Shown piece by piece: positions 1 to 64,000 of a stretch of DNA of 64,000 nt (position 1 is the first letter of the stretch; every line of letters starts with the position of its first letter). Position numbers and translations under genes: made by a program. Origin of the DNA: Azolla caroliniana (taxonomy: Eukaryota > Plantae > Polypodiophyta); NCBI GenBank assembly GCA_043228905.1, contig JBHGNT010000007.1, positions 5,332,001 to 5,396,000 on the forward strand. Reading direction: 5' to 3'. The notes beneath the pieces are model-generated. The model was not told where the DNA came from. It saw only the letters and a list, made by a program, of their open reading frames with translations, and did no database searches.

Positions 1-2729
1 TGCTATCTTATGGATACTTTTGGCCATATTTGGTATTCATCGACGATTTTCAAGGACAAATGTGATATGCATGGTGCTAGTGTAATTCATTTCATTCTTC
101 TGCCACCAAATCTTCATGCTCCTTGACATGGTAAAGGACTATTATGAGTTGTACACACATTGAGGGATTGACTTGGTTGAGTCAAAACATAGTTCATCTT
201 GCTCATACACAACTATGGTATTTTAATGGTTATGTCCTAGCTAATTGGATGATTAAATATTGGCTTATGAAGTTGTTTCTTACTGCAATTTACTTGATCA
301 TTGAACCTCTAATAGAAGTCTCACAACAACATACAAGACAATATGAACAAAGACATGATGGGAATCACGTAAGAGAAACCTCAATTTGATCTTGGAAATA
401 TTTCCTTACAACTATGTACTTTAAAACTAAATGAACGATAGTGTAATGGCAAACTTTATGCACTATATTTTGGGAACTTTTAGATTGTTAGTTTAATAAG
501 TCTGGTGCAATTGCACATGATTTTGTGCTCCTAAAATATTCTTTACAAAGTTTAGTTTGGACTTTGCCTTCATATATATAATCTTCCTTCATTCACATTT
601 CTCCTTGTTTCATAGTCTTATAAAATGTCTTAGTCAGAGATCATGCATGCCATATGGTTTCTTCCTAAAAGTCGACTTTCTGATGTAACTTTCCACAACT
701 TAATGCGGTGAAAATGGCAAAATACATGGTAAAGCAGATTGTGTGATCCATATAGAAACCTATAACAGAAAAGAACACATCATATACATTTTGTGCTTTA
801 AAAAGTATCAACCATTATATTTCAAGCTCGAATTGGCGAGCTATTATAAAATTGTTGCTTTATAAGCAATTAACTATAGAAGCTTGTGGATGGAATTCAA
901 ATTTCTCTCTTGGTTCCTTTTTAACAAATGTTAAAGAAAAGGCGACCCCAAGAAATTGAGCATGCAATTGCTAGTTTTCAATATATTCATTTTCACTTGG
1001 AGATCATCCCCTTATCGTGTCTTAGATTAGTCAAGAGTATATTCCATGTCCGTGTTTTATTAACTTAAACTTTCACAAGGTTACTAGACAAAAACACATC
1101 TGGTGATTATGAAAATAAGCAAGCATATTGTTAAAAGTTTCTAATACATATATCAATATTTTTTTACTCCCTTTCCCCTTCATTACTTACATATAGATAA
1201 ACATAGATTGAGAAACCCAAAAAAGAAACCTACGAATCCTGGGCAAACGAAAAATTTGATTTAGATATGAAAGACTAGGGTGTGGGTATGTTATCGGGAA
1301 CATGCACATTCCATATGAACAATTATTCTTGGATGTGAATACGTGTCATGAGAGTCTGAGACAATAGAGGCTAAACCAAATACTTGATAACGGAAATCGA
1401 TATATCAAGGGAATATTAAAATTTCATTATATGTTTGATTAGGAAGAATTTGCAAGTCATTATCTACAGCCCTTGAGATGTATATTTAGTTTTTCGACAT
1501 AATGATCATGCATACCACTTTGGTTTAGAATATCGCAAACTAATGGGTGCGATTGACTTTTACAATTGAACACATCTAAGTTTCCCTTTATTTCCTCCAA
1601 ATTGGCCCTACTCAATTGAGAATATAGGCTGATAAAGTAGATTACATAATTTAATTCTTCTAGAGAGGGGTCCAACTGACGACATGTAGAAAAAAGGAAA
1701 CGTGGGGAGTGTATGGGGATATAACAAAAAAATCAAAGAACTATAATGAAAACATTTACTTATTTGAGTCATAAAAAATAAAAAGGTCAGTTTGCAAACA
1801 TATATGGCAATGAATGTGGTTCGAGATTTGATAGTCATGGGTTGAAGAACATATCTTGCAATGCACTTGCTCTAAGATATCATATTCATGTTCACAACTT
1901 CTTCATTGTAACTAATATATCTTCGTCATGATTTCCTTTTAAGAAAACATTGAGACCGTTTTGACACACATTTAATGGGACATTAAATTCCATGCTATTC
2001 ATATTGGTTCATGGGATTTCCAATTAATGTATTAGCAAGGTTACTTCTTCACCCACTAGATAAGATTGGAGCGAATGATTTTATTGCATAAAACTCGCAT
2101 TTAAAGTTTGTATATCAAGTAAAACTTTGAAAGAAACTAGCACAGTTCGTGAAATGATGATACATGTGATCTACTAAGCACATGTTAACATTTTTGTCTT
2201 ACAATTGTAGAACAAGATAGTAGGCTGAAGGGAACACCTATCATGTTCGTTTTAGCATTTCCCAAGGAAAGAAATGCTCTTGCAATTCAACCCCCTAGTT
2301 GTTGTTACAGAACATAACATTATCAATGAATACAAATTCGTTGGATAGAGATGGAACTTATTATGTAGGAGAGAACCTAACTTCAATGCTCCATACAAGG
2401 ATATAAAAGTGTATAAGCCTTTCTACATATGTATTGTCAATTATATGCCCATCGATAGAAACTCATGTGTGAGACTGTGTTTATTCATTAACCATATATT
2501 GTAATTTTAACAAGTGTAAATTTAAATATTTTTCGCACATGGCTTGATAAGGTTGTCATTCTAACAACTTAATGAGATTGCCCATAGGCAAACTATAAAT
2601 TAAAAATAATTCTTTTTAGGTGGCATCATAATGCATTCAAACATTCTTGTCAAGAGAAGATTTTTGGCAACAAACTGTCTTATCTTAGGTCGATATGGAT
2701 ATATCGAAACACAAGAAGTTATAAGAAAT

Positions 2730-2775
2730 GTGGCTACGAACCACAATGTTTGAGGTTCAAATCCCTCGTCGCCCA
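2730..2775 (+). pseudogene. trnR-ACG: Degenerate 3' two-thirds of an organellar (plastid-type) tRNA-Arg(ACG); organelle-derived nuclear insert
   Basis: GTGGCTACGAACCAC forms an anticodon stem-loop (GTGGC/ACCAC, anticodon ACG). It is followed by a T-arm GAGGTTCAAATCCCTC and acceptor end TCGCCCA. About 39/46 nt match plastid trnR-ACG as recalled. The 5' half is not intact. Confidence 0.75.
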
Positions 2776-2844
2776 CAAGATACCAATCATCCCCGAAGTG
2801 TCCCTATGGTAGAATTTTGTGGATCATTATAGCTAATTGCAAAA

Positions 2845-2921
2845 ATTTCCACCTCCATTCAATGAGGCATCCATGTATTATACAAACCTCCGAAATAGAG
2901 TACATTGAACACTAATAAGAA
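2845..2921 (-). pseudogene. psbC: Short decayed plastid psbC (CP43) fragment (NUPT)
   Basis: Minus strand 2921-2865 translates FLLVFNVLYFGGLYNTWMP, followed after a small insertion by GGG. CP43 as recalled reads [23 protein letters not shown]. Confidence 0.7.
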
Positions 2922-4170
2922 AATTTAGATCTGGAGTAAGAGGAATATAAACACTCGTAATGAGAGAACTCCACTAAAATCTACTCATGGACTTGGTCAT
3001 TGGCATATATGATTGTTTTGTATATAGCATTAAATATCATATGATGCATCTATCATAGAATTCGATCGACGAGAAGGAAATAGTTACATGACTCAAATCC
3101 AAATTCAAAAAACACAAAGAATATATACACCATCTTAATGAATGTGGCATGGGCAACTTTGTCTTTAAACAAGGATGAGCTACAAAGAACATGCACAAAG
3201 CCAAAACCACAATGTTTGTGAACAAACTTATAGGAAGATATGAGCATGAGAATCACATGTAAGGTACTATTGCATTATAAAGAGAATCCAAGAATAAGAT
3301 CAACACATACCAATCTACCAACTTCCTGGGAAATTGGTAGGTAACTTTTGACACAGCCCGAAACTTTTAACACATTTATTCTTGAGTTTCAATAATTTTG
3401 TTAAAGAACTTGTTTGAGATCTTTTGTTTTGTCTCAACTCGGGTATCTTCCTAGAATCTAATTATCACTCCAATTAAATACAATGAAATTTTCTACAGCA
3501 AGATGAGGTTCAATAACATTTTCTGTATGTTTAATACTCAAACCAATGTCATGTTTTCGGCATGTAAATAAGGAGTGGAAAGTTATAGAGATCCTTTAAA
3601 CACTTTGACAATATTATATTACTAGAACTCACAAGCACTTCTAGACAAGCTCTTAGACAAGATGGAAAAAGAAAACCTTTGAACTTGAATCAAGCAAACA
3701 TTAGTTATGTACATGTTTTACTATGGTAAAGAAGATTTACATTATTGATACCCATCTGTAGTTACCCATGGGAAAATGCCCCAATGGAATGAATTGTTAT
3801 GGTCTACAAGCACAAAAATTAATCGAAGAAATGAAAATGCCACCCATATGTTTCAAAGTAACATCAAATGATGTCATGTAGAACCCTCTTTTTTTTATCA
3901 TTATGATATGCTTTCTTCCTTCCTTTTTAATGAGTGTTCGAGCCCACCTATCTCGTAAAAAAGATAGACAGAGGTTTTACCATAATTCTACACTAGACTT
4001 CGGGATGGGTCTTTTTCTACAATTTAATGCATTTTGTGTGCCAAAGGTCTTCAAAAGATAAAGGAAGAAAAAAAGCAATTTGATTTTGCCCAATGTTGAA
4101 TAACCAAAAGACTTCATATATGTATACCTTTCAAATTGATAGAAAAACAGAAAAACACACACACAAAGGG

Positions 4171-10345
<6,175 letters not shown>

Positions 10346-10444
10346 TGCATCTCAGAGAGAGATCCAGCCCTGCGTTTGTGTATCTGTCATAAAAACAGAT
10401 ATGTATTTCTTTGTTGTGTGGAATTGTGAGGGAAGGATGGCGAT

Positions 10445-10825
10445 AAGGGTAATTTATGGTTGCATCGTTAGGGTTTCTGAAGACCTAACAACGTCTTTTA
10501 TGGTTTCTGAGGACCCAATATGGTTTTTTAGCGTTTCTAAGAAGTCAATTAGGGTTTCCGAGGACTTAATAAGCGTATGTGAGGTCGGCCCTGGAAGGTT
10601 TTCTAGGGCTCCTGCGCACCTAATGGGGGTTCCTGAGGACCCAACAATGCTTTCGTGAGCTTCTGAGGACACAAAATTGTAAGGTCCCCAGAACCCAACA
10701 AGCTTTTCTAGGGTTCCTGATGACCTAATTAAGAATTCTGGGAGCCCAATTAGGGTTCCTGATACGGTTTCTTAGGTCCACTGTTAGGGTTTCTGAGAGC
10801 CCAACAAGGTTTTTGAGAGGGGGGA
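10445..10825. repeat. Degenerate tandem array of ~20-35 bp units just upstream of the CRK start codon, containing three telo-boxes
   Basis: About 10 variants of TAGGGTTYCTGAGGACCCAA. Perfect TTAGGGTTT (AAACCCTAA on the gene's sense strand) at 10468, 10549 and 10784. Confidence 0.75.
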
Positions 10826-10906
10826 GGATTCTAAAGGCCCATTAAGGCAAAAGGTGCGTTTTTCAGGGCAGAACCCATCAACAATATGGCGCGATGGATC
10901 CGGACT

Positions 10907-10940
<34 letters not shown>

Positions 10941-11238
10941 GGGGAGGGGGAGGTTATGGGCTCTTCTGCTTCCTCCTGCTTCAAAAGGAGGAGAAAGAAA
11001 AACAAAAAGGCACAGAAAGAAAAATGGAAGCAGAAGGAGAAGAAAGGAATTGAGTCTCTCTGTTTCTCTCTCTCTGTTTCTCTCTGTGTCTCTGTGTTTA
11101 ATGGTGAAACTTGCGTGACTAGGCTACCCCAGAAAGCAGGAGGAGGAAGAGGAGGAGGAGGAGGAACCCTCTTTCTTCTTTGTCTACATTTACTATTGAA
11201 GGTAGTGGCTCTCTGGTCAACCTCCAATTTCTGAAGCC

Positions 11239-11869
<631 letters not shown>

Positions 11870-14800
11870 CCACTTCGCCTCCTCCTCCTCCTCTCACTCG
11901 CCCTGAGTTTTGAGACCCCGCTTGTCCTTCCTCTTCACCTCCGGCCTCTTTGTGTGCCTGTCATCACCTCTCTTCCACACCGAATGTGTTGTCACATTGG
12001 AATCGTTTCCCTCTCATCCATGGCCCCCACTCTTCGGGCATCCTAATTATGTATAGCCTTTTTCGAACTCCATGACGTGTTGGCCTCGACTCCCATATAT
12101 CAGTGTCCTTGTGGACAGACGCTCTAAAGCCGAATTTCCCCTCCCCTTTTGGTTCGGATATGGGAGGCTTCACTTCATTTTTTGGCGCATGGTGCTCTTT
12201 CAAACACCTGCCTCATGTAGTGACTAGGCAACAAGTTGAACCACCACACTTGGTGGCCTTCCATCCATGGATGGACAAAGTGATTCGACAATTTGGGGTG
12301 ACCATGCAAAAGGTCAACACCCACATCATGTGGCCCTTCATCTGTGAATGGACAAGTGGAGTCCATTCTCGAGGGTTTGCGTGCATGGCTTTATTGTCGG
12401 CGTGATCTCATCTCTTAAACCATAACTGGACAAGTTTTCTTCCCCTCCCCCCTTGCCCAACTCTATTTTTAACTCTCGTCAATATGTTGTTTGGACCAGT
12501 CTTGGAGAGAACTATGCTCTCAATCTCCATGTCCTTGACTAAGGTTCTTGACTTGTCAAATGACAATGTTTACAAAATGACCAAATCATATAGATTGTCG
12601 ACTAAATTTGTACAATGTTCTCATCTTCACTCATATTTCAAAATGGCTCGATAATGGAAAGGGAACTTGGTTGATTAGTAAGAATTCTTCAAGGACCTTT
12701 GTAAAAACTCGTATATAAATCTCACAAGTGAAATAAGCCTCAAATGAACGAACGTAAACAAGCCCTCTCGCTCTCTCTCTCTCTCATTCACCCAATGTGA
12801 ATAGGTTCCACTTTGGTTGCTTGTGACATGTTTGATGTTTGAGGATGATAATAAAACCTCGCTATCTCTCATAGATGTATAAATATCACATTCTCTCTTT
12901 GTAATTGTTGCCTTGGTTATACCATGGCATCATGGTCAAAACTTTGAGAGAACCCAAGTTTGATCATTGCCTTGCTTGACCATGTCCCATAGATCGTATG
13001 TAGTCTTTTGAGGATATTTATAAATAAATAAAAACCTATCTATATTGTGGTGTGCATACCACAATATGTATATATTTTTGTAGCTATACTATATTGTAAT
13101 ATTACGAAATTATACAAAGCATGATGCTCTTTCATTTAAACGTAAAAATCGTCACACTCAATGGACTTCACAATGTCATAACTTACACAATGACATTTTG
13201 AAGGGATAAAGAACCATTGCTTGTAAGAGAGAGACATCAATTGCCAAACTAGTCTACATTACTTGTAACCCACATATATTTAATGAATCCATGAATGTCA
13301 AATCTCACATATATTTTAAGTCAAACACACCAACCCCACCCTATACTCAAGCATATAAGTGACCTTAAGAAAATACATGAGCCACATTTGCCTAAGCCCT
13401 TTCTGTGGAGAGAGGAAGACAAAATATCATCCACCCCCCCACCATATCTGTTCCAATTGTCTCCCCATATTGTATTTGATATCCCCTTGATGTCAATAAT
13501 CTACCTATCTGATGACAAGTTCTCACTCACCATTCGATGATGACTCATCTAAATTTGGGAGGTTTGGTTGAGCCTCAAGTTATTAGGTAATGGGCGCCGC
13601 ATGTTCCATTCCTAGGACGAATAACACTTGGTGTGGAAACGAGCTAGAGTTTTTGAGGTTGTCATTCCATGACGTTCCACCATGAATGTGGATATGTTCA
13701 TTCTTAGACAACATATAACTATGGATCCATTTCACCCAGTTGCCAAATTGGTGGGCTTTCAAATGCCAATGCACAAATGAAGTCCATCCCCTTCACAAAA
13801 ATATGGCTGTGTGAGGCATGGTTCCACACATTCCCCAAGGTGGCCATTCCCATGTCCAACATTTCCATTTTAAGTTAGAATGCTAGGGATGTTATATTTG
13901 ATGAAAGCTAGTGCCTAGTGAGATTCAAATGTTGTGCATCTTTATGCGAATAATAGAAATTTCCAAGGTCTACGAAATAGGGTCAAAAGATTTACCATAA
14001 AATTCTTGTTGTTAATTTGTCATTTCGTGATTAGAGTTGGTAATTGAATTCTAGTTGTCCACATGTCAATAGAAGTTTGTGTAGTAAATTTGTGGTGGTC
14101 AATGGCGGAATCCTCCTCCAATACCCATTAAATAGATTCTCTCTTAGTGCTGGCTCTTTGTTAGCCACCATTCCTAAAGAATTTCCTCAAGGATATTGAG
14201 ACTTTGAACTATTCTCACATATATCTATATCCCAACCTTGGGGATCATGTTATTGTCTACCTTTGTGAAGTTTCCATTCACTTGGTCACATACCATTGGT
14301 GTGGATTGTGGTCATTTCACTCAATCTTCTCCTTCCCTAGGCATTTGTGGTACGTTCAACTTCATGTTCATTTTCCAAGTTGAGCACATCCTTATGCATC
14401 ATTTTTACATGTTGGTGTTGTTGGCATTTTGGCAACTCTTTAACAACTAGTGTTATGCATGGTTATTCGGTAACTACGGGTGTGATATGAGAAATGAATG
14501 ACAACGAGTCTACTAATGCAAATTATAAGTTTAGTCAAGAGAAGAAACCTACTACATCATAGTTGTTTACACAATTATTTTGGTCATTTGATATTCTAAT
14601 AGTCTTGTTCTATACACTTCTTAGTTTCGTAGCACATATTAGACAAAGGTCGTGTTATTAACACCTAAACTAATGTCAATAGTCGTGATAACGTAGATAT
14701 GAAAGTTATGCATGAACATAACACTCACAAGTTCCCTCTAAACTATTAATACACCTTCTATAAATGGACAATACTTGTTTACTTAGCAATATAAATGGAT

Positions 14801-15431
14801 ACCAAACCTTTCCGTATTGGAGGATGTAGTGTCCAATGAAGGTTTGTCCCACGGAACAAGTGGGAGGAAATCCAACTATCAAGCCCCAATGTGGATTTTG
14901 AAGAATATTTAGAATACTCTCATGTATCGATGTTTTAAAAAAACCTATTGAAATTCACTGAATTCTTGTATCAATATTCCTCATTCCACAGATTTCCCAT
15001 CGTCTCATTATATACACAGAGTGTTTGAGTATCAAACTTTATTACAATGCTCCATCTTCAATCACATTCAAGTTAGCTTTCCTCATATTTTCATCTCTCT
15101 ACTCCCATTTCTCTCTACCACGACATGCTTTGTCAATTACAAAATTCATTACTAAAATTCTTAAGCATTGAGAGACATCAATAATCTTCTATGTGAAAAT
15201 GTTTCATTTTGGGGCGAGGGTCATATTTGATAACTGAGGGCAAATAGTAAACTATTGCTATTTATGTTTTTCTTTCTATCGTTGGGACTGTACCCTAGTT
15301 ATAAGCTATCAACTTTACTAACCTACGCCTCGGAGTTCAAATCTCACTAGATTTAATTATGACACTAGAGAATAGGGTTTCAATGTATGTTGTATTTGCC
15401 CTTCCATGAACAATCTTATGATTTGAGCTTC

Positions 15432-15435
<4 letters not shown>

Positions 15436-15502
<67 letters not shown>
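15436..15502. repeat. (CT)n(CA)n compound microsatellite
   Basis: Directly visible. Confidence 0.95.
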
Positions 15503-15504
<2 letters not shown>

Positions 15505-16199
15505 GATGTTTCAATAGTAGACAACGTGAAAAAGAAGCACCATTATCATAACATCAAAGACATTGCATTTGGTGCAAGTGTCATGCGAGACATATCTGTC
15601 AGATGTGTTGTGGCACTAAGTGACAAACATGCCCCCTTCTTTTGGTTCCAAAAGTCAAGAAGATTGCAAAGAGAACACCTATTATAAGAGTCATTTCTAG
15701 GAAATCATGTGGATTACCTTTACATGTGAATTGTTATAATTTTATATTAGGAAGCCTATTCGCATGAAGTAAAGTTTGGAAGCATAACATGATTAGTTGA
15801 AGACAACACGAATCTAATAATGGTATTTCCATGCGGAGAGTAAATGAATATTAATGTGCTTTTTATGTTTTGTTTTTAAAGCCTCTTTATTTGATTTATT
15901 TTTTGCTTATTGTTGAATTCAACCTTCTACGATTGTAAATTCATGTTCTTTCCTTGAGTAAAAAACTCCTCCATTGCCCTCTTCCATTTTTCCTTACAAT
16001 GCAAACTTCCTTTCAAGACTTACTGACAATATGATACAAAGTTGGAAAAACTTATTTAGTATCATTATTGATCTCGATATTTAGAATTTTAACTTGTATT
16101 AACATGATATATATACTATATGAGTAAAGGAAAATATGCAATTGAAGTTGTAGCTTATCTTTGCATGGTTTAGACAAAAGTAGCCTAAAAATATGAGGT

Positions 16200-17690
16200 C
16201 TTAGCTTTGTGTTGTGTAGACCAATCATTTATTGGGAATTGATGGGAGGTTGAGCAAAAGAGGCATTGATGAGTTAGAGAGGTGTTATAAAGTCAAACTT
16301 TGACTTTAATGCGTGTTTTAACCAACACACGAATGGAATGATTTCTCTGATTCGTAGCAAACGTGTCCATGTTAAGAAGATAGATATGGACATATTATCT
16401 GAATGTACATGTATCACATCTTCAGTCTATGATCAATCCCTTATTTATATATTCTTTCATACATGGATCCCTTTTGTCTTAATAACTATGCATACATAAA
16501 CATGTGAAAGCAACCCATGTACAAAGGTGAATGGATTTTATGACTTATTTATATTTATGCTATTGAATTGGCCAAACATTTAAAGAAATGCATTGAAGAT
16601 GTAAGATATTGAAGCTATTTTGAAGATTTCAGAGTAAATTCTTAATCATTTTAGAAATCCATTTATGATGACTTCATAACTGGACCCAATAATCCAATAT
16701 ACATTCATCCCCCCATTCCCTAGCTTTTTACACATGTAGATATACAAACCTGATTGTCATGTTGGGAATGCCGCAATCCTAAAAGTGTTTCCCCATGACT
16801 ATTTTTTTGTTGTAAAATAAACATGAAACAACTTCTATGAAGTATGACCATGCCCAAGCAATACAATTTGCCAAAATTCTACGACATGACTAAATGCTTA
16901 CAACAAACATTACATCAGTTTGTTTCTGACATGAATCTAAAATATTTTAGGGTTTGTGTTGTAGTGTAACTAATGAATCTCAAAACATATCAATGTCATT
17001 TGGGACAATTTGGCTAAGAGAGTTTGCGGATAACAATTGTGAACCTTGTGGAATGTTCTTCAAATGACTAATAGGAAAAATAGGACAAACCATACTACTC
17101 AAAGGTAGATCTAACTTGTTTTAAGAATGGATGATGGACCACAATATCGTGATGACAATTTACTAGCTTAGTCTTGAGACTTTAAAAATACGTAGGAACT
17201 CTGAGATAAAATGTTTTCACCTTCATCAAATAGTTCTCATCGACCTACTTTTTATGTTCATTTTGGGCACATTATATACTGTGTTATGCAATATCCAATG
17301 CATTACAATGATAAAAATTAGAGATTTTTTTTCTTATCCAATCCAAATGTTATTGGTGATTTAGGTTGAAAACCCACACTAATTCAAACTTTGAGTTGGG
17401 AAATTGACAATGGTTATAATAAATTGTACATGCGAAAGTTACACAAATGTTGGTGCATATGGACATACAATTTATGTTTCCATGGATGTTTCATGATTGA
17501 AATATTGTGACACTCCCAAAGGTTATCACACTTAGTGTTGTTCATGTCCATAGTGACACAACCTCCCTTTATGAAGTAAATAGCAAATACCCATTCCCAA
17601 TGGTAAAATTGTTCTCGTGTATTTAATCACAAATAATCAAGAAAGAATGAAGTGTGGAAATGTTATTCACACGACCTCAATGTAAGTGAG
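16200..17690 (+). pseudogene. Highly decayed Mutator-like (MULE) transposase fossil
   Basis: Frameshifted motifs occur in the correct MuDRA order: FVLCRPII/LLGIDG (~16205-16246), DCHVGNAAILKVFPHDY..NNF (~16750-16835), SWIM-like NCTCESYTNVGAYGH (~17423-17470) and zinc-knuckle-like KCG.C (~17650). Confidence 0.6.
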
Positions 17691-18961
17691 TTCCTAGAAA
17701 GAGTGTAACAAGAATTAGACACATTGCTTTTTCATTGAAGGAGAGATCATTCTGATGGCCTTATTTACTTTGGGTTTTACAAAAGTAAGCATTTTCTAGA
17801 AGGGGTAAGGCAACACCTCTCTAGCCATTTTCCAATACTTCGTTTTGGAAAGAACTTTAGATATTTGGTTTTGTTCCTAGAGTTGCCTCATAGTGTATCC
17901 AAATTTTCATTTGTGGTGATATTTTGGGGATTATGAAAATATTGAATATAATGTAACCACACAATCTTCAACCAACTTGTTGTAATTGAATTCTTCTTCT
18001 GCAAACGGTCTCTTGTGACAATCATTGCATGATTGTCTCCCATTCCACAACTTCCAAATATTCTCTAAGTGCATTAAAGCACAACATTATGCAATAATAT
18101 TTTTTGCGCATTTTTAGTTCACAAATTTCTCAGTGATAAGTTCACAAATTTCTCAGTGATAATATAGAGTGCTACTAAAAGAAGGAAGCAGACATTGCTA
18201 ATCACAATCAACTACTCATTTATAAACAAGAGATGAACTTGATGTATGTTATGAAAATGCAAGGAAGCATCCCCAATAGTTGACAAGTGATGTGCATATG
18301 ACACTTGCTTACGAGTGCCAAGAAGCACACCACAAACCCAATAGTTGGATGGTCATGCACAAACTATGATGTTCATGAATAATTGACATCTTCTCAATAT
18401 TGGACATTACAATATTCCACTTAGCCAACCTCCACTTCAAATAGCTTTAAGGGTCTTACAAAGAAGTCAATAACCTATTTTGAGAAAACGAAGGGAGAGG
18501 TTTTGGGAGATGTAATGTCTGAGGAAAAAACCCTCACCCCTAAGGCATTGAACTCACATTTATTGAAGAAGAGAAGGTTTGATACATGGCGTAATTTAGT
18601 ACATTATTCCATTGGCTCAAGGTGTTTGCATTGAGTGCACATCTTGTATTAGTGGACATCTGTTTCTACATTGATATTGTTAGCCGAGGGATTTGAACCA
18701 TCGTATATCTTATTGATGGAGAGTTGGGGGAGAGTGGTTGTCAAGTACTCCTGTGGGCTAACCTCCCTTGCCCTAACCTAGTGAGCACCCACTTATCCAC
18801 ACCAAGACAACTCTAATCAAGAGGTTAACTAGTGCTTTGTGTAAAGGCTTATTAAGTGATTACATGTGGAAGTATTAGCCACACCTCAATTAAGCAGAGA
18901 AATCGAGACAAACATACAAAATGAGGAGTGATTAGGGTTTGGCTAAGTAGGGTTGACAATA

Positions 18962-19401
18962 GGCCGTATTGGTGCGTAAACCAGAAGGCCGTTAGAAAGA
19001 TATTCCTCATAAGGAATAATTTTGGGAGTAAGTGTGGCGGCTCATTTATGAGCGGTCAAGTACTGTCAGTACTTGTGTCAGCCCTATTGTCAGGGCTTGT
19101 ATAAAAGGTGCTTGTTGAGCACTGTGTATGTACAGATTGAGTATTATTTTGAATTGAGTTTTCTGTGTGTTTTCTCTCTCTCTCTCTCTGTCTCTCCCGC
19201 GTACTGTGTATATTCAAGCTCTCCATTAAACCTGCGTATTTTCTGTGTTCGGTTTTCTATTGCTTCTGCACATAATCTTTTTCGACTTTGTATAATCTGT
19301 AACTCTTATTTATTTTTTAGCTCTTTGAATCTTAAGTCTTCAAGTCCCCATTGTAAGCAAGCTAGATATCTCTCTCTCTCTCTCTCTCTCTTCTGAATTA
19401 G
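18962..19401 (+). other. Inverted segment carrying the outer part of Copia A's 3' LTR, its TSD and host flank
   Basis: 18962-19284 is the reverse complement of LTR-A sequence. It is followed by ACTTT (19285-19289), the reverse complement of the AAAGT flanking the other LTR (25511-25515). This creates 131-bp inverted arms at 18962-19092 and 19402-19532. Confidence 0.85.
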
Positions 19402-19807
19402 TGACAATAGGGCTGACACAAGTACTAACAGTACTTGACCGTTCATAAATGAGCCTCCACACTTACTCCCAAAATTATTCCTTACGAGGAATATCTTTCT
19501 AACGGCCTTCTGGTTTACACACCGATACGGCCATGTTATGCATACTGATTTACGCACCCAATCTACACATTGGGTTACACACCGTATTACGCACGAATGT
19601 TGAGCTTGTCTCTCAACACTCCCCCTCAAGCTCAACTTGAGGTTCCACCTGCTCCGCCGGATCTACGCTCCGGTTCCTTCTGGCTTCACGCCTCACTCGC
19701 GCTCCTCGACTCGTTCGATTCCGCGCGCCTCGACCCTTCCGGTCGGCTTGTCTACTTACATGGCCCTTCTCAACTTCCTTGCTGTTGTGGTGTTGGCACC
19801 TCTTCTA

Positions 19808-22800
19808 CTACCTTCTCTTCCTCTTGGCCCTTGGCTGATTCAGCGTATCTGAATCAAACATCCGAACCGACTCGGCTTCCTCCGATCGGTTTTCGCTCTC
19901 GTCCGAGTTGGCTGTCTCCAACTCGTCTTCAGTCTTCTCGCCCTTGATGGCTTCATCTCCCCCATGCTTGGCTGGCTTTGGCTCTTTCTTCCGGCTGCTC
20001 CCCTTATGTCCGCTTTCAGACTCTTCTGCGGATCCGAAATCAAATTCGTCATCCGACTCGGCATCACGGTCTTTTCCGCTCCTTTCCTGCTCCCTTCCTT
20101 GCTCATCCGGGACGTCTCGCCCCCTCAAGTTCGGCACGTCAAGGTGACGCAACCCAAGCGCACCCGAGAATTGCCGCAACTTGTCCAGACCAAGAGGCTT
20201 GGTGAAGATGTCGGCGTTCTGCCGATCCGTCGGAACATACTGAAGTTCGACTTCACCGGAGAGGACATGCTCATGGATGAAATGGTAGTGCACCTCAATG
20301 TGCTTAGTTCGGGCGTGGAAGACAGGGTTCTTTGCTAGCTGGATGCTGCTGAGGTTGTCGCAGTAGATTGTCGTTGGATCGGATACCACAGATCCTTAAG
20401 TATCCACTTCAACCATATGGCTTCGCATGTCGCGACAACCGCTCCTCTATACTCGGCTTTGGTGCTCGACAACGCAACTGTCGGCTGCTTCTTGCTACTC
20501 CACGCGATCGCGGCACTCCCAAGAGAGAACGTGAAACCGGACGTGGATCGGTGATTGGCGGCGTTTCCGACCCAATCAACATTGGTGTAATCGACCAACT
20601 GTGCGGTAGTATCGGTCCGATATAGTAGCCCTCGGTCCTTAGTGCCATTGACATACCGGAGTATGCGTTGTGCACCCTGAAGGTGCTCCTCGATCGGTCG
20701 CGCCATGAACTAACTAATCACCCCGACCGGGTAGCTGAGATCTGGTCGGGTGATGGTCAAGTATATAAGGCTTCCGACTATCTATCGAAACCTCGTCGGG
20801 TCACATACCTTTCCGGAATCGGGGCGAAGCTTGACGGTTCTATCCAGAGGAGTTGAGACAGACTTACAGTCGGCCATCCCGAATTTGAAGAGCATACTCA
20901 ACACGTAATGCCGTTGGCTGATCAGTATGCCTTCGGGGGTGCGGATCACTTCGATCCTAAGGAAGTAATGAAGGTCCCCCAGGTCCTTCATGTCAAATGA
21001 TGCCACGAGCTGGAGCTTTACACGGTCAATTTCACCAAGGTCGGCACCGGTGATGACCAAGTCATCGACATAAAGTAAAATACTAATCGGCCCGAGTTGA
21101 CCTTTCCGGATGAACAGTGAGGAGTCCGATTTTGACGTCGCAAAGACCATCCGACGCAATCGTTGCGTGATCTTCGCGTTCCAGGCACGCGGGGCTTGCT
21201 TTAGTTCGTAAAGGGACTTCTTCAATCGGCACACCGCCGAAGTGTTCGTTTCGGAGTGAAATCCGGGGGGCTATACCATGTACACTTGTTCCTCAAGCTC
21301 ACCTTGCAGGAATGAATTCTTTACATCCATTTGATGTAAGTGCCACCCCTTTGCCGCAGCTATTGCGAGCAAAACACGGACGATTTTCATCTTTGCGACT
21401 GGCGCAAACGTCTCATCATAGTTGATGCCGTGTTTCTGTGTGTAGCCTTTAGCTACTAACCGGGCCTTGTATCGGTTGACGGAGCCGTCAGTGTTGTACT
21501 TGACCTTGTACACCCACCTACATCCGATCAGCTTCACACCTTTCGGTGTGTCAACCAGGTCCCAGGTTTCATTCTCTGCTAATGCGCACATCTCTTCCTC
21601 CATTGTGGCACGCCAATTTGCGTCCTTCGCCACTTCTGCGTAGCTCTCTCGCTCACGCACTTCCGCTACACGGGTCATGTACGCATAGTGATGCGCCATG
21701 TACTCGTTGTATCCGAACCGCACAACAAGGTTCTTCTGGCGGGTAGATTGATGTAATTGTTCATTAGCCGATGTTGAGGCTTTCTTAGCCGACGCAGACT
21801 TCGCTCTCGAAGACCCGTCATCACTTCCCTCGGAGTCGGACTCGCGTCAATCCGACTCGTTCCTATCCGTGCCGTAATCCGACACCTTGTTCTTCCCTTT
21901 TTCCTTGCATGTAAGCCGTCTCCTTGGCTTCCTGCGCGGGGAATGCACTGCCGAGTCTCCACTACTCGCCGACTCTTCATCGGACTGGTCGAACCGACTC
22001 AGTCGTCCATCCAGTCCGCTTAACCGAAACGAAATTGGACTCTCTTCGCGGGTCCCAATTTCAAGCTCATTCGAAGGCATCTCGGCCTCGCTGACCTCAT
22101 TATCAGAACTCGGATTAGAGGTGAACTCTGGAGTCGAAGGCAAGTACTAGGACACAGACTCGTTAAACACAACGTCGCGGTTCACGTGCACTTGTTTGGT
22201 GCGAGGGTTATAACACTTATAACCCTTCTGCTCATCCGAATAGCCGACCAAGATACACTTCTCGGCTTTCGCGTCCAGCTTCGTTTGCTTCTCCTTCGGT
22301 ATATGCACATACGCAATGCTATCGAAAACTCTTAAGTGTCGCAGATTCGGCTTCGTTCGAAGTATAGCTCATGCACCGACACTTTTTCTCCGATCCTATT
22401 CTGGATGTATACCGCGGTTCATACTGCCTCGGCCCAATAGAACTTGGGCAAGCTCTTCTCCTCCAGCATTGCCCGTGCCACTTCTACAATTGACCGGTTC
22501 TTCCTCTTGGCCACGCTGTTTTGCTCTGGCGTGTATCTACAACTGAATTCGCACCAAATTCCCATATGTTGCAGATAGCCATTGAATTGACCGGAAAAGT
22601 ACTCTTTTCCATCATTCGACCGCATGCACTTGATCTTTCTTCCTGTTTCCCTTTCAATGAAACTTTTGAGGTCTCGGAAATAGTTGAAGACTTCACTCTT
22701 CTTCTCAATGAGGTAGATCCACGTGTGCCGCGTATAGTCGTCGATGAAGGAGATGAAATATCGACTCCCGCCAGGACTAATGTTCTGTGCCGGCCCCCAT

Positions 22801-25075
22801 ACATCGGAATGTATCAAGTCGAGCTTGTTCTGACTTCGGTTACGCTCGTTGGGGAAAGGAAGTTGGTGTTGCTTCCCTAGCTGGCAGGCTTCACAAATTT
22901 GTGCCTTCTGGCCACTAAATTTGGGCAATCCGAACACCACCTGTTTCGATTGCAGGTCCTGAAGCCGTTGATAGTTAACGTGGCCTATCCGCTTGTGCCA
23001 TAAGTCGATATCTGACTCGACTTTTTGTCCTTTCGCGAACATTGTGATACCACCGTCACTAGAGTCGAGGATAAACATCCTCTTGTCTCTAGGCCCTTGC
23101 GCAATAACTTGGCCTTCTTCCTCAATGAAGCACCCAAGATGCGTGAACTGGACTTGCATCCCCTGGTCGACGATCTGATTAACCGACACCAGATTCTTCG
23201 TGATTGTTGGGACGTGTAACATGTTCATAAGTTTCCCTTTTTGCCCGACATGGCTTAAGGGAACTTCACTGACATTCGCGATCAGATGCGGAGTGTCGTC
23301 TCCGGTTGTGACTACTCTCGGTTGCATCGGTTTCTCAAGGTATGAGAACCACTCCTTGTGGCGCGTTGTCATGAAGATTTTCGTCCACGAGCGGAAACCC
23401 GAGCAACGAGAGCCAAAGAGCGATGTGCAACGTTGCACACGTACATAATGTATTTGTAATAATAATAGGGGAAAAGGGTATGGTGTTAGAAATGCCCCGT
23501 AAGATCCCTAAGGTATAAAGGCGATGTGGTCTTGTGCGCACATCCACGCGCGAGAGAGAGAGAGGTACTATGTGGTACATAGGTACCTAGTTGTTTGTGA
23601 GGAGGTGGGAGTTAAGGGGCCATCAATCTCACCCTCCCCAAATCAAGGCAAATATCCCCTTTGAATGAAAGGGGATATTTTAGTCTCGTTTTTGTAAACG
23701 GTCTTCCCTCCTTGTGCTATAAAATGAGAGGGAAGGCACCATTGTGGGGTTGCCTATTTTGAGTGTGCGAGGTATACCACATAGGTCGAGTGTTAGGGTT
23801 AGGGTTAGGGATTTGAGTAGTCGTTTGGTGCGGCCTATGCGGCCACCATTTTGTAATCGTTCATTTCGTTTTAATACATCCTGTTGTTCATCTTGTCTCC
23901 ATCTTCCTCTTGTTCGATCTAGTCTCTTGTTCATTCTTCTTCTTCTTGAGCAAAGCTTCCATTCCGTGTCCGATTCCTTCTCCTCTACTCCTTAGTCCAA
24001 GACCCCCGTGGTCCCGCCCTTCTCCACGCACGCGCATAGCAACGCGACAACGTCATGTGGTTTGATGCGCCGGAGTCGACGTACCACACCTCGTCCAACT
24101 TCGGGGTGATCTTCTTCATCGAGTTTCTTCGTGTCTCGTCACGAAGACTGACCCTTTTCCGGGTCCTTCGGCGTAGTGCGATCACTGCCGATTTCCTTAG
24201 TTGTTCTATCCGGAGCCTGATCCAGACCTCGTTCTCTCCGAATCGGCACTCTTTTTCCAGCACTCGCTCTCCCTATGGCCTTTCTTGCCACAGTACTAGC
24301 ATTCCGCGACGGATTTTCCTTGCCGGTTCTCGTCGCCTCGACTCCCCCTGTTTTCGGAGGGTCCGGAATTGCTGTCGGCATCACTTCGGTCCTGCTCTTG
24401 TCGGCCACTACCATTGCGAGCCGACCTGCCTCGTCCACCACACCCACGGGGTCGATCCGCCTCCATGTATAGCATTCGGATGTCAGTGGGTGCACTTGTT
24501 GACGCACCGACGTGGTTCTCCTCTACAAGGAGCATCGACTGTAAGTCGAAAAATGACGGCATATTCTCCCTCGTACAGACCGCCGTTCGGAAAGCTCCAA
24601 ACTTAGACGCTAACCCGCCAAGACAAACCTGCACCATGTCATCCTCAACGTTCACGTTGACAGAGGCGAGTGAGTCACAAATTTCTTTAATCTTGGTGGT
24701 GTAGTCAGCCACCGACATATCTCGTTGTCGTACATTGCTCAACTCTTGCCTGAGTTGAAGCTTCCTAGCTGTAGTGCTTGCAGCGAAGACCTTTTTCAGA
24801 TTTCCCCAAGCTTCTTTGGGCATCTTGGCATCTCAGATATGGCTCAACAGCTGGTCTCCGACACTGGACGCAAAGCAGTACATCACTTTGCTTGCCGCTT
24901 GTTCCCACACAGGGAAGTCCTTGTGTGTCGCATCAGGTGTTGTGTCGTTAGCTCTGTCGACATAGCTCTAGTGACCATGCCCAAGCAGGTACTGGTGCAT
25001 CTTGTAAGACCAAGATGCGTAGTTGGTTCTATCGAGCTTCTCCACCGGGAGCGAGCTAGCCATTCCTCTGTCCAT
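19808..25075 (-). pseudogene. Copia A gag-PR-IN-RT-RH polyprotein with multiple stops, interrupted by a solo LTR
   Basis: MDRGMASSLPVEKLD start; protease WYVDSGASNHM; LWHKRIGH..CEACQLGKQ; LIHSDVWGP; [11 protein letters not shown]; LLYVDDLV; IYCDNLSSI; ADIFTKPL. Confidence 0.92.
23367..24049 (+). mobile_element. Gypsy solo LTR 1 (683 bp) inserted in the Copia A protease
   Basis: TGTCATGAAGA...AACGCGACA termini shared with Gypsy B, C and E. Flanks GCGT/ACGT. Host frame NHMT|RHKEWF rejoins on removal. Confidence 0.92.
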
Positions 25076-28000
25076 TTTGCTTTTACATGTTCTTCTTGGT
25101 TGGTTTCCTTTTCAAGCCATGTTGGCTGCAGAGGTTCTCAACCCTTGCGCTCTGATACCATGAAAAAGATTATGTGCGGAAGCAATAGAAAACCGAACAC
25201 AGAAAATACGCAGGTTTAATGGAGAGCTTGAATATACACAGTACGCAGGAGAGACAGAGAGAGAGAACACACAGAAAACTCAATTCAAAATAATACTCAA
25301 TCTGCTGACACAAGTACTGACAGTACTTGACTGCTCATAAATGAGCCTCGACACTTACTCCCAAAATTATTCCTTACGAGGAATATCTTTCTAACGACCT
25401 TCCGGTTTACGCACTGATACGACCATGTTATGCATACCGATTTACGTACCCAGTCTACGCACTGGGTTACGCATTGTATTATGCACGAATGTTGAGCTTG
25501 TCTCTCAACAAAAGTTATCGGACATATCGGTTTTGTTCGAATTGGCAAAATCCGAGAACAAAAGGCCGAGCCGACTGGGGTTGGAAGAACTAAAGCCGAG
25601 CTTCGAACTATCGATGTCGATTGTCCGAGAATGTCCTGAATGTCCGACTCAATCCGGACAGATTCTTCTCTACGCTCATCTGATGCCAAAGGGATCAGAA
25701 TCGATCCGCCAAAAGACACTTCGTTATCCCATCTATGACATTATTGGCTGTAGGTATCTTCTCGAGGCCGATTTTCCCTGAAATGATGCAGTCCCGAACA
25801 AAGTGATACCGAGCGTCGATATGCTTGGAGGCGTTGAGATGAACTAGATTTTTCGATAGAGCAACACCCTAACTGTTGCTGAGTCGGAGTCGACTTGTTG
25901 AAATGTGAGCGCCAGTCGATTGAGCTATAAAGCCTCTTTCGCTGCATCGAACGTGGCTACGTATTCGACCTCGGTTGTTGATGTGGCAATGCACTCCTGA
26001 AATTTCGATTTCCATGAGATTGCTCCATTGCCGAATTTGAAATAGTATCTAGTTGTCGATTTTCGACAGTCCACGCAGCCGACAAAGTCTGAGTAGGTAT
26101 AGCTGACTATGCCTGAAGTATCATTCGGGCCGAATAGGATGCTTGACGTATCATTCGGCACAAAAACTATGATAGACTTTTGTGCCCACAAGGTATCTGA
26201 ACACATGCTTAATTGCATTCCAACGGTCGACCAAGATTGTGCATAAATGTCAAAGTTAACGTGCGGAAGCGTTAGACAGGACCTGCTCAGTCGGATAGCA
26301 ACAGAGAATAAGATGAAGGTTTAATGGTGAAGCTTAATACACAGAGAGTATACACAGGAGAGACAGAGAGAGCAGAACGTAAACTTTGATTCAAAATAAC
26401 TCTAAAACTCTGTACATAGAATGTGCTTAGAGAGCACTTTTTACTAGTCCATAAAGGATTGATAGAAGTACTGACAGATACTTCAATACTCCTATGTGCA
26501 ACTGACACTAACTACGAGACAATGATTACCTAGTAGTCTAGGCTACTACTAGGCTTCCGGTTCCCGCTCGAATCCGGCTCAGGCTTATTCAGCCGATCCG
26601 GATCCAGTTGAGCTTGCTCGCTCAACACTCCCCCTCAAGCTCAACTTGAGGTCGGATCGTGGTGTCAGTGTCAGTGGTAACCATTTCTTCTACCCGGCTC
26701 CTTCTGGCATCGCTCTGCCTTGCTCGCGCTCCTCGTCCGGTCTGGTCTTGTTTGCCGCGACCCTCCTCGGTCAGCTTGTCTGCTCACCAGGCCCATTTCA
26801 ACTCCCTCGTTGCTGCGACTCTGGCGCTTGTCGACCCATCGGTTCCTTTGTTTTGGCATCGACTTCCCCTGTGTCTGTGTCCGCTTGGCCTTTAGTTGAT
26901 CCGACTCCTTTGAATCTGTTGAGCAAGCAAGCTCAACCAGATCCGGATTGGCTGAATAAGCTTGAGCCGGATCGGCATCCGGAAGGATGAGCCGGATCGG
27001 TATCCCGATGGTATTCGGAAACAACCAGCCGGATCGGAGAGCTGGATTCGAGCCGGAACTGAAAGCCTAGTAGTAGCCTAGACTAATAGGTAATCATTGT
27101 CTCGTAGTTAGTTCAGTCGCGCGTGTGAGCATTGAAGTACCTATTAGTACTTCTATCAGTCCTTTATGGACTTGTATAAATAGTGTTGTTTAGCATGTTG
27201 TATGCACAAAGTTTTAGAGTTAATTTTTTGAATATAGGTTTATGTTCTGCTCTCTTTTTCTCCTCTGTGGTTTAAGCTTTTCCATTAAACCTTCATCTCA
27301 TTTTCTGTTGCTATCCGGCTGAGCAAGTTCTGTCTAACGCTTCCGCACATTAACATTCACATGGTATCAGAGCGCGAGGGTTGAGAACCTCTGCAGGCGA
27401 CATTTGCTTTTGTAGACGAACCCTAGAACCTAGTAACAACAAAGAGAGAGAAGATATGGAAAGAGGAATGGCGAGTTCACTTCCAATAGAGAAGCTCGAC
27501 CAGAGCAACTATGCATCCTGGTCATATAAAATGCACCAGTACTTGTTGGGGCATGGATATTGGAGTTTCGTGGAAGGAACAAATGAAGTAGCACCGGAGT
27601 CGTCACACAAAGACTTCTCGGTATGGGAGTAAGGAGCGAGTCGGGTACTATACTGTCTCACGTCCGGTGTGCATGATCAAATGCTCAGCTACATCAAGGA
27701 TGCAAAGACACCGAAGGAGGCCTAGGAAAATCTATGGAAGATTTTCGCCGCAAGTACCATAGCTCGTAAGAGCTGAACAACATCCGGCAAAGAGATATGT
27801 CGGTTACAGACTACACCCCCAAGATAAAGGAGATTTGCGACGCACTCAGGTCCATCAATGTGACGGTGGATGAAGACGAGACGGTACAAATCTGCTTCGG
27901 TGGTCTAGCGCAAAGGTACGGGCCAATCCGGACAGCGATTTGCACCTAGGAGAAACCACCGTCCTTCTTCGACTTGCAATCGATGTTGATAATCGAAGAA

Positions 28001-28959
28001 AACCACGCGAGTGGGTCAAGGACCACTCAATCGGACGGTCGGATGCTGTACACGGAGACAAATCGGCCCCATGAACGTGGTGGACGAGGTGGGTCGGCAC
28101 ACAATGGAGGCGGCTGACAAGAGCAGGACTGGAGGCACAGAGGTTGCGTCGACAGCAGTTCCGGACCCTCCACAAGCAGGGGGAGTCAAAGCGACGTCGG
28201 GAACCGACAAGGAAAGGCCGACACGGTGTCGGGGTTGCTACGCCCTTGCGCGCAGAAAGGAGGAGGGACCACGGGGGTCTTGGACCGAAGAGCAAGAGAG
28301 AGAGAGACCCGATTACACAGAACCGAAGATCGCACAGGGACACGGCCCAACAAACAGAGATCACAAACAAACGCCGACGCAGATGGACGCAACAACGAAG
28401 ATATGTACTTATGAAAGCAAGAAAATAACAGACCAAAGTATTACAACCCACGGTAGGGCACGAAATAGATACTAACGAAAGCGAAGAGGGCGGCGAACAG
28501 ATGCCGACCCCTGTATGTCGCGACGCACGGAAAGGGGGAAACAGGTCGGAGGTGCTGCAGGATGCACTCGGGGCGTTCCACGGAACAGCGCAAGCCTCCT
28601 CGAAACCTGCACAGGTACGCGATGGAGCAGAAGACAACGAAAGCAGGAGTGAGAGAGGAGCTCCGAAAACGGTTCGGCAGCACTTCGTCCTCTCTCCGCG
28701 AGATACCCCACTTCTATTCTTCCTCTTCCTTTTATATCCCGTCAAGAGGCCGTTTGGCATTAACTGCATACCAACCGAATCTACCCACCTAGGATCCTCG
28801 TATGTACTTCTTGGCGCGCGTGTGTGTAGAGCCGTTTCCCACGCCTTGTTCCTCCGATTCCTCTCGTGGGCGGTTTTCTTCACGACATCCGCCCCCACCT
28901 AACCGCGCATCCACCGGTATGCGCCCAATTAAGTTGGCACGGAGAAAACCGGCCCGTCT

Positions 28960-31900
28960 TTACTCTTCGCCTGCCGGCCCTTCCTCGGCCTCGGATCGGT
29001 CGTCGCTGCTGTCCAGGAGAATCGGGTCGGGTTCGTCGTCGTGCCGCTTCTTGAAAGCTTTGATCCTCTTCCCGGCCACGGGTATCGCTATTCTCGTACC
29101 GTCGAGTTCCGCCAGATGATACGTCCCGTTGTCGTTGGCGCTCTGTACCGTGTACGGCCCGAACCATCTCTGTGCGAACTTCCGCGTTGCTCGGTGCTGG
29201 TTGTCGAGGCTGCTGTCGTAGACGAGCACCCAGTCACCTTCGTCGATTTTCTTCGGTCGTAGCCGGTGCGTTCGGTCGAACCGGGCTTTGTTCTTTGTCC
29301 TCGCCACCCGGAGCTTCTCCGTAGCCAGTGCCACGTCCTCCGGTCTCCGCTCGAGCTGTCGTATACGCGCGGCCAACAACTCCTCCCGGCTCATCTCGTC
29401 CCTCCAGTCGACCGTTGCCCACGAGGAGATCGTCCGTTCAATCGGCATGATCGGCTTCTGGCCGAACATGAGCTCTGTCGGCATGTACCCGGTTACCGAA
29501 CTGTGCGTGGTCCGGTCTGCCCACAAGGCATAAGGTAGGAGCCGCGGCCAGTCACCGATTCGGCCTCCGCATGCCCGAACCAACGCCTTGACGATCGGTC
29601 CGTGCCCGCGCTCCACCTTTCCATTCGCCTCCGGATTGTACGCAGTGGTGAGCGAGAGCTTGACCCCCAGCCGGTCGAACAGCTCCGCGGCTTCTTCGGC
29701 GTCCAACTCCCCTCGGTCAGCCACGATCTTCCCGACGCACCCGTACCGGCATATCACGTCCTCGATTAGGAACCGACACACGGCCGCGGTCGTCTTGTTC
29801 TGAAGGGCTCGGCCTTCCACCTGGTTCGTCAGGTCTTCCCGCGCTAGGACCAGATACCGCATCTGTCCTACCCCCATTGGCATCGTCACCAGATCTACCA
29901 TCCATTTGAAGTGGATAGTCGGAGGGTACGTAGGGCGAAGCCCGTCCCGGTGTCGGACTATCGAGTGCATCTGACAACTCTCGCAAGTTGACACGAACCG
30001 ATGCACGTCCCGGTACAATCCCGGCCACCAGTACTTCCCCTTCAGCTTCTCAAACGTCGCCCACGTTCCACGGTGTCCAGCCCAAGGGCTGTCGTGGTGG
30101 GCCGCCAGTAGCTCCTCCTGTTCTTCCTTCATCGCCACCACCCGGAGCGGGACGCCGTTCCTCTTCTTCGGGTGCTTCCACAAATGCCCATCTCGGAGAA
30201 AGAATCGGTATGCTTTCTTCCGGATCCGGTTGGCCTCGTCCTTCGTCCATGACGCATCGGGCGTCATTGCCTTCAAAAACCCGCCGATCTGCAGCCACTC
30301 CCCGTCGTACTTGCTCGCGTCGAACTCGTTAAGCGTCGGAGTGCTCATCCCGTCGGTCGTTATGTACGCCGCCTCGAAGAAATCCACGCCGACTTCTTCG
30401 TCTTCCGAAACCATGCCGCCCTCGTCGTCGAACCTCGCCCTCGAAAGCATGTCGGCCATGGCGTTGTCTTTCCCGGAAATGTGTCGTATTTCCGGGTCCA
30501 GGGACTTGATGTACGCTATCCACTTGAGCATTGCCAGGTCCGGAGTCGCGCATCCGGAAACCATACCGAGAATCGGCAGGCAATCCGTCTCGATGATCAC
30601 TTCTGTCCCTATCAGGTAATCTTTGTCGGCCTTAACCGCCGAAACAATACCCCAGAGTTCGCGTTTAACCTGGGCGTATCCTCGCTGCCGTTCACTGAGG
30701 ACTTTCGCGCCGAATCGGATCGGAAACCGATTGCCGTCCTCGTCTTCCTGGTTCACGACCCATCCGATCCCGGTCGGACTGGTATCCACCGTTATGAATA
30801 CCGGGGTACCCTTCCCGTATACCGCCTTTCGGAGTGCCGTTGCCGCTGCAAGGGCCTCTTTCAGCTTCCGAACCGATTCCGCGTGCTCGTCCAGCCATTC
30901 GAACCTTCGCCCCTTTTTCAGCAACCCGTACAGTGGCTCCGCGACGTGTGCGTAATGCGGGATCCATATGTGGTAGAACGCGCATGCCCCCAGGAATCTC
31001 CGTACTTCCGTGACCGAGCTGCAGTCGGGCTTCATCGCGGAGATGGCTTCTACCTTTGCCGGAGACGGTTTCCGGCCATATGGCCCGCACAGGTGTCCGA
31101 CCACCATGATTTCTGACTGCCCGAAGGCCGACTTCTCCCCGGAGAAGGTGAGTCTCGCATCCTCTAGCCTTTGCAGCACCTTCTCGCAGTCGTCGATGTG
31201 CGTCGCTACGAATCGCCGGCATCCGTCCGGCCCGATCGTCTCGTCCCTTTCTTCCACCGGGCATCCCTTGATCGGAATGTCGTCCAGAAACGGCATGGTG
31301 ATGTCCGGGATACAGTCCCTCAGAACCTTGTTCATCGCATTCACCATGTGGGCCACCGAGTTGGTCCCTCCTTGCGGCAGTGTACACATCCGAACTAGGC
31401 CGAGGGGAGTTCGCATCGTCGTAATGTCTCTGCTCTCCACGGCTAGCTGGAACTGGTCGTACCCTGAGTATAGATCCCCGACCGAGTAAATTGACCTTCC
31501 GGCGAAGGCCTCCGCGAACTCGTCTATGGTCGGTCCGATCCCTGCGTTCCGAATGGTCACTCGATTGACCGGCTGCAGGTCCTGGATGAAGCGCAACGAA
31601 CCGTTTTTCTTCGGTACGGTAAACCATCGATTCGAATATGGGGCGCTCGACGGCTCGAGAATTCCCATATCAACTTTCTGCCTCAGCAGCTCCATCAACT
31701 TCGGGATGTGAGCTCTCGGAACCGGGATTGGCTTGAGATTCCATGGTACATGCGGTACCGTGAATATCACCATTGGCTCCACGATCGTCGGGTCAACGCA
31801 CCCGATTTCCTCCGGCGAGAATGCGAAGGCTTTCCCGTGCCTTCCGAGCATTCTCCGAAACCGGTCTTCCTCCGCCGGCAGTAGGAACCCGCCCCCACCT

Positions 31901-32442
31901 ATTTTGAGCTCTCGGAGCGTCTCGTCGGTGAAGGTGTGCCCTATGCAGGCCGGATCTCGTAGACTAGGGTCCGATGCAACCCCTTTGATTCTCGACGCGC
32001 TGTCCTCCAGTAAGGGTGCCGCGACTGGCCTTACCTTCCGGTCCACAGTCTTGTACTTGGTGCTTACGCGGGCCGTCCGAACTGACTCGAGTCCTCGACC
32101 GAAGTCCGCGATGACTCCGTACATCTCCTCGGAACACACCGGTATCGTCCGGTCTTCGTTAAGGCCTTCTTCGACCACCTTTCCCAGCGTCCCCAAGGTG
32201 TCGTCGAATGAGACCGCCTCCACGGCTCCGCTGATTTCCTCGTCAGGGCCGAGAACTCCGCACGCTCGAAGTCTCCCCTCCGCCTTTGTCTTCTCTCGGC
32301 CGCCGATGCCGACTATCGTACACGCTCCGCTGTCGGAGAAGCAAAATACCCTACTTGTCGTACACGGTTTTATCGTACAAATGTGAGGTTTTCCCGGAGC
32401 ATCCGGACTGTCGCGGCCCCACGCCTTGGCAGTCCTCTCTAA
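28960..32442 (-). CDS. pol: Gypsy B pol (RT-RNase H-integrase), uninterrupted ORF of ~1,160 codons, entered from the -1 frame
   Basis: SAPYSNRWFTVPKK, DLYSGYDQ, LPQG, PFLDD; RNase H VDTSPTGIG..ETDCLP..NAMADMLSR; integrase HH..GHRG..CESC, WMVDLV, VADRGE, NGKVER, WFGPY. The frame stays open upstream of the tracked GTG (32223) back to the gag stop. Confidence 0.93.
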   Translation of the reverse strand, partial: LERTAKAWGRDSPDAPGKPHICTIKPCTTSRVFCFSDSGACTIVGIGGREKTKAEGRLRACGVLGPDEEISGAVEAVSFDDTLGTLGKVVEEGLNEDRTIPVCSEEMYGVIADFGRGLESVRTARVSTKYKTVDRKVRPVAAPLLEDSASRIKGVASDPSLRDPACIGHTFTDETLRELKIGGGGFLLPAEEDRFRRMLGRHGKAFAFSPEEIGCVDPTIVEPMVIFTVPHVPWNLKPIPVPRAHIPKLMELLRQKVDMGILEPSSAPYSNRWFTVPKKNGSLRFIQDLQPVNRVTIRNAGIGPTIDEFAEAFAGRSIYSVGDLYSGYDQFQLAVESRDITTMRTPLGLVRMCTLPQGGTNSVAHMVNAMNKVLRDCIPDITMPFLDDIPIKGCPVEERDETIGPDGCRRFVATHIDDCEKVLQRLEDARLTFSGEKSAFGQSEIMVVGHLCGPYGRKPSPAKVEAISAMKPDCSSVTEVRRFLGACAFYHIWIPHYAHVAEPLYGLLKKGRRFEWLDEHAESVRKLKEALAAATALRKAVYGKGTPVFITVDTSPTGIGWVVNQEDEDGNRFPIRFGAKVLSERQRGYAQVKRELWGIVSAVKADKDYLIGTEVIIETDCLPILGMVSGCATPDLAMLKWIAYIKSLDPEIRHISGKDNAMADMLSRARFDDEGGMVSEDEEVGVDFFEAAYITTDGMSTPTLNEFDASKYDGEWLQIGGFLKAMTPDASWTKDEANRIRKKAYRFFLRDGHLWKHPKKRNGVPLRVVAMKEEQEELLAAHHDSPWAGHRGTWATFEKLKGKYWWPGLYRDVHRFVSTCESCQMHSIVRHRDGLRPTYPPTIHFKWMVDLVTMPMGVGQMRYLVLAREDLTNQVEGRALQNKTTAAVCRFLIEDVICRYGCVGKIVADRGELDAEEAAELFDRLGVKLSLTTAYNPEANGKVERGHGPIVKALVRACGGRIGDWPRLLPYALWADRTTHSSVTGYMPTELMFGQKPIMPIERTISSWATVDWRDEMSREELLAARIRQLERRPEDVALATEKLRVARTKNKARFDRTHRLRPKKIDEGDWVLVYDSSLDNQHRATRKFAQRWFGPYTVQSANDNGTYHLAELDGTRIAIPVAGKRIKAFKKRHDDEPDPILLDSSDDRSEAEEGPAGEE

Positions 32443-34565
32443 AAATCCTCTCGGTTGTCGGAACCGAGGGAGTCGCGGTTACGCTCGTGGTTCGGCCTAA
32501 CCGTCAAAAACTGGACCGAATGGCGCCCGTCCTGGCTCTTGACCCGCGCATAGGCCGAACCGTTGTCCAGCACCTTGGTCTCCATTCGAGCCGCCGTGAT
32601 GTACGGCTCTCCCAGTATGACGGGGTGCGATGACGACTCCTGCACGAAGAAGTGCTGGTCTATCTCGACATCGCCAATCTTGACCCGTACATTCGGGCAG
32701 GCCCCGTGAAGTTCCTCGGTGGCGCGCGTCGCCGCCCTTATCTTCCATCCGTGCTTGGTGTTGATCGGCCATTTGCCCTTCTTATAGAAGTCCATGGACA
32801 TCAGGTTGATTTCCGATCCGTGGTCCACCAAAGCTACTACCGGTTCCTGGACATCGCCGATCTTTACCGGGGTCTCCGTGGTCGCTCGGGCCCAGTGTGG
32901 CCGCGAATAGTGGCTTCCCGCCCACTCGTCTTCCAGCGCCATGTCGTCCAGGTGCGTCGTCCGCACTTCCACCGGTCTCTCCGGTTCTGTCTCCGTTGAC
33001 AGCCTCTTCCGTTTCACCAAGTCCACAATGGAGTCGTGGAACTCCTTCTTGGCGATTCCCAGCACCTCCCGTAGCGACAGCTCCACCTTGCTGTCGAGGA
33101 TCCGTTCCTCCAGGACCTTTCGTAAGTCCGTGGTTCTTTCTATCTCCGTCCCCAGACGGTACCCGCCCTTCTGGGGTTTATCTCGCGTACCGGCCCCGCC
33201 GGCTTCGTCCCGTCGTGGCCCGGACCGGGTCTCGTATCGTTGTGAGGGCCCGGTCGTCCCGGGTTTCCCCACCCGCTTCTCTTCTACCAGAGCCTCGTAG
33301 TTCCGGCAAGCGGCTTCCACGAAGCCCGTCTTTTCCTCGACCGGGTCGCTCCACCCGGTCATCTCCCGTACCCGTTTCTCCGCACGGTCCGATTCCTCCC
33401 TTTTAAGCCCTGCACCGGCAAGGCCTTCCAGCATCGTCGGCCAGAATCCGGCTTTGCTTTCCCCCCGGGCCTCGCCGCCCCCGACTCGAATGCCGGCTGA
33501 CGCCGAGTAGTGGACGGTTTCCGCATGTCGGGCCGCCGCCTCTTCCATCAACCTCCTCATTCCGCCTCGCCCGTCGTTTCGGTTTAGGGCTCTTCTCGTG
33601 TCGCTGGCGTGAACCCGTCCTTCCCACAGGTACACCACCCTGTTCCTCAGCGCCTCCGCGAAGTCGCCGCAGTCCTTCCGAATGTGGCCGACTTCATCGC
33701 ACCACATGCACCTGTTTCCTGCCGCCGGCCGCCGGTCACGAGCCGGTTCGCCTCCTTCCCTTCGGGCCTGCGCGATTTGGAGGTCCTTTATCGCCTTCGT
33801 CAATTCCTCCAGCGCCGCTCCTCCGGTTGAGCCTCTGACTACGCCGGTCGAAGCCGAACCGGTTTCCAACCACTCCCGGGTCTCTTCCATGCGCACCTGC
33901 GGCGCTGGTTCGAGCTTCCTTGCAGCGACCGAGCCCGACCCGGTCGCCCCGTTATCCGCCCATTCTCGCCGTTTGTCGAAACGGCCACAGACCTTCCTGA
34001 CAGCCGCCCAGTCGGTAGTGAGCCCGTCTTCGGTCTCCAGCAAGAAGCCCACTTGCTCCCGATCCCGCTCGTCGACCGACTTGACAAACAGCAAGACCCG
34101 GCTCGTGTCCAGGATGGTTCTGTCGAGCGCCGAAAGGCGCGCAAAGTTTTCCTCGAACTCCCGGAGGAGCGCCGACGCGTTTCTTCCCTTCCCCGGGGAC
34201 TCCACCTATTCCATGAACCTTCGCTTCGAAAGCCGGAGCGCGTCGTCCAGCCCGTATTTCTCTAGGAGCCGACCTTCGAACTCCTCCCAGGTACGGCTCT
34301 CCGTCCGCACCTCGAGCACCTCCGCATGGATGCTCGGCATCGCCACTCGGGGAAATCCGGCAAGACGCCTTTCTTCCGGAATGTCCCGCATCAGCATCTC
34401 TGCACCGTAGGACGCCAAATACTTCGTGGCATCTTTCCCATCGAACCGGCCGATCGTGCCGACGACCGCCTCAATAGCTCTGTCGAGGGCACCGGTGCTC
34501 TCGCGCGCGTTTACAATCCGATCCACGGCCGAAGCCATGGCCTCTGCGAGATCCGACCCCCTCAT
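32439..34565 (-). CDS. gag: Gypsy B gag-protease (~708 codons) with one internal TAG at 34208-34206
   Basis: ATG about 25 nt after the PBS; GRFDGKDATKYL; zinc knuckle CMWCDEVGHIRKDC; protease ALVDHGSEINLM..VILGEPY. ORFs 34206-34592 and 32439-34205 are contiguous in one frame. Confidence 0.88.
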
Positions 34566-37500
34566 TTCCTGCTCTTCTGCCGCCTCTTTCACGTCGGGTT
34601 CACCAAGATGTCGGGGTTGCTACGCCCTTGCGCGCAGAAAGGAGGAGGGACCACGGGGGTCTTGGACCGAAGAGCAAGAGAGAGAGAGACCCGATTACAC
34701 AGAACCGAAGATCGCACAGGGACACGGCCCAACAAACAGAGATCACAAACAAACGCCGACGCAGATGGACGCAACAACGAAGATATGTACTTATGAAAGC
34801 AAGAAAATAACAGACCAAAGTATTACAACCCACGGTAGGGCACGAAATAGATACTAACGAAAGCGAAGAGGGCGGCGAACAGATGCCGACCCCTGTATGT
34901 CGCGACGCACGGAAAGGGGGAAACAGGTCGGAGGTGCTGCAGGACGCACTCGGGGCGTTCCACGGAACAGCGCAAGCCTCCTCGAAACCTGCACAGGTAC
35001 GCGATGGAGCAGAAGACAACGAAAGCAGGAGTGAGAGAGGAGCTCCGAAAACGGTTCGGCAGCACTTCGTCCTCTCTCCGCGAGATACCCCACTTCTATT
35101 CTTCCTCTTCCTTTTATATCCCGTCAAGAGGCCGTTTGGCATTAACTGCATACCAACCGAATCTACCCACCTAGGATCCTCGTATGTACTTCTTGGCGCG
35201 CGTGTGTGTAGAGCCGTTTCCCACGCCTTGTTCCTCCGATTCCTCTCGTGGGCGGTTTTCTTCACGACAACGAAATGTTGATACTGTGGCAAAAAGGGCC
35301 ACAGGGAAAGCGAGTGCTGGAAGAAGCGCGCCGATTTAAACAAATCCAGATCCGGAAAAATTGGTCGGGAGAACTAGCAAAGCTCGAACTACGCGGAAGG
35401 ATCCGAAACTGGGAAAACCGGTAAAGGGCTAGCCTTCGTGATGATGCACAAGGCTAACTCGATGAAGAAGACTACTTATGGATCAGAGGAAGTATGGTAC
35501 GTTGATTCCGGAGCGTCCAACCACATGACGAGCCATGAAGAGTGGTTCTCTTTTACGGAGAAACCGAAACAACCGAGGATTGTCGAAACCGGAGACGACA
35601 CCCCTCACCTGATTGTGCATGTCGAAGAAGTCCCTTTAAGCCATGTCAGACAAAAGGGGAAGCTGATGAACATACTACACGTTCTGACTATCACAAAGAA
35701 CCTGGTGTCAGTTGGGCAAATCGTCGACCGGGGGATGCAGGTGCGGTTTACGCACCTAGGGTGCTTCATTGAGGAAGAGGGCCGGATAATTGCGCAAGGG
35801 AGTAGAGACGGGAGGATGTTCATCCTCAACACTAATGATGTCGGCACCGCTATGTTTGCAAAAGGGCAGAAGATTGAATCAGACATCGACCTGTGGAACA
35901 AGCGGATAGGCCACGTCAAATATTGGAGGCTTCAAGACCTGCAATCGAAACAACTCGTTTTCGGTTTGCGAAATTTAGCGGCCGGAAGGCTGAAATTTGT
36001 GAAGCTTGCCAACTCGAGAAGCAACACCGGCTTCCATTCCCCACCGATCAAAACCGGAGCCATAACAAGCTCAATTTAATTCATTCAGATGTATGGGGAC
36101 CGACACAAAACGTTAGTCTTGGCGGGAGTCGGTATTTCGTCTCCTTCATCGACGACTACAGTTGGCACACGTGGATCTACCTCATCGAGAGGAAGAGCGA
36201 AGTCTTCGAGTGTTTTCGGAACTTTCAAAGCTTGGTTGAATGGGAAACAGAGAGGCAGATCAAGTGCCTGTGGTCGGATGGTGGGAAAGAATTATTTTCC
36301 GGCCAATTCAACACTTATCTACAGCAGAACAGAATTCGGAGAGAATTCAGCTGCAGGTACACACCGGAGCAAAATGGTCTGGCTGAAAGGAAGAATCAAT
36401 CGATTGTCCACGCGGCAAGGGCAATGCTGGAGGAGAAGAGCAAGGCCCATTTCTACTGGGCTAAGGCGGTCTGGATGGCCGTTTACATCCAAAACTGGAT
36501 TAGTGACAAGGTGTCAGCACATGAGATGTATTTCGGGCGAAAGCCGAATTTGAGACGCTTTCGGATATTCGGTAGCATAGCATATGTGCATGTACCGGAT
36601 GAGAAGCGAAGGAAGCTAGATCTGAAGTCGAAGAACTGCATTCTAGTCGGTTACTCGCATGAGCGAAAGGGGTATAAGTGCTATAACCCTGGACTAAGCA
36701 GGTCCGAGTAAGCCGAGATGTCGAGTTTGATGAGATGACATCATGGTACTGCTTACCGACTCCAACTCTCGACGAAGACCCAATTCCGGAAGATGAGGCT
36801 AGTGAGCCCGAGGAGGTCCAAGTAGAAGATGAAGACTTCGGCACTCTAGAAGAGAATCCAATCTCATTCTGGCTAAGTGGACCGAATGAGCGGCTGAGTC
36901 GGGATGAGGAACCGGCGAGTAGTGGAGACTCTTCAGTGCTCTCCCCGCGCAAGGAACTGAGGAGACGGTTCACGCGCAAAGAGAAGGGGAAGAAGAAGAT
37001 GCCGGAATACGAAACCGGCAACGTTGAGTTGGATCGGAGCGAATCCGACTCCAGAAAGGATGAAGGCGGATCTTCAGGAACGAAGTCCGACCTGGCCAAG
37101 AAGGGCCCCAAACCAGGTAATACCAAGTTACGCTGGTCTTCCTGCCTGAACACCGGCGTTACACGGTACGGGTACAATGAGTACATGGCGCATCATTATG
37201 CATTCATGACTAAGGTGGCGGAAGTGCGTGAGCCGGAGAGCTACGCAGAAGCGGCAAAGGACACAAATTGGTGTGCCGCTATGGAGGAAGAAATGTTGGC
37301 ACTAGATGCCAATGACACATGGGACCTCGTTGACCCTCCCCGACATTGTAAACCGATCGGTTGCAAATGGGTGTACAAGGTAAAGTACAATGTCGACGGT
37401 TTGGTTAACCGGTACAAGGCCCGATTAGTGGTGAAGGGATACGCACAGACTCACAGAATCGACTACAACGAGACCTTCGCCCCGGTAGCGAAGATGACGA

Positions 37501-38382
37501 CGATTCGTGTGGTATTGGTGGTCGCTGCGGCAAGGAGGTGGAATCTTCACCAGATGGACGTGAAGAATGTGTTTCTTCAAGGTGACCTTGAAGAACGGGT
37601 CTATATGATCCAACCTCCCGGTTTTCAGTCAGAGATGAACAAGTCGGTGGTGTGCTGGCTCAAGAAGTCGCTTTACGGTCTGAAACAAGCCCCCCCGAGC
37701 TTGAAATGCGAAGATCATGCACCGGTTACGTAAGATGGGGTTTGTGACCTCAAAATCCAACTCGTTGTTGTTTGTCCGGCAAGGTCTGGACGGTCCGGTT
37801 TGCATCCTACTTTATGTTGATGATTTAGTCATCACCGGACCTGAACTCAATGAAATCGGCCGAGTAAAGTCCCAGCTATCGGACTCATTTGAAATGAAGG
37901 ACCTGGGGGACCTTCATTATTTTCTTGGGATCGAGGTGATCCGAACCCTCGACGGTATATTGTTCTCACAACAACACTATGTGTTGAATATGCTGTACAA
38001 GTTCGGTATGACGGAGTACCGACTTGTCTCCACACCCTGGACCAGAACCAGAAGCTCTGTCCCAACTCAAGACCGGCTTGTGATGAGAAATGGTTTCGAC
38101 AAATCGTCGAAAGCCTGATATACTTGACAATCACTCGACCCGACCTCAGTTACCCGGTCGGAGTGATCAACCATTTCATGTAGAAGCTGACTGTCGAGCA
38201 CCCTCATTGCGCACACCAGATACTCCGGTATGTGAGCGGCACGAAGGACCGGGGACTGTTATACCAGGATGGTATAACTGAAGAACTAGTCGGATATACA
38301 GATGCCGACTGGGCCGGTGATGCATCGGATCGCCGATCCACACCCGGTTACATGTTTTCTCTAGGTAGCGTGGGTGTTACGT

Positions 38383-41300
38383 TGTCGTGAAGAAAACCGG
38401 CCATAGGCGGAATCGAAGAAAAAGGTGCATGAACCGGCTCTTACACGGGTGGACGCGAGGATTGATATATTGTACATAATTCGTAATTAGGGCGACTGGT
38501 GTAAATACTAGGTAGTGCACATTTATTAGGGGATTTTGTGTGTATCTTTGTTGACAAGGACAGGGAATAAAGCTGTTTGGCTAAGGAAAAGGGGGCACCC
38601 CCTTTTGGGGAACTATTTAAGGAGGGAGAGAAGGAAGGAACAGGGATCGCGCGTTAAGGAGGACGAAGTGCTGCAGGACCGAGAGCCTAACTCTCTCTCC
38701 TGCTCCGACCGTCATTCTCTGTGGGTATGGGGGAGTTCAACGCCTCTGCTTCGTGGGTAGCCCATGCGCTGCCAGCAGAGGCTTTTCCTTCTGCGTTTCT
38801 CTGGGTCCAGTGTGTTCCGTCTGTGTGCGTGAGTAGGGTCCCCGTGTCGGGTCCGTCGCCGCCTTGCCGGTTGTAACCGTCGGAGTTATTGTAATCTCTT
38901 GTTATTGTAATCGAGTGTTCCGTTCTTTATATCTCCTTCTCGCTTCTGCGTGTCTGTGAATCTCTCTCTCTCTCGCTCCTCGGTCCAAGACCCCCGTGGT
39001 CCCGCCCTTCTACGCGCATGCGTGTAACAACGCAACATAGTTGGTGAACCCGACGTGAAAGGGCGGCAAAGGAGTTGAAAGATGAGGGGATCGGAGCTAG
39101 CAGAGGCAATGGCGGTAGCCGTCGACCGGCTGGTAAGCACTCGTGAGGGGACGGGTACCCTCGACAGAGCCATTGAATCGATTGTCGACTCTATAGGCCG
39201 GTTCGGAGGGAAAGACGCCACAAGTTATTTGGAGGCTTACCGGGCCGAAATGATCATGAGGGATATCTCGGTGGACAGGCGGTTGTCCGGATTCCCTCGG
39301 GTGGCGACACTAGGCATCCACGCGGAGGTGCTCGAGGGGCTGGCCGGATGCCAGACTTGGGAGGAGTTTGAGCTGCAACTCCTCGAGAAGTACGGGTTTG
39401 ACGACTCGCTTCAGCTGTCGAGGCGGGACTTCATGACGTCGGTGGAAAGCCCCGGAAAGGGGAGGAACACGTCGGTGCTCCTCCAGGAGTTCGAAAAACG
39501 GTTCGCGCGGCTGTCGACGCTGGACCGGACGGTGCTCGAAACGAGTCGAGTACTACTGTTTGTCAAGTCGGTGGACGCGCTCGACAGTGAAAAGGTGGGT
39601 CCCCTATTGGAAACGGACGAAGGGCTCACGGCAGACTGGGCCGTCGTAAAACGGGTCTGCAGCCATTTCGACAAACGACGCGATTGGAGCAACGGGAGCT
39701 CGTCAGGGTCAGGGCCGGTCCCAGGGAGCAGGCTCGAGGAGCCGGTATCGATGCGGGCTGGTAGGAAGGAAGAGACCCGAATCTGGCCAGAGTTGGGGTC
39801 GGCATCGAAGGACGTGGTCAGAGGTCCATCCGGAGGAGCGACTCTGGAGGAATTGACGCAGATGGTGCGCGACCTGCAGATCGCATAGGCCCGGAGAGAC
39901 AACGACGAACAACCTTGCGACCGGAGGCCACCCGCTGGGTAGCGGTGCATGTGGTGTGACGCGATCGGTCACATTCGGAAGGATTGCGCGGATTTCGCCG
40001 ATGCGCTAAGGGCCAACGTGGTGTACCTCTGGGACGGGCGTGTGCACGCGAGCGAGACCCAGAGAGCCCTAGAGCTAAATACGGGGCGTGGCGGAATGAA
40101 GAGGTTGATGGAAGAGGCCGCGACACGACACGTTGAAGCCGTTAACTACTCACTGTCGGCGGGAATTCGGGTCGGGGGTGATGAGACCCGGAAGGCGAAG
40201 GACTTCGGATTCTGGCCGCTAGTGCTAGAAGGCCTCTCCGGAGTTCGGCTGAAGAAGGAAGAGGCGGACCGCGCGGAACAACGGGTCCAGGAGGTCACCG
40301 ATTGGGACGATCCGGTTGAAGAGAAAACGGGCTTCGTAAAAGCCGCTTGCCAGAACTACGAGGTTTTGGTGGAAGACAAACGGGCAGGAAAGGCCGGAGG
40401 GGTTGGTCCCCCGCAGAGGTACGAGACTCGGTTCGGACCGAAACCGACCGGTGTTGGCAACCCAGGCGCGCCGGACGGAAAGAAGCAGGTGGGGTTTCGG
40501 TTGAGCACCGAAATCGAGAGAGCAACGGACCTACGGAAGGTCCTGGAAGAGCGGATCCTCGACAGTAAGGTGGAGCTGTCGTTGCGGGAGGTGCTGGAAA
40601 TCGCCAAGAGGGAGTTCCACAACTCCATCGTAGACTTGGTGAAGTGGAAGAGGCTCTCGACGGAGCCAGAATCGGAGAAGCCGGTGGAGGTGCGGACTAC
40701 GCACTTAGAAGACGCGGCCCTAGAAGATGAGTTGGCGGAAAGCCACTACACGAAGCCGCATTGGGCCAGGGCAACTACGGAAACCCCTGTGAGGATCAAC
40801 GATGTTCCGGAACCGGTGGTGGCCTTGGTAGACCATGGATCCGAAATCAACCTTATGTCCATGGATTTCTACAAGAGGGGTAAATGGCCGATCAACACCA
40901 AGCATGGGTGGAAGATATGCGCGGCGATGCGTGCTACGGAGGAGCTGCATGGTGCGTGCTCGAATATACGCGTAAAGGTCGGTGACGTCGAGATAGATCA
41001 ACATTTCTTCGTGCAGGAAACATCCTCGCACCCAGTGATTCTCGGCGAACCATACATTACGGCAGCACGCATGGAGACGAAGGTGTTGGACAACGGTGTA
41101 GCGTACGCGTGCGTCAAGAGCCAGGACGGTCGACATTCCGTCCAATTCATGACCATACGTCCGGACCATGAGAGGAATCGCGAGACTCTCGGCGGTGACA
41201 GCCGAGGGGATTTTTAGAAAGGGCTATTAAGGCGGGGGGCCGTGGTAGTCCGGACGTACCAGAAGAACCCCACACGTGTACAGTAGATAGGAAGTTTTGG

Positions 41301-44300
41301 TTCTCCGAAAACGGAGGTTGTACTATAACCGACGTCAGCGGCCGGGAGAGGAAGCGAGCGGAGGAGTGGCTCAGGGGATGCAGAGTCCTCTTCCCTGACG
41401 AAGACATTAGCGGCGCCGTGGAGGCGGTCTCTTTTGACGACACCTTGGGCGAGCTGCGAAAGGTGATCGGTGAAGACCTTAGAGAAGACCGGACCGTTCC
41501 GGTAGGGTCAATGGGAATGTACGAAGTCATCGCGGACTTCGGGGAAAGGATCGGGTCGGATCCGCGTGGATACAAAGTACAAGACTATGGACCGGAAGGT
41601 GAGGCCAATCGCGGCACCCTTGCCGGAGGGCAGTGAGGAGCGGATAAAAGGGGTCGCGTCGGACCCAAGTTTACGGAATCCGGCTGGCATAGGGCACCGA
41701 TTCACCAACATAACGCTACGGGAGCTCAAGGTCGGTGGGGGCGGCTTTCTACTGCTAGCGGAGGAGGACCAGTTTCAGAGAATGCTCGGGAGGCACGGGA
41801 AGGCTTTCGCATTCTCACCGGAGGAGATCGGGTGCGTAGACCCGATAGTTGTTGAACCGATGGTGATCTTCACGGTACCGCATGTACCGTGGAATCTCAA
41901 GCCGATTCCAATGTTGAGAGCTCATATCCCGAAGTTGATGGAGCTCCTGAAGCAAAAGGTGGAGATGGGCATCCTCGAACCGTCGAGTGCCCCGTATTCG
42001 AATCGGTGGTTTACGGTGCCGAAGAAGAACGGCACGCTACGCTTCATTCAGGACCTGCAACCGGTCAACAAGGTGACCATCCGTAATGCAAGAATCGAAC
42101 CGACCATAGACGAGTTCGTGGAGGCCTTCGCTAGAAGGTCGATCTATTCTGTCGGTGATCTGTACTCGGGGTACGATCAGTTCCAACTAGTCGTGGAGAG
42201 CAGAGACATTACGACGATACAGACTCCTCTCGGCCTAGTGCGGATGTGTACCCTGCCACAAGGAGGGATGAACTCAGTGGCTCACATGGTGAACGCGATG
42301 AACAAAGTGCTCAGGGATTGTATCCCGGACATCACCATGCCATTCTTAGACGACATCCCAATCAGGGGATGCCCGGTGGAGAAAAAGGACGAGGCAATCG
42401 GGCCGGACGGATGTCGCAATCTCGTGGCGTCCCACATCGATGACTGCGAGAAGGTGCTGCAGAGACTAGAAGGCGCGAGGCTCACCTTCTCCGGGGAAAA
42501 GTCGGCCTTCGGGCAATCACAGATCATGGTTGTCGGGCACCTATGCGGACCATACGGTCGGAAACCGTCGCCGGCCAAGGTGGAAGCCATCTCCGCGATG
42601 AAGCATGACTGCAATTCGGTCACGGAGGTCCGCAGATTCTTGGGAGCATGCGCGTTCTACCACATCTGGATCCCACACTACGCACATGTCACGGAACCCC
42701 TCTACGGACTATTGAAAAAGGGGTGTAGCTTTGAGTGGAGGACGGAGCACACGGAGTCGGTACGGAGACTAAAGGAGGCGCTTAGGTAGCGCTGACTCTT
42801 CGTAAAGCGGTTTACGGCAAGGATGTTCCCATCTGCGTGACAGTGGACACTAGCCCGATCGGGATCGGGTGGGTAATCAGTCAGGAGGACAAGGACGACG
42901 TACGATTCCTGATCCGGTTCGGGGCGAAGGTATTGAGCGAGCGGTAACGAGGATACGCCCAAGTTAAGCGCGAGCTTTGGGGTGTTGTTTCGGCAGTCAA
43001 GGCCGACAAGGATTATCTGATCGGGACAGAGGTGATCATCAAGACGGACTGCCTGCCGATACTCGGCATGGTTTCCGGATGCGCGACGCCGGACCTAGTA
43101 ATGCTTTGGTGGATAGCATACATTAAGTCCCTGAACCCGGAGATACGGCACATCACCGGAAAGGATAACGCCATGGTCGACATGCTTTCAAGAGCAAGGT
43201 TCAACGATGAAGACGGCATGGTTTCGGATGACGAAGAAGTTGGCGAGGACTTCTTCGGGTCGGTTAACGTAGCAACGAGGGAAAGGGACACTCCGACGCT
43301 TAACGAATTTGACGAAAACAGGTACGACAGGGAGTGGCTCCAGATCGGGAGGTTCCTACGGACGATGACGCCGGACGTAACATGGACGAGAGAAGAGGCG
43401 ATCCGGGTACGGAAGAAGGCGTACCGATTCTTCCTGCGGGACAAGTGCATATGGAGGCACCCAAAGAAGAGAAATGACATCCCGCTCCGAGTAGCGACAA
43501 AGAAAGAAGAATAGGAGGAACTACTCGCGGCATTTCACGAGAGTCCCTGGGCCGGGCACCGCGGAACGTGGGCCACGTTTGAGAAGCTGAAGGAGAAGTA
43601 CTGGTGGCCGGGGCTGTACCATGACGTGCATTGGTTCGTAACGACTTGCGAAAGTTGTCAGATGCACTCCGTAGTCCGACACCGGGACGAGCTACACCCG
43701 ACCTACCCGCCTACGGTCCATTTCAAGTGGATGGTGGACTTGGTGACGATGCCGATGGGGGTAGGACAGATGCGATACCTGGTGCTTGCACGGGAAGACT
43801 TAACGAACCAGGTGGAAGGCCGTGCACTGCAAAGCAAGACAACCGCGGCGGTATGCCGGTTCCTGATCGAAGAAGTAGTGTGTCGGTACGAGTGCGTCGG
43901 GAGGATCGTGGCGGACCGGGGAGAGCTGGATGCGCGGGAGGTTGAGGAGCTGTTCGACCGGCTAGGCGTCAAACTCTCCCTCACTACGGCGTACAATCTG
44001 GAGGTGAATGGAAAGGTGGAACGTGGGCACGGGCCGATCGTAAAGGCGTTGGTGTGTGCATGCGGAGGGCAGGTCGGGAATTGGCCGCGACTCCTTCCTT
44101 ACGCACTATGGGCAGACCGAACTACGCACAGTTCGGTGACAGGGTTTATGCCGGCAGAGCTGATGTACGGACAGAAGCCGATCATGCCGGTGGAACGAAC
44201 GGTTTCTTCTTGGGCGGCGGTAGATTGGAAGGACGAAATGAGCTGGGAAGAGTTGCTGGCGGCGCGGATTCGGCAACTCGAGTGGAGGCCGGAGGACGTG

Positions 44301-45427
44301 ATATAGGCGAAGGAAAAGCTGCAAGCGGCAAGGGAGTGGAACAAGACCCAGTTCAACCGGACGCACCGGTTGCGACAAAAGAAGATCGAGGAAGGCGATT
44401 AGGTCTTGGTATACGACAATAGCCTCGACAATCAGCACAAGGCGGTGCGAAAGTTCGCTAGGAGATGGTTCGGGCCCTACACGGTGATGAGTGCGAACGA
44501 CAACGACACGTACCACCTCGCGGAACTCGACGACGGTACACGGTTAGCGGTGCCGGTGGCTGGGAAGCGGATCAAAGAGTTCAAGAAGCGGTTCGAAGAT
44601 GAGCCGGAGCCGGCGAGCGAGAGTAACGACGACGATCAGTTCGGGTCCGGCGAAGGATCGGAGAACGACGAGTGAAGCCGGTTTTCTTCGGTGTCTACCC
44701 GTCTCTGGCGCATGCCGGTGGATGCGCGGTTTGGTGGGGGTGGATGTCGTGAAGAAAACCGGCCATAGGCGGAATCGAAGAAAAAGGCGCAGGGACCGGC
44801 TCTCACACGGGTGGACGCGAGGATTGATATATTGTACATAATTCGTAATTAGGGCGACTGGTGTAAATACTAGGTAATGCACATTTATTAGGGGATTTTG
44901 TGCGTATCTCTGTCGACAGGGACATGGAATAAAGTTGTTTGGCTAAGGAAAAGGGGGCACCCCCTTTCGGGGAAATATTTAAGGAGGGAGAGAAGGAAGG
45001 AACAGGGATCGCGCGTTAAGGAGGACGAAGTGCTGCAGGACCGAGAGCCTAACTCTCTCTCCTGCTCCGACCGTCATTCTCTGTGGGTACGGGGGAGTTC
45101 GACGCCTCTGCTTCGTGGGTAGCCCGTGCGCTGCTAGTAGAGGCTTTTCCTTCTGCGTTTCTCTGGGTCCAGTGTGTTCCGTCTGTGTGCGTGAGTAGGG
45201 TCCCCGTGTCGGGTCCGTCGCCGCCTTGCCGGTTGTAACCGTCGGAGTTATTGTAATCTCTTGTTATTGTAATCTCTTGTTATTTTAATCGAGTGTTCCG
45301 TTCTATATCTCTCCTTCTTGCTTCTGCGTGTCTGTGAATCTCACACACACTCTCTCTCTCTCTCGCTCCTCGGTCCAAGACCCCCGTGGTCTCGCCCTTC
45401 TACGCGCACGCGCGTAACAACGCGACA
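38383..45427 (+). mobile_element. Gypsy C: full-length relative of B, decayed, inserted in Copia F RNase H
   Basis: LTRs 38383-39037 and 44745-45427. Perfect TSD ACGT (38379-38382 and 45428-45431). PBS TGGTGAACCCGACGTGAA at 39042-39059. PPT at 44732-44744. Confidence 0.97.
39082..44675 (+). pseudogene. Gypsy C gag-PR (39082-41217) and pol (~41214-44675) with stops and frameshifts
   Basis: Collinear with and highly similar to B proteins (ALVDHGSEINLMS, PFLDD, VADRGE, WFGPY), but broken into several ORFs. Confidence 0.93.
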
Positions 45428-46879
45428 ACGTGGAGCAACAAAAAGCAACCAACAATCGCTCTGTCAAGCACTGAGGCTGAATACCGAGGTGCTACCAATG
45501 CCACCTATGAAGCCATCTAGTTTCGGCGACTGCTGCAAGACCTGCGGTTTGAGGTCCCAACTCCGATCCTGCTCTATTGTGACAACATGAGCAGCATTCA
45601 GCTCACCAAGAACCCCGTGTTCCATGCTCAGATGAAGCACATAGAAGTCCACTATCACTTTGTGCGTGAGCGGGTTTTGAGCGGTGAAGTAGAACTTTGG
45701 TATGTTTAGACGGATCGACAAATTGCCAATATCTTCACCAAACCGCTTGGATCGGACAAATTACAACACTTCACCGAAATGTTTGGTGTTCAACATCTCG
45801 ACGTGCCACACTTGAGGGGGAGAAAAGGAAAGGGAATGGATGGCACCGGACAAGGAATCGGAGAGGAAGAAAGAACCAACAAAGGGGGAGACAAGAGGAA
45901 AAAGGAAGCTAAGCCGACGAAAGGAGTCGGCACATCTGAAAATGTCAGAACAAGCGGCATCGACAACAGAGTCAAGAAGGACAGAGCCGACCGGAAGAGA
46001 AAGGCCAAGACCCGGATGTGGTCCGGTGTGGTGAAGTGCCTGAAACTGGAAGACGAGTTGGAGAACACCGACTCGGACAAGAGTTGGAACGAATCGAAGG
46101 AAACCAATTCGGTTCAAGATTCGGATAACCCGGATCAACTAAAGGCCAAGCAGAAATGGACGCAACAGAAGTCGAACAACACGAAGGAACCGACGGGTCG
46201 ACAAGTGCCGGAGTCGCAACAACGAGGGAGTTGAAATGGGCCTGTTGAGCAGATAAGCTGACCGAGGAGGTCGAGGTGTGCAGAACCAGAAGGGTCGCGG
46301 CAAACAAGACCGGACCGGACGAGGAACGTGAGCGAGGCGGAGCAATGCTAGAAGGAGCTGGGTAGAAGAACCGGCTGCCATAGACACTAACACCACGATC
46401 CGAACTCATGTTGAGCTTGAGGGGGAGTGTTGAGCAAGCAAGCTCAACTAGATCCGGATCGGCTGAATAAGCCTGAGCCGGATTGGTATCCGAAAACAAC
46501 CGGCCGAATCGGGGAGCCGGATCAGAGAGTTGGATTTGAGCAGGAATCAGAAGCCTAGTAGTAGCCTAGACTACCAGGTAATCATTGTCTCACAGTTAGT
46601 TCAGTCGCACGTGTGAGCATTAAAGTACCTGTTAGTACTTTTGTCAGTCCTTTATGGACTTGTATAAATAGTGTTGTTTAGCATTTTGTATGCACAGAGT
46701 TTTAGAGTTAATTTTTTGAATATAGTTTTATGTTCTGCTCTCTCTGTCTCCTCTGTGTTTTAAGCTTTTCCATTAAACCTTCATCTCATTTTCTGTTGCT
46801 ATCCGGCTGAGCCGGTTCTGTCTGACGCTTCCGCACATTAACATTCACAGAATCCAACTATTGAAGTGAATCAGCTGTC

Positions 46880-47015
46880 TCCGATTCGTTCCAGCCCTTG
46901 TCTGAATCAGTCGCTCCCGATTCGTTCCGGCTCTTATCCGAATCGGTCGCTCCCGATTCGTTCCGGCTCTTATCCGAATCGGTCGCTCCCGATTCGTTCC
47001 GGCTCTTGTCCGAGT
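46880..47015 (-). repeat. 33-bp tandem repeat, ~4 copies, encoding SDKSRNESGAT-like units
   Basis: CCGATTCGTTCCGGCTCTTATCCGAATCGGTCGCTC repeated; see ORF 46858-47058. Confidence 0.92.
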
Positions 47016-50000
47016 TGATGTTCTCCAAATCGTCTTTCGGTTTCAGGCCCTTCACCACATCAGACCATTTCTAGGTCTTGGCCTTCTCCTTCCGGTTGGG
47101 TTTGTTTTACTTGACTCTGCCGCCGCTGCCGCTCGTTCCGACTTGTTCGGATGTGCCGACTTCCTTTGTCGACTCGGCTTCCTTTTTCCTCTTGTCTCCC
47201 CGTTTGTTGGTTCTTCCTTTTCCGGTTCCTTGTCAAGTGCCGTCAGTAGTTTCTTTGCCTTCGCCCATTATGGCACTGGTTTCACTAGTTTCTTCGCCTT
47301 TCAAGTGCGGCATGTCGAGATGCTGAACACCAAGCATTTCGGTGAAGTGCTGCAACTTGTCCGATCCGAGCGGTTTGGTGAAAATGTCGGCAACCTGCCA
47401 ATCTGTCGGAACATACCGAAGCACGACTTCACCGCTCAGGACCCCGCTCACGAACAAAGTGATATTGCACTTCTATATGCTTTGTCTGAGCATGGAACAT
47501 AGGGTTCTTGGCGAGCTATATGCTCCTCATGTTGTTACAGTAGATTAGGATCGGGATCGGCACCTCGATCCGAAGATCTCGCAACAGTGGCCAAAGCTAG
47601 ATGGCTTCACAGGTGGCATTGGTAGTGCCCCGATATTCAACCTCAATGCTCGACAGAGCCACTGTTGGCTGCTTTTTGGTGCTCCACGCAATAACTGCGC
47701 TACCAAGGGAAAACATGTAGCCGGAGGTGGATCGGCGATCCGATGCATCACCAGCCTAGTTAGCATCTGTGTAGCCGACTAGCTTGTCAATTATACCATG
47801 CCAGTATAACAGTCCCCGGTCCTTTATGCCGCTCACATACCGTAATATTCGATGTGCGCACTGAAGGTGCTCCACGGTTGGCTTCTGCATGAATTGGATG
47901 ATCACACCGACCGGATAACTAATGTCGGGTAGGGTGATTGTCAAGTAGATAAGGCTTCTGACTATTTTCGGAACCGTTTCTCATCGTAGGCTGGTTCGGA
48001 GTTGGGATAGAGCTTCTGGTTCCGGTCTAGGGGTGTGGAGATAGGTCGGCATTCCGTTATGCTGAACTTGTACAACATATTCAACACATAGTGTTATTGC
48101 GAGAGCAATATGTAGTCGGGGGTTCAGATCACCTCGATCCCAAGGAAATAATGAAGGTCCCCTAGGTCCTTCATCTCAAATGCGTCTAAGAGTTGGGCCT
48201 TGACACGACCGATTTCATTAAGTCTGTGTTCGGTGATGACTAAATCATCTACGTAAAGTAAGATACAAACCGGACCATCCAGACCCTGCGAGATGAACAA
48301 CGATGAGTCAGATTTAGAGGTCACAAACCCCATCTTACGTAATCGGTGTGTGATTTTTGCATTCCAAGCTCAGGGGGCTTGTTTCAGACTCTAAAACGAC
48401 TTCTTAAGCCGGCACACCGCCGACTTGTTCATCTCTGACTGAAAACCGGGAGGTTGGATCATATAGACCTGTTCTTCAAGGTTACCTTGAAGAAATGCAT
48501 TCTTCACATCCATGTGGTGAAGATGCCACCTCCTTGCCGCAACAACCGCCAGTACCACACGAACCGTCATCATCTTCGCTATCGGAGCGAAGGTCTCGTT
48601 GTAGTCGATTCTGTGAGTCTGTGCGTATCCCTTCGCCACTAATCGGGCCTTGTACCGGTTAACCAAACCGTCGACATTGTACTTTACCTTGTACACCCAT
48701 TTGCAATCGATCGGTTTACAGTGTCGGGGAGGGTCAATGAGGTCCCATGTGTCGTTGGCATCGAGTGCCCACATTTCTTCTTCCATAGCGGCATGCCAAT
48801 TTGTGTCCTTGGCCGTTTCTGGGTAGCTCTCCGGCTCACGCACTTCTGCCACTTTGGTCATGTACGCATAGTGATGCGCCATGTACTCATTGTACCTGTA
48901 CTACGTAATGGGGTTCTTCTAGCGGGAAGACCGGCATAACTTGTCATCACCTGATTTGAGGCCCTTCTTGGCCGGTTCGGACTTCGTTCTCGAAGATCCG
49001 CCTTTATCCTCTCCGGAGTTGGATTTGCTCCGATTCGACTCAACGTTTCCGGTTTCGTATTCCGACATCTTCTTCTTCCCCTTCTCTTTGCGCATGAACC
49101 GTCTCCTCGGTTTCTTGCGTGGGGAGAGCACGATAGAGTCTCCAGTACTCGCCGGTTCTTCATCCGATTGGTCACTTTGACCTAGTCGCTCGTTCGGTCC
49201 ACTCAACCGAAACGATTCCGAACTCTCTTCTAGAGTCTCAAGCTCGTCATCTTCTATCTGAACCGGTTCAGGCTCATTGACCTCATCCTCTAGGATTGGG
49301 TCGGAGTCGGAAGTCGGAGTCGGTAGAGAGTACCACGATGCCGTCTCGTCGAACTCAACATCTCGGCTTACTCGGACTTGTTTCGTCCGGGGGTTATAAC
49401 ACTTATACCCCTTCTGCTCATGTGAGTAACCGACTAGGATGCATTTCTCCGACTTCGGATCCAGCTTCCTCCGCTTCTCGTCTGGTACATGCACATATGC
49501 TATGCTACCGAATATCCGAAGGTGCCTCAAATTCGGCTTCTGTGCGAAATACAACTCATGTGCTGACACCTTGTCTCCAATCCGGTTTTGGATGTAGACG
49601 GTCGTCCGGACTGCCTCATCCCAGTAGAATTGGGGCATGCTTTTCTCCTCCAGCATTGCCCTTGCCACGTCAACAATCGACCGGTTCTTCCTTTCGGCCA
49701 CACTGTTTTGCTCCGGTGTGTATCTGGAGTTGAATTCTCTTCGAATTCTGTTCTGCTGCAAATAACTGTTGAATTGGCCGGAAAAGTATTCTTTTCCGCC
49801 ATCCGACCGTAGGCACTTGATCTTCCTCTCCGTTTCCCTTTCGACTAAGCTTTGAAGGTTCCAGAAATAGTCGAAGACTTCGCTTTTCTTCTCGATGAGG
49901 TAGATCTACGTGTGCCGGTTGTAGTCGTTAATGAAGGAGAAGAAATACCGACTCCCGCCAAGATTAATGTTTTGTGTTGGTCCGCATACATCCGAATGGA

Positions 50001-50404
50001 TTAAATTGAGCTTGTTATGGCTCCGGTTTCGTTCGGTGGGGAATGGAAGCCGGTGTTGTTTCCCGAGTTGGCAGACTTCACAAACTTGGGCTTTCCAGCC
50101 ATTGAATTTCGGCAAACCGAACACAACCTGTTTTGATTGCAGGTCCTAAAGCCTCCGATAATTGACGTGGCCGATCCTCTTGTGCCAGAGATCGATGTCC
50201 GATTCAATGTCCTTTGGCAAACATGGCGGTGTCGACGTCATTAGTGTTGAGGAATAACATCCTCCCTTCTCTGCGCCCTGCGCGATTTTCGGCCTTCTTC
50301 CTCGATGAAGCACCCGAGGTGTGTAAACCGCACATGCATCCCTTGGTCGACGATTCGTCCAATTGACACCAGGTTCTTTGTGATAGTCGGAACATGTAGT
50401 ACGT

Positions 50405-50923
50405 TGTCGCGTTGTTACATGCGTGCATGTAGAAGGGGCGGGACCACCGGGGTCTCAGACTAGGGAGTAGAGGAGAAAGAATAAGACACAAAATGGAAGC
50501 TTAGCTCAAGAGGAGGTGAGAAAGAATAAAGACAATAACGTAAAATAGACGGGCAAGATGCTCAACAAGTTAGCTTAAGGAAACACAAACGCTTTACAAT
50601 GGTGGCCGCCATGGCCTCACCAAACGACTATATGAAAAACCCTAAAGGAAAACCCAAGAAGAAAACCCTAACCAAAACCCTAAAACCGAATAGGAAACAC
50701 TCGACCTAAGTGGTATGGCTCTCTCCCTAAAAATAGGCAACCCCTCATAAGTGACCCCTCCCTTCCTTTTATAGCCCAAGGAGGGAGGGACCTTACAATG
50801 TGGGATAGAATTTCCCCTCTTATTTCTATACACCATTTCCTAGTATACATGTGCACATGGTGCACACCATCGATTTGCCTATTCCACCCCGGTTTCCGCC
50901 TATGGACGAAAATCTTCACGACA
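50405..50923 (-). mobile_element. Gypsy solo LTR 2 (519 bp) inserted in the Copia D protease region
   Basis: Termini TGTCGTGAAGA..AACGCGACA on the minus strand. Perfect TSD ACGT (50401-50404 and 50924-50927). Confidence 0.94.
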
Positions 50924-52478
50924 ACGTTCATCACCTTCCCTTTTTGTCCGACATGGCTTAAAGGGACTTCTCTGACATGCACAAGCGGGTGAGGGGTGTC
51001 GTCTCCGGTTTCAACAATTCCCCGTTGTTTCGGTTTTTCCAAAAAGGAGAACCACTCTTCATGGCTCGTCATGTGGTTGGACGCTTCGGAATCAACGTAC
51101 CATACTTCCTCCGATTTGGAAGTAGTCTTCTTCATTGAGTTAGCTTTGTGCTTCATCACGAAGGCTGGCCCTTTACTGGTGTTCCCATTTTTGGATCCTT
51201 CTGATCCTTCTGCGTAGTGCGAGCTTTGCCGGATCCGGATTTGTCCAAATTGGCGCGCTTCTTCCAGCACTTGCTTTCCTTGTGGCCCTTTTGCCACAAT
51301 ACTAGCATTCCGTTTCGGCTTTTCCTTGCCGGCTTCTGGTGCCGCTTTGACTCCCCCTATTTGTGGAGGGTTTGGAACTATTGTCGGCACTACCTCTATG
51401 CCTTCGGTCCTGCTCTTGTCGGATGCCTCCATTGCATGCCGACCCACTCGTCCTCCATGTCCACGGGCCCGATCCAACTCCATGTATAGCATCCGGTTGT
51501 CCGATTGAGTGGTCCTCGATCCACTCGCGTGGTTTTCTTCAACCATTAACATTGATTGTAAGTTGAAGAAGGACGGTGGCTTCTCCTGGGTGTAGATCGC
51601 TCTCCGGATTGGTCCGTACCTTTGTGCTAGACCACCGAGGCTGATTTGAACCATCTCGTCTTCGTCCACTGTCACATTGATGGACCCGAGCGCGTCACAA
51701 ATCTCCTTTATCTTGGTGGTGTAGTCCGTAACCGACATGTCTCTTTGCCGGATGTTGTTTAGCTCTTGCCTGAGCTGCCACTTACGGGTTGTGGTACTCG
51801 CGACAAAAATCTTCCTCAGATTTCCCCAGGCCTCCTTCAGCGTTTTTGCATCCTTTATGTAGTCGAGCATCAGGTCGTGCACATAGAACGCAAGGCAATA
51901 CAATACTCGGCTTGCTCCTTGCTCCCATACCGGGAAGTCATTGTGTGTCGGCAACGACGCTATCTTGTTTGTTCGTTCCACGAAGCTTCAATATCCGTGT
52001 CCCAGCAGGTATTGGTGCATCTTGTATGACCAGGATGCGTAGTTGCTCCGGTCGAGCTTCTCTGTTGGAAGTGAACTCGCCATACCTTTGTCCATACCTT
52101 TTTCTATTTGTTGTTACTGGTTATTAAGTTTTGTCTACGAAAGCAATTATCGGTTGTAGAGGTTCTCAACCCTCGTGCTTTGATACCGTGTCAAAGTTAA
52201 CCTGCGGAAGCATTAGACAGGACCTGCTCAGCCGGATAGCAACAGAGAATAAGATGAAGGTTTAATGGTGATTCACTTAATACATAGAGAGTATACACAG
52301 GAGAGACAGAGAGAGCAGAATGTAAACGTTGATTCAAAATAACTCTAAAACTCTGTACATAGAATGTGCTTAGAGAGCACTTTTAAACAAGTCCATAAAG
52401 GACTGATAGATACTTCAATACTCCTACGTGCGATTGACACTAACTACGAGACAATGATTACCTAGTAGTCTTAGCTAC

Positions 52479-52850
52479 TACTAGTCTTATTCAGCCGATC
52501 CGGATCCGGTTGAGCTTGCTCGCTCAACAATAAATCTACTGACGACTCCGACAACGTGAGCAATGTCAAGCCATGTTGCGACCATCGCGTACACCAAGGA
52601 GTTGACTGTCGGTGCATATGGTACCGACTTCTTATCTTCCCCCTCCGGACAAGCTGTCTCAACGTACTAGTCTTATTCAACCTATCCGGATCCGGTTGAG
52701 CTTGCTCTCTCAACAATAAATCTACTGACGACTCCGAGAACGTGAGCAATGTCAGGCCATGTCGTGACCATCGCGTACATCAAGGAGTTGACTGTCGGTG
52801 CATATGGTACTGACTTCTTATCTTCCCCGTCCGGACAGGTAGTCTCGTTG
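52479..52850. repeat. 186-bp tandem duplication of the D-LTR/host junction
   Basis: TACTAGTCTTATTC starts at 52479 and 52665. The LTR end, TSD ATAAA and host RT sequence each occur twice, with several substitutions between copies. Confidence 0.9.
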
Positions 52851-54974
52851 AGACAGCCGAAGATTGATTGAGAGCGGGTTTGAAGCAAATTTGGCCGATT
52901 GCATGTTGAAGTGTTCTAGGACACGACCGATATAGTCGGATTGAGATAGAAATAGTTGCCGTTGATTTCGATTCCGACTTATCTTCATCCCGAGAATGTG
53001 TCTTGCCGGACCGAGGTCCTTGATGGCAAACTTCAACTGCAGTTGCCGAACAAGTTCGACGAGCTCACCGGCATGCCGGCCGGAGAGTAGCATGTCGTCC
53101 ATGTATATGATGAAGAAGATGGGTGACCCATCTTGAGTTGCTTTGGTGAAGAGGCAGTGGTCGTCATCGTTCTTTGAGAAGCCGATTGATTGGATGAAGT
53201 CGTCAGACTTGTTATACCACTGTCTTGATGCCTGTTTTAGGCCATATAGATTCTTCCTGAGTCGGAAGACTAGATGTTCCTGGCCGGAGGCCACAAAGCC
53301 TTTCGGCCGCTCCATATCAATTTCCTCCTCTAGGTCACCATGGAGGAATGCCGTTTTTTATCTAGCTAAATTAGTTCCAAGTTCTCGGCTGCCACTATGC
53401 CAAGCATAAAACGAAGGGTCGTCATTTTCACCACTGGTGAAAAGATCTCGTCAAAGTCGATGCCATATTCTTGTGGAAAGCCCTTTGCTACTAGTTAGGC
53501 CTTGAATTTTGGGGTGGACGAATCAGACGTCTCTTTTAATCTATAGACCCACTTGCATGGAAGAGCATGTCGATTCTTCGGTAATTCGTCCAGCTCCCAA
53601 GTCTTGTTTGCCCGAATGGAGTTCATTTCCGACTCCATCGCTAGATGCCATGTGGCTTAATCGGCTGATACCGATGCTTTTTTGTATGACATCGGTTCGC
53701 CGACATCTGTAAAGAAGATTCTAGGAGATTACCTCTCCGGGGGTTGTGATAGTCGCTCCAATCTTCGAGGTATGACTAGACGAGTCGCGTCGGGTGTCGG
53801 AGTCTGTTGGTTCAAAGCCAAATCATTCGGTGCCGAGTCGGTGCTAGAGGATTCGGCTACCCATGAAGCCGACCTCGTGTTATGGGTTGGCCCATCATGA
53901 AGAGCTGGCACATATGAGAAGGTTTCCCTTCGGACTTCAATAGGCCTTTTGGCTGTCTTGTGCATAGCCGACTCATTGAACACTATGTCCGAACTTCGAA
54001 CAATTTGTTTGTGCTTGGGGTCCTGGAGTCGGTATCTGAACTCGTCGTCTAGTCCATAGCCAAGGAAAATACATTTCCTGGACCTCGGTTCTAATTTTCG
54101 GCGCTTGTCTTTTGTTATGAGGGCGTACGCCTTGCATCCGAAAATTCTTAGCTTGTCGTAATTCAGCTTCCTGCCGGTCCATAATTCCTGAGGTACTTGA
54201 AGTCCTAGAGGCCGCCTCAACGACATATTGATTATTTGTATTGCAATAAGTAGGGCCTCTGCCCAGAAGCCATCCGACAGTCCGGAGTGTTGGAGCGTGG
54301 ATACTATCCGTTCTTGAATTGTCAGATTCATTTGTTTGACAATTCCATTTTGCTCCACACTATAGGGCGTCGTATATTCACGTCGAATGCCGCGCTGTCA
54401 GCAAAGTGTGACGAATTCTTCAGACTTGAACTCTCCCCTATTGTCAGTTCGAAGGCATTTCAGCTTTCGATCAGACTGGTTCTCTACCATGGCAAGCCAT
54501 TCATGGAAGATCGAGAACACTCGATCTTTGGTTCTTGCTGGGTAAGCCCACACTTTCTTGGTTGAGTCATCAATGAAATTGACGAAGTAGGAGGTGCCAC
54601 CAAGGGATTGATGTGGAATTGGACCATAGACGTCCGGATGGACTAGATCAAGTGGACTTCATTCTCTCAGTGATGCCGTCGGTTGTGAGGCTACGGCTTG
54701 CTTGCCATATTGACAATGCTCACAGAACTAGTGATCCGAGAAGGGGAGTTTGGGGATATATCCGGCTCTAGATAAATGCGTGATGCCGGCCTTGCTGAGG
54801 TGTTCGAGTTGTCCATGCCATAATGATGACATAGGAATATCAACCAGGAACAAGTCACCCTACCCTCTCTGAGTGTGACATATAGCGGGTACAGAGAATG
54901 TACTTTCGGTCCTCGAGCAAGTAGGAGGTTCCCTCCTATGGAATGTCCACCCTCTTGATGAGAAGCTGGCACGG

Positions 54975-57900
54975 TGTGGCGTTGTTACGCGCGTGCGTAT
55001 AGAAAGGAGGGACCACGGGGGTCCTGGACTAGGGAGTGACGGAGCACAGGAAGTCGTGCTTCACCCTCTTCGGGGCACCCCAGGAGCACACCGGAAGCAA
55101 CCGACCGAGAGAGATAAAGAGAGGGAGACAGAGAGGGAGCGCGCGCTTGACACCGACTCACGCACACACACACACACACACATCGACCCGACTCACGCCC
55201 TTATGTGCAGGAAACGCAGGAAAGGGGAAGCACCCGACACCAACAGAGACACGAGTATACACAGACAGACGCAAAAGTATGTATTACAAGGGAAAGAATA
55301 CAACCCCGGCTTCGAGCCGGACCAAGCTAGGGTAGGTTACAACAGCAGTTTGTAGCCAAGCCGCCGTCTGGGGAGCTCTCGGGCTCGTCACGCAGAGCAG
55401 GGTCTTGCACAGGAGACCGAGCGGGAACAACCCTCCACAGTCCACCCACACCGCAAAGAAGAGGAAGAAGAAGTAGAAGAACTAACCCTAAATCTAACGG
55501 TATACCCTCTAACACAAAATGGGCAACCCCTCTACAAGGGACCATCCCTTCCTTTTATAGAACAAGGAGAGGGATGCGTTACAATGTGGGATAAATCCTG
55601 ATTTACATGGGATTCTTCATCCCGACTTGACTCTTATTATTCACACAATTACATGAGTGTGAGTGCACATGGTGCACCCCGCCGATGTAGCCAATATTTC
55701 CCGGTTTCTGCCTCTGGACGAAATTCTTCACGACATCCGCCCCCACCTAACCGCATGTCCACTGGTACGTGCCAAATCCGGTGAAGGGTGAGAGATTTCG
55801 GCCGGTGAGAAACCGGTCTTCCGTAATCCGCATCCCGGCTCGCTGTCGGTTTGAATCGTCGGCTGCGATTCTCCCTTCACGCTTACCTCTCCGTAGGCTT
55901 GTTCGACCCGTCGATGGGTCCTTCGCCGTGATCTCCGTAGTACGCGTACTTCCGCTGGGCCTTGTTCAGCCGTATGCACGCTCCGTTCTCCGCCGTACAT
56001 CCGTTGCCCTTCGCTTGAGGAACGCCCGTTGTGGCCCGCCTGGCCTCCGTCGACCATTCATGTCGTCCTGATCGTCGTCCCACATTGTTCCCCGCCGCAT
56101 TCGTCCCCTTGCTGCCACCTTCCTTCTCCTTGGTCTTACGTCGCTACGTCAGCTCGGACCGCCAAGGCCTTCGGAACTGTCTGGAGGTTCCTTCTCCGGT
56201 CTTCTACGCACGACCTCCGAACCGGGCGACCCATTCTTCACGCTCACCTTTCCGGTCCGGCACCTCCGTGTGCCGTCTTCCGCTTCCTTTGTTCGGCGCC
56301 ACCTGTGCCGAACACCGTCCCGTAGTCACGCTTCGATCCGGCCCGCGATGGCCCCTTGCGAGACTCTTGTTCTGCTTCGTTTCTTTGCTTGCCGAAATTC
56401 AGGGTATCTTTGTTTGAGTCCCTCCCGGATTTTCCTCGTGTCTTCCGCGTAGTCGGGTCTCGTTTCCCGCCGCCACCAACCTCTCTTGGTCTCATGTTAC
56501 CACGTTGGCTGAACAACCAGAGTCTCTGGTTTGGTGTGGGGATCCCATAGGACTGGACTTCCTTATGCCCACTCACCTTGTCGGAAGGTTTGAGATGGTT
56601 CGTAGCCGCCTTGCCGACCTGATACCTTCTTTCTCTGCTTCCGTCGTCCGATCACGTTCACCTGCCGCCACCGATCTCCCCTATAGGACTCACGCCGGCA
56701 CTCGGGCTGACCGCCGGATCGGTGTGAGGATCTTCGTGGGACCTCGGTTTGCCCGCCCTTGTCCCCCCGCCGCCACCGTCAGTATCTTGATCTTACGCCG
56801 ACCGCGCTGTTGACTGCCGAAGTCTCTAGATCCGGTGTGAAGGATCCTCCTTGGGCTCCTCGTATCCTTGACCCTTATCCCGGGTCTTTCTTCTTTCGCA
56901 AGTCGAGAGGGTGGCTTGCTCCACACCCTCTCCCATGGTACCGACGTACCGTGTTCCCGGCCTCTTCGTAGGCCTGCTCTCTTCCTCCCTCCCGGAATGG
57001 TTATCTGGGAGTCCGCTCCGCCCGGTTCTCGTCCGGGTCCGTTCGTCATTCCCCGGATTGCCGGGTCCCGTTTTCCTGTCGCCACCGACCTCTCCTATAG
57101 GACTCACGCCGGCACTCGGGCTGACCGCCGGATTGGTGTGAAGATCTCATGGGACCGGTCTTTGTTCTCCTCTTCATCCCCGTACTTCTCCGTAACTCGT
57201 CGCCGCTCTCCTTGCTGCATTCCCGCCTCCATCTTCCATCTCTTTCGGTCTTACGTTGCCCCGTCGGCCGAACAACCGTAGTCTCCGGATAGGATGTGGC
57301 GTAACCGATTTCGCAACGTCTTTCGGCAACTCGTCTGGGCCACCGCCCCCTTTAGTGGTGTCAGTGGATAGCATCTGTTTTGTGATCAATCAAGCCCCAC
57401 CTGAGCTTGATTCTCCAATGTTCGGAGTTTCGGCTCCGATGCCGATCTTGCCAGACTCTTTCCGAACCTCTGATCACCCTCCTTCCAATTCTCGACCTTC
57501 GCCTGGTCGGTCTTTCTCCCCATGTAAAAGAGGGCGGCTCGTCCCGCACCCTCTCCCGTATCGGCACCTTTATGCTGAATCCGGCCCCGATCGAACAATC
57601 CACGACTGGATTACGCTCCACCCGTATCGGAGCGTCGCGTGGTTCGGTTCCCGGTCGGGTCGTTCCTTGGTCAAGAGGGCGTTTTGTTCCGCACCCTCTC
57701 CCGTGGTACCGTGGTACCGACCTTCCGTCATCGCGTGGGGCAAGTCCGTCTCCTCAGTCTCGGCTTGCGACCTTGATCTTTCCTCTTCCTCGAGCATCGC
57801 CTCGAGAGCTGCGTACGCCTTCGCAATCCTGGCCCCAACGCTGACCCTTGCCGACTCTCTTTGTTGTTCGGCCTCTTCTCGCTGTGATGGCATGCCGTCA

Positions 57901-59118
57901 CGCGCCTTCCTCTTAGCCTTCTCGGCTCGCTCATTGTCTAGCCGTTGGCACACCCTTCCGACCTTCGACCAGTCCTCCGTAAGCCCATTCGCTCCGTCAT
58001 CATCTTCGAGCTCAATCCCGATGGCGTCCCGTTCCGCTCGGTCGATCGACCTGACGAACAATAGAACTTTGTCCACCCCCACCAAACCTTGTTCCCGCTC
58101 CGGGAGCCGAGCAAGCCGTCGCTCAAACTCCCGGAACGCCTTCGTTGCGCCCCGGTGGGTCTTTGCCGATGCTACCCACTGGTCGAAGTCGTGCCGTCCC
58201 CGGCTCTTCCGCCGTCCTCCATATGCCTGCAGGAGCGCCTCTTCAAAGGCCTCCCACGAACTATGAGCTAGCCCGAGCTCCTTCACTTCCGCGTGCATAC
58301 GGACGGCGACAGCCCGACAGAAGAACTCCAGCCTCAACGCTTCGTCCACGTCTCGCTCCTCCATTTCCGTGTTGTAGGCTTCCAAGAAAGATGGGACTTC
58401 GTCCCCGTTGAAACGGCCGACTCTTTCGACCACTCGCTCAACCGCTTGTTGCGCTGCTTCTCGCCTCATCACCACTCGTGCCGACTCCAACACCACTTCG
58501 GCCACCATCTCCGCGAGGTCATCATCTTCTGGCTCCATCCTCCCTTGCCGCCTTTCACGTCGGGTTCACCAAATATGTCGCGTTGTTATGCGCGTGCGTG
58601 TAGAAAGGTGGGACCACGGGGGTCCTGGACTAGGGAGTGACGGAGCGTAGGAAGTCGTGCTTCACCCTCTTCGGGGCACCCCAGGAGCACACCGGAAGCA
58701 ACCGACCGAGAGAGACAAAGAGATGGAGACAGAGAGGGAGCGCGCGCTTGACACCGACTCACGCACACACACACACACACACACACCGACCCGACTCACG
58801 CCCTTATGTGCAGGAACACAGGAAAGGGGAAGCACCCGACACCAATAGAGACACGAGTATACACAGACAGACGCAAAAGTATGTATTACAAGGGAAAGAT
58901 TACAACCCTAACTTCGAGTCGGACCAAGCTAGGGTAGGTTACAACAACAGTCTGCAGCCAAGCCGCCGTCCGGGGAGCTCTCGAGCTCGTCACGCAGAGC
59001 GGGGTCTTGCACAAGAGACCGAGCGGGAACAACCCTCCACAGTCCACCCACACCGTGAAGAAGAGGAAGAAGAAGTAGAAGAACTAACCCTAAATCTAAC
59101 GGTATACCCTCTAACACA
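54975..59118 (-). mobile_element. Gypsy E: non-autonomous Gag-only (TR-GAG-like) LTR element of the B/C family; 5' LTR truncated by the duplication
   Basis: 3' LTR 54975-55735 (761 bp) and 5' LTR 58576-~59118. tRNA-Trp PBS at 58571-58554. Same PPT as B at 55748-55736. Flank ACGG. No PR/RT/RH/IN motifs seen in the 2.84-kb interior. Confidence 0.88.
57570..58538 (-). CDS. gag: Gag-like ORF of element E (322 aa)
   Basis: VGRFNGDEVPSFLEAY..WEAFEEALL..FREFERRLARL..KVLLFVRSID..GLTEDWSKV aligns by eye with the B/C Gag N-terminal half. No zinc knuckle or protease. Confidence 0.8.
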   Translation of the reverse strand: MEPEDDDLAEMVAEVVLESARVVMRREAAQQAVERVVERVGRFNGDEVPSFLEAYNTEMEERDVDEALRLEFFCRAVAVRMHAEVKELGLAHSSWEAFEEALLQAYGGRRKSRGRHDFDQWVASAKTHRGATKAFREFERRLARLPEREQGLVGVDKVLLFVRSIDRAERDAIGIELEDDDGANGLTEDWSKVGRVCQRLDNERAEKAKRKARDGMPSQREEAEQQRESARVSVGARIAKAYAALEAMLEEEERSRSQAETEETDLPHAMTEGRYHGTTGEGAEQNALLTKERPDREPNHATLRYGWSVIQSWIVRSGPDSA

Positions 59119-59154
59119 AGACACAAAAGTATGTATTACAAGGGAAAGATTACA

Positions 59155-61362
59155 ACCATCGCGTACATCAAGGAGTTGACTGTCGGTGCATATGGTACTG
59201 ACTTCTTATCTTCCCCGTCCGGACAGGTAGTCTCGTTGAGACAGCCGAAGATTGATTGAGAGCGGGTTTGAAGCAAATTTGGCCGATTGCATGTTGAAGT
59301 GTTCTAGGACACGACCGATATAGTCGGATTGAGATAGAAATAGTTGCCGTTGATTTCGATTCCGACTTATCTTCATCCCGAGAATGTGTCTTGCCGGACC
59401 GAGGTCCTTGATGGCAAACTTCAACTGCAGTTGCCGAACAAGTTCGACGAGCTCACCGGCATGCCGGCCGGAGAGTAGCATGTCGTCCATGTATATGATG
59501 AAGAAGATGGGTGACCCATCTTGAGTTGCTTTGGTGAAGAGGCAGTGGTCGTCATCGTTCTTTGAGAAGCCGATTGATTGGATGAAGTCGTCAGACTTGT
59601 TATACCACTGTCTTGATGCCTGTTTTAGGCCATATAGATTCTTCCTGAGTCGGAAGACTAGATGTTCCTGGCCGGAGGCCACAAAGCCTTTCGGCCGCTC
59701 CATATCAATTTCCTCCTCTAGGTCACCATGGAGGAATGCCGTTTTTTATCTAGCTAAATTAGTTCCAAGTTCTCGGCTGCCACTATGCCAAGCATAAAAC
59801 GAAGGGTCGTCATTTTCACCACTGGTGAAAAGATCTCGTCAAAGTCGATGCCATATTCTTGTGGAAAGCCCTTTGCTACTAGTTAGGCCTTGAATTTTGG
59901 GGTGGACGAATCAGACGTCTCTTTTAATCTATAGACCCACTTGCATGGAAGAGCATGTCGATTCTTCGGTAATTCGTCCAGCTCCCAAGTCTTGTTTGCC
60001 CGAATGGAGTTCATTTCCGACTCCATCGCTAGATGCCATGTGGCTTAATCGGCTGATACCGATGCTTTTTTGTATGACATCGGTTCGCCGACATCTGTAA
60101 AGAAGATTCTAGGAGATTACCTCTCCGGGGGTTGTGATAGTCGCTCCAATCTTCGAGGTATGACTAGACGAGTCGCGTCGGGTGTCGGAGTCTGTTGGTT
60201 CAAAGCCAAATCATTCGGTGCCGAGTCGGTGCTAGAGGATTCGGCTACCCATGAAGCCGACCTCGTGTTATGGGTTGGCCCATCATGAAGAGCTGGCACA
60301 TATGAGAAGGTTTCCCTTCGGACTTCAATAGGCCTTTTGGCTGTCTTGTGCATAGCCGACTCATTGAACACTATGTCCGAACTTCGAACAATTTGTTTGT
60401 GCTTGGGGTCCTGGAGTCGGTATCTGAACTCGTCGTCTAGTCCATAGCCAAGGAAAATACATTTCCTGGACCTCGGTTCTAATTTTCGGCGCTTGTCTTT
60501 TGTTATGAGGGCGTACGCCTTGCATCCGAAAATTCTTAGCTTGTCGTAATTCAGCTTCCTGCCGGTCCATAATTCCTGAGGTACTTGAAGTCCTAGAGGC
60601 CGCCTCAACGACATATTGATTATTTGTATTGCAATAAGTAGGGCCTCTGCCCAGAAGCCATCCGACAGTCCGGAGTGTTGGAGCGTGGATACTATCCGTT
60701 CTTGAATTGTCAGATTCATTTGTTTGACAATTCCATTTTGCTCCACACTATAGGGCGTCGTATATTCACGTCGAATGCCGCGCTGTCAGCAAAGTGTGAC
60801 GAATTCTTCAGACTTGAACTCTCCCCTATTGTCAGTTCGAAGGCATTTCAGCTTTCGATCAGACTGGTTCTCTACCATGGCAAGCCATTCATGGAAGATC
60901 GAGAACACTCGATCTTTGGTTCTTGCTGGGTAAGCCCACACTTTCTTGGTTGAGTCATCAATGAAATTGACGAAGTAGGAGGTGCCACCAAGGGATTGAT
61001 GTGGAATTGGACCATAGACGTCCGGATGGACTAGATCAAGTGGACTTCATTCTCTCAGTGATGCCGTCGGTTGTGAGGCTACGGCTTGCTTGCCATATTG
61101 ACAATGCTCACAGAACTAGTGATCCGAGAAGGGGAGTTTGGGGATATATCCGGCTCTAGATAAATGCGTGATGCCGGCCTTGCTGAGGTGTTCGAGTTGT
61201 CCATGCCATAATGATGACATAGGAATATCAACCAGGAACAAGTCACCCTACCCTCTCTGAGTGTGACATATAGCGGGTACAGAGAATGTACTTTCGGTCC
61301 TCGAGCAAGTAGGAGGTTCCCTCCTATGGAATGTCCACCCTCTTGATGAGAAGCTGGCACGG
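59155..61362 (-). mobile_element. Duplicated copy of the Copia G RT/integrase segment
   Basis: Matches 52767-54974. Confidence 0.93.
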
Positions 61363-64000
61363 TGTGGCGTTGTTACGCGCGTGCGTATAGAAAGGAGGGA
61401 CCACGGGGGTCCTGGACTAGGGAGTGACGGAGCACAGGAAGTCGTGCTTCACCCTCTTCGGGGCACCCCAGGAGCACACCGGAAGCAACCGACCGAGAGA
61501 GATAAAGAGAGGGAGACAGAGAGGGAGCGCGCGCTTGACACCGACTCACGCACACACACACACACACACATCGACCCGACTCACGCCCTTATGTGCAGGA
61601 AACGCAGGAAAGGGGAAGCACCCGACACCAACAGAGACACGAGTATACACAGACAGACGCAAAAGTATGTATTACAAGGGAAAGAATACAACCCCGGCTT
61701 CGAGCCGGACCAAGCTAGGGTAGGTTACAACAGCAGTTTGTAGCCAAGCCGCCGTCTGGGGAGCTCTCGGGCTCGTCACGCAGAGCAGGGTCTTGCACAG
61801 GAGACCGAGCGGGAACAACCCTCCACAGTCCACCCACACCGCAAAGAAGAGGAAGAAGAAGTAGAAGAACTAACCCTAAATCTAACGGTATACCCTCTAA
61901 CACAAAATGGGCAACCCCTCTACAAGGGACCATCCCTTCCTTTTATAGAACAAGGAGAGGGATGCGTTACAATGTGGGATAAATCCTGATTTACATGGGA
62001 TTCTTCATCCCGACTTGACTCTTATTATTCACACAATTACATGAGTGTGAGTGCACATGGTGCACCCCGCCGATGTAGCCAATATTTCCCGGTTTCTGCC
62101 TCTGGACGAAATTCTTCACGACATCCGCCCCCACCTAACCGCATGTCCACTGGTACGTGCCAAATCCGGTGAAGGGTGAGAGATTTCGGCCGGTGAGAAA
62201 CCGGTCTTCCGTAATCCGCATCCCGGCTCGCTGTCGGTTTGAATCGTCGGCTGCGATTCTCCCTTCACGCTTACCTCTCCGTAGGCTTGTTCGACCCATC
62301 GATGGGTCCTTCGCCGTGATCTCCGTAGTACGCGTACTTCCGCTGGGCCTTGTTCAGCCGTATGCACGCTCCGTTCTCCGCCGTACATCCGTTGCCCTTC
62401 GCTTGAGGAACGCCCGTTGTGGCCCGCCTGGCCTCCGTCGACCATTCATGTCGTCCTGATCGTCGTCCCACATTGTTCCCCGCCGCATTCGTCCCCTTGC
62501 TGCCACCTTCCTTCTCCTTGGTCTTACGTCGCTACGTCAGCTCGGACCGCCAAGGCCTTCGGAACTGTCTGGAGGTTCCTTCTCCGGTCTTCTACGCACG
62601 ACCTCCGAACCGGGCGACCCATTCTTCACGCTCACCTTTCCGGTCCGGCACCTCCGTGTGCCGTCTTCCGCTTCCTTTGTTCGGCGCCACCTGTGCCGAA
62701 CACCGTCCCGTAGTCACGCTTCGATCCGGCCCGCGATGGCCCCTTGCGAGACTCTTGTTCTGCTTCGTTTCTTTGCTTGCCGAAATTCAGGGTATCTTTG
62801 TTTGAGTCCCTCCCGGATTTTCCTCGTGTCTTCCGCGTAGTCGGGTCTCGTTTCCCGCCGCCACCAACCTCTCTTGGTCTCATGTTACCACGTTGGCTGA
62901 ACAACCAGAGTCTCTGGTTTGGTGTGGGGATCCCATAGGACTGGACTTCCTTATGCCCACTCACCTTGTCGGAAGGTTTGAGATGGTTCGTAGCCGCCTT
63001 GCCGACCTGATACCTTCTTTCTCTGCTTCCGTCGTCCGATCACGTTCACCTGCCGCCACCGATCTCCCCTATAGGACTCACGCCGGCACTCGGGCTGACC
63101 GCCGGATCGGTGTGAGGATCTTCGTGGGACCTCGGTTTGCCCGCCCTTGTCCCCCCGCCGCCACCGTCAGTATCTTGATCTTACGCCGACCGCGCTGTTG
63201 ACTGCCGAAGTCTCTAGATCCGGTGTGAAGGATCCTCCTTGGGCTCCTCGTATCCTTGACCCTTATCCCGGGTCTTTCTTCTTTCGCAAGTCGAGAGGGT
63301 GGCTTGCTCCACACCCTCTCCCATGGTACCGACGTACCGTGTTCCCGGCCTCTTCGTAGGCCTGCTCTCTTCCTCCCTCCCGGAATGGTTATCTGGGAGT
63401 CCGCTCCGCCCGGTTCTCGTCCGGGTCCGTTCGTCATTCCCCGGATTGCCGGGTCCCGTTTTCCTGTCGCCACCGACCTCTCCTATAGGACTCACGCCGG
63501 CACTCGGGCTGACCGCCGGATTGGTGTGAAGATCTCATGGGACCGGTCTTTGTTCTCCTCTTCATCCCCGTACTTCTCCGTAACTCGTCGCCGCTCTCCT
63601 TGCTGCATTCCCGCCTCCATCTTCCATCTCTTTCGGTCTTACGTTGCCCCGTCGGCCGAACAACCGTAGTCTCCGGATAGGATGTGGCGTAACCGATTTC
63701 GCAACGTCTTTCGGCAACTCGTCTGGGCCACCGCCCCCTTTAGTGGTGTCAGTGGATAGCATCTGTTTTGTGATCAATCAAGCCCCACCTGAGCTTGATT
63801 CTCCAATGTTCGGAGTTTCGGCTCCGATGCCGATCTTGCCAGACTCTTTCCGAACCTCTGATCACCCTCCTTCCAATTCTCGACCTTCGCCTGGTCGGTC
63901 TTTCTCCCCATGTAAAAGAGGGCGGCTCGTCCCGCACCCTCTCCCGTATCGGCACCTTTATGCTGAATCCGGCCCCGATCGAACAATCCACGACTGGATT
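61363..64000 (-). mobile_element. Duplicated copy of Gypsy E (3' LTR 61363-62123 plus interior), running off the window
   Basis: Matches 54975-57612 apart from one noticed SNP. The same host junction shows this is a duplication, not a new insertion. Confidence 0.93.

Follow-up and report, generated by a model that had tools for sequence, protein, structure and literature searches.

A conserved candidate frameshift cassette between protease and reverse transcriptase in Phygy-like LTR retrotransposons of plants

The window analysed, a stretch of 64,000 nucleotides of contig JBHGNT010000007.1 from Azolla caroliniana, contains two related LTR retrotransposons, designated B and C, with the following features:

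28227..35269, minus strand: element B, a Phygy-like Ty3/gypsy LTR retrotransposon of 7043 bp, lying inside an older element, with flanks ACGG/ACGA
34609..35269, minus strand: 5' LTR of B, 661 bp, with one mismatch against the 3' LTR
about 34590-34606, minus strand: primer binding site of B, following the 5' LTR
32439..34600, minus strand: Gag-protease frame of B, with DUF4100, a zinc knuckle and an aspartyl protease with a D-H-G motif, ending ..REDF and a stop
28960..32448, minus strand: pol frame (-1) of B, with a conserved linker of ~130 codons followed by RT, RNase H and integrase, and no chromodomain hit
28227..28887, minus strand: 3' LTR of B, preceded by a purine-rich tract
38383..45427, plus strand: element C, an older relative, 7045 bp, with LTRs 92% identical, target-site duplication ACGT and a copia element as host

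The Gag-protease frame of B is broken by a single in-frame stop (34206-34208), and both gag and pol of C are interrupted by stops and indels; C is a decayed copy, since its pol homology moves to another frame near 41565-41580. A search of PDB sequences with the protease gave no hits.

B and C appear to be Phygy-like Ty3/gypsy elements, with proteins of Physcomitrium patens as their closest named homologues. The domain order is Gag-PR-RT-RH-IN, and a Pfam scan found neither a chromodomain nor an aRH. The 4-bp target duplication is of the form NCGN (ACGT/ACGT in C; one mismatch in B), a matching pair being present in 11 of 20 full copies and the others being unresolved or mismatched. The primer binding site is conserved among copies, and that of B is presumably of the tRNA-Trp type. 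Such a primer site is a trait of Phygy (PMC6317226, Additional file 5), and the likeness to Phygy as described there extends to the NCGN duplication, the compact internal region and the absence of a chromodomain, whereas B and C, at 7.0 kb, are shorter than the 7.7-10.0 kb given there, a range that describes a single species and is no defining trait. The REXdb table of the same source gives the ORF organisation of Phygy as ND, and a GAG-PROT frame overlapping RT-RH-INT prevails in no gypsy or copia lineage of that table. The Phygy-like identity had escaped the first-pass annotation of this DNA, as had the alpharetroviral layout and the sister clade with pol in +1 discussed below.

At the junction of the two frames, both elements carry a heptamer, a stop codon and two potential stems:

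32442..32448, minus strand: slippery heptamer G GAT TTT of B, with the stop TAG at 32439-32441
32436..32441, minus strand: spacer of B, TAGAGA, 6 nt
32405..32435, minus strand: stem 1 and loop of B, 31 nt, with arms at about 32435-32424 and 32416-32405 and the loop strand of stem 2 at 32422-32417
32383..32388, minus strand: 3' strand of stem 2 of B, CCTCAC, 16 nt past stem 1
41208..41217, plus strand: heptamer G GAT TTT (41208-41214) and stop TAG (41215-41217) of C
41221..41251, plus strand: stem 1 and loop of C, 31 nt
41268..41273, plus strand: 3' strand of stem 2 of C, CCCCAC

The first-pass annotation had the Gag-protease frames of B and C both ending in G GAT TTT TAG, and all coordinates were verified; GGATTTTTAG occurs at just two places in the window, the B and C sites. 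The stem that it placed after the heptamer (GGACTG..CAGTCC in B, behind a 6-nt spacer, and GGGCTA..TAGTCC in C) is present in both, together with the described changes of G-C to A-U and A-U to G-U between the copies. The -1 frame, which had been called open into pol, is open through the whole of pol in B (1172 codons stop to stop) but for only 143 codons in C. Of the pairings described between the G-rich loop and the downstream strand, that of GGGGGG with CCCCAC in C has only five of six positions matched. The window copies of B and C each carry private changes in the stem 2 strands; among B-family loci CCCCAC occurs in 28 of 30 and GTGGGG in 30 of 30, and among C-family loci GTGGGG occurs in 20 of 30 and GGGGGG in one. 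The GGC/GCC cap exists in B and C but is clade-specific and has a G in common with stem 2. It was dropped as a feature of the lineage, since 14 of 29 families do not form pair 30-40 (23 of 29 do form pair 31-39). Three of the four quoted folding comparisons of B and C were no better than shuffles (z of 0.10 and 0.25 over 82 nt; -1.12 and -2.32 over 47 nt). Since neither copy folded alone clearly beats shuffles, the two copies alone are weak evidence, and support for the structure comes from covariation across families. A scan of positions 32200-32700 against Rfam found no family at gathering score, with two chance matches far below it.

Throughout the lineage the DNA has a two-frame layout with a short overlap, a fixed module of heptamer, spacer and 31-nt stem 1, covariation of both stems, and purifying selection on pol from the site onward. 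The survey began with 210 loci, from which 9 without a complete protease and 17 duplicates were dropped, leaving 184 distinct loci; most of the metagenome loci belong to one series of related records. In all 184 the protease frame meets a stop within 50 codons, and none has gag, protease and RT in one frame, the arrangement that the first-pass annotation had named as refuting its proposal. Among the 167 loci with RT, the pol frame is open in -1 in 121, open in +1 in 22, in frame in none and interrupted in 24. The heptamer is GGATTTT, GGATTTC or GGGTTTT in 119 of the 121 loci with an open -1 frame, and pol is unbroken in -1 in all six full B-family copies. Most B copies have an overlap of 13 nt: in 27 of 30 B loci the -1 frame is closed at this distance ahead of the gag stop. 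The first G of the heptamer is the third base of the preceding codon in 27 of 27 families, with 11 different codons in this position (product of codon-usage fractions 1.3e-5). In 22 of these families the codon after the heptamer is a stop (TAA in 10, TAG in 8, TGA in 4; a sense codon in 5), and the spacer is 6 nt in all 27 -1 families of the alignment, within the canonical range of 5-9 nt (PMC3542737). The X_XXY_YYZ rule includes G_GA variants (PMC5009743), and the parts of a -1 PRF signal are all found in the DNA: a heptamer inside the frame overlap, a spacer and a 3' structure, the last by covariation only. At the protein level, 62 of 120 homologous Gag-PR proteins have a C-terminal DF. The exception among the 68 rows inspected is a distant protein (P0179; 44% identity, 1374 aa), known as protein sequence only, with protease, linker and RT in one frame. 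Nine long homologues are automated gene models from Riccia and Physcomitrium that join PR to pol and skip the site, and these joins are read as predicted introns. A scan of IMG/VR gave eight pattern matches, with no relative among them.

The structure was evaluated in an alignment of 29 families (A2, MAFFT) drawn from 32 junction clusters, with a split of the C family, a deletion copy and a decayed copy left out. Stem 1 shows two-sided changes at 6 of 8 pairs and has 80% of its cells paired, against 27-41% when slid and with 0 of 500 shuffles as high, although such controls overstate independence because the families are related. As alignment A2 puts the 3' strand of stem 2 out of register, this stem was assessed by scripted tests with permutation controls; the fitted pair table leans towards the structure. 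The helix formed within a family has -13.6 kcal/mol, as opposed to -11.1 +/- 0.45 when families are permuted (0 of 20,000 permutations as good) and -8.3 in shuffled windows. The 3' strand lies 11-16 nt downstream of stem 1, and a scan of registers without fitting has its maxima at 14 nt (5-6 pairs in 16 of 29 families) and 16 nt (10 of 29). Complementarity is kept with changed letters, G-C for A-U at columns 35, 36 and 38 and U-A for C-G at column 34. Stem 2 has only four contiguous pairs in C and in one other family (L074), and in 11 of 29 families at least 13 of the 28 foreign strands pair no worse than the family's own. From this covariation, the loop and the downstream strand likely form an H-type pseudoknot.

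Downstream of the site, the distance from stop to RT varies from 341 to 452 nt, with the frame kept in every case. The linker ahead of the conserved Met (..SIDMY..), which lies ~105 codons past the stop, has dN/dS of 0.13-0.50 in 14 of 14 pairs, and such purifying selection on the linker as pol-frame sequence speaks against both an intron and an internal start. For RT, dN/dS is 0.03-0.19 in nine of ten unsaturated pairs and 0.48 in one short, close pair. No splice joints were present in 274 raw RNA reads over the B junction, a shallow and weak test; the reads are few, map to both strands and derive from relatives that are 90-99% similar, the +1 family is represented by five only, and runs with small word shares were excluded as evidence.

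In a sister clade, which forms one side of a 99/100 branch, the site is AG GTT TTT, the spacer is 5 nt, 1 nt shorter than in the -1 relatives, and pol lies in +1. AGGTTTTT is found in 42 of 43 contexts of this clade, and the -1 frame meets an immediate stop in 39 of 43. The family, about 7.9 kb long, is young: LTR pairs are at least 99% identical in 12 of 14 full copies, all 14 of which have a Gag-PR of 739 codons, with pol unbroken in +1 in nine. Selection is evident here too, with dN/dS of 0.16-0.18 for the linker (at dS 0.9) and 0.08-0.13 for RT.

The best explanation, considered highly probable, is a recoding cassette conserved in the Phygy-like lineage of moss-type LTR retrotransposons. 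Ribosomes translating Gag-protease would reach G GAU UUU, where most would terminate at the stop; a predicted H-type pseudoknot, folding 6 nt downstream of the heptamer, would make a minority shift by -1 and enter the linker-RT-RNase H-integrase frame, with protease made at the level of Gag and RT-RH-IN limited, as in alpharetroviruses. A G_GAU_UUU heptamer with a nearby stop functions in plant ribosomes (PMC4737148). In the derived clade the same knot, with AG GUU UUU and a 5-nt spacer, would likely produce a -2 shift. Judged by itself, the proposal that the +1 clade reaches pol by a pseudoknot-driven -2 shift is favoured with reserve. A little more guardedly still, the whole may be pictured as a plant retrotransposon lineage with a pseudoknot, ancient and local, between protease and RT, which one active clade switched from -1 to -2 as the frame moved by one base (site AG_GUU_UUU), giving a natural, protein-free -2 shift in a retroelement.

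Splicing of the Ogre type, with an intron across the gag stop that joins protease to RT in some transcripts and uses TTTTTAG as acceptor, or CAG|GT as donor in the +1 clade, is very improbable. The string CAG|GTTTTT resembles the splice donor consensus, and the automated gene models do skip the site, but their joins fall at several different points, the families with TAA or TGA, 14 of 27, lack the acceptor AG, and the stretch from stop to RT stays in frame under protein-level selection. Splicing has been demonstrated for Ogre (PMC6317226), but the RNA reads over the B junction, shallow as they are, have no such joints. Separate translation of pol, by reinitiation or by internal initiation at the conserved Met, can scarcely be credited either: this Met is at its column in 24 of 29 families, but in every pair ~80 codons before it are open in the pol frame and show purifying selection, the first Met is scattered from codon 6 to codon 111, and the conserved heptamer would be left unexplained. 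Decay, in the form of an indel inherited by non-autonomous copies that a helper moves, has almost no chance of being correct; B and C are themselves broken and a deleted family with Gag-PR only exists (L061, L188), but the absence of in-frame copies, the constraint on RT and the unbroken pol of full B-family copies oppose it, and it is contradicted by the selection that acts on pol in the -1 and +1 classes alike.

Two further alternatives accept recoding and differ in its mechanism. It is unlikely that a real -1 shift is stimulated by the stem 1 hairpin together with the stop codon, in the manner of umbraviruses, with stem 2 incidental or an alternative fold. In several families stem 1, taken as a plain hairpin, extends to 11-12 bp, some families have a short stem 2, the stop is mostly immediate, and stop codons matter in PEMV (PMC4737148); this reading is opposed by the pairing of stem 2 being kept with different letters at a narrow range of distances. 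For the +1 clade alone, a +1 slip on GUU UUU N in place of a -2 shift is a possibility, if a lesser one. As reported, +1 frames are mostly accessed by +1 shifting (PMC5009743), and P-site slips from GUU to UUU in +1 have been proposed for closteroviruses (PMC3542737). In 40 of 43 contexts the codon CAG precedes the site, so that conservation of AG is inseparable from coding, a point in favour of the +1 slip.

Control of the Gag:Pol ratio in plant LTR retrotransposons is known mostly from splicing cases, and in the available text of a 2016 review (PMC5009743) the only plant elements cited are +1-frame ones from a 2003 survey (Gao et al. 2003). A literature search, with subscription papers and Repbase notes outside its scope, found no prior description of this signal for Phygy or DUF4100, nor of any -2 shift in a retrotransposon. 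The putative cassette offers a defined 75-nt signal common to about 30 families, would place the alpharetroviral layout in a Metaviridae-type lineage, and would correct the annotation of very abundant elements at a site where gene finders appear to invent introns. The -1 and +1 clades would constitute a natural test of the mRNA-tension model, because both would land the A-site tRNA equally far from the knot, and as they share one knot a single reporter series could ask whether spacer length sets the direction of shifting in nature.

The first-pass annotation had placed most retroelement recoding sites upstream of the protease; alpharetroviruses have the layout of B and C as a textbook case (PMC3185560): in RSV/MAV the protease is in the Gag frame and equimolar, and a -1 shift where gag ends gives access to pol (PMC3185560, PMC3542737, PMC5009743), whereas the present elements are LTR retrotransposons of plant type with another heptamer, a compact predicted pseudoknot and a D-H-G protease motif. 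Ogre and Retand (Tat) also have a break between protease and RT, but it is an intron in Ogre and a single in-frame stop in Retand, both with an aRH, whereas here the frames overlap and differ. Skipper, considered as another precedent for a PR|RT break, was set aside, the available text of PMC5006619 giving no support. On the comparison with RCNMV made at first pass, the literature gives G_GAU_UUU for pea enation mosaic umbravirus, a G_GA start for dianthoviruses and a stop directly after the RCNMV site (PMC4737148, PMC5009743), but the RCNMV heptamer is not spelled out in the available text of these sources. The likeness to umbraviruses and dianthoviruses (PEMV2) includes the heptamer, a spacer of 5-6 nt and a stop at or near the site, which may be any of the three; those viruses have a large bulged hairpin and long-distance pairing to the 3' end (PMC4737148), whereas here the partner is 11-16 nt downstream in what would be a local H-type knot. 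The +1 clade AG_GUU_UUU resembles the arterivirus nsp2TF -2/-1 site GG_GUU_UUU (PMC4937337), which in PRRSV requires nsp1beta/PCBP and has no RNA structure, whereas the +1 clade signal would be cis-acting and pseudoknot-driven. The protein-bound C-rich stimulator found 10-11 nt downstream in arteriviruses is absent from the +1 clade, in which a stem starts 5 nt downstream, and the clade may therefore work like the arterivirus signal but is not it. Spacer-tuned -2 shifting on U6A was engineered by Lin et al. 2012 (PMC3458567), whereas that of the +1 clade would be natural.

The post-protease -1 frameshift cassette that a first-pass annotation proposed for elements B and C is a real feature of the sequence, and comparison with related copies makes the earlier interpretation very probable. 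The coordinates and base changes described for the two cassettes are all present in the sequence of the elements, which lie in a 523-Mb genome (G000):

Element B: 28227-35269, minus strand, 661-bp LTRs with 1 base different between them
Element C: 38383-45427, LTRs 92% alike, ACGT target duplication

The first frame of B encodes DUF4100 and a weak match to aspartyl-protease, with one in-frame stop in gag (34206-34208), and in its second frame RT, RNase H and integrase follow the Ty3/gypsy order and a chromodomain is absent; the pol of C is disrupted by indels. The nearest proteins with a named source come from Physcomitrium patens, Riccia sorocarpa and Adiantum nelumboides, which suggests a bryophyte-type host, and the NCGN duplications and compact structure agree with the Phygy lineage, the ORF organisation of which is given as not determined in Additional file 5 of Neumann et al. 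(PMC6317226). A nested Ty1/copia cluster (19400-25500, 26200-38380, 45430-52340 and 52479-64000) surrounds the two elements, with B in one stretch that resembles an LTR and C within the RNase H region of a copia element; the LTRs of the cluster have ends similar to those of the B and C LTRs (TGTCGTGAAGAA). A 6388-bp tandem duplication with 99.98% identity (52767-57612 and 59155-64000) is explained either by LTR elements arrayed in tandem or by a duplicate introduced in assembly. A host gene for a protein kinase has exons at ~6490-10350 (minus strand), and a degenerate 12-bp tandem array lies at ~11190-11970.

Of 210 loci fetched (130 from G000 and 80 from metagenome contigs), nine lacked a complete protease and 201 were analysed, 184 of them distinct; in all 184 the protease frame stops within 50 codons of the last conserved protease motif. 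An RT in frame with protease, which the annotation had set against its own reading, occurs in none of the 167 distinct loci with RT: the RT frame extends uninterrupted in -1 to a point upstream of the gag stop in 121, is open in +1 in 22, and is interrupted in 24. The heptamer is found in 119 of the 121 open -1 loci, as GGATTTT (113), GGATTTC (4) or GGGTTTT (2). All 30 B-family loci contain GGATTTTTAG, and in 27 of them a stop closes the -1 frame 13 nt ahead of the gag stop, so that the heptamer is the sole place to shift; pol is unbroken in -1 in all six full B-family copies. The heptamer is conserved at the nucleotide level: its first G occupies the third position in 11 different codons and is replaced in none of the 27 -1 families, and its Asp codon is GAT in 25/25. 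The following codon is TAA, TAG, TGA or sense in these families, which rules out conservation of a splice acceptor and agrees with PEMV, whose shift site is described as working with any stop codon (PMC4737148).

Among the homologous Gag-protease proteins, 62 of 120 have a C-terminal DF. In a wider set of 68 representatives that extend to the end of the protease, 18 terminate in DF, GF, NF or VF and 17 at most eight residues from such a motif. Counter-evidence consists of nine long homologues, which are gene models skipping the shift site, and P0179, a distant relative whose protease, linker and RT share a single 1374-aa frame, which keeps DF near the usual place and represents either a lineage with fused frames or a copy with an indel. 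In a second group (L152, L156, L157 and L169, with P. patens and Adiantum proteins) the stop is usually six codons past the heptamer, inside stem 1; the proteins end DF/GF-xxxx-PL (a PL end is found in 26/120), and the knot geometry is unchanged with different letters. L061 and L188 (G000 C1 and C1099) and L168 constitute a non-autonomous family, a derivative that retains only Gag-protease, as an intact frame of 758 codons, with a deletion of pol immediately ahead of the 3' LTR.

Folding of the B and C copies alone gives weak evidence for the structure drawn from them (z = 0.10 and 0.25 over 82 nt; -1.12 and -2.32 over 47 nt), and stem 2 has one change private to each copy. When representatives of 29 families are aligned with MAFFT, the stem-1 module begins 6 nt past the heptamer and extends 31 nt without gaps; the covarying stem is borne out by two-sided changes in six of the eight pairs predicted by RNAalifold, and the GGC/GCC cap holds within the B/C clade and not elsewhere. 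The upper pairs of stem 1 are variable, with pair 31-39 kept in 23/29 as G-C, A-U or G-U. Against controls inflated for both stems by the relatedness of the families, a 13-pair version of stem 1 has 80% of cells paired versus 72.5% in shuffles (0/500) and 27-41% when slid, and the best helix of the loop with its own downstream window (stem 2) averages -13.6 kcal/mol versus -11.1 +/- 0.45 for permuted families (0/20,000) and -8.3 for shuffled windows. An unfitted register scan for stem 2 has its main peak at 14 nt and a second at 16 nt, and among the fitted pairs three columns alternate between G-C and A-U and one between U-A and C-G; in 11/29 families the G-rich loop pairs no better with its own strand than with roughly half or more of the foreign strands. 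The resulting geometry (stem 1 of 8-12 bp, loop of 1-2 nt, stem 2 of 5-8 bp, loop of 11-16 nt) would be that of an H-type pseudoknot, which is probable in preference to a plain hairpin. Rfam has no match to the cassette. In the B/C clade (32404-32396, minus strand, and relatives) loop 2 has 16 nt in place of 14. It is able to fold into a short hairpin (GGA/UCC in B, GGG/CCC in L096), which might be a third stem.

Every step of the mechanism is predicted from sequence: ribosomes would slip -1 at the heptamer and then translate the pol frame. Alternatively, an Ogre-like intron might join protease to pol, or pol might be initiated at a conserved Met. The 341-452 nt from stop to RT always keep frame and encode a conserved domain, and dN/dS from the knot to this Met is 0.13-0.50 in 14/14 pairs, which argues against both. 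The linker domain (100-130 residues between shift site and RT, ~32060-32380, minus strand) is under purifying selection, carries the motifs G-x-C, E-E-x-S-F-x-D-T and V-x-S-x-x-M-Y, and matches no Pfam family. As for a spliced pol mRNA, which the annotation had likewise set against its own reading, 274 reads over the B junction from three poly(A) runs contain no joints, indels or start sites, a weak test at a depth of ~5-15 on both strands with reads from relatives. The protease active site (32815-32829, minus strand) is D-H-G, not D-T/S-G, in 111/120 homologues; D-S/T-G is found in relatives further removed, several of which still terminate in DF, GF or NF. By analogy with the MAV protease, reported as a weaker enzyme synthesised 1:1 alongside Gag (PMC3185560), a weaker D-H-G protease would suit 1:1 synthesis with Gag.

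A sister clade with pol in +1, comprising the L062 family, L133 and L137, has branch support of 99/100 in a tree of 28 of the 29 rows:

+1 clade, G000: L062-L066, L068-L072, L211-L224, L231-L260
+1 clade, metagenome: L133, L137

Decay is ruled out as the cause of the +1 frame by the intact frames of the full copies (a 739-codon Gag-protease in 14/14, pol unbroken over 1164-1182 codons in 9/14), their youth (LTR pairs at least 99% alike in 12/14), and low dN/dS between subfamilies at dS ~0.9-1.0 (linker 0.16-0.18, RT 0.08-0.13). The site is AG GTT TTT in 42/43 contexts, with a 5-nt spacer and the strongest stems (stem 1 of 10-12 bp, stem 2 of 8-9 bp), and the -1 frame hits a stop after two codons in 39/43. 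In the alignment the U run is equidistant from stem 1 in both classes and the zero frame is displaced by one, so that a -2 slip would bring the A-site tRNA to the very triplet that a -1 slip reaches in the other families. A -2 shift is somewhat more likely than not to be the route to pol, a +1 slip being a less likely alternative. The -2 reading is in keeping with the arterivirus -2 motif, GG_GUU_UUU (PMC4937337), which the site matches, and with -2 shifting described as best at spacers 1-2 nt shorter than for -1 (PMC3458567). The clade is a candidate natural -2 frameshift, and this likely variant is the most novel part of the analysis; passages of a review (PMC5009743) name phage Mu, arteriviruses and Trichomonas virus 1 as having -2 shifts in nature, and no retroelement.

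The signal is not described in the literature covered, outside which lay the Gao et al. 2003 survey, subscription papers and two large REXdb supplements. Its logic is already known, since alpharetroviruses are described with the same layout as the B/C lineage, protease in the Gag frame and a -1 shift before RT (PMC3185560, PMC3542737). According to PMC6317226, among plant elements the break likewise follows protease in Ogre and Retand, where it consists of an intron or in-frame stop, and in Tcn1 and Selgy the overlap lies before protease.
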